From positions 1 through 64,000 of the forward strand of contig QPMI01000015.1 of assembly GCA_004431415.1 (NCBI GenBank): 64,000 bases of DNA. The letters are read 5' to 3'. Source of the stretch: Cyanophora paradoxa CCMP329. Taxonomy: Eukaryota > Plantae > Glaucophyta. Of the stretch, positions 1 through 64,000 are shown in pieces; the first letter of the stretch is position 1; each line of letters begins with the position of its first letter. The notes beneath the pieces are model-generated. The model saw only the letters and a program-made list of their open reading frames with translations. It ran no database searches and was not told where the DNA came from. A program made the translations under genes and the position numbers.

Positions 1-1352
1 CCACTCTTCAAAGACTTCGCTGAAAGAAGCCCTAACAACCCCAGAAGAGGCGAAAGCCTTTTTCCTGGATAACTCCCTTATGCTTGGTCTCGAATCCAAA
101 TCTAAGCCAGTTCTAGTTGTTGTGAATCCCAGCAATACTTTTGAGAATAATGTTGAAATCGCATTTCCTTCAAGCTACCTCGCTACAATTTCTGTGGAAA
201 ACTCGAACTTGCTTTCGACCTTCCAGCCATCACGTTTGCTGGTGATACTGACCTAGTTCGCAATGGATACACTCGCCCAGTTGGTGCTTTAGTTCAGCGA
301 CTTGAAATTACCTATGGATCTTACACCTACCATATTCCATCTGATTTCCTTGCTCATTTCCCCTGGTCTATTATTCGGAGGATCAACTAGCTAAAAAGAA
401 GCGATCAATGGGCATGGTTCATGGCATCCCTGCTCATGGAACCAACCGCCTTGGTGGCTCATTCTTTGTTGAAATCCCTGTGCCTTGGCTAAATCACTAC
501 CTTCCCCTTGGTGCTTTATCTGGTGAAATGGTTGTTACTGTTGGTTTAAGGATGCTGGAAAGGGTTATGTTGAAACTTCCTATGGTGGTCGCTCTCTCCC
601 TGTTGTTGGTGGGACAGTTGCTGATAAGACAGAAGATGATGGTCTTGGTGATACTGCTAATGCCACACTTGCCCATGTTGGTCAAAATATCACAACTTTC
701 AGTCTTGGTGCAACAACTCCTGTTATTTCTATTACTTCTCCTCGCCTTTACATGCATGCTATTAATGTTTCTGATGAGCTTTTCGCTACTGTCATTGAAA
801 AGGTTAAGACACTGGCATGGCTATTCCCTCCCTTGATATTGGATTTGTAGATGCTAGTGCTTTCCCTGCAAGGGCAATGCCCAACCCAATCGAATTAACC
901 TCTCTCAAATCTCAGGTCTTGTATATGCTCTGCTTGTTTCAGTTCGTGATCATGAAACTGTTGACAAATCCAATGGCTCCCACAGTGTTCTTAAGACCTA
1001 TGCCAACTCCAAAGACATCACATTCACAACTGAAATAAATGGTCAGCGACTTTTTGCCACTGAGCCAATTTCCCTACTCAAAGGTGCTGAGCTAATTGCT
1101 GATGCCTTCAAATGCTCTAACATGGATAAGGTTGCTGATCGCTATGTCCTCTCAGGACTCCCATTCTGTCTTGATGGAGAAAAGGCAATTCGAAATATTG
1201 CCCAGTCTGGTTATGTTGATTTAACAAATTCCTCTTCTTCCTTCCTCACCCTCTACATGCCCTCAGATAAGGTAATCGATGTTAATGTTCGCGCTCTCAT
1301 GCATTCGTTTATAATTTTGGACAAGGATGGTTTAAGGCGTATAAATTTGTAG
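1..1352 (+). CDS. Double-jelly-roll major capsid protein; frameshifted, start probably just upstream of the window
   Basis: Joining frames gives FKLPRYNFCGKLELAFDLP..YTRPVGALVQRLEITYGS, FFVEIPVPWLNHYLPLGALSGEMVVTV, FTTEINGQRLF and QSGYVDLTN..DVNVRALMHSFIILDKDG. These resemble PLV/NCLDV MCP motifs (LPLxAL, SGxxD/N). The gene lies directly upstream of a packaging ATPase. Confidence 0.75.
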
Positions 1353-1417
1353 ATTGTTACGATATTCAGTCACCATGCATTATTTTTATCTGTATTTATT
1401 TAGAAAGATATACAACA

Positions 1418-2146
1418 ATGAATGATTTGGATGAATTTGTGGCTGGTGAAATGATAGAACCACCATTTCGAGTCCTAGCAATTGGGAAATCAGCAACTGG
1501 TAAATCAGAAGCTGTAAAATATTGGTTGAAGCAGTTGCATGATGCCAAAAGATTGATGTTGTATTAGTTGTGAGTGGAACCAGCTTCAATCATTCTGGGA
1601 TAAAGTTGCAACATTGCAACTGGGAAAATGGGATGCCCTTACATTGCTAAATTGCTAGATGAAAGGCAAGAGAAAATAGAAAAAGGTGAACCTGTTAACC
1701 AGTTATGTGTGGTTCTAGATGATTTAATCGATAATGAGATTGTAGACCTAACTCGTGATAAAATTATTGGCTCTCTGTATTCCAGAGGTCGCCATTCGAA
1801 AATATCCATTATCTGCATCACACAAAAGCTAAGGAAAGTCTCTTCGACTATTCGAGTTAATTCGGACTATGCTATGTTTTTAAGTGCTGCAAATCGCAAA
1901 GAACTGGAAGCCATAGAGGAAGAATACAATATAATGCGAAATAAAGAGGATTTTTACAAGATGTTTGAAGAGTATGTTCACTCCTATCAGTATATTATTT
2001 GGTCCTCTGCAAACTACTCAGTTAAATACTATGTAGATAAAGCTGAGCTTGTGAAAGATTTCCCATTTCCTCGCTTCCACAGAAAGCCAAAAAAGAAAGA
2101 AGATGAACTGAAACCTCCAGAGAAAGAGGAAGCCCTAAAGAAGTGA
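1418..2146 (+). CDS. A32/FtsK-like DNA packaging ATPase (frameshifted)
   Basis: ATG at 1418 reads MNDLDEFVAGEMIEPPFRVLAIGKSATGKS (Walker A). ORF 1628-2146 carries CVVLDD (Walker B) and the A32 motif SRGRHSKISIICITQ..IRVNSDY. Confidence 0.92.
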
Positions 2147-2224
2147 AAAGCCAAGTCCATAGCAATAAATTGATGCGATATAAACGCGGTTTATAAAATT
2201 ATCTCTCATTCTAATAAAGATACA

Positions 2225-2665
2225 ATGCCTCCCAAACGAAAGATAGGGATCCCAGCTGGGGCTGTTGGCTATTCAGGTGGTGGAAACAATGGATCCATTA
2301 ATACTGAACCAATGAAATTCAATGGTATGAATGAGGTGAAGCCCTCACAGCAAGAAGAGGACCCTCTTAATGCTGCCTATGAGGAATCAGTCGATGATAA
2401 AGCCCCACAGGCTTCAACCAGTGATCAACTCAACATCTCACCAGAAGCTTCGAAAATGAGGGCTGTTGCTGAGGGTGCCAGGCGAATTATTGGTGCTGCT
2501 GATGATAAAGGTTTAGGCTTGCAAGATCTATCACTGGCTCGCAAAGGTGAAGGTCTTAGTAAGGAATCAGACAAGGTAATCCAGTCCATGGCTGGTGAAG
2601 TCACATATAAGACTGCTCCCACTCAAAATATTCATCGAATTCCAAGGCTCAATGGGATGAGATGA
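2225..2665 (+). CDS. Hypothetical viral protein (146 aa, N-terminal MPPKRK)
   Basis: Intact ORF with an AT-rich upstream leader, co-oriented with the viral genes. Confidence 0.6.
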   Translation: MPPKRKIGIPAGAVGYSGGGNNGSINTEPMKFNGMNEVKPSQQEEDPLNAAYEESVDDKAPQASTSDQLNISPEASKMRAVAEGARRIIGAADDKGLGLQDLSLARKGEGLSKESDKVIQSMAGEVTYKTAPTQNIHRIPRLNGMR

Positions 2666-2922
2666 CTGCTAAACTCAAAGATCTGGAAGCCAAATCCAGT
2701 GCTTTGGAGCAGTATGTTACTGAGAAGAAAGAGAGAGCCAAGCTAAAGGAGATGCTTCGAAAGGAAGTTTATAAAATGGGCATTACTGGTGTCCCAGATA
2801 AACAGTTTATTGCTAAGAAAGAGAACCAAATCGATGAGCAAGCAGTAGATGAAATGAAAACAAAGACCCAAAAGGGAACCATTGAACCTGGTGCCACTAA
2901 AGCTGAAGTAGAAAAGGAGTAG
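2662..2922 (+). CDS. Hypothetical charged/coiled-coil viral protein (86 aa)
   Basis: ORF overlaps the previous stop (ATGA) and is K/E rich. It could be a frameshifted continuation of 2225-2665. Confidence 0.5.
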   Translation: MTAKLKDLEAKSSALEQYVTEKKERAKLKEMLRKEVYKMGITGVPDKQFIAKKENQIDEQAVDEMKTKTQKGTIEPGATKAEVEKE

Positions 2923-2979
2923 CTCCCACAGTATATAAAAGACGAGTTTGGCTTTAATTTTCTCTGTTTTATTAGAGAC

Positions 2980-3252
2980 ATGGATATAATACGAAAGTTT
3001 ATTGAGATGCTCAGTCTGCATGTGGTAAGCAATTGCCACAGTGGATGCTGTGACACAACAATAGAGTTTGAGATGTCAGATACTGAGGATAATGTATCTG
3101 AGGCAAGAGAGAGAAGGAGATCAACAGTTTCTGTGGAGTCAATGCCAGCAGACCCCACAGAGTATACATATGAGCAACAGGAGTATCCAAGGAGAAGTTC
3201 TCTGCCAGCAGAAAACGTTTTCTCTGGGAATATAAATGGAGGACACTATTAG
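2980..3252 (+). CDS. Hypothetical small viral protein with a CHSGCC motif
   Basis: Intact 90-aa ORF with an AT-rich leader. Confidence 0.5.
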   Translation: MDIIRKFIEMLSLHVVSNCHSGCCDTTIEFEMSDTEDNVSEARERRRSTVSVESMPADPTEYTYEQQEYPRRSSLPAENVFSGNINGGHY

Positions 3253-3481
3253 TTTAATCGAGTTTACCAGTGATGAACCTGTTACTGAGGGTTCTATTAG
3301 ACACATACTAGCAATGCAGAAACGATATAGAGAGGACCCAGAATATAGAGAGTATAAAAAGCAGCAAGCCCTGGCATCCTATTATCGCAGAAAAGCCCAA
3401 AAAGAGGAGCAGAGACCCAGAGGGAGACCGATTAAATATTATTTGCCTACTGATAGTAGCAATGGACCCCCAGGTCTATAA
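3236..3481 (+). CDS. Small basic protein with a C-terminal AT-hook-like motif
   Basis: QKRYREDPEYREYKKQQALASYYRRK..RPRGRPIKY; paralogous to 3634-3960. Confidence 0.65.
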   Translation: MEDTISLIEFTSDEPVTEGSIRHILAMQKRYREDPEYREYKKQQALASYYRRKAQKEEQRPRGRPIKYYLPTDSSNGPPGL

Positions 3482-3633
3482 GATAATTGAGAAAAAGCGG
3501 TCTCAGTATGCCACTGAGGCAGCTATAAAAGTTTACAGACAGGAACTGGTGTTCGCAACAAAAAATGACTTAAGGAAAAAGTAGATAGATTGTATTGAGG
3601 AAAAATTATTTTCGTATCTACTATTAAAGAGAA

Positions 3634-3960
3634 ATGCCGAATATCCGCAAGATACTCACAGATGATGAAAAAGCAGAGAAGCTGAGACTGAAAAGGGAGC
3701 AAGATGCCCAAAGAAAACGCGAAGCCTATCATAAAAAGAAGCAGGAACGATTATCCCAAGGAGCCGCTACAGTTCACACACCAGAAGAACTCAAAAAGAT
3801 TGCCCTCAGACACCAGAGGAAATACAGGGAAAATGAAGAATATCGCGAGCAAAAAAAGGCAAAAGCGCTGGAATATTACCACAAGAAGAAAGATGAACAG
3901 CCCAAGAAACCCAAAGAGCATAAACCGGTTGGAAGACCTCGGAAATATATCGAAGAATAA
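3634..3960 (+). CDS. Small basic protein with a C-terminal AT-hook-like motif
   Basis: QRKYRENEEYREQKKAKALEYYHKKK..KPVGRPRKY; paralogous to 3236-3481. Confidence 0.7.
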   Translation: MPNIRKILTDDEKAEKLRLKREQDAQRKREAYHKKKQERLSQGAATVHTPEELKKIALRHQRKYRENEEYREQKKAKALEYYHKKKDEQPKKPKEHKPVGRPRKYIEE

Positions 3961-4177
3961 ATTCTCGATCGAAACAAATTTTGTAGAAATCGATTTGATC
4001 GGAGGCAAAAAAATGACAGCTTTCTTCCCTCTTTTTTAAAACTGTACCTATATATCGAGACAGTATCCCGACCCAAAACTACTTAAGGACTTGGCAAATA
4101 ATAGGATATATATAAAAGACAATTCCTCCTTCCGAAATTATTTTCTTCGTTAAAGGTAGAAGTCCCCAAAATCGAAA

Positions 4178-6770
4178 ATGAACAAAATCGAGAAATTCGC
4201 CACCCCTGTTGAAAATGCTACATTCCTTAGTACTCTCATTGGTGATCGCAACAAGGTCACCCATGTATTTGATTCTGCCGAAGATGCCCTTGAAGCCATT
4301 GATAATAGCAAGGTTAAGACCTGGGCTGAATGCATTCAACCTGAGCAAGTGACCAGAGTTTACCTGGACCTGGATAAATTCGCTGATTTGAAGGAGAACA
4401 TTGCTGATAACTATGCTGAGGCGGAAACTGTTGTAAGAGAGATGAGAGATAAGCTATGGAAGCGATCTGGTACCACTTCTATTAACGATATTGCTGTTGC
4501 AGTTCGCCATAGAAGGGTTTATTTGATTAAGGAGGATGTCACCAAGTTCAAGATTTCAGCCCACTTTATTATTAAATCGCTTGCATGCAAACATGAAGAT
4601 ATCCCCAAGCTTTTCAAAGCGATGGGATTGGTGAAAAATGAGGATTATGACAGTGGAGTTTACAGCTCCACACAGAACCTAATCTGCCTCAATTGCTGCA
4701 AAGGTGAGACTCTGGATGCTCAAAATAAGTCGAAAAAAGATGTTGATAAAAACGTTTGCTTTAAGAAATTCGTTGACTGTGACAAAGTGTTAATGCGAAA
4801 TGAGGACTTCTTTGTATCTTACTTCTCAGCTACTACTAAACTTGTGGATGAATCAAATATTTCTGCATTTGCAAATTATACTCCTGAGCCAAAACCAGTT
4901 AAAAAGGAGCCAAAAAGTGATAAAGTGAAGACTGAGAAGGTAGAAGCTGAAAAAGACACTGAACCCGAAAATCCTGTTACTTTCGAACTGCTACAAAGTG
5001 TTATAATGGGTCTGAATGGTGAGAGAGCTAATGAGTATAAAACTTGGATTGATGTAGGACTGGTCATCATCAATGTTGGGGAAGACAACAAATTTACCCC
5101 TAAAATGCAGGCTGAACTCTTCCACCAATTCTCAGAACAGAGTGACAAGTATGATTATGATGAATGCCAGGAGAAGTTTACACAGCTTCGCAGAAGCAAG
5201 AAGAAGGCTGAGCCTGGCAAAGTGTTGACCTTCAAATCCTTGGTTTATTGGTTGAGCAAAGATAACAATGAGCTTTTCAAGGAACTCTTCCCCAAAAAGT
5301 ATGCATTCCTACCAGAGGACACAGATGAAATCGATTACAAGACTGCAAGTATCCCTCCTTTGGCTGAACATTACAATGTGCATAAGAGGTATTTCAATGC
5401 TCGAATGCATCATGTTGAAAATGTTGGTTGTGTGATGCTCTGGGATGAACAACTACTTTGCTGGATGCCCAAAGATATTGGGAAGCTCTCTACAAAGCAT
5501 TTCCCCCATTTGATGCATAAGGTGATTGTCAATGAGGGAACAGATAATGAGAAAGAGAAATGGGAGCAATCATTTAGGAAATGGATTGTGGATCCCACAG
5601 CCACAAGATCAACTTACATGGATTTCCTTCCCCCTCCTGCTACTCTCAGTGCAAAATGCAAGTCTGTATTTAATCTCTATCCAGGAATGAAGGTCGACCA
5701 TCAGCAATTCGAAAATGCTCCAGAGGATGTAACTGCTGAGATGATTAAGCCTTTCCTTGATCACTTGTTCTTAATGTCTGGTGAGGATCAAAATACCTAT
5801 GAATATCTGTTGAAATGGTTTGCCCACATGCTGCAAAAGCCTGGGGAACTCAATGGAGTATCCTTAATCTTCATTGGTGAACAGGGAACTGGTAAGAATG
5901 TGTTGGTTGATACTTTCCAAAAGAAGATACTTGGAGATGCCCTGAGTTATGCAACTGGTAAGCCAAAAGAGGATCTGTTTGGTCGATTTGCCCATAACAG
6001 AGAGGATAAGATCCTGATTGTTGTCAATGAAGCCTCAGGCAAGGACACATTCGAAAATAATGATATGCTCAAAGATCTCATAACTTCTGATAAGATTGTA
6101 ATTGAACACAAAGGGATAGATTCATACACAAAAAGCAACTTTGCCAGGATTATATTCACCAGCAATAACAACATTCCAGTAAAAATTGAAGCTGGAGATA
6201 GGCGATTTGTGGTTGTTGAAGTTAGTAAGAAATTCGCAAAGGATAGGTCATACTTCCTTCCACTTGTAAAATGGCTAAATGATCACTGCAATATTCGAAA
6301 CATTGCCCACTATTTGAGAACCAAAGTTGACTGTGAGGATGTGAACTGGATTGCTGATAGACCCCTTACAAATAAATACTATTTAGCCCAGCAGGTATGC
6401 GCCCAATCATTCTTATGTTCACTAAGTGGCTTGTGGATCGAGGCTTAATTTCCGAGAATAAATGCAAGTCTGGTAGCCTTGTGGAAACCTGGAAATGGTT
6501 CCAGGAGTTTATTACCAGCAACAAATATAAAAACGATTATAATAGTCGCAGATATTATACAGAAATGCGAAGTGTTACATATATCCAAGTGAAAACTACA
6601 AATGGCAAACAATACTATCATTTCTTGTTCCACAAGTATTTGAGGAATTCAGAAAGATGAAGCTTGTAGATGATGAGACCATTGAGGAAGAAGCTAATCC
6701 AAGGATGAAACAAGAACTACCTGCTGCTGATCCTGATGCATCAGATTATGACTCTGATGTTGAAGTTTAG
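4178..6770 (+). CDS. AEP primase / PriCT-2 / SF3 (D5-like) helicase; C-terminus continues through frameshifts
   Basis: AEP motifs VYLDLD, ISAH and DSGVY; PriCT-like YKTWIDVG..FSEQSDKY; Walker A GEQGTGKN; Walker B VVNE; motif C IIFTSNN; DRRF. ORF 6397-6660 and an acidic tail ending TAG at 6770 appear to complete the protein. Confidence 0.92.
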
Positions 6771-6780
6771 GTTTACTCAA

Positions 6781-6961
6781 AAGTGGACTCACAGTTGACT
6801 CAAATTTATCATAAAAGACCCAAACAGTCTTTTATTTATGGTTTATTTATCGATTAGGTTGACTAAGTGGGGGAGTTGACTCATTTTTTCACAGATTCTA
6901 AAAGAGGACTCTGCCCTAAAAAGAAATAAAAAGTGCCTCAACTCCACCCACTAAGTCAACC
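6781..6961. promoter_or_regulatory. Putative origin/iteron module (internal copy)
   Basis: AAGTGGACTCA..GTTGACTCA box, then the inverted pair GGTTGACTAAGTGGGGGAGTTGA / TCAACTCCACCCACTAAGTCAACC; collinear with 13233-13420. Confidence 0.55.
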
Positions 6962-7012
6962 AAAAAATGATTTAAGAGATAGAAAAATATATTTATATGT
7001 AACTAGTAAGAA

Positions 7013-7363
7013 ATGGCTGGAACAGATCATGATTCTGGATCGATCTATATGATTGAGAGTCAGGAAATGAACAAAGTCTACATAGGAAGAACCTCACAGC
7101 CACTTCAAAAAAGATGGAGACAACACAAATCAGGTCAAATGCCATCTACAGCAGACCTATGCAAGGCTTCTGATGTGAAGTTCTCAGTCCTGTATTCAAG
7201 TAAGAAGGGTGGGCATGAAGACCTAATGAACAGAGAAGCATATTACATGTATCTCTTTGAACCTTGGATAGTCAATTTACAAAAACCGAAATCCCGATTT
7301 AGGATTAATAGGTTTTTGCGATTCCATTCAGAGGAAGCCAGTGGATCCATTAAAACATTTTAA
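7013..7363 (+). CDS. GIY-YIG endonuclease
   Basis: GSIYMIE..KVYIGRT..LQKRWRQH..REAYY..VN matches the GIY-YIG catalytic pattern. Confidence 0.88.
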   Translation: MAGTDHDSGSIYMIESQEMNKVYIGRTSQPLQKRWRQHKSGQMPSTADLCKASDVKFSVLYSSKKGGHEDLMNREAYYMYLFEPWIVNLQKPKSRFRINRFLRFHSEEASGSIKTF

Positions 7364-7423
7364 ATTGCGTTTAGAACATCCTAAAATAAAATATCCCCTT
7401 AGAATAGGAACAAGTTAGGAATA

Positions 7424-10400
7424 ATGCCCCGAATTACCAACAAACTCATAAGGGAGAAGAAATGGGAACTCATGGGATTGCTGGGAACACTTTATGCAGC
7501 CCATGAAATTACAGAGGCTGAATATGACCGGGAAATAGATTTAATTGCAAAGGGCAGACCCACTTTAAGCAGATTAACCAGAAAAGCAAATAACCTATAT
7601 GATAAAATTGAAACCTTGGATGAATTGGATAGGCTTAGGCAAATAGAACCAGATGCAGAAGATGGAACAGCCATGAATGAATTATATCGCTGGCTCACTT
7701 ACAGAGCCAGAAGGGAAGTTGTTGTAGATGTGATTGAATTCCTGGATAGAATTGCTACATCCCTTCCAAATCGATTAAAGCAGGGTTTAGATCAATTCAG
7801 GGCAATCAAGGTTCGCTTGTCTTTTATCTGCAAGTTCGTTAAAGTGAGCAATCCACAGGTTTGGATATCGAAATACATTTACAGTGATTACTTTGTATTA
7901 ACCAGGTCGAGAAATATTCGAACTGAGCTGAATAAAGCAGCCCAAATGTGTCAGGAGCAGATGAATGTGGTTGATAGCTATCGCTTAGAAAGAATTGAAA
8001 TACTCAGAGTGGCTATTATGAGTTATGCTCCAACTGGTGGATGCTTTCTACAAACCCCAGAGTGGATTGCTAGGAAGAGAGCCACAGTAAATATTCGAAA
8101 TATTGATGATTCCTGCTTCGAAAATGCAATTTTGGCATATATTCACAGAAAAGCGATAAACTCCCATAAGAGGAATGAGCTTTCACAATATCGCAAATGG
8201 AAATACTCAGCAATCGCTTATAATCCGCTGGCTCTCAATTTCGATAACATCCCATTCCCTGTTGCCTGTGATGCTGATATTATTGATAAATTCGAGGCTC
8301 AAAATGCAGGCATTAGCATTAATATATTTGGAATCGATGGAGAGGTTATTTATCCCTGCATCAATCAAGTAACCCAGGCAGAAAGCATAAGGTTAATCTC
8401 ATGCTGATATTTGATGATGAAGGGAATGGTCACTATATTACAATCATGTCCCTTTCAAGGCTATTGAAAGTAAACCATGAAACATACAATGATCAGAAGT
8501 TACACTACTGTGACACATGCTTATCTCGATTCAGGTCTGAGGCTAAACTCACTGCTCATGTGGACTCAAACAGATGCATTGATTGGAGACTCTCAAAGGG
8601 AATCACACCAAAACCTGAGACCACCATAGAGTTTGGACTGAAAAACCTCAGGAAAACTGTTTGGCTTCCTGTTGTGGTTTACTGCAAGATTGAACATAGA
8701 AGCATCCCCATAGATGCATCGAAATCCAAGAGGGAAGTCTCAGCAGTCAACATTAGAATAGTCACTGGGGCAGATGTTCAAGATTTTCGATTTGAGGGTC
8801 AGGATCCAATGGAGGTCTGTTTGAATGCTTGGAATCCAAAGCAAGAGAGCTAATTGACTTCCTGTTTACCAATATTCCCATGAATGAACTCACAGATGAG
8901 CAAAAGGCTGTTTACAGGGCTACTAAACACTGTTACCTTTGCAGTGAGAGGTTCACTAAAGAAAACTTCAAATGCAGGGATCATGATCACCACACAGGTC
9001 ATTATATTGCTCCTGCATGCAGAAACTGCAATCTCCATAGGAGAATCTCAAAGCAAACCAAAGTTGCAGTTGTTGTTGACCAAATGGATGACTGTGGGAC
9101 ATTCATTTTCAGAAAAATAGCAGGCATGGGTGATAAAAAGCGAATCGAAATCCTTTCGAAAAACTTTGATCAATACCTGTCATTGCAATGGGGTCTTTAC
9201 AAGTTCATTGATGCAAGCAATTTCATGGATTTTGGAGCTGCTGATGTAGATGAGTTAATGAACAAATTCCAGGCTTTTAGAAGGCTTTCACACTCAGTAT
9301 ATGGATTGGACCCAGTTCATTATGTATCTGCACCTGGGTTATCTTGGGATGCTATGCTTAGGACCACCAAGGCAAAAATAGAGCTTATAAGTGATGTAGA
9401 GCAATACGAATTTGTTGAGAGGGAATCAGGGTGGCTTTGCAACAATGCCTTGTAGGTATGCTGAGGCTGATGGTGAAAACTCCCACATTATGCTGTTTGA
9501 TGCTAACAACTTGTATGGCTACTGTTTGAGTCAGCCAATCCCAGTTGGTGATTTTAGATGGGAGACCGAATTCAACCCACAAGATAACAGATCCAGTTTC
9601 CTGGAAGTTGATCTGGATTACCCAATTAGGCTATATCTAGACCACAGTGATTTCCCCCTAATTATTAACAAGAAAATAGTAGAATATGCAGAATTATCAC
9701 AATATCAAAAGAGCCTATTAGATCTCTCAGGAGAAGAGCTTGATAAAACCCCAAAGCTAACTGCAACCTTTGGTTCTGTGACCAACTATGTGATTTCTGA
9801 GCCTCTCCTACAGTATCTGTTGGACAAAGGGGTGATATTAAAGAAAATTCACAGGGTCCTATCATTTACTGTGGCTCCTGTAATGAAATCTTATATTGAG
9901 CTGAACACTGAGATGAGAAGGAAAGCAGTGAATAAATTCGAGGCTGATTTCTATAAACTGATGAATAATTCAATCTATGGGAAATGCATTGAATCATGTA
10001 GAGGTAGATCTGTGGTAAAGATTGCTAATACTGAGAAGCTATTTATGAAATATGCAGCTTCCCCATTGGTGAAATCAACAAGTCCCATAAACGAAAAAGC
10101 AGTTGCTTTTGAGTTTTACACAAAGCATGTGAAACTAGATAAGCCTGTTGCAATTGGGGCTTATGTTTTGGATGCAGCCAAACTGCATAATTACCAGTTC
10201 TTCTATGATACTGTAAGGTCCCAATGGACAAAAGCAAAGTTACTATTCCATGATACTGACTCCTTCTGTCTATATATTGAATCTAAGACCTTACAAAAAG
10301 ATATAGAGAATATATCCTATGCATTAGACCTTGGAGGTGATTCCAGAATGACCCCAGGTAAATACAAAAATGAGATGCCAGGTTCTGCTATATTGGAGTA

Positions 10401-10665
10401 TGTGGGTCTCAGAGCCAAAGTTTACAGTTTCAGAACTGCTGAGATTGAGAGGAGTAAGCTCTCTGGGACTTCAACTGAGGAACTCCAATTTAATGATTTT
10501 AAGGAGTGTTTATTTGCAGGTATCAGCAAGACTGTGACTGCAAAGCAGAAGAGAAGGGCAGATCACACAATAATAGATACTGTGAGTAGAAGGGTTGCCC
10601 TAAACTGCTTTGATGCAAAGAGATACATCTTACCAGATGGTATTAATTCTGTTCCTTTTAATTAA
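7424..10665 (+). CDS. Polinton-type protein-primed family B DNA polymerase, split over four frames
   Basis: N-terminal VNIRNIDDSCF..FPV..KFE..ISINIF..GHY; C2H2 finger CDTC..H; EndoVII-like CYLC..RDHDHHTG..CRNCN; YGLDPVHYVSAPGLSWDAML; motif A FDANNLYG; motif B YKLMNNSIYGK; motif C FHDTDS; C-terminal DAKRYI. Confidence 0.95.
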
Positions 10666-10668
10666 GAG

Positions 10669-12027
10669 ATGCCAGCAACTGGAAGAATAGTTAGAAGAAC
10701 CACTGAGCAACTGCAAGGTAACCTGTTGCCTATCACAATTCCAAAGGAGGAAAAAGGGGAATCTCGAATTGTTAAAAGTCTGAGATGAAAGAGCTTGTCC
10801 AGTAGAGATCCCAGTTGCTATTGCAGTGAAAGAAACCAGCAAGATTGCCAAGAGATTCTATGATGTGAGAACTGGTTACAAAGGGCTTCAAGCTATGAGG
10901 GCTGAGTTACCAGATGAATCCTATAAGCAGTTGCAAGAGTTCTATAAAAAACAAGAGGTAGTTCAGATCAATGCACCTGCTATATCTAGGAAGAGAGATC
11001 CCATGGTCCCAATTAGGCAACCCTTGATACCTATGTGATTGATTTGCTCTTTTTCCCAGCTTATAAGAAACAAAACAATGGCTATGATACATTTATGACT
11101 GCAATGGAATCAACACTGAGAACTGGGTATATCATACCTATAAGGGATAAATCAGCTCTCACTACATTGGCTGCATTTAAACAGCTTGAGATGAGAGTAG
11201 CAAGACCCATAGTAAAGGTTCAATCAGATGCTGGGAGTGAGTTCCAAAATCGAATATTCCAGGAATATTTATCTAGTAAATTCATAGAACACCAAGTGAG
11301 TGGAACTGCTGACCATAGAAGCCAAGGTCGAATTGAAGCCTTTAACAAGCAGATTAAGAGACTGATCACAAACTATTGCATAGCTAATAACACAGCTAGA
11401 TTCTTTGATGTGTTAGGTGATATTGAGTATAATTACAATAATACAGTTCACTCAGCTACTAAGATGAAGCCAGGCGAAACTACAGAGGAGCATTATAGGT
11501 ATATAGTGGGATTAGAAGATGAGAGATTCAAGAAATCAATAGCTTACCTTGATACCATGCAGCCTGGCATGTTTGTTAGAGTGAAAGTTGAGAAGAACCC
11601 CTTTGCTAAACAGGGTAACAATTGGTCTAGGATGGTTTACACAGTTGATAGTAGGGAAGGCTTTAAGTTTAAGCTAAGGAGTCCCAATGGTGAGATCATA
11701 GAAAACAGGTTTGCTTTCCATGAGCTGTTGCCTGTGAATGCAGTTGAATATCTAGAAACCCCTACAGTGGATGCCTTAGAGCAAGCCAAGGAGGAAGCTA
11801 GGGTTGATGCTGCTATAAGGAGAGAAGGCATAGAAGCTGCTAATGAAGTCCCAGATAAGCCTTTGATAGAGGCTAGGAAGGAGAAGGCTGGAAAAGTTAG
11901 CAGGGAACTCAAAAAGCTCACTATAGCAGGGACACAGAAACTTTCAGAAGTGAATAGCCAGAGATGGTATAATGACTTTCAGACTACTAAGGAGTCATAT
12001 ACAGCCCTAAACCTCAAAGAACACTAA
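10669..12027 (+). CDS. Retroviral-type (rve, DDE) integrase of Maverick type, frameshifted near the N-terminus
   Basis: FYDVRTGYKG..FYKKQEVVQI N-terminal part; catalytic IDL, QSDAGSEF and GRIEAFN; YNNTVHSATKMKP. The 10669 start is tentative. Confidence 0.92.
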
Positions 12028-12274
12028 GAGAAAGGACCAAAACTAGCTAGTTTCATAGCCGAAAACTCGTTTTTTCCAAATATATGTATGTGTGATATAC
12101 ATATATGCATATGATATACACATCAACGTGTAGATCTTCTCAAGCGCTTCACAATGCTATGCAGAACGCTGCAAGTTGACTATCTGGTGATGAGATACAA
12201 GCGTTTGAAGATGCCGACAATCGAAAAACCGAAACTTCGGCGAAACTTCGGCGAAATGTTTTATTCTTTATGGA

Positions 12275-12376
12275 AATCGATTTCATGTAATCGATTTCAT
12301 GTAATCGATTTCATGCAATCGATTTCATGTACGTAATCGATTTCATGTAATCGATATCATGTAATCGATTTCATTT
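12275..12376 (+). repeat. Tandem array of 14-bp AATCGATTTCATGT, about 7 copies
   Basis: Units read directly from the sequence. Confidence 0.9.
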
Positions 12377-12377
12377 A

Positions 12378-12908
12378 GCACGAATTATCTTTTAATTAGT
12401 GGTTTCAGGCACGAATTATCTTTTAATCAGTGGTTTCAAGCACGAATTATCTATCAATTAGTGATTTCAAGCACGAATTATCTTTCAATTAGTGATTTCA
12501 AGCACGAATTATCTTTTAATTAGTGGTTTTAGGCACGAATTATCTTTTAATCAGTGGTTTCAAGCACGAATTATCTCTTAATAAGTGATTTCAAGCACGA
12601 ATTATCTTTCAATTAGTGATTTCAAGCACGAATTATCTCTTAATTAGTGATTTCAAGCACGAATTATCTTTCAATTAGTGATTTCAAGCACGAATTATCT
12701 TTCAATTAGTGATTTCAAGCACGAATTATCTTTCAATAAGTATTTCAAGCACGAATTATCTTTTAATAAGTGATTTCAAGCACGAATTATCTTTTAATTA
12801 GTGATTTCAAGCACGAATTATTTTTTAATAAGTGATTTCAAGCACGAATTATGTGGTTTAAAGCACGAATTATGTGGTTTAAAGCACGAATTATGTGGTT
12901 TCAAGCAC
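12378..12908 (+). repeat. Tandem array of 31-bp GCACGAATTATCTTTTAATTAGTGATTTCAA (about 15 copies) followed by three 21-bp truncated units
   Basis: Head-to-tail units with point variation and no unique spacers. Confidence 0.92.
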
Positions 12909-13232
12909 ACCAATCAGATTGCGCCAAACATATATACATAAACAATATGACAATTAACACATCGCCGTGATCGTCATAATCTCCCGAGTCCGCCCGTGTG
13001 TCATATATATCATATACATATGCAACGTCATGATGACGTCATATCGAAAACTCCCATACAAAACACTAAAAAGCATGTATCTCTTCACCAACTCATCATC
13101 TCACAAAGATAAAAACAGATTCGGAATCCTCTCAACGAGACCAGCGTGACTATGTAAGTATCATAGGCTCAATAATTCATATGTTTCTAAGCATCTGCCC
13201 TAGATTCCCCCTATTATATTATATTTATATTT

Positions 13233-13670
13233 AAGTGGACTCAAGGTTGACTCATATTAATCGTAAAAGTAGTAAAAGTATATGGATTTTGTTACGAATT
13301 CAATGGGAGGGTTGACTAAGTGGGTTGAGTTGACTCAAATTTCACAGGAAATATTTGGGACCTAAAGTTTTCTAAAAAGGATTTGAAAAAATGTGTCAAC
13401 TCCCCCCACTTAGTCAACCCTGACCATAAACAGTAAGGATTTGAGCTAACATGTATCACAAAGTGAACATTTTGAGTCCACTTAGAAGATCCACTTTTGA
13501 AATCCAAGTTGATTTTGCTTGAAATTTCAAAGTTGATCTAAAAGTGAGTCCACCCTGATTGATTATGGTAACAAAGTGGACTAAGTTGACTAAGTTGAGT
13601 CATCTTAAGAAATTCAAAGAGACTAAGAGTTCAAAATGTTTATGAAAAGTGAGTCAACTTAGACCACTTA
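13233..13670. promoter_or_regulatory. Subterminal iteron-like module (GTTGACT/GTGGACT boxes in both orientations)
   Basis: 13233-13420 is collinear with 6781-6961. Further boxes lie at about 13475, 13542, 13575-13602 and 13647-13669. Confidence 0.55.
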
Positions 13671-13720
13671 TGATAACAAAGTTAAATATTTATTTGATTT
13701 AATCGGAAAAGAACATGATT

Positions 13721-13945
13721 TAATCGAATTTATTGATATAATTCCGATTAGATTCATTTAGGATTCAATTAAGATCAATCGAAGTTATTGATATAATTCC
13801 GATTAACTACAATTAAGATACAATATCGATTAATCGAGTTTATCGATATAACATCGATTAAATTAATTGAAAATGCATTTACAAATATGAAAATTCATGT
13901 GAAAATTCAAATAAATTAATCGATTTTATTGATATAACATCGAAT
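13721..13945 (+). repeat. Four degenerate AT-rich repeats AATCGANTTTATYGATATAAYWYCGAWT
   Basis: Copies at about 13721, 13777, 13832 and 13918. Confidence 0.75.
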
Positions 13946-13946
13946 C

Positions 13947-14019
13947 ACACATATGAATATTCATATTTTAATCCTGAGGCGGAACGCCGAGGGATTAAAA
14001 TATGAATATTCATATGTGT
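13947..14019 (+). repeat. Terminal palindrome/hairpin of the viral element
   Basis: Perfect 28-bp inverted repeat (13947-13974 / 13992-14019) around TGAGGCGGAACGCCGAG, at the AT/GC boundary. Confidence 0.92.
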
Positions 14020-14150
14020 CCGGCGGCGCGCACGGTCTCTCGGGTCAGACGCGCACAGCGAGCGGGTTGCTGACTCAGTGAGCTCTTCCGGGATCCTTCA
14101 AGGCTTCAAGGCTTGCGCCCGCGTTCCAGCCTCTTTCTTCAAAGCATAAG

Positions 14151-14648
14151 ATGGGCAATTCGGAATCAGCAGCAATGGCCGCTAACGGCGGCATCAACCT
14201 CCCCAGTGTGTCACCACCGGTCCCCACCACTACGTATTCGCAATCGTCTGTTGGCGCGGGGTCTGTGGAGTACGTTAACGGAAGGTTCCGGCTGAAGCCG
14301 TCTGTATCGTTTTCGTATCAACAGACCAATGACCGGATGAGGTGCGTTGATCATCATTTATGATCACCACTCCGCCGACGCTTCAGCGTCGATCGCCTGC
14401 TGATTATCGTCTCCAAATTAGCGGCAAGTTGTGCCTTGATGAGACTACGGCCACCGTGAGCGAGGCCGACGTCGAGGTGAGCAGCTGACAAATCGTCGAT
14501 CGCGAGCCGCGCGTGCAACCCGCAAATGATGAACCGTGAACGCGCGCAGGGCCTCGACTCGGCGGAGGCGGAATTCGACGAGGATCTCCTCCTCTCTGAC
14601 CTCGCCGCCGATCTCGAGGCCGGCGCCCTGCAGCTGGCCGATGCGTGA
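14151..14648 (+). CDS. Possible small spliced host gene with an N-myristoylation-like start
   Basis: MGNSES start (MGxxxS) and a coding-like last exon MMNRERAQGLDSAEAEFDEDLLLSDLAADLEAGALQLADA*. Exon structure is uncertain. Confidence 0.35.
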
Positions 14649-16189
14649 AGGTGTCTGCACCTCTTCATGATCAGTTCTGTGGTCGATGTTTGCTCGAAAA
14701 TATAACCAACACTCAGTGACTGGATGCTTACAAGGCAGTACTAGTGCAGTCCTACATGTACATGCTAATCGAGAGATCTAGATCAAGAGCGCGGGTCTTG
14801 CATTAATTGGTTCAGACTAGTGAGGTTGGGGCATATGGGCTCTGTTATCGTGATGGTTCTTTTTGGGGGAATCCGTGGTGTATTAAGGGAAAAATTAAAG
14901 CCCAAGTACACAATAGCTACTTCTATCACACACCCTAGCTAGCTATAGTGCTCCTGCCTCCAGCAGTAGGTGACGCTAGGTGACGCCACCGCGGGTAGTG
15001 TTCCGCGAGTTTATCCTACCTATCGATAGTTTTAATTTGCAATTGCCTGGCCCATGGCCACCCCCTCCGGACCGGAATTTACAGACTGCCCCCCTTGCAA
15101 TTGCAATTGATTATCTAGCTCATCCCTCTGATCGCCCGTTTTCTGGTAGTGCGCATGCGTCGCTTTTGCCTGATCCCAAAATAATTCGCTGCAACCTCGT
15201 CGGTTTATCCCTCGAGCTCCCTCTCTGCAAGTACACTGTTCTTTTTACCCGGCCCTTCTTCTGTCACTCCCACTATATAACATATAAACTCTGTGTGTCA
15301 GTTATATAAACATATAAACACTATCTCGCTGCCTCTAGATCTTCCATCTATATATCTGTTCCTAGTGCTAGCTATTTAAACTAGTGGGCCCCCCCCCCCC
15401 CAGTTCCAATGGCTCGGAATCATGAAGTTTGCTGGCAAAACTGTGACTATAGTAAATCGGAACAACAAAGTTCCCAACTTCGTTCGCACTATGCACAGCT
15501 CTCGTACTATCATGTAGTATCGACAGCGTCAGTTGTAACGAGAGCAATCCAGAGCTGTCCACAGAGAACAAGGCGCGGCCGGGGCGCGGCACAGGGCGCC
15601 CGGGGAGCACTATCAGTGCGCTAGGCTAGCTCCGTACTCTTAGTAATTATAAATTAGCATTAATTATAATGCACTTAATTATAAAAAATTAATTAGAAAT
15701 ACCCCTGACCCGGCCCTCTCCTCCTCCGCATCTACCATTCCTCCTTCGAGCCGCGGCGCCGGTCCCTTTGCCGTGCATGATTTGTGACGTCGACAGCGTG
15801 ACTACGTGAATTTGAAGGCCAACTGCAAGGGGCAAGGCAAGCGGAGCTGGACTTGGCAGCGCGCACGGGGCTTCCCAACGTTTACAACCTTCTTTAAGGG
15901 TGCGTCGACCCGGTCCCCCCCCCCCCTCTCTTACCCTCCCCCCCCCCCCCCTCCCACCACCCACCCCCACCCCTCTTCCCCGCAGCGGCAATGGACCGGC
16001 TAGCCCTCACCACCCTCCGCGAGGAGCCCAACCCGCCCCAGGCACCGCTCCCTACCCCCTAGCACACCACCCCTCCCCCATAACCCCCTGCCCCCGCCGC
16101 TGTGCTCATCCCGCCGGGTACATGATCATATCGATTGGAGCTACACATGTACCGTCGACCCACCAGCCTGGGCCCGGAGGCGGCGGGCC

Positions 16190-18152
16190 TCAGCACATTA
16201 GCTTCCAGCGCTCCATGTACGCCTCGTCGGGGTCGACGAAAGTCCCGCTGAAGTACTCCGACTGCCGCGCCGCCAGGAACCTGGGGGAGGGGAGGGCGGG
16301 GGGGGGGGGGAGGGGGGGGAGGGGGGGGCGAAAGAGGCACGCCGTCAAATTTAAATGAGAGAAGAAAGCGGCAGCACAGCCGTGAAATCTAGTTCGAACT
16401 AGGGTGGAGGCGGGGAGGGCGCCGGAGGGGTACGTACGCGAGGAGGTCGTCGAGGTGGTCGGAGAGCGAGCGGAGGCTCGCGTCGTCCAGCGTCGAGACG
16501 TCCACCAGCGTCGGCAGCTTCACTGCGCATGCGCCGTCCGTCGTGAGACGGGCGGGCGTACTAAGCGAGGGAGAGGGGTAGGTGGATTAGCATGGAGCCA
16601 TCCGTTAGCGGTTCAACAGCGTCGGCAGCTTCAGCCAGTGACAGATAGACAGATAGAATAGACAGATAAGACGCAGCTAGGGGGGGGGGGGGGGGGGGGT
16701 AGATGGACGGATTGGATGGGCAAAGATTTGATCCGGGCGCACCGAAGAGGCGGAGGAGGTGCTCGGCGCCGTAGAGCTCCGAGGCCGGCGTCTCGGGGTG
16801 CTTGTCCGCCAGGGCCTGCAGGGGTAGACGGATCGAATTCGAATTCGAATTTGATCCGGATCAAATTCGATTCGAACTCGAACCTGGAACTGGGGCCGCT
16901 CGAATCGGTACAGGAGCATTACGCCCAGCGCCTTGTCGAAGTACTCCTTCAGGCCCGACACGAGCTCTCCGACCGCCTCGGCCGCCCCCTTGCGCGCCCC
17001 GGGGCCGTCTCCGCCCCGCGCGCCGCCGCCGTCCCCCGCCGACGGCGCCGGCGAGTTGCCCGCAGAGCTCCCCGCCCCGCCCGCCGCGGCCGTCCCCGCC
17101 GCCGCGCCGCCGTCCGCCGCGTCGCCGCTGCGCGCGCGCGCGGGCGGCCCCTCTTAGCCGCGCGCAGGGCGAGCGGAGGGGCGGCCACGCGTGCCTTGCG
17201 CCCTCTCCGGAGCCGGGAGCCGGGGCCGCCTCGATCTGAGCGATCTTGTGCGCCCGGTACGCCTCCAGGATGTCAGCCACCGTCGGGCTCCGTGGCACGG
17301 GAAGCAGCTGCCGGCCCGTCCCCGTCAGCTTCGCCGGCGGAGGAGCGCGGCGGGCGGGCGCGGGCGCGGGCGCGGGCGCGGACCTTCTGGTCCTTGAACA
17401 GCTTTTCCCATTCTTCAACGAGGAAAGCCTTCAGCGACTTGGGGATCTGGTACGTAAGGTCGAACTGCTCGGCCTGGTCTCCGCCCTGCGCCGCCCGGCG
17501 CCGCCGGCGCCGCCGTCAGCCCGCCCCGCCCCCGCCCCGCGCGCCCCGCGCGGGCCCCACGGCACGCACGTCGGAGGATCCGTCCGTTCGTCGCTTCTTG
17601 GGTCGCACGTCGTCCCCTGCGGCGGCCCGGCGGGCACCGTCGGCGGGATGCGGTACGGGACGGCGCAGCCGCCGGGCGGGCGGCGGGCGGCGCACGCTTG
17701 CGTCCCGGCTTGAGCCGCTTGAGCTCCAAAGCGCGCTTCTGCGCCTCTTCAATCGAACGCTTGCTGACCTCCTCGTTGTCGGGCGTGTGTTCCAGCAGCC
17801 ACTCTTCAGGGAGCCACTCGTCCCAGCTGCGCGGAGGCGAGCCCAGACCCTCAGCTAGACAGGGCGTACGGCACGAGCCGCGCGGCTCCCCAGCGCACTT
17901 CTTGTTCCAGCCCTGGTAGTGGACGAGATACTCGGGCTTTCCGTCCGCGTTGACCTTGATCTGGATCACCTGCAACACGAGCACGATAAGAGCCTCGCCG
18001 GGAGCGAACGTGGCGCTATCGGCTTTCTCGCGAGGCCCGGGGTGGGCTCGCCGGGTCCGCGGTCATACCTTCGCATCGTAGTAGAGCGCGGTGCAGCGGT
18101 GGCCTGCGAACACGCGCTGCGAGAGGGTGAACTTCCCGGAGACCTCCGGCAT
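16190..18152 (-). CDS. EAF3: MRG15/Eaf3 family chromatin protein (chromo-barrel + MRG domain), spliced
   Basis: YYDAK..YLVHYQGWNKK.WDEW chromo-barrel; MRG motifs IPKSLKAFLVEEWE, LPVPRSPTVADIL, GLKEYFDKALGVMLLYRFERPQF and YGAEHLLRLF. Confidence 0.93.
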
Positions 18153-18229
18153 TCCCGAATCCCGCGCCCTGTTTCGCGGTCTGCCTTCGCGCTGTACCCG
18201 GGACCAGTCGCCGTACCCAGAGACCGACC

Positions 18230-19960
18230 ATGCTCTCGCTGGTGCCTCGCTTCCCGCCGGCGCCCGCGCGCCGTCTGACTAGGCCGCGCACAGCGAGCGC
18301 TGAGTCAGGGTGGCGCCGGTGGGCGGGCGCGGCTCGTGCGCTACCTGTCGGCGTCCGGCAAGGTGAAGACGCTGGTCATCGCAGAGCACAACAACAAGGC
18401 GCTCAAACCGAGCACGCTCAACACGATCAGCGCCGCCAAGGCCCTCGGTGGCGAGGTCGCCGTGCTCGTCGCCGGCAGCGGTTGCAAGTCGGTCGCAGAC
18501 GCGGCAGCTAAGGTGGAGGGCGTGTCAAAGGTCTTCGCGGCGGACAGCCCGGTCCTCGCGCACGGCCTCGCGGAGCTGGTCACGCCGCTGGTCGCGAAGT
18601 TCCAAGGGGCGCAGGGCTTCACGCACATCCTCGCCCCCGCGACAACGTTCGGAAAGAACCTCGTGCCCCGCATAGCCGCCAAGCTCGACGTCTCGCCCAT
18701 CGCCGAGGCACGCCGCGCCGCCGCCTCCGCGCCCGGCGCGCTCCCGCCCTGACCGACCGCCGCCGCAGATCCTGAGCGTGAAGAGCGCCGACACGTTCGT
18801 TCGGCCGATTTACGCCGGGAACGTCCTCGCAACGGTCAAGTCCGACGACCCGATCAAGATCATCACGGTCCGCGGGACTGCTTTCCCCAAGGCCAAGGAG
18901 GGTGCGCCGCCCGCCCGCCCTCCCGCCCGCCCCCGGGCGGCGCTGAGCCGAGCCTGCAGGCGGCGCATCGGCGCCCGTTGAGGCGATCTCTGCGGAGCCG
19001 GCGGAGGCGTCCAAGGCCCGCCCCTCCCCTCCGCGCGCCGCGCCGCGCCGCACCGCGCCGCGCCGCCCTGACGGGACGGGGCGGCGCCGCAGTCCGAGTT
19101 CGTGGAGGAGGCGCTGAGCGCGTCGACGCGGCCGGAGCTGACGGCGTCGCGCGTCGTCATCGCCGGCGGGCGCGGCCTCAAATCCTCCGAGAACTTCAAG
19201 CTCCTGGAGGAGGTCCGCGCTTTTTGGAAGCCAGGGAGCTATCCTCAAAACTTGAAAAGGCTTAAGCTAGCTAGCTTCCTCATAGCCAACTTCAAGCTCC
19301 TGGAGAATCTCCGCGCTCTCGAGAGCTTGCCAGCTAGCTACCCAGCTCCCCGAGAGCCGGCTTCACCTCTTCTCACGTTCTTACTTGCGTTCGGCCGCCC
19401 GCCCCGCAGCTCGCGGACAAGCTGGGCGGCGCGGGTGTGTGCGGCCCGGCCTGGCCCGCCCCGCCCCGGCTGACTTCGTTCGCAGTGGGCGCGACGCGCG
19501 CGGCGGTCGACTCGGGCATGTGCCCCAACGACTACCAGATCGGGCAGACGGGCAAGGTCGGCCCTGCCGGCTCCGCGCCGCCCCCGCCGCCGCCCTCACG
19601 CCCGCCCCGCCCCGCCCCGCCCCGTCATCAGGTCGTGGCCCCCGACGTCTACATCGGTACCCCGCGCGGCGCCGCTCACCTGATCCTGATCTGAGCCGAG
19701 ACTGACGGGGCGCCGGCCGGGCAGGCGTGGGTGTCTCGGGCGCGATCCAGCACCTGGCGGGGATGAAGGACAGCAAGCTGATCGTGGCCGTCAACAAGGA
19801 CGCCGACGCGCCCATCTTCCAGGTCGCCGACCTCGGTGCGCCCGTACCCCTCCCCCGCGCGCGTACCCCGGCCGAACCTCTTCCGCCTCCGTCCGTAGGC
19901 CTGGTGGGGGATCTGTTCCAGGTGGTTCCCGAGCTGACCAAGAAGCTCGAGAAGAAGTAG
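18230..19960 (+). CDS. ETFA: Electron transfer flavoprotein alpha subunit, mitochondrial, spliced
   Basis: [93 protein letters not shown]; Arg-rich presequence. Confidence 0.97.
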
Positions 19961-20284
19961 GCCCAGGTTTCGCCTCCCGCGCGGCTGCGGGCCCTAGGCC
20001 TCTGCGCCGCATTGGGTGTACAACACAAGAATTTGAATGTAGGACTGCACTCCGAGTCTTCGATGCAGGCGCTGGGCCTCGAAGCCGTGACTATGCATAT
20101 GGCAGCGGGCTGCGATGAAGTGGGGGGGGTTGGCCGCTCCACTTCGTTCGCAGCACTTGACTTCGCCCTGCGCATGCGGCGACGTCGACAGGCTTGGATC
20201 TGGCTAGAGGCTTCGCTTTCGAATTCGACTGGTACGATAGGGTAGAAGCTGAGACGCAATCGCGTCCAGCCCGCGGCAGCCAGT

Positions 20285-21743
20285 ATGCCGCCGACAGAAG
20301 CGACGCCTCTCCTGCAGCCGACGGTGCGAGCCGGGCGCCCGGCTCGCGTACGCGGCTCTCTGGCACCTGAACGGTGCGCTTGCACTGCAGGAAGGCGGGT
20401 CTCTACGAGGGTCATCACGGCGGACCTCGGCGGACAACTCGGTCCGAGCAGGCAGCATAACGAAGATAGCGCGCGTCCCCGTCGCACAGAAGATCCTGAG
20501 CAAGTTAGAAATCGCCCGGTACCAGACCACCTTGGCCCTCACCATCCTCGGTGCGCGTCCGCTCGGCCTGCCAACCGCAAGTCTCGGCTTACCCTTGCGC
20601 GCTCGCAGCGGCGGTTCTCGCCCCGTACCGCATCGCTTTCTTGGTTCGTGTTCGCGCGTGGAGCGGCCCGGCCGGCGTCCTCGGGTCGCGCTGCGACTAA
20701 GACCGCGTGGTGGCCGGCTGCAGAGCGACCGGACGTTGATCTCGCTCTCGCCCGTGATGCTCTTCGTCGTGTTTCTGGACGTGTGGTTCATGATAGACTG
20801 GTGCTTTGACGTTCGGGACGGTGCGCGAAGCTTCTGTTTCAATTTGATCCCCGCTCCAGCCCCGCTCCGGAGACCGAGCGGGGCGAGCGCAGAGTACGAG
20901 GCGCACAGGGAGGACGACGACGAGGCGCCGCTCCTCGTGCGCCTCTCCCACGTCTTCGGCTTCCGCCTCGTCTACCGCTTTGTCGCCGTGCGTATGAAGA
21001 CGCTTTAACTTGAGTTCCCTTCGTTCCGCTCCTCATTCGATCCGACGCAGTCGCTGCCTTACGGGAGCGCGATCTGCCCGGCGCTCTGCGGCTACGCGTG
21101 CTCGGACGGCCCGATGGTCCTCGAGGTCCTCAGGCTTTTGAGGCTCGTCGACGTGCACGAGGCGATGAAGCGCCTCGAGCGCTCGCTCTACATCTCGTAC
21201 TACACGGCCCGCCTCTCCCGCTTCTTCGCGCTCGTCCTCTTCCACGCCCACTGGACCGGCTGCGTCTGGTGGTTCCTCGCCCGCATCGGTTAGCGCGAGT
21301 GTACCCCCCCTCTCTCGCCCCCACCCCTCACTCCCCTCCCTCCCCGCAGACGGTCTCACGGACCACACGTGGGTCGGCCGCTTCAGCCCGGACCTGGTAC
21401 GCGTCCCTACCCCCTACCCTCCCCCCCCCCTCCCCGGGCCCATCTAATCCAGTACCCCACCCTACAGGCGACGCAGGACCACACGGCGCAGTACCTCAGG
21501 AGCCTCTACTTCTCCTTCGTCGTCTACGCATCGGTGCGCCTTCGCTGTACCCCCACCCCGGAATCTCATCGATTGGCTCCGGAGTCCGCCTTTGCTGTAT
21601 CCCCCCCCCCGCGTCGCCCGCTGGAGCTGGACCCTCTCGGAGGAGGGGGAAAGGCGCTGACCCCGGGGCGCCCCGCCCGCGCCTGCGCAGATCGGCTTCG
21701 GAGACATCGCCGCCGTCTCGAAGAGCGAGGAGGGTGCGCCCCG

Positions 21744-21778
<35 letters not shown>

Positions 21779-24700
21779 CCCCGCTTCGTTCGGGCCGAGG
21801 CTGGCGTAGATTAGATTTTAATCTAGCAGATCAATCTGAGCTTCAGCTTCTCCTCTATTCTAATCTAAGCTGCCAAATCCAAGCTCCCTCTCTAATCTAA
21901 TCTTAGCTTCCTAATCTAAGCGTCCTCTCTAATCCAGACACGGCTAATCTTCTGGCTAATCCAGACTAAGCTCGTTATCCAGACTTGGCTAATCTCTACG
22001 CCCCTCTGCCCCGCAGCGTTCCTGGTGTGCGTGATCATGCTGAACCTCGCGCTGGGCGCCTACGTCGTCGGCAACGTCGCCGCCCTCGCCACCTCCGCCG
22101 ACGCCGGCGTCGCCACCTTCCGCGGCAAGGTCGGCGTCTCCAGGGGGGAACGGGAGGGGGGTACGGGGCGTTACCTCGTTAGCATCGGATACGCCCCGTA
22201 AGAGACGGCCTTAGTCCTTCGTACTTTAGAGGCCTTGCTTAGCATCAGGGCCTTACCACTGAAAGAGAGCCGGAACGGGAGAGAGGAGAGGGCCGCGGCC
22301 GCGGCTGGGGCCCGGCGTCGCCGCACCCTGACCGCGAGCGCGCTGCCGCGCAGATGCGGCGCTGGACCGAGTACATGGAGGCGCGTTCTCCGTTCTCCCC
22401 ACCCCCCTCCTCTCTCTAACCCCCCGCCCCCTTCCCCCCCCCCCCCTTCTAGCCTTCGCCCCCATCTAGATAGACGCCCGACGCCCCCGCGATTCTAGAG
22501 GCCCGATTTCCCAGCAGCCTCCCTACTGGCCGTCCTAGCGCGGGCGATCCCAGCCGACCCTAGCCTTCTTTCCTGCTGATTCTAGCCTTCCCCCCCCGTC
22601 CCCTCCCCCCCTCCCCCTCCTCCCCCCCCACCCCCCTCTAGCCTTCGCCCCCATCTAGACGCCCGACGCCCCCGCGCATGTAGACATCTAGCCCTCCTAG
22701 CGCGGGCGCCCCGCCCGCGCTGAGGTCTTGGTGGGGGGGATTCCTTCCTTCCTGCTGATCCTAGCCTCCCTGCGTCTTCCTAGCCTCCCGCCCTAGCCCG
22801 GCGCCCCGCGCTGAGGTCTTGGTGGGGGGGGTACAGGCGCGGCGGTTCCCGCGGGACCCTAGCCGACCCTAGCCTTCCTTCCTGCTGATCCTAGCCTCCC
22901 TGCGTCTTCCTAGCCTCCCGCCCTAGCCCGGCGCCCCGCGCTGAGGTCTTGGTGGGGGGGGTACAGGCGCGGCGGTTCCCGCGGGACCTGGCGCAGCGGA
23001 TCGCCGAGTTCCAGCGCCTCGCCTTCGAGACGCACGACCCCTACCACGAGATCCTCGACGACGAGGTGCGGGCGAGGCAGAGGCGAACCCGCTACCAGTT
23101 AGCAGGTTGTGCTTGGGTCTAGGCCTAGAGGGACCTAGAGCACCTATGAGCTAGCCCGAAGCGCCTTGTGATGACCCGCCGTATCCTAGTGTCTAGGCCT
23201 CACTCCTCACTTGGGCCGGCAGGACCTGCCGTACGCGTACCGGCTGGAGGTGGCCGAGCACCTCAACCGGCCCCTGCTCGAGGCCGGCACGCTCTTCCGC
23301 GGCTGCGCGGACGCCGTCCTCGCCGCCGTCGCCGTCTCCCTTCGGCCCCTCACCTACGCCCCGGGCTCCCTCGGCCAGGTCCGTTACCCCCCCCTTCCTC
23401 CCCCTTTGAGGGGAACTCCCGCTCGTCCCCGGCCCCGCCTCACCCCTCCTCCTTCGTTCGCTCCAGGTGGAGAGCGGGGCGCGGCAGCTCTTCGTGGTGG
23501 GGTACGGCCGCGTCGAGCTCGTCTCCGAGGTGGGTACAGTCGAGAATCGAGCCGCGGTCCTCCCGGCTTTGACCCCGCCCCGCCCCGCGCCCCTCTCTCT
23601 CCACTCTCTAGCCGGCCTAGCCGGAACTCCCGCCGCCCCGCCCCGCCCCGCCGCCCCGCCCCGCCTTGCCCCGCCCCGCCCGGCGCCGCTGTGACGCTCT
23701 CCCTCCCTCGGGCAGGTGGGCGGGGCGTCGGTGGCGCGGGCGGTGGGGGAGGGGGAGGCCTTCGGCGTCGCCGGTTTCTTCTTCCAGACGCCCCTCCACC
23801 TCGAGGTCCGCCGCGAGCGAAGGCTAGCTGGCGAGCGAGAGCTTAGAGCTAAAGCCAGCTGGCTAGCCTAAGCGAGCGAGCTAGCGCTGGCTCCGCTAAA
23901 GCTAGCTGGCGAGCTAAAGCTAGCCGACGAGCTAGAGCTTAGGGCTAAAGCCAGCTCGCTGGCCTAAGCGAGCGAGCTAAAGGTAGCCGACGAGCTAGAG
24001 CTAAAGCCTGAACCTAGCTTAGAGTCTCGGCCGCGGGACGGCTTGGGCTTAGCTCACGGCGGGACGGGGCGGGGGCGCGGGGCGCGCCCTCATCCTAGCC
24101 TAGCCTAGTCTAGCCTAGCCTAGCGTAGCTCACGGCGGGGCGGGGCGGGGGCGCAGGCGCGCGCCCTCACGACGTGCACGATCTTCGCGCTCGACTACGA
24201 GGACTTCGCCCCCGTCGCCGAGACGCACCCCCGTGCGCCCGGCCCCGCGCGCCCCCGCAGCTAGCTAGCTACGCGGAGCCAGACGCCGGGTCTAGAGATC
24301 CATCTAGACGATGCTGGCGGCGCTCTGGGCCTAGAGATCTAGAAGATCTAGAAGATGGGGATCTAATGACGATCTAGAATGATCAAGAAGCCGGGTCTAG
24401 ACATCTAGACGATGCTGGCGGCGCTCTGGGCCGGGCGCGCGCGCTCTATATATATCTCGCGACCAAGGCGCCCTATCGAACCCGCCCACTGCTCTCGGCC
24501 GCCCGCCCGCGATCCCGCCCGGGCGCCTGATGGAGCCGGGGCCAGAGTCGGTGCTGGCGGTGCGGCGGGCGGCAATGGCGCAGCTGCGGGACTTCTACGG
24601 CGACCTCTACCCCCTCGTCGCCGCCGAGCTCCGCCGCGTCCGCCAGGTCCGAAAGAAGCAAGCGAGACGGACCGGCGCGAAACTTTGGGCGCGAGATGCC

Positions 24701-27700
24701 GCCGGCGCACGAAGGGCGAATTCCAGCGAGTCAGGAGAGCTCGGGCCAGATCTGCCCGGGCCGCCGCCTAGATCTAGATCTGCCCGGGAGGGTACGCCTG
24801 CCCGGGGCTGACCCCGGACGCTTCGTTCGCAGTTCAACTCGCAGGACCTCATCCTCGCCGCCTACACCAACGACGTCGCCGTGCGCCCCGTACCCCGTAC
24901 CCCCCCCGCCCCGTACCCCGTACCCCCCCCCCCGCCCCGTACCCCGTACCCCGCGGCCGGCCGTGCCAGCTCCGCACAGGCGTCGTGCTTTTAGCTCGAA
25001 CAGCTAATCGCACAGAAGAAGATAGAAGGCGAGGTTTAGAAGCCTCTGACGGCCGCCCGGGGCGCGCGCGCGCGCGCGCGTGCAGCGGGCGGAGGAGGCG
25101 TCGTGCTTTTAGCTCGAAGAAGCTTAGGAAGCTTCAGAGTAGGAAGCGCCTGACTTCGTTCGCAGCGGGCGGAGGAGCTTATGGCGGAGGGCGTCGACGT
25201 CAACGCCGCCGACTACGACGACCGCACCGCCCTCCGTCCGCCCCGCCCTCCGCCCGCCCCGCCCCGCCCCGCCCCGCCCCGCCCCGCCCCGCCCCTCGGG
25301 CTCTAGCGCCCACATCAAATCTTGGAGGGTGAGCCCGCCCTGACGCCCTACCCCCCGGCAGACGTGGCGGCGAGCGAGGGCCACACCGCCATGACCGAGT
25401 TCCTCCTCGCCCACGGTACCCCGGCCCCGCTTCTCCCCCCCCCCCGAAAAGAAGAAGAGGCCGAGATACTTCGTTCGCAGGGGCCGACCCGAGCGTGGTG
25501 GACCGTTGGGGGGCCACGCCGGCCCAGAACGCCGCGGCCTTCAAGGCGCGCTTTTTTGAAATTCAAATTTTTGAATTCAAAAATTTGAATTCGAATCGCA
25601 GAACGCGGCGCTGGCGGCGCGGCTCGAGCGGGCGGAGCGGGAGGCGCGGGACGATTCGATACCCCACTCGATCCCGGAGGGGGACGAGGAGGCGGGGGAC
25701 GACGTTCCGGCGCCCGCCACCGTACCCCGCACCGTGCGCCTTTCCCGTTCAGCTGAGCCTTCGTTCCCTTCGACGTTTCCTGAGCGGTTTTCAGGCCGGC
25801 TCGGCCCGGTCCACGCCGGTACCCGGGCAGCAGCAGGGGCCGGTCAAGGGCCCCTCGCCTGTACCCGGGCGCGTTGCGTCCCCCGTCGTGTCGGGGCGCG
25901 GCTCGCCCCTGAGGGAGCAGCTGATCCAGCAGGCCCTCGCCTCGGCCGCCGCCGCCGCCGCCGCCACACCCGAGGTCTTCCTTTCGCTCGCTGTCCGCTT
26001 GCCGCCCCGGCCCTCCCCCTCACGCGATCGGGCCGGCGCAGGGGACCCGACCGGGCGCCGCGGGCCAGTCGCCCCGTGACGCCGCCGCCGCCGCCGCCGG
26101 CGGCGGCGGCGCGGACCCACAGCAGCAGCGGGGCCGCCGGCCGCTGCAACTCCGCTCGTCCTCCTTCGGCAGCGGCGGCGGGGGCGCCGGGCCGCTCGAG
26201 CCGCGGCACGCCTCCGCCGCTCCGACGCTGGCGGGGATCGGCGAGGGCAGGGAGCGTGAGCCCGTTCACCACTCCTCCTCCGAGGGGCACATCTCGCTCG
26301 CCCCGCCGCGCGCCAGCGTCGGCGGGGGCGCCGCGTCCCGAGCGGCCTCGCTCGACATGCCCCGCCCGATCCTGAGCGGCGCCGCCGGCGTCGCCGGCAC
26401 CACCGCCACCGTCGGGCGCCCCGTCCCCCCCTCGGCCCGGCGTGGCTCCGTGGTTCTCCCCTCCGGCGTGGTCGGCCCCGCCGGCGTGCCGGCGCCCCTT
26501 TCCTCCGGCTCCCGCTCGCAGGCGATGCCGGCCGCCGCCCTCGGCGTCCCCGCCGTGGCGCTCTCCTCGTCCTACTCGGACTCGCTGGCGGCCGGGGCCC
26601 TCCACAGGCAGCTCACGGGCCTCCGCCGCCGCCACGTCGGCGCCGCCGCCGCCTCCCTCTTCGCACCCGAAGTCCACCCCCCCTCCACCCCAACAGCGGC
26701 GGCGGCGCCTCACGCGCACGGTGGCCGCCGCCTTTCTATCTCCATAGATCACCTGAGCGGCCCCGCGGACCCCGCCTCGGGTCCCAACGCGGCCGCCTCG
26801 GCTTCGTCGCGGCGCCGGGTCACGGTGGTTCCGGAGCGGGAGGCGCGTGCGGGGCGCATGCGGGCGGGGCGCCTCATGTACGTCGAGGCGGGAACGGGCA
26901 TGGAGACCTTCCTCGCGATGGCCGGTGCGCTGTTTGTCGCTGCTTTAGATCCCACTGGCCGCCTTTGGCTTCAGTATAGCTCCGCGATTTAAATTCTGTA
27001 ATCAACTAAGCTTGCTTCGGATTAACTTAGCATTAATATTGCGGTTAGCTGTTCTTGCTTTAGATCCCAGCGAGTCCCTGGCCGCCTTAAGCTTTCCCTT
27101 CGGCGTAGCTTCGCGCACTCCTACTCCCTCCGACCCCTTCTGCGCAGGGGCGCGGCTGCAAATGGCTGCGCGGGCGGCGCTGACGCCGCGGGGCGCCGTC
27201 ATCGACGACACGTCGCTCCTCGGCCAGGTTCGCCCTCCCTTTTAGTCAGCTTCTTCTTCTTAATGCCTGAGAGGAAGAGGGAGAGACGATAAAGAGAAAG
27301 CTCCAGCTTTGCCGCGCGATCGCTCTAAAATTCATCTGTAGTTTCCTCAGCTTCTTTAGCTTAAGCTTAAGCTTCTTCCTCAGCCCGTCCTTCGTGATCA
27401 TGATCGGCTTCCAACGCTTAAGAGAAAGAAGCCCGAGGCCTTCCGATAGCTTGCCCTTGCCGCGCGACTGCTCTCCTGCTTGCGCTTAGTTTTTAGCCTT
27501 TCTCCGAGGCTCCTAGCTCCGTCCTCTGAGCCCCTCCGCCATCCCCTTCGCCCCTTCCTTCGACCGGGCTCTAGCCTGATCTGCGCCTGGCCCCTGACAT
27601 TGCCCGACTTCGTTCGCGCAGGACGACGTCGTGGTGATCAGCGACCAGGTCGAGGGCGCCGGGCCCGGCCCCGGCCCCTTCGACCTGCGGGCGGGGGAGG

Positions 27701-27780
27701 GGGCGCCGGCGCAGGGCCCGGCGGAGGGCGAGGGGGAGGGAGCCCCGCAGCTGCCGCGGGCTCGCATCAACACCTCCTAG
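20285..27780 (+). CDS. Shaker/CNG-family K+ channel with CNBD, ankyrin repeats and a KHA-like C-terminal domain, spliced
   Basis: S4 LRLLRL; S5 HWTGCVWWF; pore [20 protein letters not shown] (split by intron 21534-21690); CNBD LFRGC..GEAFG; ankyrin [27 protein letters not shown]; KHA-like [22 protein letters not shown]. Confidence 0.88.
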
Positions 27781-28234
27781 GCTGTAGGCGGGGGCACAGC
27801 CGCAGAGGGCCCCGGCCGGCCGGCCATAAGAACAATGAATTGAAACATTCGAGCTCTTCCGGCGAGGGGAGTCGGCGCGAGAAGGGCCGCCGGGCCGGGC
27901 GCGCTGTGTGCAGCAAGGTATTGAAGACGGGCTCGAGCTTGGAGGGCGAGGCCGCCCTCCGAGGCTCGTCTAGATTCTGGCCTTAAGAGAAGCGAGAAGC
28001 GAAAGCGTATGAGAAAGCGTCTTAAGTTTCAGCTCCGCGCTTGCGATTGCAACATTACTTGCCTGCATGCATGCGCAGCTGCAGCTTCGAGTTTTTGAAT
28101 CCACAGATAGCTATCGCCATCGCGCAGATAGCAAGCGCTAGCTATTGCTTGCTGTCGCCTGGTGAAAATCTCAGTTCAGCTGGTACGGAGGAAACATCTT
28201 AATTCATTTACTTAATTCATGTCTTCTTTACTTA

Positions 28235-29538
28235 AGGCGGAGGGGAGGGGGGAAGGGGGAGGGGGGGTACCGTCGAAGAGCTGGAATGCCGCCAGCACGG
28301 GTACCAGCACCGCCACTGCGCAGGTGAGATCGAGGCGTCGGGGACGGGGGGGGGATGCGGCTCAGATCGGGGATCAGGCTCACCTGAGGAGACGAGGGCG
28401 GGGTCGCTGGTGAAGAGGCGCCCGGCGACTCTGGCGGCGGCGAGGAGGGCGAGGGACTGGGCCGCCATGCCCCCGATGCTGACGCCCACGCAGACGAGGC
28501 CGGCCCGCCGCGCCGCCAGCGGCCGGCCGGCCCCCAGCAGGTTCCCCACACGCGTCGAGCCGGCTGCGAACGAAGGCGCAGGCGTTAGCCTGGCCGAGAC
28601 CGGTCCGTCTCGAAACGACGTACCCCCCGCGAAGCCGACGGGCAGCATGTAGCACGCGTAGGCGATCTGGAGCACGATGGCGTGAACCGCGAGGGGGATC
28701 GTACCCAGCCAGCCCGCCATTAGCGTGCTGCGGGGGGAGGGGGAGTTAAGTCGAAACGGGGAAGAAAGCGGGAGGGGGTACGCGGACCAGCCCTGGAAGG
28801 TCCAGGACTCGAGGCACTGCATGGCCGAGGCGGGCAGCGCGAGCCGCAGCATCGCCCGCAGCTGCGGCCAGTCCAGAGCCTGTTTGGGGGGGTACGTGTC
28901 GGGGCGGGGCGGGGGGTACGTGTCGGGGGGAGGGAGGCGCGCCTCGCGGAGGCTCCAGCCGCCCCACGTGGGGCGGTGCAGGCCCCTAAGAACGATGTAC
29001 CCCGCGAGGAGGGCGCACAGCAGCGCGCGGGAGAGCGACGTCGCCAGTGGCGAGCCGTGGTACCCCAGCCCCGGCCAGGACCCCACGCCGTTGATGAAGA
29101 TCTGCGGGAGGGGCGTACCCCCCATAAGCGCCGAGCGCTGGGGTACGCAGTCGAGGGCGGAGGGGGTACCTGGTTGAAGAGCACGTTGAAGAGGTTGGCG
29201 ATCACGCCGACGATCATCGCCTGGGGTACGCGATGCGCGCGTCGGGAGGGCGGGGGGGTACGGGTGCGGGGCCGCGCACGGGGTACACGTTGCCCTGGGC
29301 CTGAAGGTAGCGCTGGAGGCAGAAGTACGCGACGTAGGGGTACAGCGAGGGAAGGAGGATCCTGGGGGCGGGGCGAGGCGGAGGGGGTGGATGAGCTGGG
29401 GGAGGGGGAAGGGAGGGGGGTACGGGCACCGGACGAACTCGCCGGAGAGGGCGGCGTTCTTCGGGTCCTCCCCCAGCAGCCGCAGCATCGGATCCGCGAA
29501 GAACTGTTTCAGGAGGAGGGGGTACGGTCAGGCCGGGT

Positions 29539-29569
<31 letters not shown>

Positions 29570-29720
29570 CGCATGGGGAGAGGTGAGAGGTGAGGGTTAG
29601 GGATGGAATGATGGAATGGACGGGGCACGCGAACCCAAAAAACGCGGATGGGTACGCAGAAGAGGGCACCGAGGACCAGGCCGCGCTGCAGGTTGTACCC
29701 CACCAGGTGCAGGCTCCCCG
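28235..29720 (-). pseudogene. Partial, near-identical inverted copy of the MATE transporter gene (internal exons and introns)
   Basis: Reverse complement matches about 54606-56060; the 5' and 3' exons of the full gene are missing. Confidence 0.82.
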
Positions 29721-30604
29721 GATGGGTGGGCGGGATGGGTGGGCGTCGGGGTGTGAGGAGCGCGCAAAGATCACGACACACCGAAGGCGGCGAAAGGTGG
29801 CCGGCCGCGCTCCGACGGCGCAGGCGCCGGCCCCCAGAGCCCCAGGGGTACCTGAGCGAAGGACTGGGTGGGTGAGATTCGTCGAGCGCGCGCAGGCGGC
29901 CCGCGAGAAGCGCACCACCGGATTGGGCTGGACCATGGGCCGCCACGCAGGCCGACCGCGAGAGCTGCGCGCGGCAGCCGCGGCGGCGCGTTTGGCCCGA
30001 CGCTCAGGGGCGCCGGCTGGCTCTGGCAGTGGCTTACGGCCGGGCGCCGGCGACCGCAGTGCTGCGCAGCTAGCTAGCTTGCGCAGCGACGTGCGCATGC
30101 AGGTGCGCATGAAGGCTTGCGCAGCCGGCGCATGTGGCCTACCCCCTACGTATACGGTGGGCCCTACCCCCTGAAAATAGGGTACATTGAGCTGAGACGC
30201 AGACCAATCACAACGCCGTCAGGCCGTCATATACAACTCGGCAACCATTGGGAAATCACCTTGGCGCTTTGGCGGGGTACAACGCATCCGGAACCCTCGA
30301 CGCGGGGAACGAAGCAGCAGTACTCGTGGCAATTTGCTGCAGGCTGAATGCGCAGGCAGCGCAGCCTATCTAGATCTGCAGAAGCTGTATAGCTAGCACC
30401 GCGCGCATGCCCAGCTTCCGACGTCGAGCTCCGCCGTCGTGCACAGCGCTAGGCGCCGCTAGCCGGCTGTGCAGAAGCTGCAGAGCTCCGTCTTTCCCCC
30501 TTCTTTCAAACCGTCTGAGCCACTAGTACTTTCGCCGGTCTCCGAACAGCGTCGGCTTCCACAAACCGCGGCGGCGTGCGTCCAAGCGCACGTGAGCGTT
30601 GATC

Positions 30605-33600
30605 ATGCTATACATTCGGAGCCTGGTTGACAGCTAAACGAAGCGACGGGCGGCTGCGCATGTGCGAGGGCATCCTGAGTGTAGGGAGGTTGTTTCTCGT
30701 CAGCAACGTGCAATGGAGGTGCTGGTCGCGGCGCAGGCGCCCACTGGCAGCTGGGAACACAGCGATGCGGCTGCCGATCAGCCCCCCAGCCCTCCGCCTC
30801 CGGTTCGTGAGGCGCACATGTAGACACTGCGAGGCGCGCGCATGGGGCCGAGCTGCGCTCGGCCTGCGCGCTCCGAGGCTCAACCTCACACAGGCATGTG
30901 ACTGCAGCTGACAGCAACCGTCGCGCGCGCGCAGCCGTACGACGAGGAGGGCATCGAGAGCGTTTTCCGCATCTTTGAGCAGTTCTTTCTGTCACCCTTT
31001 GCGGAGGGCTGGCGGGTCGCGGACACCCGCGGGCCCGTGCGGACCGAGCTCCGGGAACTCCCGCCCATCGCCCCGGCCGCCTCGCCCCTCTATCTGTTCC
31101 GATCGACCGTCGCCCTGCCCGACGTACCCGTCTCGTTCGCCATGCGCCGCACGGTCGCTGCGCTCCGCCGCCCAGCGTGGAACGAGGTGGGATCCGGAGC
31201 TCCAGCACGCGCCTGTACCCCCCTCCCGTAACCGCGTACCCCCAGTTCGTGCTGGAGGAGACGACGCTCCACGAGCTGCGGAGGGCGGCGGGGGACGCGG
31301 ACGGGCTCGGGGGGGTAGAGGTTCTCCTCCAGCGAGCCAACTACTTCGGTAACCCCCCCCTTCCCCCCCCCCCTTCCTAGCGAGGTCGACGGGCGCCGAC
31401 GCACCCGCGGCAGGCTATGAGCTGCTGACTCAGATGATAGTCGCCACGCGGCGCCTGTCGGACGGCTCCGGGCTCATCGTGAAGGTCTCCGCGGAGCTCA
31501 AGGTGATCGATCGCACCCGCGCCCCTCCCTCCTGCGCCCCCTCCCCCCCTTACGGCCCGGTACCCTTCCAGGACGGCGTGTGGACCCCCCACAACTTTGA
31601 CAAGCGATTCAAGTCTATAAATGGAGGCCACGTGGCCGCCCTCCCCGCCGGCGGCTCTCAGGTGACCCTCTTCCACGGCTCCGGCCGCTTCTTCTGGCAG
31701 AACGTGAGTACCCCGCCCCGCCCAGCCCCGCCCGCCCGCCTTCTCCCCCCCCTCTCCGGTCCGCCATCAGCCCGCGTGACCTTCCCCTCTCCCGTTTGCC
31801 CCGCAGCTCCCGCCCCAGCGCTGCTGCGAGCTGATGGCGCCGATGCTGACGATGATGGGCCTCCGGGGCGCCCGCTCCCTCCTGTCGGGGTACGCCGAAT
31901 CGAGGGGGATACCGTTCCGGGGTGCGGGGGGCCAGCCCCGCGCCCTCTCGTTCGCCTCGGGCTCGGCCTCCTTCGCCCTGGGGGGTACGCCCTCCTCCGA
32001 CGCGGGGTTCACGCTCCTGTCCCTCGACCGCGCCGTCGTGGACCCCGACGGCGGAGCCGGCGAGATGGAGTACCCCCCCGGCGCCCCGTGGGGGCCGGCT
32101 GCGCCCGGGCCCTCCCCCTCCCCCCCCTCGGCCAGCCGCGGGCCCCCGCCCCCCGCCGCGCGTGACGTCTTCTACCACCTCCTGGGCCTCGAGGTACCCC
32201 CTGCCCTACCCCCCGCCAACTTCCCCCCCCCCCTCGAAAGATCTGAGGCCGGAGCGGCGCAGCACCCGTCGGACAGGAGCCCGGCGAGCCCCTCCGGCAG
32301 CGACGAGCAGGGCTGGTCCCCGGGCTCCGCAGTCGCAGTCGGCGGCGGAGGCGTAGGCGGGGGCGTTCCGTGCGGGAACAGCAGCAGGAGCAGCAGCAGC
32401 AGCAGCCCGCGGGCCGGAGGAGGGGCGGGGGCCCACGGGGCCCCCGGGGCGGGCGCGGGCGCGGGCGCGGGCGGTGTGCCCCGGCAGCAGCTCAGCGTGG
32501 AGGCGCCCGAGATCGAGGAGCCGCGGCTGCTCCCCCGCGTCGAAGAGGCCATACGGTTCGCCCCCTCCCCCCCCCCCCCCCCCCCCCGCCCCCCCCCTCC
32601 CCAACCCTGGCTAGCTGATAGATGGAAGGAAGGGGCGAACGGAAGGCTCACGCCCGCGCACCTAGCTGGCTGGCTGGCTGACTAGTTTGACTAGTTCGCC
32701 ACCTAGCTCGCTGACTAGTTCGTTCAAGAACACGCGTGGGGCCACGCAGGGGGCATGCCGGAGGCACACGCGTGGGGCCACGCAGGGGCCACGTGTATAG
32801 ACTACTCTGATAGATGGAAGGAAGGCGAGTGCTAAGGCTCACGCCCGCCCGCCCGCCCCGCCCCGCAGCGTCTCGGTGGACCTCGCCCTGCGGATGGAGT
32901 CGATGGGCCTCTCGGAGGGACCCAGGGGCTCGCGGGCCTCGCCCCCCCCGGCCGGCCCGCACGCCTCCGCCTGCAGTCCGGCCCAGCCCTGGCACGTGCA
33001 CGTCGCCCCCCGGCCCCCCGGCTTCTCTCCCTCCCCGGGGGTACAGGGCTCCGCCGGCCCCCACCCGCCGCTGCCCCCGCCCCCCCTCACGCTCTCCCCG
33101 GCGCTCGCCCTCGAAGCTCTCGGTGTACCCCCCGCGGCGGACGCCTCCGCCCCGGCCGCGGGCTCCAAGAAGCGCGTACCCCAGCCCGACCAGTCGGATT
33201 CGGATTCGGAGTACCCCCCTCGGCGAGAGGAGCCGAGGCGGGCGAGGTCGGGCCGTGGGAGGCCCGCCCCGACCGGCCGCCCGATCATCGTCGCGGGGCT
33301 CATCGGTACCCAGGCCGACGCCTACTCTCCCTGCGTCGCCCTACCCCCAACGCGGCCGCCCCGCGATCCCTCTACCCAGGGGTCCAGGAGGAAGAAGGCG
33401 GCGGCGGGGGTACGAGCCCCGGAGCGCGCCAGCCCGCGCCCGATCGCGATCGCGTGCGGGGGTGGGGGGGTACCCTCTGTTTCCGAGCTGCCTTCCCGAC
33501 ACCCCGTGCCCACCTCCCCCGTTCCCGCTGGGGTGGGTCCGGCCCCGGGCGGGGGCGAGGGTCCCCCTCCCCGCGCCAGGCCCGCTTCCCCCTCCTTTCT

Positions 33601-33697
33601 GATGCCGGCGCCCGAGCCCGGCCCCTGGCCTCTTGTCGGCGGCCATCCCGCGCCCTTCGGCCAGCCCCCCCTGGCAGGCACCTTCTTCTGCCAGTGA
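30605..33697 (+). CDS. Uncharacterised spliced protein with a globular N-terminal part (possibly START/helix-grip-like) and a long Pro/Gly-rich tail
   Basis: Coding-like exons (YDEEGIESVFRIFEQF, FVLEETTLHELRR, MIVATRRLSDGSGLIVKVS, INGGHVAALPAGGSQVTLF) bounded by host-style introns. The start is uncertain. Confidence 0.5.
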
Positions 33698-34832
33698 TCT
33701 GCAGCTGGTAGGAATGGGTTACTAGGCTAGGCGTCCGCGCCTCGATTCGCCAGCTCTTTCGCATTTCTATGGAACGCCCATCCCGCGCGTCCGGTGTCTA
33801 TACATTTGCAAATTGTTGGATGCGTTCTTAGTAGGCTTACGTAGCTTACAGTTGGACTAACTAGTAATTAGGGATCGTAGTTTGACTACGAGTTGATTAA
33901 CCTAGACTTTTCGGAATTATTTAGGTAGCCTAGACTTCACTGACAGCTGCAGGGAGTCAAATGTCACAGTGTCGGGTATCGGTTGTTTACATTTCTTTTC
34001 ATACTTTCAGGCCGCTGGCAGTCCGCTGCGTCCACGCGGCGGGCCTATCTAATAGAATGCCTAATAGAATTAGTTCTTTTTAAGCCAAGCAGCGAGTGAT
34101 TATGATCATCGGATTGATATCGATAGCGATATCGCATTATATCGTGGCTTTTATTTCGCCGATCATGTTATTGAGTATTACGTATAATGTATTGTTCCGA
34201 TTCTTGGCTTTAGTGCCCCCGGGAGCTCGATCGGGAGGCGGCCGCGAGCCCGATCGCGAGGGAGGCCGCGGGGCCGGGGCTAGCGCTCGGGGGGGGGGTT
34301 GGGGACCTCTAGGCTTTGGCCCGGGGCGCGCGGCGTTGACATTCTAACGTTATGAAACTCTAATTACTTCAAGGCTTAGTTAAGCGTCAAGCGTTACTGG
34401 GTTTAACGTGTGTTGACGTTTTGACATTAATTATGAGCGTTTGATCATTACGTATACGTTCAACGGTTGATGGCCACGGGAGCCCGGGGGACCATGGCCA
34501 GTGGGCGCCTGGCCAGTGGGCGCCTGCCCCGAGGGCGCCCCGCCTCCCACCCCGCCCCACCTCGGAGGCTCCGAGGGCTTCGAATTTGGCGCCGGCGGAT
34601 CTGGAGGCGGCGGCCCGGCTGCAAGGCCCTTGTCCCTTGTCCCTTACGGAAGGGGGCAACCCGCGGCCGCGCGCGGCCGACAGCGGCGTGGGGCGGTCTA
34701 GATCTAGATCTAGATTTAGATCTCCGGGGGCGTGCTGCATGGTGCGGGCGATTAAGATGGACTGGATGCGAGAATGGATTCGAAATTTGTGAGGGATATA
34801 GAATGGATTCGAAATTTGCGAGGGATACATAG

Positions 34833-37800
34833 CTAGGGCCTGGGCGCCGGGGCCGGGGCGCCGGGCTCGGGCCGGCGCCACGCGGAGTATTTCTCGACCG
34901 TCCCCAGCACCTCGTCCTTCCGCACCGGCCTGCCTCCCGGTCGGATCGGAAGAGACGGGGCGGGGGGCCGGGAGGGGGGGGGGTAAGAGGGGGGTACTTG
35001 GCGAGGAGGCCGTCCATGCCGGAGCCGAGGCAGCGCTGCAGGGCCTCCTCCGTTACGTTCGCCGTGAGCGCCTGCGACGAAGTCGGCCGAGGGCTCAGCG
35101 ACTCGGCCGGAGCCGCGCGGCTGCGGCAGCGCGCACGACGATGGCCGAGGGCGGGCCGCCCGTCTTCCCCTCCGCTTCCTGCAGCAGCGCCCGTAGCTAT
35201 CAGCGCCTGGGGCGGGGCGGGGCGGGGCGGGAGGGGCAGCAGGGGCGGGCCAGGCGGCGGATCTCGCGGGTGGCCCCCGTCCCGTTCAGCACCGGCATCT
35301 GGGGGTACAGACGGTGCGCGTAAGGGGCCGGGGTACAGGGATGCGGGTAAGGGTGCGGGGGTACATGTGCACCTCCACGTCCATGAAGATGACGCGGTAG
35401 GGGCACTCCCCCCGCGCCGCCCTGCGCGGCGCGGCGCTCGAGCTCGAGCTCGGGGCGGGGCAGGGCGGGGCGGGGCGGGGCGACATGGGGCGCGCGCCCC
35501 GGGCCCGAGCTGCGCAGACTTCGGATTCTGAACTAGATTAAATGCTGATGTTCGTTTCATGCCATACAGCGGTTCTTGGAATTCTAATTCCGCTATGTAT
35601 CGTCTTCTGCATGTCAGAGAACGGCGGGATGAGGGTCGTGTCGCACCGGGCGCGGACGCGGTCGACGGCCTCGCCTCCGTGGGCCGCCTGGTCGGAGGCG
35701 AGGCCGCCCTTCCTCAGCAGCGAGACGCAGACCTTCCGGCTGCGAGCGGGGGCGGGGATAAGGGTCTGGGGCGCTAGGCTCTAGGCTCGGAGGGGCGCGG
35801 GGTGGAGAGGGCGGGCGGGCGGGGCGGGACGGGGCGGGGCGGGGAGGGCGGTGGGGTGGGGGTGGGGGGGGGGGGGGGGTGGGGGGGGGGAAGAAAGGGT
35901 ATTACTTTAAATCCACGTCGTCGACGACGCTGCGCGGGGGCGTCGGAATCGGCGGCGTCGCGATTGGCCGCAAGCGTAGCGGGCGATAGGGGCAGGAGCG
36001 GGACGCAGGCGCACAGGATTCCCGGCTGCTGTTGCTGCTGCTGCGGCTGCTCGGCAGGAGCCGCCGACGGCGCCGACGGCGCCGCCGCTGCCCCTTGCGG
36101 ATTTGGAGGGGAAGGGGAAGGTTCCGGCGTGGCCCGCGCCGGGGGCGGGCCCGGGGACGGGGGCGGGGCGGGCGCTTCGGGAGGGGCGGAGGCCTCGGTC
36201 GGGGCGGGCGGAGGCGGGGGCGGCGCCGGCGCCGGCTCGGGCGACGCTGCAGGGAACTCGGGCGGCGTCGGCTCTCCAAGGGCCGCGGGCTCCGGCGGGG
36301 CCCCCGCGGCACGCTCCCTATGCGCTCCCTCTGCGGACGGCTCTGCTTCGTACGGGGCGGCGCCGGGCGGGCTTGAGTAGGCCGCCACGGGCGCCGGCGC
36401 CGGGGACGGCGCCAGCGCCGGCGCCGACCGCCCAGCGTCCGGCCGCACTTCGATGACCGCCGCCTCCGGACCCGCCGCCCCACCACCGCCGTCCCCGCCG
36501 CCGCCGCCTCGAGCTTTGGCCCCGGCCCCGCCGCCGTCCCCGCCGCCGCCTCCGCCTCCGCCTCTGGCCTGGCCGCCTCCGCCTCCGCGGCGGCGGCGGC
36601 CTGGGCGAGGGCTTCGAGGGCGCGCTGGAGCGTCGTCACGAACTTGTGGTACCGCACCTGCGCATGCCGCGCCGTAATTATAAGGCGGCGCCCGGCCGGC
36701 CGCGCCGGCGCTGCGCGGCGCGGCGCGGCGCACGGGCTTTGCGAGGGACAGTTCGGCGACGAGTGCGGGGCCGGCCACCGCCGCCGCCGCCGGCAGCGCC
36801 GCTGGCGCGGCGACGGCGCACTCCAGCGGGCCCGGGGCCTCTGTCGCGCACTCGCAGGCCGAGGGGCGGCGGTCGGCCAAGCGGCGGCGGTGCGCGCGCT
36901 CGGAGCGCGGCAGGGGCGCCTCCAGGCAGACGAGGGCCGCGGCGGCCGAGGCGGCGGCGTCGGCGGCCGGCCGGCACTGCACCGACTCGTCGAGCACGAG
37001 GAGGGCGAGCGGCGGGCGCTGGGCCGCGGGCTCGACGTCGGGCGGCGGCTCGTCGGGGCGGCGGGCGGCCGAGGCGGGGCGGGGCCAGCCGGCGGAGCGC
37101 GCGTACTCGAGGAGGATGGCGGAGATCTCGGGGTCCGGGTGGACGATCCAGAGCGGGGGGTACGCGGCGAGGGCGGCCGGGAGGGCGAGGCGGGGCGGGT
37201 AGAGGGGCGCCGGATCGTTCATGTGGCGGCGCGGGGGCAGCGTGGCGAGCGACGGCGCGTCCTCCAGCCGCGCCGCCGCCGGGCCCGGCGTCACTTCGAC
37301 CTCCTCCTCCATCCTCTCCTTCCCCTCCTCCGCCTTTTTCTCTTCCTCCCAGCACTCGCCGATCAAGCGCAGCGGCACCTGCGGGCCGGCCGCAGTTCGG
37401 GCCGGGCTGGGCCGGGCCGGGCCGGGCCGGGAAGGAGGGGCGGGCTAGCGCTAGCGCTAGCGCTAGCGCTGGCTCTGGCTCTGGCGCGGGCCCAGGGCGG
37501 GCGGGCGGGCGGGCCTCGACGACGAAAGTGGAGCCGACGCCGGGGGCCGACTCGACGGATATGGTGCCGCCCATCAGCTCCGCCAGGCGCTTCGAGATGG
37601 GCAGGCCCATCCCCGTGCCCCCGTACAGCCGCGTCACGCTCTGGTCCGCCTGCCCCGCGCGATCGTGAGGGGAGGGGCGGAATGCGCCGGGGGGGGGGGG
37701 GGGGGGGTACGCGCGCGCCTGGACGTAGTCCTGCCAGATGCGGTCGATGCCCGCCGGGTCGATTCCCAGCCCCGTGTCCGTGACCTGGACGCGTGTTAGG

Positions 37801-40800
37801 GGCGGGTGGATGCATATGGGATTAAGCGGGCCCGGGGCGGGGTGGGGAGGGGGGCACGTCGATGTGGAGGCGCGTGTATACGCGTACGAGTGCGGTCTCG
37901 GGCCCCGCGGGGAGCACCTCGCAGGCCACAATCACGTGGCCCTTGCGCGTGAACTATTTCGGCGGCGGGGATACGTTAGGGTGCCCGGGGGTACGTGGGC
38001 ACGGGGGGCGGCGCGCCTTGATCCCGTTGTACGCGAGGTTCATGATGATCTGGCGGCGGGTCGGCGGAGCGGGCCGGGGAGGGCGGCCGGAAGGGCAGGG
38101 AGGGCGGGGGCGGGGCGGCGGCGGGGCGAAGGAAAATCGAGGCCCGGCACCTGCCTGCGGGCGGGGAATGGGGGAGCCGGCGCCGGTCAGGCGGGGCGGG
38201 GCGCATCGGACTGGGGCGCGCGGGGAGGGGCGCTAGCTAAAGCTATATATATAACGCCCGCTCACTTGAGGCGGCATGGGTCGCCGACGAGGCGCGGGCA
38301 GCGCTCGCCCTCCAGCGGCGGGGGGATGAAGCACGCGAGCTCAATGCCCTGCGGGCGCGGCGGGGGCGGCGGGGGCGGGGTCGGGGGCGGGGTCCGACGG
38401 TGAGGCGACGTGGCACTGTAAGCTCAAGCGTGAAGGAAGAGAGGGGAGCGGGCCTTGGAAAAAGCAGTCGGGGCCACGACCTGTAGTCGGACAAGTTCAT
38501 GGGGGGCCGGGGTGGGCGGGGGGGAACGGAGGCCTAAGAGGGGGGGGAGGGGGAGGGGGGTACGGCGCGCCTCGAGGAGCTCCTCGAGGACGGGGCGGAG
38601 GTCGAAGGGGACGGCCTCCAGCTCCACCTTTGGCGAGAAGGTCAGAAGGGCGGCGGGGCGGGGCGGATCCGGTCCGGAGAGCTCATGATCAGCACTAGCT
38701 AGCTTGTTTCCGAGTTAGGCGGCGGCCGTTCCCTCTAGCCCTTTAGCCGACCCATCTAGCCTTCTAGCCGACCACTCTAGCCCTCAAGCCAAACCCTCGA
38801 GCCCTCGAGCCGTACCTTGCCCGCCTCGATCTTGTGCAGGTCCAGCAAGTCTGGAGGGGGAGGGGGGCAGAGAGATTCAGGTGAGGAAGTGGGGGAAAGG
38901 GAAAGGGGAGGGCGGAGCGAGGACGCGCCGTTGACGATGACGAGCATCTGAGCGGGAGTGGGAGGGGCGCGTGCGTGAGGGCCCCCTATAGAGAGATAGC
39001 TTAAGGCGGCTTATGATTAGGTGGGACGGTAGAGTTTGAGACTAGGCGGGCCCGGGGCGGGGTGGGCAGCCCGCGGTGAAGTGGTCGGGCGGGCCGGCCA
39101 TCTCTCCGCCCTCTATCCGGATCTGCCGCCCCGCCCACCCCGCGCCGGCCCCGCCCGTCGGACCTGCTCGGAGCAGGTGTGGATGGCGTGGGCGAGGTCG
39201 CGCTGCTCCTCGTCCAGCGAAGTCTCCCCCAGCAGCTCCCCCAGCCCCAGCACCCCGTTCTGAAAGGGGCGAGGGACGGCGCCGGTCGGTCAGAATGGAA
39301 TCGTAAGAATGACGGGGGCGGGGCAGCACCAGGGGCGTGCGGAGCTCGTGGATCGTGTAGGCCTGCGGACCCCGGCGGCGGCCCCGGGACGTCAGCGGGC
39401 GGGGCGCCGGCGCCGGGGATGCTTATATGAAGGAGGTTACTTACTGATTGGAGGTTACTGATTGGAGGTTTTAGCCTTTTAGCTCAAGTTCATTGAAGCT
39501 TAGGGTGCAGCGCACGAGGAACCTCATCTAGGCGTAGGGTGCGGCGCACGGGTGAAGTTAAATTAGGCTAGGCTAGGCTAACTTGAACTGGCCTTGGTCT
39601 CGTGGTCTTAAAGGCTAGGCTTATCGAGGCCTCAAGTTCTCTGAAGCTTCTATATAATTAGCGTGGCCGTGGGGCGCACGAGGAAGCGGGCCTTGGTCTC
39701 GTTGATCGCCTCGGCCTCGATGCGCCGCCGCTTCTCCGTCATGTCCTGCGCGGGGGCGTGACGGGCGAGAGGGGCGGCCAGGCCAAGGGCGGGAAAGAAG
39801 GGCCGAAAGTACAGTCTTGGATGGTCAGACGGCGAGAGCAAGCGAGAGCTGGAGGCTCGGGCGGAAGGCCTAAACATATATAAGGAGCCTGGGAGAGCTC
39901 TCGGAAGATTATACGTATACGGTTGGATAGCTATCTTGGAAGAAAGGAGATAGCGAATCGAAGGCCTAGGGATCCTGACCTGATCGAGCTCCCGGATTAT
40001 TAAATGCGAGATTACATAGATAAAAGTACCTGCTCCGGGCTCCCCGATCGGGCTCCGGGAAGATCATTATAAGATCATTGGGGCTCTAATGGAGCTCTCC
40101 GAAGATTGCTTATAAGAATATGTATGATTACCTGCCCGATGGCGACGGCTCCGACGACGGCGCCGCGGGCGTCGCGGCGGGGCGTGGCGGAGAGCAGCAG
40201 GCGGATGTCGCCGCCGCCGGCCTGCGGGGTGCGAGAGAAAGATGTCGGCGGGCTGAAGGCACGAGCGAGCGAGAAGGGCGGCGGAGCCAGCGGGCGGGCG
40301 GCGGGCGGGAGGGCGAGAGCGCCGGGCGCCTGGCCATAGGCGGACCTGCGGGACGCGGAGACAGAGTTCGACGGGGTCGGCCCCCGGCCCCGCCCCCGCC
40401 CCCGACCCTGCCGCCGCCCCACCCGCCGCCTCCTCGCCCCCGCGCAGCGCGCGGGAGAAGAGCGCCTCGGCGGCCGTCCGGTCCTCGGGGGCCACCAGCT
40501 CGAGGAGCCCCCGCCCCAGCATCCGCTCTGTGCGCGCGCACCGGAGATTGTATAATTATTCCGTTGTTTGCGAGCGAGTTGTTTGCTAGGCCTAGGATCA
40601 GCTGAGGTGGCGAGCTTAGGGAAGACTTGGCGCGGACCCGCCCGCTATTAGCAAGCGAACCGTTCCAAATATTAAAGGCTTATAATTATGCTTGTTGAGA
40701 GTGATCTGGAGCTCGGCTCAGGCAAGCTAAGAAATCGAGGCGCTCGCTCGATCGCGAGCGCTCGAGCGCGCAGGGGATGCAGGTGAAAGCTTAAGCTTAT

Positions 40801-43800
40801 AAATTATATACTTGTGCTTGTTAAGTTAAGAGCGAGCTGAAGCTCGGCTCAGGCGAGCTAATCAATCGAGGCGCTCGCTCGGATGCCGGTGAGGCAGCTC
40901 GCCCTCGGGAACGCCTCGAGCGCGAGTGAAAGCGGGAGGGGAGGATCGCTCGCCCTCGGGGATGCCGGTGAGGCGGGCGGCGGCCCAGTTCCAGCCGGCA
41001 ACGCGGAGCTCCCGGTCCACGATGAAGATCGGCGCCCCCGCTGCGCCCCCGCCGCCTCATGATCAGAGGCGACGTGGGGGGTCGCTATGTAGCTTGAAGT
41101 CCCCGGCTGCAGCTATATATATTGCTCCCTCGATCTAATCTAGATCTGGAAGATGGGACCCTTGCAGGCAGGCGATGGGATGCACGTGGGCGCGGGCGCG
41201 GGGCGGTCTAGGCGGTCTAGATCGCAAGCTTAAGCTTCGGGGGGCGCGCCGGTCTCGAGGATGCGCTTCATGTCCTCGCTGGCGACGCGCGCCCGCCGCT
41301 CGCTCTCCACCAGCGCCAGCTCCATCGTCTGCGCGCCGAGGGGCGTCGGACGCGTCGGACCGGGCGGAGCGTCCTAGGTCTAGGTCGAGGGGGGTCGGCC
41401 GGGGGCGGACCTTCCGCTGTGAGATGTCCCGCACGACCAGCACGAGCTGCGCGGGCCGCGAATCGCGGGGATCATGATCGGGGCGGGCGGCGGCGGCAAG
41501 GCAAACCGTCAACGGTCTAAGGTGCTAGGGGCTCCGGATCCGGGCGGGCGGGCGGGCGGGGCGGGCGGGGCGGGGCGGGGCGGGGCGGGGCGGGCGCGCC
41601 AGGGAGCTCGCTTCGCCGTCGTACTGCATGCGCCCGACGGAGACCTCGACGGGGAAGCGGCGGGCGGCCCCCGCGCCCGGCACCCGCAGCGCCTCCGTCT
41701 CCACCACCGCGAGGCCCCCGCGCCCGGCCCCCGCCAGGAACCCCGACACGGCCGCCTCGTGCTGCGCGCCGCGGAGAATAAATTAGAAGGCGACTCGCTC
41801 ATTCCGAGTGGGTCTATAGCTAGGTACATAAATACGTATCTTTTACTTGATTGTCGCTCTTAAGATCTATAAGATCTGACATGGCCGCCTCATGCTGCAG
41901 GCCGCGGAGAATTTAAAGCGGCTCAGTCGAATCCAAATTTTAATTTAGAGGAGCTAGTGGGTCTAGGTAGATGGATAGAAAGCTATATGTTACTCTGTTG
42001 TAGCTCTTAAGAGGAGCGAGTGAGCCGCGGGGAGGTGCCGGGAAGGGCGGGGCGGGGCGGGGCGGGGCGGGGCGGGGCAGGCGCGCGCCTCCGGGGCGAA
42101 GTACTCGAGGACAGAGACGCCGGGGGCGGGCGCGGGCGCGGGGCCGGGTCCCATGCCGAACATGGCGCGGGCGCTCCCGTTCATGTGCGCCACGTAGCCG
42201 TCGGGCCGGACAACGAGGAGGGCGTCCGAGATGCAGCCCATGATCTGCGCGAGGAGGAATCGTGAGGCAAGGGGCCGGGCCGCTGGGCTCGAAGCGAACT
42301 CGATCTATAAAACGTTCGGCTTTCTTCAGAATTGCAGCCCATGTTCTGAGTACTAGTTCTGAGTACTAGTGAGGAGGGATCGATATCGCGAGGCTAGCTA
42401 TAGGGGCCACTGGCCATGGGCGCAATCCGAACTCGACCCGTATGTCAGGCTCTTTTTCCTCAAATTATAGTCGTAAGCCCTGTAGATCTCCTATTCTTGA
42501 GGCTTCGAATGCTAGATAGCTGGCGGCGCGGGCTGGGGCGGGGCGGGGCGGGGCGAACCCGGATCGCCTGCTTCATCTTTGCGAAGGCCTCTCCAACCTG
42601 CGAGGCCGGCGCCGGTCGGCCGTAATAATGAGCCGCGGCGGTCGACGACGTTGGGGCGGGGCCCGACGCCAACGTTAACGAACGGCGGCACGCTTGCCTG
42701 GTCCAGCTCTTTAATGGAGGACGTTGGCCGCCGGCTGCTCCCGCCCGATCCCTCCCCAAGCTCCCGCGGCGGCGGCGGCGGCGGCGGCGGCGGGATCGGC
42801 GGGGCGGATTCGATGTCGCGGGTGGCCATATGCATGGGAAGCGAGGGGCGCCGGAGGGAGGGCGGCAGGTCGGAGGACGTGGAGAGGAGGACGGTCGGGG
42901 CGGGCTCGTCGCGGTCGCGATCGCGATCGATGTCGGGTCCTGCAGGGTACGTATACGATCGCGAGTTGGAGGGCGGCGATGAGGGTGCCGATGCCCGGCG
43001 GCTGAGCTGCGGTCGGGGGCCCGCAGGGGCGGGCGCTGCGCGTGCGCCGCGGCCGGGGGCCACGGGCTCTTCAGATTCGCCCCCCGCCACGAAGCCGAGG
43101 CGACGCCCGGGTCCGAAGCCGGCACCCCACCTGCGGCGGACCGGTACCGGTGGGCGGCGGCGGCGGCGGCGGCATTCGTGAGAAGGGCGGGGCGCGCGGC
43201 TCGGGGGGCGGAGCGTGCGGGTCGGAGAGGTCGAAGAAGGCGATGCGGTCGAGCTCGGCGCGGAAGCGCCGCATCGCCCGCCACACCTGCCGCGGCGCGG
43301 CGCGCGCGGTCGGCCGCGCGCCAGGGCGAATGGGTGGGTGGGTGAGGGCGGTTTCGGATCCCGCGAAGCTTCAGACCTGTTGAGCGCGCGGTCGGCCGCG
43401 GGCCGGAGCGATCGCGAGTGAGCGAGTGAGCGAGCGAGTGAGTGGGTGGGTGGGTGGGTGAGTGAGGGCGGCTTCGGATCCCGCTCGAAGCTAGTAGGTG
43501 CGGAGCCGAGGCCAGCTGCAGGGCAGGGCGCGGGCACCTCGAATATGACGAAGGCGCTCAGCAGGAGCGCCGCGCCGCAGGAGACGCCCGAGACGACGGC
43601 GTTCGCCAGCGTCAGCTGCCGCACGTTCCCCACGATGTCTGCGAGTTCGAGCGTCAGATTCTGCACCTCGACGCTTGCATTAAGACCCTAGATCTATATC
43701 TTGACTAGTCCCATCTAGATCCGGATCCTAGATCTCGATCTTGACTGCTTTCTCTATATATAGCTACGATGTCTGCGCGGGCGCGCGCCCGGTTGCAAGC

Positions 43801-46381
43801 TTAAGCGCCAGACTCTAGATCTAGATCTAGACCTCGACCTAAATATCCGGATCCGGATGCGCGCCGCAAATTCAAAGCAAGAAATAGAACGGGTCATGCC
43901 TCTCTCGGGGGCGGCGACGGCGACGAGGAGGCTCAGGGCGAGCGTGTCGTTGGCGCTGCCCATGACTTCGAGCCACCGCCCCACGAACGCCCCCTTCCCC
44001 ACCTTGAAACTCAGCGACTGCTCGTGGTCACGATCGATCAGTGACTCGGAGATCTAGATGGATATCGATGCTCAGCAGATCTAGAGTCGCGCGGTCTAGA
44101 GGGCGGGGCGGGGCGGGGCAGGGCACGCGCGATATATATCGACGCGCGGACGGGTCTATGGCGCCTCGGCCTAGCCTTCGGCCCCGCTCTGTCTAGATTT
44201 AGATGGCGGGGCGGGGCGGGGCGGGGCGGGGCGGGGCGGGTCTTGCGCACGTGCTCGTCGCCCAACCTGTACATGTCTTGGAGGTCTGCGGGGACGAGGC
44301 TGGCGCTGGAGTTGGCGCTCCGCATGCCGTGATCATGTAGCTTCACGACGTCCTCGGGGAGGGAAGAGAGCAGGGCCCGCAGCTCGGGGTCCGGCAGCTC
44401 GGCCGTCGGGACCCACTCGTTGCTGACGCCCTGGCCCGGAACCAGCGGGGCGGGGCGCGTCAGGATCTCGGGTTTCTGTCGAGGGCACCGGCATCAGCCG
44501 CAGCCGCAGCTGCAGAGGGCCGGCCCGTCGACGTCCCGCCCCGCCCCGCGCACCCGCCAACCGACGGCGCGGCGGGTCCCAAACGTATCGCCGGCCACTA
44601 TGGCCGTGAAACCTGCGCGGGCGGACGCCGGGACGGACGGACGGCCGCTCGCTAAAGCGGCGGAATACGAAGGCAGAGGGCCCGCCCATGCCGCAGCCGG
44701 CGGGGCGTGGGCCGGGGCCTGCAGACCGTTCTCGGCGACTCGGATGGATGCGAGGTAATGAGAGATGCCAGCGGACTCCAGCCCGATCGTGATCTGTGCA
44801 CGCCCACCACCCTCGGCCCCGTCAGAGGGCAGAGCTTCACGTCAAGCGTAAGAAAAAGGCGCGGTGCCGGGGAGCGCGCGCGCGCCACGGCTTTCAGGCC
44901 ATCGCTGCTGCCGTTGACGCCGGCTGGCCGCTGGCCTAGGCCTTGGCCATGGTGATTGGAGAGCGGGACCGCGCCCAGTATGCCCAAGGGGCGGGGCCCG
45001 CGGCCGCCGCCCCCGTCGACGTCGTAATTGTAGATCGGCGTGGCCAAGCTGAAACCGCTGCGGCCGAAAACGAAGCGGATGGCGGGAGTCCAGATGGGCG
45101 CGCCGCTGGCGACTGCGCTCTTGTAGAAGGGTCGCGTCCTGATGTCGTACGAGCTGTTCCGCACGACTTCGTAGACGGAGAGCGCGCCCGTCGCCCGGTC
45201 GACGTACGAAATGATGCGGTCCGTCACCTGATCATGAGAAACAAACCGAGCTTTGAGAAACAAGGCCGCGCGCGATCGATATCGCGAGGGCGCCGGCGGC
45301 GCGCGCATCTCAGCGACGTCGACGCACCTGGGAGCCGGCGGCAGCGGAGGCCGTCGCGTTGATGCGCTCCTCCACGACGCTGATTGCAACGGGACGTCAT
45401 GATCAGCTGCAGCTGCAGCCAGCAATGGAGGCAAAGGCGCCAGCGAGCGGGCGCGCGCGGGCGCGGGTGCGAGATCTAGAGGGGGCCGCGCGCGCCTGAT
45501 CGGGAGGAGGGCTTCCGGATGCGCCCCCACGAAATCCGGCGCCTCGCGCTTCACCGCCACGCCCTCGCGGTTGGGGAGACCCAGGCTGAAGTACTCGAAG
45601 GCTTCGAAGCCAGGGGCGAGCAGCTCGGCCAGGAACATTGTTGATATCGCCGGGAAGTCTGCGGAGGTGATGCTTTCCTGGTCGCCGAATGTGTCGCGGA
45701 CGCGTGTGCTGACCCTTCGCAACGATGAAGCGCGCGGCCGTGCGTATACGCGTTAGCCAGGGCCGGCGCCGCGATCTCTTCGGGTATACGTGCGCACCGC
45801 GCAGCAGTGCCTTGCGTCACATTGATAAGCAGCCCAACGTGTTCCTCCAGGCTGTGCGCGATCTGGTCGAGAAAGTAGGAGGACAGGCGCTCGGCACTTC
45901 GCTCCGCGTAGTAACTCGAAACGATCGTAATGATCTGCGCGGAAAGGGGTCGTAAATTAAAGAAAGGGGCGAGAACAAAAAAATGCGCGCGCGCTGGCCA
46001 TGGCCATGCACATGGCCAGGCCGCTCCGGGACCGAATCTAGAGCGCGCGGAGGCGCGAAAGACACAGCGCGGCGCTCTAAATACATCCCAGAACCTAACG
46101 GAGCGCATACGGGAAGCCTGAGCTCGAGGCGATTGCGATCGCACAAGAGCTCGCGCTCGAGAGCGCCCCAGGCCTGGGCAGGCGCCAACGCGCACCACGG
46201 TCGAAGAAATGAGCAAGAAGAGCAGAACTGAGCATGCGTCCAAGCGAACGTCAGGCGGAATCGCGGCGGCGCGACCGAATGCGCGCGTGCGCAGGGGACG
46301 CGCACCGGGGAAGATGACGGAGATCAAGCCAAAGCGGACTTTCTTTCCCCGCAGACGTCGCATGCAGCTTGGGATTCGCAT
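34833..46381 (-). CDS. Hybrid sensor histidine kinase: TM-Cache-TM-HAMP-PAS-PAS-HisKA-HATPase-REC, spliced
   Basis: Cache [13 protein letters not shown]; [18 protein letters not shown] and [17 protein letters not shown]; H-box TIHELR; N-box [11 protein letters not shown]; VTDTGLGI; [20 protein letters not shown]; receiver VVDDV..IFMDVE-MP..LTAN..AK. Confidence 0.93.
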
Positions 46382-46762
46382 CTTAGCCCGCCGTGCGTTT
46401 GATTGGGGTTGAGGATCCGAAATGCGGGGGAATTCGAAGGGAATCTCGGAGGGGAGGGGAGGAATGCGAGCTCGAAGGAAATTCGAAAGGGGGTTAATAT
46501 TAATATGCCCAGGTTCGATTTGCATGAGGGGGCTGGGGAATTGAGGGAATAAACGAGATTGAGGGGAGAACTCGAATTGCCCTCCGCCCTGCCCTCCGCG
46601 GCTGCGCATGCGTTGGAGAGGGATGCGGAGGTATCGATGGACCTGCCCCTGCCGCCGCGGCTCAAGTCATGATCTATAGCTAGACCCGCAATAGTTTTAC
46701 ATAGATATCTAGATTTGCAGCGGCCAAGAAACGGCGCCGGCAGCTGAAACTCGAATTCAAGA

Positions 46763-49182
46763 TTAAGAGTCCCCTCGACCGGGGTACAGGCTGTGGCCGG
46801 GCGGGGGGAACGCGTGCTCGTACGGCCACCGGTACGGCCACAGGCCCGCGAAGGGGTCCGGTACGACGGCCTCCGGCGAGGCCAGGCGGTATCGGGGGAG
46901 CGGCTGCACCGTCATCCCGATGCGGCGGGCCACCACTCCGGCCGGGAGGAAGCAGAAGAGCACTGGAGCGGGCACGCAATTAATTAACGAAATCGAATTC
47001 GAAAGACGTTGAGATTCGTTTCTCGACGGCATTCGAAGCGCACCTACTGCGGTGGCTATGCCCGCGCGGCGCGTGTCCCCTAGGACCTCTACGCACACGG
47101 GGTGCCCTTGTCCTTGGCCGGAATCGCTGCGTCTGATTGGGATGTGATTTCCTGCTAAAGCGTCAACGTTACCGTCGACGGCACCCTGGCCAGCTGCAGA
47201 GCAGATGCTGAACAAAATAAACAAAGACCTTTTGTTAGCTCTTTCAATTGAACCACCGAGAAGGGCGCGGAGGTCGGGAGAACAATGGCGCCCCTCAGAG
47301 CCAAACCTCCGGTGCCCTGCCGTGGCCAGGGGCCGGGCGCCGAACGTTAGTGTGAGTAAGAATCGCGAATAGTAATTGTACAACCGCCACAGAGCGAAGG
47401 GAAGCTCAAACCCAATCGGCTCAGGCAAACATATCTACTATTATACGTATAGGGACCCGGGATGAAGCTAAAGGGAAGCTATATATATATAGCTAAAATA
47501 TAGAGCACAGTTGGCTCGGACCTTGTTCCTGATCTTGAATACCTTCCGCCGAGGCGCCGATCCTTCTAGAGCCGTGCCCAGGTCGATGAAGGGGTGCGGA
47601 TACTGTAAATTCCGACACAGAGTGTGATGTGATATGATGTGATAATTGGCATGGAAGTCGCCACGGCGTTCGCACCGTCGAGCGCTGAGGGGCCACGTGG
47701 ATGTCCCCCACGGACGCCTCGAAGAGCTCGGGCTCCGTCGCAATTTGGTCCTGCGACGCGGCGACGGCCGCGTACACTGCGCGTGCGATATAGAAGCAGC
47801 GCAAGATTAGCAATAGCGATAGAGAAACACCACAGATCTAGATCTGCGCGCACGTTTGTGCAGGCGGTTGCTCAGGTGGATGGTGACCAGTCCAAACGTC
47901 TTGATTTTGTTCATCTGCACCTTGACATCCACCTTCCAATTGCAGGTCACATTCCAAAAGAGATGCTAATTGATTTTTACTTTTGTTGAATCATATTGCT
48001 ATAAACGAAAGCAGCGGCCATCTAGATCTCCCGACGTCTAACAAACGTATTTACAGTGCTTCCACTCGAATTCGTGATCATTTATGATTAATATTGAAGC
48101 TGAACGTTTTCACCTTGCAGGTGTTGCACGTCCACAGGTCCAGATAACGATTGCGAGCCCCCCCCGCTCGCGCTGGGCGAACGAGGCCCTCCCGCGCGTG
48201 ACGGAACGAAGTGGTGGAAGAACCTGCGCCCGCGATTCAATTCAATTTGCTGCCCGCGATGACGAAACAGTTCACCAAAGTCAATGGAATAAAACGAAAA
48301 GCTAGCTATATATAGCACGAACGCAGATGCGTCTTTGAGAAGGCGTGGTTCCGTATCTTGTGGAGCTGCAGTCGCCAATCGGAGAGGAAGTCCGAGCAGA
48401 CTTTGCACGAGAAGCCTATCTCTCGGACACCGAGCCGCGTCGGATCCCACCTGGTCACCCTCCTGCTCAGGAAGTACTCTGCGATCGCGAGAATTCAAAG
48501 TATAGTCAATTAGAAGCTGTGCGGCCCTGCAACGATTTCATGCACGCACGGCGGTGGTTCGAGAGGCGCTCGTGGTCGTCCCACGCTCCCTCGGTTGCGG
48601 GGACGAACGTCTCGCACACGGGACACCAAGTCTGCTTTCCGCCCTGTGCCACGCTGTAGTTCTCTGTGAATTGTAACCGGGTGCGGGTCACAATCAAAAT
48701 CGGAGACGGACGACGGGACGGGAAGCGAGCTCAAAATTAAACAATGTCACCGGCGTGCGTGACCCCGACGACATGTTCCGTCAACTTCGAAGCGGGGAAC
48801 TTCGAATTGCACACGAAGCAGTCAGCCGTCCCGTCTCCGTTCGCTTGCAGAATCCATGCTACGGGCCGCATTTCAGATATATATGTATATATATATTGAG
48901 CGCGGCCACATGCATGGCCCATTGATTATACAAGATCTAGAATTGAGCAGGAGAAAAGCGAAATGAAGCCGCACATGAAGATGACTCGCAGATCGCGCCC
49001 TGCAGCTGTATATTCTGAAGCGATTCAAGCAGCCACTCAGGAGTTTCTTCATGCTGCTCGTGAGCATGCATATGATGCCCCAGATCCAACTCTTCTTCGA
49101 GTTCACTGGCGTCAGTGATGGGAGGGCCGGTGTCCGAGGCAGCTGCAGATGGCCCAGCCCAGGGTTCCCGAAAATGCTGCAT
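46763..49182 (-). CDS. Multi-zinc-finger protein (U1/matrin-type CxxC..Hx5H), copy A
   Basis: CFVCNSKFPASKLTEHVVGVTH, WCPVCETF..HERLSNH, CKVCSDFL..HAFSKTH, WTCNTC. Boundaries are approximate. Confidence 0.62.
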
Positions 49183-49273
49183 CGAAGGTCAAGGTAAATT
49201 CAGAAGGGCTGGTTTAATAAAGGCCCAATGTAAATTAAAGGTAGTGGTTAATTACAAGTTATGATTTTAAACT

Positions 49274-52200
49274 TTAGCTCATTAAAGTTGAATAAAAGTC
49301 AAAGCAAACATTCGGGGAGTCGACGGCATTGTCTGAAGGTCCCTTATCTTGAAGATCAGTCGCCATGGCCATGGCGAGATCTTGAACCTCGCCGTCGGTG
49401 CACGTAGGAGTATGCTCTGTGGCAGTCGTCCACTCGTCGTCTGAAACAGCTCTAGATCTAGATCTGGATGGGCTAGCTGTTGCAATTGGTGCGCGATCAT
49501 CATGAAGAAGATCGGTCGACGTCGCCGAAGCCTCTAGATCTAGATCTGTCGCGTGCGTATGGTCACTCGCGGCGTCTAAATCGTCCGAAGCCGAGGCCGA
49601 GGCCGAGGCCGGGGCCGGGGCCGAGGCTGCTGCTGCGGCTGCAGGTGATCTCGAGCAGGGGGACGCCGGCCATGGTGCAGCGTTGGGGCTACTCGCGCCC
49701 GCATCTGAAATCGATGGAGACGGCGTCGATGTCGCGGGCCTCGCCTGTGCATGCAGCCCGGCGTAGGGCCACATGCAAAGGGGAGGGCGGCTGCTCGAGC
49801 TCCCCTGAGCGGCTGCGGCTGCGTGCACGGCGGGCCGGTAGGACGGGAAGACAGTCATGCCGACGCGACGGGCCATGACCTCGCCCGAGAGGAAGCAGAA
49901 CAGAACTGCCGCAGAAATGCATGCAACTATCAAAGACCAATCTGTTTATTGCTGGCGGGTACTAGTACGAGATCGTGTGAAGCTCACCGATCGCTTCAGC
50001 TCTTCCGAAATCGTGTGTGGTTGCTTTGACCGACAATTTCACAGAAGCCTCGATCCCGATCTTCTGTGCCTTGTCTGCGACGGACGAAAATCGGCGCAAA
50101 TAATTGCAAATGAATTAGAAAGGTGGACCTTGCTGTTTTTGCGTCTGCTTGCTGCGCTTTGCATTCGCGCCGACTAGCGAGAAGGGCGCAGAGGCGGGGA
50201 AGATGACGACGTGCGGCAAGTGCACGATTTCGGAGCTCTGTATTGAACGCAGAGGTCATTCAAGAATTCGAGGTTGCCGGCCACGAGGGGAATTCGCAAA
50301 TGGGCTCGCACGTGATTGGCGATCTCAAACTTTTGGACGGGAGGCGCGGACCCTTCGCGAATCTTGCCGAAATCAATGCACACAGGCGAGCCCTGGCGAA
50401 CCGATATCAATGCAAAGCGCCGAAAATTAAAAACCTTCATCGGTGATACCAATGAGACAGTTTAATGTTTTAATCGATATTAAAACTTGGGGAAGCTTAA
50501 GGCATTCAGCCAGATTACGAGGGCCGGAGTGATCGATGTCGCACCCTCGAGCAATCAGGCCGAATAGTGACCGATCCCGTAGACGTAGATGCCTCGAAAA
50601 GCCCGGGCTCGGTCGCGATCAGCAGCTCGGAGGCGGCGTCCGCAAGTGCCAGGTACACTGCCGGAGCCGCACGGCGTCACGCAAGAGCAACAACGTTGCT
50701 TTGTGTAACGGTTTTTGCGTATATAACTAAATTGCAATGCGGTCATGGGCGCACTTTTGTGGAGGTGGCTTTTGAGGTGCGTCGCGACCTCGTCGAACGC
50801 GCAGCAGGCGCTCTCCCAGGCGTTGACCTGCGCGTGCGCCCCGGCCAACCCCGTCTCGAACGGTTCAACGGTTAGCTATACGAGCAAGCAAATATAATCA
50901 TAAGAATTGTCGAAACCATCTTCTCTAGATTACAATCAGCCTGGCAGACCATCAATATTTGCATATGCGAGCAAGCACGATCGCATTGCATATGCGAGCA
51001 AGCAAGATCGCATTCGAAGCTCTATTCCAGCTCTCGTAATGAATTTCGGCGCTCAGCGGCTCTAAATCTTTAATTTGAGAACCATATATATATATAGCAA
51101 GCTCAAGCATATATCATCCGGGCCATCTCACCGCGAACTTGACGTTGCAGGCGTTGCAGAGCCACGTGTCCTGATTCTGGGTCGCCGGCGCCTGACATTG
51201 ATCCAGATCGTGCTCGCCCGGCGCGCCCCGCAGCATCCGGCCCTCTCGGGCTTGCCAGTACGCGATGTCAGAGTTCGCTGCGCCCCGCGCGCAGCTCAGA
51301 TTAGAATTCATAATTAAATATACAGTAGGGACTTGAATTGGGACGGACCGAAATGCGACTTGCAGAAAGCGTGGCTCCGGATCTTTTGGAAAGTCATCTT
51401 GCGGTCCGAGAGAAACATCGCGCAGACTTTGCAGAAGAAGCCGACTTTCGGCCTCCGGATCCGAATTCGAATGTGTGCGTCCTCCCGTGTCGGATCCGGA
51501 TCCGGAGTGACCCGTCTGTTCAAGAAGAAATCTGTGCGAGACGGGAGTGCATTGGCGGCGTTCTCTAAAACTGCATGCTCTTGCGCAGATCTAGACACGG
51601 GCGGGCGAACTTCTGTCAATCTTAAATTCGATCGCGAGGTGTTATTAGCTCGCAGTATTTATTGATATCGATAGTTTGCGATCGGCAGGCGCATGCACGG
51701 CCACGGGAGGGCTGCGCTTGCAATTGCGCACCGTGGTGGCTGGAGAGCCGTTCATGGGCCTCCCACCCCCCGTCCGTTGCAGCGACGTAGACGTCGCAGA
51801 CGGGGCACCACGTCCTGCCGGCGGCCGCGGGCGAGCCGCGTTATAATTAGATAATTAGAAAGACGATCTTGTTTAAGATCTACATCACAGGCGATGTCTA
51901 AGATCTTGTTAGATTAGAAGATTAAAGGCCTAACTATAGGCGACGCACAGCTGTCGTGCGTAAAATGCGGGTCCCTGCGGGTCGGGGCACGGCCTGACGC
52001 GGTACTGGTGAACTCCTTTCCAGAAGGTATCTGCCGCGATCGACATTATGATCAACATTGATCGTGAGCGATTGCAATTGTAATTGCATAGCCAGCGCTA
52101 GAAAGCTCAGATCTAGATCTAGAGCGGCGAATTCGAAGGGGGAGAAATATTCAGTTAATAGGCACACCAACGTGCTTTTGCCCGAGCACGTGCTCTGTCA

Positions 52201-53255
52201 ACTTCGAAGCGGGGAAAGTGATGTTGCAGATGAAGCAGCCGACCATCCCGCCGTCGCTTGCATGCAGAATCGGCGCTGCGATCGCGGGAGCGCGGCCGCG
52301 GGTCGGCATGATTATAAATAGTCCATGAAATGAGAGAGCGCGCGTTTAATTATATAACGTTGATCATGATCATGCTCATGACTATCGTTGCGGAGCGCGG
52401 CCGCGGGTCGGCATGATTATAATTAATATTAGGCCATGAAATGAGAGCGCGCGCGTTCAACGTTGATCATGATCATGCCATGATGACTATCACGCACAAA
52501 CATGGGACAGGTCCGGGTCGGGGTCGGCTCTCCTTCGCCATAGACCGGCGCCCCCGGGCCCGGCCGCGGCCGCGGGCTCCGGAGTCGGGTCCTGCTCGTC
52601 ATGATCGATCGCGACGCCGTCGAGATCGACACCAGCTAGTGGAGAGCCGGCAGGCGAATTCGAAGGCCAAGGATCCTGCGGACGCAGCGGTGAGTTCGAC
52701 CGTTGAACAGGGAGCCGGGGCGGGCTGCGTTTATTATGTAGCTACGTTTATTATTATATAGCTACGTTTACTGTATAGCTACGGCTGCAGCGTGCGCAGC
52801 GCTAGCTGACAGAGTGAACGCACCTGCTGCTCCAAAAAAGTCGAACAAGCTGCATCTGCTTCTAGATCTAGGTCTTCGGTTGCAGCTGACGCAGCGCCAG
52901 CGCCAGCGGCCTCGGCCGCGGCCGGCGCTGGACTGGTGGCCTGATAGTGATCGGTGTCTTCCGGGGCGGCGCGGGCCGCTGAGGCTTGCCCGGTAGGAGT
53001 AGCTGCACCAGGTGCAGCTGGCGCTGGCGCGCCGGTCGCGCCGGAAGCATGGCGCCGAGAGCGGCGGTGACGGGGTTTGAGAAAAGCACGGGCGAGCCAT
53101 GGGGGAATCGCCGGCGGGAATCCAGCGGCAGCCCACGCGGCAAGGCTGGCGGCGCACGTCGGCGGCTGGTTCAGGCCTCTAGATCGCGATCCGGCGGCGG
53201 GATCGCCCGCCAAGGATTCGAACGCGTGGGACGCAGAATTCGCATGCAGATACAT
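49274..53255 (-). CDS. Multi-zinc-finger protein (U1/matrin-type), copy B, tandem paralogue of A
   Basis: CFICNITFPASKLTEHVLGQKH, WCPVCDVY..HERLSSH, CKVCAMFL..HAFCKSH, WLCNAC; shares IATEPxLFEAS and VLFCFL..ARRxGMTV with copy A. The 5' boundary is uncertain. Confidence 0.6.
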
Positions 53256-54036
53256 GCTGCCGCCGATTCTCCGTCCCGCGGCCGCGGCTGGTTTCTAGAT
53301 CTGCGGATCCCCCGGCCCGCGAGCTTGCCAGGGTGATGGGCGCGAGCGCGCACGCGGTGCGAGAGGTAACCGCCGATCGACTCACCTCCGCTCCGCGCCG
53401 GCGCGCGCGCGCGCCCGCGCCCGCGCGTGGCCGCGCGCGCCGGCGCCTCGTGGTCCGAGTAACTGCCGGCGCCGATCGGGCGCAGATCGTCTCCGAAGTT
53501 AGAGTCCGAACAGCTCGCGATCCCGCTGAAGAATGCCGAGCGTGCCTGACTGGCTGCGCGGTTGGCGGAGCCTCGAAGGATGGGCAGCTGGTGGCAGTGT
53601 ACCCCCCCAAGCCCAGCCCCGCCGCGGCGCGGCCCTCTCGGACGCAGCAGAGCATCATTCTAGGACCTGCAGAGGACGCCGGAGGCGAACGCGGGCCGAC
53701 GCGATCGCAGAGCTCGACGAGCCGGCCTCGCACGCGCTTGTACGACACTCGGCGCGCGGCGGAGCGAGCGGCCTCGCTCACATCGACGCTCCACCCGGAC
53801 GATCTCATCGACGGCGGTTCGGGTCGCGCCGTTCCGAGCTCGGCCGCGCGCACGCACCAGCAGCGCGGCGCGCCGGCGTTAGCTAAGCGCGCGAGCCGCG
53901 GAGCGCGGCGTCGACTTCAACTGCACAGCCAACGGAGCCTCGGAGCAACGGCGCGGCAGCGGCGTGCGCTGACTGACCTACGCCTAGGCCACGGCCGGCG
54001 CCTGCAGCTGTCAGATCTAGAGCGGCTAGCGCTTCG

Positions 54037-56924
54037 ATGGGCGAGTCTGCTAAGCACCCCGGCCGCGAGGAGGAGGCGGGGACGGTGCGCGAGCACGTGC
54101 GGGAGATGGTGCTCCTCGGCTGGCCCATCGTCGCCACCATGTTCCTCGGCATGTTCATGAGCCTCGTCGACATGGCGCGCGTGCTCTCTCCTCGCCGCCC
54201 GCCCCTTAGCTTTGGCTAAGCTTAGCTGGCTGAGCCTGGCTAAGCTGTTCATGAGCCTCGTCGACATGGCGCGCCCGCCCGCCCGCCCGCCCGCCCGCGC
54301 CGCCCCTTCGCTTATGGCTTAGCTCGTCGACATGGCGCGCGCGACCGATCCCCCCGCGCCGCCCGCCCCTCAGCTTTGGCTAAGCTTGGCCCGCTCCGTC
54401 AGGTCTTCGTGGGGCACGTCGGGCCCGAGGCGCTGGCCGCCCTCTCGCTCTCCAACTCCTGGAGCTACACCTGCTTCATCCTCTCCTTCGGGGTCTACGC
54501 CGCCCTCGAGACCACCTGCTCCCAGGCGCCCCGTACCCCTCCTGAGCTCTCTTCCTTCCTCCTGTCCTGAGCTCTCTTCCTTCCTTTCGCCGCAGGCGTA
54601 TGGCGCGGGGAGCCTGCACCTGGTGGGGTACAACCTGCAGCGCGGCCTGGTCCTCGGCGCCCTCTTCTGCGTACCCATCGGCGTCCTCTGGGTTCGCGTG
54701 CCTCTTCCATTCCATCCCTCACCCCTCACCCCCCCCCGTTTCTTCCCGGCCCCGCCCGGCCTGACCGTACCCCCCGAAACAGTTCTTCGCGGATCCGATG
54801 CTGCGGCTGCTGGGGGAGGACCCAAAGAACGCCGCCCTCGCCGGCGAGTTCGTCCGGTACCCGTACCCCCTCCCGTCCCCCCCTCCCCCAGCTCATCTAC
54901 CCCCCGCCCTCCTCGCCCCGCCCCCAGGATCCTCCTTCCGTCGCTGTACCCCTACGTCGCGTACTTCTGCCTCCAGCGCTACCTTCAGGCCCAGGGCAAC
55001 GTGTACCCCGTGCGCGGCCCCGCACCCGTATCCCCCGCCCTCCCGACGCGCGCCTCGCGTACCCCAGGCGATGATCGTCGGCGTGATCGCCAACCTCTTC
55101 AACGTGCTCTTCAACCAGGTACCCCCTCCGCCCTCGACTGCGTACCCCGCCGCTCGGCGCTCACGGGTTTACGCCTCTCCCGCAGATCTTCATCAACGGC
55201 GTGGGGTCCTGGCCGGGGCTGGGGTACCACGGCTCGCCGCTGGCGACGTCGCTCTCCCGCGCGCTGCTGTGCGCCCTGCTGGCGGGGTACATCGTTCTGA
55301 GGGGCCTGCACCGCCCCACATGGGGCGGCTGGAGCCTCCGCGAGGCGCGCCTCCCTTCCCCCTCGCCTCCCCCCGACACGTACCCCCCCCTCTCCGCTTC
55401 GCTCACTCACGTCCGAACAGGCTCTGGACGGGCCGCAGCTTCGGGCGATGCTGCGGCTCGCGCTGCCCGCCTCGGCCATGCAGTGCCTCGAGTCCTGGAC
55501 CTTCCAGGGCTGGTCCGTGTACCCCCTCCCGCTTTCTTCCCCGTTTCGACTTAACTCCCCCTCCCCCCGCAGCACGCTAATGGCGGGCTGGCTGGGTACG
55601 ATCCCCCTCGCGGTCCACGCCATCGTGCTCCAGATCGCCTACGCCTGCTACATGCTGCCCGTCGGCTTCGCGGGGGGTACACCGTTTCGAGACGGTCCCA
55701 TCCCGGCCAGGCTAACGAACGCTTGCGCCCCCGCCCCGCCTCAGCCGGCTCGACTCGGGTGGGGAACCTGCTGGGGGCCGGCCGGCCGCTGGCGGCGCGG
55801 CGGGCCGGCCTCGTCTGCGTGGGCGTCAGCGTCGGGGGCATGGCGGCCCAGTCCCTCGCCCTCCTCGCCGCCGCCAGAGTCGCCGGGCGCCTCTTCACCA
55901 GCGACCCCGCCCTCGTCTCCTCAGGTGAGCCCGATCCCCCGATCTGAGCCGCATCCTCCCCCCCCCCCTCCGACCCCGACGCCTCGATCTCACCTGGGCG
56001 CAGTGGCGGCGCTGGTACCCGTGCTGGCGGCCTTCCAGCTCTTCGACGGTACCCATCCTTCCGCAACCCCCCTCCCCCCCTCCCCCCCCCCTGCCGCCTT
56101 TCCCCTTCCCCCCCCTTCCCCCCCCCCCCCCCCCCTCGCCGCCTCTCCCCGTCCCACCCCCATGTCTCCCCCCGTCCCAGTCCCTCTCCCGGAGCTCCCC
56201 TCTTCTGACTCCTCCCCTTAATCCTCCCCTCTCCATCCTTCCATTCCCCTCCCCCCCTCCCCCCACCCTCCCCTCGCCCCTTCTCGCACTCCCCCCTTCC
56301 CTCCTCCCCTTCCACTCCCCACCTCCGCCTTTTCCCCCCTCTCCTCTCCTCACGCCCCGCGCTCCGCAGCGATGCAGGCGGCCGAAGCGGGTACACTCCG
56401 CGGCCTCGGCCGCCCCGGTACCCCCTCTTTCCCACCCACCCCCCGCCCCTCCGACCGACACTCCTTGGGCAGCGGTGGGCATGGTGGTGAACTTCGTCGC
56501 CTTTGGCGTGTTCGGCCTTCTGGCGGCGTACCTCTTCGCGTTCCGCCTCGCGGGGGGCCTCCCCGGCCTCTGGTGGGGCCTCGCCTCGGGCACAGCGGCC
56601 GCCGCCGTCCTCCTCCTCGCTTTCCTCGCCCGCGCCGACTGGCCCGCCGAGGCCCGCCGTGCCCGCCTTCGCTCCAGCGCCGGAACCGGCGGGGGCGCCG
56701 GCGCGGACGGGTACGCCCTGCTGGGGCGGGGCGAGGGCTGGGGCCCCGTCGACGAAGACGAGGAGGAGGAGGGGGAGGAGGAGGCCGGGGTAGAGGAGGC
56801 GGGGGATGTGGAGGCGGCGCCCGGGGGCGCCCGCGGCTTCGTGCACCGGCCCGGCCGCTTCGAGGCCGTACCCCCCAAGCGGCCCCGCGGACCCTCCCTC
56901 GACCTGGGACCCTCCGACAGCTAG
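54037..56924 (+). CDS. MATE family efflux transporter, spliced
   Basis: LGWPIV..DMVFVGHVGPEALAALSL, ALETTCSQAYGAG, QRYLQAQG, LALPASAMQCLESW, STRVGNLLGAG, GTLRGLGR, GLPGLWWGL..DW. Confidence 0.95.
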
Positions 56925-57260
56925 CGGCCCAGCAGCTAGTGTCATATAGTGCAGTAGTGCAGATCGCTGTACTCCGGCTCCATCTCTCTCTCTTGTACCC
57001 CAGCTCCCTCTCGCTAGCGCCCCCCCCCCCTTCCCCCACTCTCCTCCCCCTGACCTTCCCCCCCCCCCCCCCCCCCTTCCCCCTGGGCAGGTTTTTCCGT
57101 CTCTGATCTCTCGGCTGATTTCTATTAAGCACGCTGGCAGAGCTGGCGGCTTTCCAGCGTGCTTTTTTTTTTGCCTATAGCTAGCGCAGGCCTACCAGGC
57201 TACGAATAGAATCAATATCGTTGAGCCGTGCATGAGGCTCGTGCAAAGACAAATCACGGG

Positions 57261-60200
57261 CTACCGCCGCTTCAGCGGCGGCAAGTCGCCGAGCATAGCC
57301 GGCGGCTTGCTGGACAGGGTCGACTCTTGCTCGCGGGGCAGAATGGGGGCCAGGCGGGCTCCAGCGCCCGACGGGCGGATGGGCGAGACCGGGAGCCCGG
57401 ATCCGGTACCGGTTCCCCTCAGAGGCGGGAGGGGGGAGGTACCGCGCAACGGCGGCAGCTCTCCCGGGCGCATGAATGGCTGCTGATTTCCGGCACCGCC
57501 CGGGGTGGCTTCCGAGCTTGCAGATGAAGGTACCGGTGGTGCTTCCGAGGAATCGCCAGCGTTCGGCGCACGCGCGCCGTGGCCGCGAGCTGGGGTCGAC
57601 GTCTGCAGCCCTTCCGGCTGCAAGCCGGCTGCCGATCCCTGCACGCGGTCGTCCAAGAAGGATGCACGCTCCTCAACTGAAATTCCACCGCCGGGAGCGG
57701 CATCGATATCTGCAGCTGCAGCTGCATGTGCAGCGGAAGAAATCGAAATGGAGTGTTCCTGGTCTCGCGATTGGGCATGGCCGGCCGCTGATTGCAAGGA
57801 GACGGCTGCAGCTGAGGAATTCGAAGCGCGATCTGCTGGGGCGGCTGCGGAAGAAAGAGCGGGGGCTGCGGCGGGGCTTTCCGGCACGGGAGGCCTGGAG
57901 GGCGCAGTCGATTCGGCCCCAGCATGCGCAGCCGAAGCCCTCGAATTCTTGTCTCCGAGGTCAACCTCTACTCTGCGCTTGGCCCGGCTCCGTCGCGCAC
58001 TCCGAACGAACCACACGGCCGCTATTGCGATGCCCACGAGGGCGGCGCCGCCGACCGCCGCTCCAACCGCAATTCCGGCGAAGACGCCCGCGCCTGTGCT
58101 GCCGGAGGCGCCGAGGTCCGCGGGACCGGTGGACCGCTGCTGCGGCCGCGGAGCGGGAGGGCCGAGGCTCGCTGACGCCTCCTTGATCGGGAACTCGGTG
58201 CCCAGGCTGAGGCCGGAGGACGCAAGCTTCGCGTTGATGAGCTTCAGCGTGTCTTCCAGCGGGGCGGCCGCCGGGTCGCTCGCGACGCGCACGTCGAGCA
58301 CAACGCTCCCGGGGCGCTTGTCCGCCACTGCTACTTGATGCTCGAAGACCTAGGGCGAAATAAACTGCAGGAAACGGGCCGTCTGCCATGATAATAATGG
58401 CACCTCGATTTCGCGGGCCAGCCGGCGCGCGAAGACGGTTTCGCGGGCGGCCGTGAACGAGGAGAAGTCGATCGCGAGGGTGATGTTCAGCCGAATCTCT
58501 TGGACAATGGACGACGAAGCCGTGCCCCGATCTACACGAGACGTATTTGAATTAAATTTCTTTGTATACCAAGCGTCAAATTCGAAGTCGATGAGATTTC
58601 AACTCGGGTTTCTTACCAGCCGCACTGACGATGCTCAAGATGAACGAGCGCGAGGCTTTTGCTCCAGCCGAATCCGTCACGTTGAAATCCACATTGATCG
58701 ATTGGCTGGCGGCCTGCTCCGGAACGGAGAATGCGATCGTGCACTTCAAAGCCGATGCGCCATCCGAGCTCGTCGTCGGGCAGCTGGCCTTCAACCCCAG
58801 CGACTCAGCGACGGACGGCGAGCTCGTCGCCAGAAGGAACTTGTCGATGCTGCGGCCCGCCGCCGGCTCGACCGGAACGCTGACCGTGTATGGAGAGCCG
58901 GCAAGGGCACGGAGGGCCGGTATGTACGCGATTCGGGGGCCTGCGGCCCCGGGCCCGCGTAAATTTAAACCGAACGAGCGGGTTCGAGATCGGATCCGGA
59001 GATCGCGAGCAGGAATGGAGCCGCACCCTCCAGAATATGGACGGTGATGCTGGATGTGACTTCGCGAACCGCACTCGTCTCGACGATCATTGTGACGGAC
59101 ACCTCGGCCTCTCCGACTTGTGCCGCATCCGGCCAGAGCTGCAGGGTGAAGACGGGCCACGCCTCACTCGTTGCCGCAAAGGTGGCGCCTGATGCGGGGA
59201 AGAGGAATCGATTGCTTGAAGAAACACGGAAGCGAGGCTTGGCAAGGAGGCGGAGAGCGCTGAGAAGCGTTTCGTCCTCCGTCGAGAACTGGACGGTAGC
59301 GGTCACCAACAGCGGCTCTCCGGCAGTCACTGAGAGCGAGCGAGGCTCGAGCGCTATGCCAGAGATGTGATCCGCGACCGAGAAGTCGAAAGGCAGCTGG
59401 GTCGAGGTCTGAAGCCCGCCAGCGTCCGTTGCGATGAGCTGGAGAGGCAGCGGCTGGCCGTCCTGGAGCGCGACATTTCGAACACTTCGCGAGTCGACGT
59501 AGACCGTGACTGCATCGCGCGAGGCGTTCGCGACCAGAGACGCGTGCGTTCCAGTCCTGTCCACGCTGACGAAGATCGGAAGACCCACATCGGATGCCGT
59601 CTGCAGCGCGAAAGTGTATACGTAGCCCATGGCGAGTGTGGCGTTGACCTTTCTGCTGCCGCGGCCGGTCGGAAGCTGTACAGAGAGCTGCGGCCCAGTG
59701 CTGAAGTACACGGGGAGCTGTTCTCTTGCAGAGAAGCCCTCGGAATCCTCGGCCGAGATCGACAGGGTTCCGACGCTGCGGGCCGCGACGCGCTTGTCCT
59801 GGACCGCCTTCGAAGCGTCCAGCTCGACCTGTCGGGACCCAGACGCCGGTACCTGACGAGAGAGGAAATATTCAGCTAAACTCTTTCCAATGGCAGTTAA
59901 TGGTATCAAGGCTTCCAGAATTACCGTGTCTGATAGGGTGACCAGAGTTGCGCCGTCCAGGACAAGGTCCGCCCGCAGCTGCGCGGGAAGGCCGCCATCG
60001 ATCTCGGCGTCATTCGCGATCCTGAAGTTAAGCCGAGTCCCGCCGAGATTAATATTGGCGGCGTCCACGGCGTTGGTGCTGTTCCCTGGGACGCGAATCG
60101 AATAGACTGAGCGCAAGTTCTCCAATGCAGGTCCTGCGAACAAGCTTTAAGAACCAGACGGGATGAAGATGTTAATCTAACTCGCGCGGACCGAGCCGAG

Positions 60201-63200
60201 CACGAATCGTGACAACTTGGGTGGTTGTAAAATCCCAGTCGTCCGTTGCGACGATTGTGAGGTTTGCTGTACCGGATGCGCGAGGAGGGATGTTTATCTG
60301 GCGGCAAAATTCAATTAACGTTAGGCGTAGATTGTACGCGTAGATAAAGAAGCTGCGAACAAGCAGTTTGCGATCACGGCCAGTTCCGGTGATGCGGACG
60401 CCGGCAGGATCCACGATCGATGTATTCGATGACTCAATCTTAAATACGACGTTAGACGCGTTCCCATTCTCTACGAAGAGCTTAAAAGAGGCGTCCGCGA
60501 TGGGCTGATCATGATTGTTTGCGCCCGATTCTGCGAGCGCCCCGCGACGGAGCGCGAGCGTCCTGTTTGCCTTCGGTACCCGGACGCTCATGGGCTTCTC
60601 CAGGCCCTCAAGCACGGGAGCTGCGAGCCGGGGTAATATCAGAAAAGTTCGAAAAGTTTCAAAGCAGAAAGCATCAGACGCACGTGTGGAGAACCGCGCA
60701 TCGATGACGACCTTGTTTGTCTCGACTCCATTTTCGCTCATTAGCGAGAGCTCGATCGACGTCTTGCCGCGGCCCTCGCGCCCCGTCGCGTTGACCACCA
60801 GAATGCGAGATTCGCCCTCGCCCGTCAGGTAGATGCTGTCTCGCGGGACGACCGACTCGTTGGAAGAAGTGGCGATGAGCCAGCGACCCTGTTCAGATTC
60901 CGAAGCCGGCGGGAGGACGTAGGAAAGAACACTTTCAGCCTGGGAGCCTGGCGGCGCCCTGATTTTCTCCGTCTTATTTTCCGCCTTCAGCGTCCCCACT
61001 GCCGCGCTCTTCAGCTCAATGCAAGAGCAAGAAGAATGACTCCAGGCCAGAGACTTACCTCGAGACAGAATCACCGGGAGCTCGACTGATCCCTTGTACT
61101 CCTCAACGTCCGAGATATGCAGTTTCACGGACCCCGCAAAGCTGGACGTCTCGTTCGCTGTTTGGATGACGAGCGTTCGATTGCAGCCCGAGCCCACAAC
61201 CGAGATCCTAAACACAAATGTCAAATTAAAATCGACAGAGCTTGGAATGCTGATACAATATAATTATGAAATAGAAAAGGCACGCAGACCAATCGTTCGG
61301 AATGACAGCGGCATCGCTCGACTCGACCGCAATGGAAGCGTTCTCACACGGAGGATTGTCGAGCTCGAGAGAGAAGCGAGTCCGCAGCTCCCAGCCGGGC
61401 TGGCCTCTTGCAGCATCGTACTCAAATAGTGCGGACGGGGCTGTACAAAGGTGCTCATGATCAGCCCTTGAAATTGTTTCTCGCGATTATATGCTTCTAG
61501 ATCTGTGCGATATACGCATGCACACCCGTCGAAGATATGACTATGAAGGACTGCGTGCTCTCGATGCCGTCCGTATCTAGAGCAAACAGCGTGACGACGG
61601 ATCGGCCACGAGCCTCGCTCGTTATGCCCGTGAGCATCCTTCCAGGCGTGACTGCGCGGTCAGAAAGCGTCAGATGTCGTTATCGCTAGCTGCAGCTGTA
61701 GCTGCCGCCTACTGTTGAACGAAGCGAAGAGCTCGGGAAAAGAAGCCAGCCATCCGAGTTTGAGGTCTCTGGAATCCCCGTTGTCCGTGCTGAGCATCAG
61801 CGCGACAGACAAGGGTTGTTTGGGGCTCAGACGAAGCTTGGCGGGGACTCCAATTCGAGGACCTGATACCAAGATTAGGAGCTTAGCGCTCTCTAAATTT
61901 ATTACTATTCAGCGCACCGTTAACAACCATCAGCAACGACGCGAGCTCAATCTCGAAGCCGTATGCGTCCTCAACAAGAACCTCGATCGGGGTACTGCCG
62001 ATGACGTCGCTCGCTTCGATCTTCGTAGCCGCGCGCGGACTGTTAGATCTAGATATTCGATCTGCTCAGAAATATACATGCTCTTCTTTACCTTGACCCG
62101 TCGCTTGCATCCAGAGGACGCCACAATTACGGTGTGCGCGCCGAAGAACGTCGTGTTTGCGCCTTCGGCTGGGGTCCGAACGCTGACAGATGCTCCCTCG
62201 CACGTTCCCAGGGCAACGCTCAGGTCTAAAAGGAATTCTTTCGTTCCCTGTGCTTTTACCACAATGCGATTCGGCCATCCTGAGATGGAAGGATCTGCAA
62301 CCAGAGCCCATTATTAGCCTATGCATATGGTCGCCTTAAAGCTTGCATCCCACATCGCGCACTGTCGCTGACGACGATCTTGAGCGGGAGGGTCTCCGAA
62401 ATCCCATCTGGATCTGCGGCGGACACGGAACATGTAGCAATTCCAGTGGTGTTTGCTGCAGGCTGGAAGCCGATTTCGCGGAGGAGTCCGCCAGTCGTGT
62501 CAACAGTTATGTTGACAATCGGGGCCTTAGCCCCGCCGCCTGAGCTGTCGGCACTGCAGATCCCCGACAATGCCACCGACTGCACATCCGAGTTGTCGTT
62601 TGCAAGACGGACAGCCGAAGCGAGCGGTTTGTTCACGTAAACATCCAGCTCGGTAGACGGAGCAAAAAGGTGGACTTGCGGTCCCCGCACGACCAGCACT
62701 GGAATCGCGAGCGATGTAGCAAATCCACTGCCCGAATCAGACGCGTTCACTAAGAGCACAGTGGAGCTTGTAGTGGAAGTCACAATCGTTCCAGAGATCA
62801 GCAGCTTGATTGCAGAGAGTCCGCCGGCACCGCTTGAGCTCGATTCCGCACTCGATCCGCTGACAGAGTCTGACATAACATAGACAGAACCCGTCGAGGT
62901 GCCTATATTTGGTATAACAGCAGTGCTGGCCGGCGATGCATGTCCGTTCAGATCGCGCAGGAATCCGTACGGCACAGAGATATCGCATCCGACGGATAGC
63001 GGAACGGTAGGTGGGGACTGGGAGAGTTTGAGGACAAACTTTCGGGGCGTGCACTTCAAAGCCGGAGCTGCGCGTTGCTCTTTCGTCAAAGGCTCGCAAG
63101 GATTTGCACATTCAGGTCCGACGCACGCATCGTCACTCGAACACTGATTGATGATGAAGATTCGAATCCCTCGGCGTCCCTCACTTTTACTTCCAAGAAA

Positions 63201-64000
63201 GCGACACCCACCTTACTTTGATTGGAAGAAGAATGCACTGCAAAGACCTGGCAAGGCCAGCCTCCCGCAGCGCGAGCGCCTGGGCACTCTCGCGATCCCA
63301 GCTTGCGACCACTTATCAAGGTCACATCGGAGGATCCGGAGCTGATAATGACATCCCAGACCGGAGCGGCTGACCTCGAACCAGCAACGTTTTCGATTCG
63401 CGCAAAGCATTCGAAAAAGTATGCGGATGCTGGTTGCATAGCAATGTTGGAGACATTGCAGATGATGCCGGGGGCTGCGATTTTCGAAATTCGCGATCAC
63501 ATCGCGCTCGGCAAGCGGCGGCAAAACGACGATCATATTCATCAGCGCACCTGTATTAACGACAAACGGTAAACTTAGAACTGTCGAGTAGTTCTCCTGG
63601 TCTACTACAGTCGTCGTCAGCGTTCCAGAACCTCGAGCCCCGGCTGTTGGCGTGAGAGAAATACTAAGACTGTTCGAACTGAAGGTCGGTTTGATGCTTG
63701 CAGCACTGATCACTTGCTCGTTGGATGAAATCCACACCCGGATTGCAGGTTCCTTGTTGTCCGCAAGAATAGAGCAATCGATACTGAAGCTTGTCTGGTT
63801 CACCAAAGGCAGAAGCTTTGGTGCAGGGCATGAGATAATCGGCGCTACCGCAAGAGCCGTATGAGCCAGGGTATATAAAGCACAACACATGCTCCAGTGT
63901 GGATGGCAAATTAAATACCTCGGGGAATCTGAAGACTCAGTTGCGCAGACGCCGCCCCCCCATCCTTGTCTTGGACCATCACGTCAAGCATTACGGCGCC
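57261..64000 (-). CDS. 3' part of a large type-I membrane/surface protein: tandem cadherin/Ig-like repeats, SEA-like module, TM helix and low-complexity tail
   Basis: Repeats such as SSNTSIVDPAGVRITGTGRDRKL..GTANLTIVATDD and SSNEQVIS..ISLTPTAGARGSGTLTTTVVD; RPGSVVLDVRV; TM IAVGAAVGGAALVGIAIAAVWFV followed by RSARRSR. Confidence 0.75.

What the first reader, a model, noticed from the sequence alone, without database searches (positions are those of the whole stretch)
13947..14019. Viral element ends in a strand-asymmetric fold-back hairpin positioned to self-prime replication
Seen: a perfect 28-bp stem (ACACATATGAATATTCATATTTTAATCC and its reverse complement) whose last base is the last AT-rich base before host DNA. 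The 17-nt centre can continue the stem as T.G, tandem G.A/A.G, four G-C pairs and a GAA triloop. Each arm also contains the 16-bp palindrome ATATGAATATTCATAT. Known: tandem sheared GA pairs and GNA triloops stabilise ssDNA hairpins, whereas the complementary strand would have TC/TC mismatches and a TTC loop. Canonical Polintons are modelled as protein-primed with 5'-AG..CT-3' ends; parvoviruses self-prime from 3' hairpins. Inference: the fold is favoured on the + strand, whose 3' end is here, so base 14019 pairs with 13947 and gives a 3'-OH pointing into the genome. This suggests hairpin-primed or hairpin-reconstituted-origin replication in an integrase-bearing Polinton-like virus.
Basis: partly seen in the sequence, partly recalled or inferred. 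Interest (0 to 1): 0.9.

Follow-up and report, generated by a model that had tools for sequence, protein, structure and literature searches.

The report
Fixed-orientation hairpin caps integrated virus end
A small integrated DNA virus, present in many copies, ends exactly in a 73-base mirror-image sequence that nearly always faces the same way, so it likely folds into a protective, self-repairing cap on the exposed 3' strand during copying rather than flipping each round as in adeno-associated virus; similar ends were recently reported in related viruses.

Summary
The hairpin is real and terminal. The stem is a perfect 28 bp. Public contigs show the empty site, fixing the end at 14019|14020, plus six sibling host flanks. 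Loop pieces are 37-43 times deeper than neighbouring host DNA (about 75-85 ends) and match letter for letter.

Orientation is almost fixed. Contig breaks in two informative runs exclude a 50:50 flip/flop mix; one reversed-looking end shows in each of two runs. That argues against routine AAV-type hairpin transfer.

The element carries a primase-helicase and a protein-primed PolB. The PolB keeps the terminal-protein fold but lacks the family's Ser-Gly motif. Best reading (0.45): a Streptomyces-like 3'-overhang cap, with ends completed without inversion. Self-priming with non-inverting resolution stays open (0.3).

Terminal palindromes and a hairpin-priming model are already in print for Halocafeteria virophages and a PLV (bioRxiv 10.64898/2026.07.28.741278). 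This scan earlier noted 75- and 95-base hairpin ends on other elements of this genome (unchecked). The left end, this copy's junction and the TSD were not seen directly. New variant of a known kind.

The parts
13947..14019 (+). Terminal 73-nt fold-back palindrome; 14019 is the last base of the element
13947..13974 (+). Inner arm (28 nt), starting 5'-ACACA; would template the terminal 28 nt
13975..13991 (+). Asymmetric centre: T.G, tandem G.A/A.G, four G-C pairs, GAA loop closed by G:C
13992..14019 (+). Outer arm (28 nt), ending TGTGT-3'; likely the integrase end
   Evidence: role inferred
13951..13966 (.). 16-bp self-palindrome in the inner arm
14000..14015 (.). 16-bp self-palindrome in the outer arm
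13885..13912 (.). Two overlapping degenerate copies of the 16-bp palindrome (2 and 3 mismatches)
14020..14025 (+). First host bases; candidate 6-bp target-site duplication (inferred, not shown)
   Evidence: empty-site contig starts 24 = 30-6 letters upstream
12900..14019 (.). Multi-copy AT-rich end region (presumed TIR; its inner limit was not mapped)
13308..13421 (.). Mirror-repeat block (17-bp arms, 80-bp spacer); candidate origin, also found after the primase-helicase gene
   Evidence: role inferred
6857..6961 (.). Second copy of the mirror-repeat block, downstream of the primase-helicase gene
12377..12852 (.). 31-bp tandem array, 15.4 copies
157..1352 (+). Likely major capsid protein gene, in several frames
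   Evidence: Atlas feature score 0.96 for the last piece, recognition below threshold
1418..2146 (+). A32-like packaging ATPase, in two pieces
   Evidence: Pox_A32, 5.8e-8
4178..6448 (+). D5-like primase-helicase (PriCT_2 plus SF3-type helicase region)
   Evidence: (PDB primase 6k9c, 5e-16)
7013..7363 (+). GIY-YIG endonuclease
   Evidence: 9.9e-11
7424..10665 (+). Protein-primed PolB in four frames: terminal-protein fold, vOTU-like region, Endonuclease VII-like segment, polymerase
10669..12027 (+). RVE-type integrase, in pieces; intact relative P0001 is 79% identical

Best explanation
The 73-base palindrome is the conserved, almost always same-oriented end of a multi-copy Polinton-like virus, and it likely folds on the 3'-terminal strand when that strand is left single-stranded, where it would act as a nuclease-resistant, self-repairing cap while the end is likely completed by protein- or primase-started fill-in that does not invert the loop. 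Steps: (1) SHOWN: the palindrome is the end, is near-identical across copies and is orientation-fixed. (2) INFERRED: the primase-helicase starts at the mirror-repeat blocks and leaves a 3' overhang at each end. (3) PREDICTED: the overhang folds (-30.6 kcal/mol); G.A pairs and the GAA loop compact the tip, and the inner arm can template repair of a nibbled 3' end, which would keep both arms perfect. (4) INFERRED: the terminal-protein PolB (from an intact copy) or the primase opens the fold and copies from base 14019, using the ACAC repeat. This gives an open duplex end of one orientation. (5) INFERRED: the integrase joins 3'-T14019 to host DNA. Rare reversed ends would come from occasional fold-back extension and transfer. 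It works like a Streptomyces telomere but is not one.
For: The end is exact and multi-copy. Orientation: the X1 piece 13945-13980 and the X17 piece 13946-13991 run unbroken across the arm start. In a toy k=31 graph of 78 ends the X1 pattern arose in 200 of 200 trials with no flop, 13 of 200 with one, 2 of 200 with two and 0 of 200 with three or more. Both replication systems are present. The PolB N-terminus has the Y-family little-finger fold (Z 9.1 and 8.3, model residues about 70-204; top Foldseek rows, best E 3e-3), which 10.1101/2024.03.18.585575 ties to PRD1-like terminal proteins (passages). Cys231 is invariant in 80 of 80 rows. The 5'-ACACA end resembles the Maverick (AC)3A motif (PMC8097293). 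A repeat block after the primase-helicase gene recurs about 600 bp from the end. Precedent: Streptomyces 3' overhangs carry G:A-sheared GNA hairpins, are patched by terminal-protein priming and are repaired on a fold-back (PMC4513846, PMC5449611; passages).
Against: No direct evidence of 3' overhangs, 5' proteins or free genomes. A flush 29-bp fold is a ready primer and would bury the template end that protein priming needs. The predicted linking loop departs from the family: the column with Ser in 75 of 80 rows holds Asp here, and the following Gly is missing. The intact relative P0002 shares this, so protein priming may be altered or lost. In Halocafeteria the palindromes go preferentially with non-pPolB replication genes. 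The strand preference is only 1.1 kcal/mol in the model and the loop has the weaker G:C closure. Fixed orientation was read from integrated copies only; recent spread from one founder, or integrase choice, could give the same picture. Two of four runs (X15, X3) do not constrain the flop count through their break points.
Confidence: 0.45

Rival explanations
1. Self-priming without inversion: the 3' end folds and primes second-strand synthesis. The closed end is then re-opened on the same strand (for example by the integrase at 14019), or the dimer junction is resolved asymmetrically as at the left end of minute virus of mice, so one orientation persists.
For: Base 14019 pairs flush with 13947. 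The terminal-protein linking motif is altered in this lineage. The palindromes are tied to non-pPolB replicons in Halocafeteria, where this model is drawn. Asymmetric resolution and a flip-only left end are described for autonomous parvoviruses (PMC1185569, passages). The element carries two nuclease domains.
Against: No HUH/NS1-type nickase was found among the 19 plus 11 ORFs or pieces scanned from the visible 14 kb. The terminal-protein fold and vOTU Cys are kept. A slide-back-type ACAC end would have no replication role.
Confidence: 0.3
2. The palindrome is an integrase or DNA-binding-protein site, or a by-product of fold-back end repair, kept by copying and with no role in starting replication.
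For: The 16-bp dyad recurs in degenerate form 50-60 bp inward. The Halocafeteria authors name accidental annealing as an alternative. A recent burst would also give identical ends.
Against: A plain duplication would leave a symmetric or random centre. Here 4 of 4 non-Watson-Crick oppositions are G.A or G.T on the 3'-terminal strand (about 0.012 by chance, post hoc). High-depth hairpin pieces have 0 mismatches while the window differs from sister copies at several sites further in.
Confidence: 0.12
3. AAV- or poxvirus-type flip/flop ends exist in the free virus, but only one orientation integrates, or all copies descend from one recent founder.
For: One foreign-flank, arm, loop contig in reversed sense in X1 (record 3, depth 49.6, 1 mismatch) and one loose end before 13947 in X3. 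An Endonuclease VII-like segment could resolve cruciforms (inference).
Against: A 39-of-78 mix never gave the X1 or X17 pattern in 200 trials. Both ends would need the same form to integrate. The reversed contigs could be solo or rearranged hairpins.
Confidence: 0.1
4. Assembly fold-back or chimera artefact.
For: This copy's junction was not bridged in four runs. The viral genes carry many frameshifts.
Against: Overlapping pieces cover the whole hairpin with 0 mismatches at high depth in each run. Six sibling flanks join at the same base, and the empty site aligns from exactly 14020.
Confidence: 0.03

Closest known systems
Palindrome-ended endogenous virophages (subtypes 1, 2, 5, 6) and PLV subtype 4 of Halocafeteria seosinensis (bioRxiv 10.64898/2026.07.28.741278; abstract, passages and section 7 read, supplements closed)
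   Same: Terminal palindromes inside TIRs next to the host, RVE integrase, hairpin-priming model proposed; some of its virophages carry pPolB plus a D5 primase-helicase.
   Different: There the subtype 5 palindrome is 52 nt and palindromes go mainly with non-pPolB replicons. Loop chemistry, strand asymmetry and flip/flop were not addressed in the text I read. Here the hairpin is 73 nt with G.A/GNA motifs, fixed in orientation, beside a terminal-protein PolB.
Polintons/Mavericks (PMC8097293, passages and section 7; 10.1101/2024.03.18.585575, passages and section 6)
   Same: pPolB with TP and vOTU regions, RVE integrase, A32 ATPase, likely MCP, short-repeat end motif (ACAC), likely 6-bp TSD.
   Different: Extra D5-like primase-helicase; fold-back terminus (no mention of 'hairpin' in the second paper); altered TP linking loop.
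Streptomyces linear-replicon telomeres (PMC4513846, PMC5449611; passages)
   Same: 3'-strand hairpins with G:A-sheared GNA loops, terminal-protein priming, fold-back repair of the end.
   Different: Bacterial, several short palindromes and the Tap/Tpg proteins; here one long hairpin in an integrating eukaryotic virus. A working likeness only.
Parvovirus rolling-hairpin ends (AAV: PMC11359079; MVM/LuIII: PMC1185569; passages)
   Same: Terminal fold-back that offers a 3'-OH; MVM-like left ends keep one orientation.
   Different: No Rep/NS1 in the visible part; dsDNA-virus gene set; no AAV-like flip/flop mix.

Membership tests
Polinton/Maverick-like virus | Protein-primed PolB | tested here: met
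   DNA_pol_B_2 9.3e-10; N-terminus matches an adintovirus protein at 2.7e-16 and a MELD virus PolB at 2.8e-6; the gene is in four frames in this copy
Polinton/Maverick-like virus | Terminal-protein fold at the PolB N-terminus | tested here: met
   Little-finger-like fold, Z 9.1, rmsd 3.1, 110 aligned; model pLDDT 84.9
Polinton/Maverick-like virus | Ser/Tyr linking residue with a nearby Gly/Pro | tested here: inconclusive
   The Ser column (75 of 80) holds Asp; Ser and Tyr follow; no Gly/Pro in the loop
Polinton/Maverick-like virus | RVE integrase | tested here: inconclusive
   rve E 5e-4, 20.7 bits, below the 32.6 cut-off; intact relative P0001 also weak (0.015)
Polinton/Maverick-like virus | A32-like packaging ATPase | tested here: met
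   Pox_A32 33 bits against a cut-off of 22.8
Polinton/Maverick-like virus | [quoted passage not shown] | tested here: inconclusive
   Atlas top hits are capsid clusters at 0.96 but recognition is 1857, below 2300; no Pfam hit
Polinton/Maverick-like virus | TIRs at both ends | not testable with these tools
   The left end is outside the window and no genome is held; the end region is multi-copy
Polinton/Maverick-like virus | 5-6-bp target-site duplication | tested here: inconclusive
   The empty-site contig starts 24 letters upstream in 3 of 3 runs that hold it; fits a 6-bp TSD or a heterozygous site
Polinton/Maverick-like virus | Short-repeat end motif (AG, AGT or AC types) | tested here: met
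   5'-ACACA..TGTGT-3', one repeat shorter than (AC)3A
Polinton/Maverick-like virus | Maturation protease and minor capsid protein | not tested
   Not seen in the visible 14 kb; may lie left of the window
Palindrome-ended PLVs/virophages (Halocafeteria type) | Palindrome at the very end of the element | tested here: met
Palindrome-ended PLVs/virophages (Halocafeteria type) | Non-pPolB replication gene | tested here: met
   A primase-helicase is present, alongside a pPolB
Palindrome-ended PLVs/virophages (Halocafeteria type) | Same integrase clade or palindrome sequence | not testable with these tools
   The preprint's sequences and supplements were not available
AAV-type rolling-hairpin replicon | Mixed flip and flop ends | tested here: not met
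   Integrated ends only; informative in X1 and X17
AAV-type rolling-hairpin replicon | HUH Rep/NS1 nickase | tested here: inconclusive
   None in the visible part; the rest of the element is unseen
AAV-type rolling-hairpin replicon | Single-stranded packaged genome | not testable with these tools
   No virion data
Streptomyces-type telomere | G:A-sheared GNA hairpin on the 3' strand | tested here: met
   By sequence only; the structure is predicted
Streptomyces-type telomere | Several packed palindromes with Tap and Tpg | tested here: not met
   One long terminal hairpin; eukaryotic-virus gene set
Streptomyces-type telomere | Terminal-protein-primed end patching | not testable with these tools
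   Needs biochemistry

The most novel reading that the evidence does not exclude
This lineage is switching from protein priming to hairpin priming. Its terminal-protein domain has lost the family's Ser-Gly motif, the folded 3' end primes replication, and the retroviral-type integrase itself re-opens the closed end at base 14019 and transfers it. One enzyme would then be both telomere resolvase and integrase, which would explain the single orientation.
Probability: 0.15. Interest if true: 0.85.

Novelty: new variant of a known kind. Interest (0 to 1): 0.5.

Why it matters
How Polinton-like viruses and virophages copy their ends is largely untested, and the hairpin model published for palindrome-ended elements has no experimental support in the text I read. 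This element gives a sharp test case: an exact end, many near-identical copies, an insertion absent from three runs (so likely recently mobile), and a nearly fixed loop orientation. The orientation already argues against the simplest AAV-like version among integrated copies. It leaves two alternatives that can be separated at the bench: a capped overhang with protein priming, or self-priming without inversion. The altered terminal-protein loop marks a possible transition between priming modes.

Tried and rejected
No whole genome was available, so the left end could not be read.

Sequence searches: the 28-nt arm had 0 matches in viral contigs. The 17-nt centre had 9 matches, none with flanking arms (0-2 perfect pairs), so they are chance.

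Related PolB loci: 4 viral, 10 metagenome and 1 duplicate. None holds a comparable terminal hairpin, but they are 28-42% identical and are not known to reach true ends, so this is no evidence of absence. Searches with the integrase and with P0006 found no loci. The primase N-terminal region found no homologues and the Atlas could not read it; its AEP-like motifs are recalled, not tested.

Read evidence: no strand-switch joints were listed, but contigs would hide most. X17 has no cover at 14025-14060, which proves nothing. The 9-base match between this flank and a sibling flank was considered as a misjoin seed and judged unlikely: that 9-mer occurs 12 times in about 100,000 host positions, and the table is selected for flanks that resemble the window.

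Other: ViennaRNA gives the two strands the same energy for the inner 11-mer, so it cannot test a GNA or sheared-pair bonus. PMC6061790, PMC12220804, PMC11296320, PMC13236599, PMC10175614 and 10.64898/2026.10.13.758929 (passages) added nothing on terminal hairpins of PLVs. Ten frames from 45.5-64 kb had no Pfam hit.

Full report
OBSERVATION. The window holds a perfect 28-bp inverted repeat at 13947-13974 and 13992-14019 around a 17-nt centre. It is the longest with spacer up to 100 in 64 kb, and 200 composition-matched resamples of the end region reached 11 bp at most. The centre opposes T.G, G.A, A.G, four G-C pairs and a GAA loop. DNA folding gives -30.6 (+) and -29.5 (-) kcal/mol. The difference comes from the T.G pair, and the inner 11-mer scores -2.8 on both strands, so the model barely tests strand preference. 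G:C closure of a GNA loop is about 3 kcal/mol weaker than C:G (PMC3201870, abstract). That tandem G.A pairs in a pyrimidine-GA-purine context are stable is recalled; the context is met on both sides here. All 4 non-Watson-Crick oppositions are G.A or G.T on the 3'-terminal strand, about 0.012 by chance and chosen after the fact.

THE ELEMENT. Bases 1-14019 are 31-44% GC against 52-81% beyond. They encode a likely capsid protein (weak), an A32 ATPase, a PriCT_2/SF3-type primase-helicase, a GIY-YIG nuclease, a PolB in four frames with an Endonuclease VII-like segment, and an RVE-like integrase in pieces. Whether the frameshifts are decay or assembly error was not settled. No whole genome is held. 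I did not test the host's lineage; earlier scan notes call it a glaucophyte alga (unchecked).

IS IT THE END? Twenty runs of one organism hold the stretch. I laid 4 of them, all contigs; they may be one clone line and X17 may be the assembly's source. In X1, X15 and X3 a host contig aligns from 14020 onward, with 24 unrelated letters before it, at the depth of neighbouring host DNA. This is the empty site, and it fixes the boundary at 14019|14020. Six different sibling flanks join the arm at that base or its mirror, after chance matches of 0-9 letters (21 of 22 loose-end rows shown). Pieces holding the loop have depth 3917-4167 (X1), 8000-8083 (X15), 7308-7446 (X3) and 2413-2675 (X17), which is 37-43 times the host contig. 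Host bubbles split about evenly, so the host looks diploid and this is roughly 75-85 ends; depth is a rough measure and free DNA could add to it. The interior next to the hairpin has 0.94-0.98 of the loop depth in three runs and 0.61 in X1, where that contig is longer. So nearly every end of this type carries the hairpin. The window's own junction was not bridged by any listed contig (32 of 271 pieces shown). The empty contig starts 24 = 30-6 letters upstream in 3 of 3 runs, as a branch after a 6-bp TSD would give in a k=31 graph. A heterozygous site would do the same, so the TSD is inferred only.

ORIENTATION. Pieces overlap by 30 letters, so k=31. Single-copy branches do break them: the contig joined at 13984 goes with breaks at 14013 in X1, X15 and X17, and X3, which lacks it, is unbroken there. 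A reversed (flop) end would put a host base before arm plus loop and break the path at 13947. In X1 the piece 13945-13980 (depth 3917) and in X17 the piece 13946-13991 (depth 2413) cross that point. In a random-letter simulation of 78 ends the X1 pattern arose in 200, 13, 2, 0, 0 and 0 of 200 trials for 0, 1, 2, 3, 5 and 39 flops; the X17 pattern in 200, 68, 28, 10, 1 and 0. X15 is uninformative (its listed piece starts at 13951). X3 breaks at 13947 and shows one foreign flank there. X1 has one 1426-letter contig at single-copy depth that runs from foreign sequence into arm and loop with one mismatch. These are flops or solo hairpins; contigs cannot tell. AAV ends occur as flip or flop through terminal resolution (PMC11359079, passages), so routine hairpin transfer is not supported among integrated copies. 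Autonomous parvoviruses can keep one left-end orientation by asymmetric resolution (PMC1185569, passages), so self-priming is not excluded.

PRIMING MACHINERY. The PolB N-terminal piece has 1153 relatives at E up to 0.001. The best, P0002, is an intact 1083-aa protein, 40% identical over this piece. I aligned 79 of the 150 listed hits, chosen by length and coverage. The model (pLDDT 84.9) matches Y-family little-finger domains over residues about 70-204 and adintovirus and MELD proteins. That fold is the proposed origin of PRD1-like terminal proteins, which are followed by a vOTU protease (10.1101/2024.03.18.585575, passages and section 6). Cys231 is invariant (80 of 80). The loop where the linking residue should lie differs: the column with Ser in 75 of 80 rows has Asp here, followed by Ser-Tyr and no Gly. 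Of 150 hits, 125 could be anchored: 108 had a Ser-Gly-type motif, 1 (P0002) had Asp-Ser-Tyr and 16 had other forms, three of them similar acid-x-Tyr forms; 25 could not be placed. So the domain is kept but its priming chemistry is uncertain. The 5'-ACACA end resembles the Maverick (AC)3A motif (PMC8097293). A mirror-repeat block after the primase-helicase gene recurs at 13308-13421, a lead taken from earlier scan notes.

MECHANISM. The reading that fits most observations is a 3'-overhang cap. Internal primase-driven copying would leave the 3' strand exposed. It would fold into a compact tip, use its inner arm to repair its last bases, and be filled in without inversion before the integrase joins T14019 to the host (0.45). 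Streptomyces telomeres do this with G:A-sheared GNA hairpins, terminal-protein priming and fold-back repair. Self-priming with same-strand or asymmetric resolution is close behind (0.3). A binding-site or by-product reading (0.12), hidden flip/flop (0.1) and artefact (0.03) follow. Only the anatomy, copy number, boundary and orientation are shown.

NOVELTY. Terminal palindromes next to TSDs, with a hairpin-priming model, are reported for Halocafeteria virophages and a PLV; that preprint's supplements were closed and may hold sequences that bear on loop type. Three searches aimed at Polinton, PLV or virophage hairpin ends and the passages I read found no report of G.A/GNA tips or orientation bias; subscription papers are mostly not covered. 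This scan has unchecked notes on 75- and 95-base hairpin ends of other elements in this genome, one also concluding fixed orientation. A look-up with this hairpin's sequence found no look-alike window, so it may be a third sequence family. Verdict: real, new variant of a known kind, interest 0.5.

Noticed in passing
window 13984 (runs X17, X1, X15): One contig joins a long foreign sequence to the hairpin at the loop tip, between 13983 and 13984: an insertion or break at the tip of one copy. The motif I searched for from it is not in the window.
   Followed up: partly
window 6857-6961 and 13308-13421: The same mirror-repeat block follows the primase-helicase gene and recurs in the end region; related words extend over 13246-13660. 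Candidate origin.
   Followed up: partly
window 7967-7981 (PolB residues 182-186): The predicted terminal-protein linking loop reads Asp-Ser-Tyr instead of the family's Ser-Gly-Trp. Shared with P0002; similar forms in P0005, P0006 and P0059.
   Followed up: partly
window 12275-12908 and 13720-13863: Tandem arrays of 14, 31, 21 and 27/55 bp in the end region; the 14-bp unit holds a self-complementary ATCGAT core.
   Followed up: no
window 8796-9455: Endonuclease VII-like segment inside the PolB; a candidate for cruciform resolution (speculative).
   Followed up: no
window 157-12027: Capsid, ATPase, PolB and integrase genes are all frameshifted while the 756-aa primase-helicase frame is long and open; decay or unpolished assembly is undecided.
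   Followed up: no
window 25560-25591 and 16845-16870: Perfect AT-rich palindromes (16- and 13-bp arms, no loop) in the GC-rich host DNA.
   Followed up: no
window 47000-53000 and 60000-64000: GC drops to 0.53-0.57, possibly other mobile DNA; the ten frames scanned from 45.5-64 kb had no Pfam hit.
   Followed up: partly
window 14020-14028: Two sibling flanks begin with the same 4 and 9 bases as this flank; a possible target preference, but the table is biased towards flanks like the window.
   Followed up: partly
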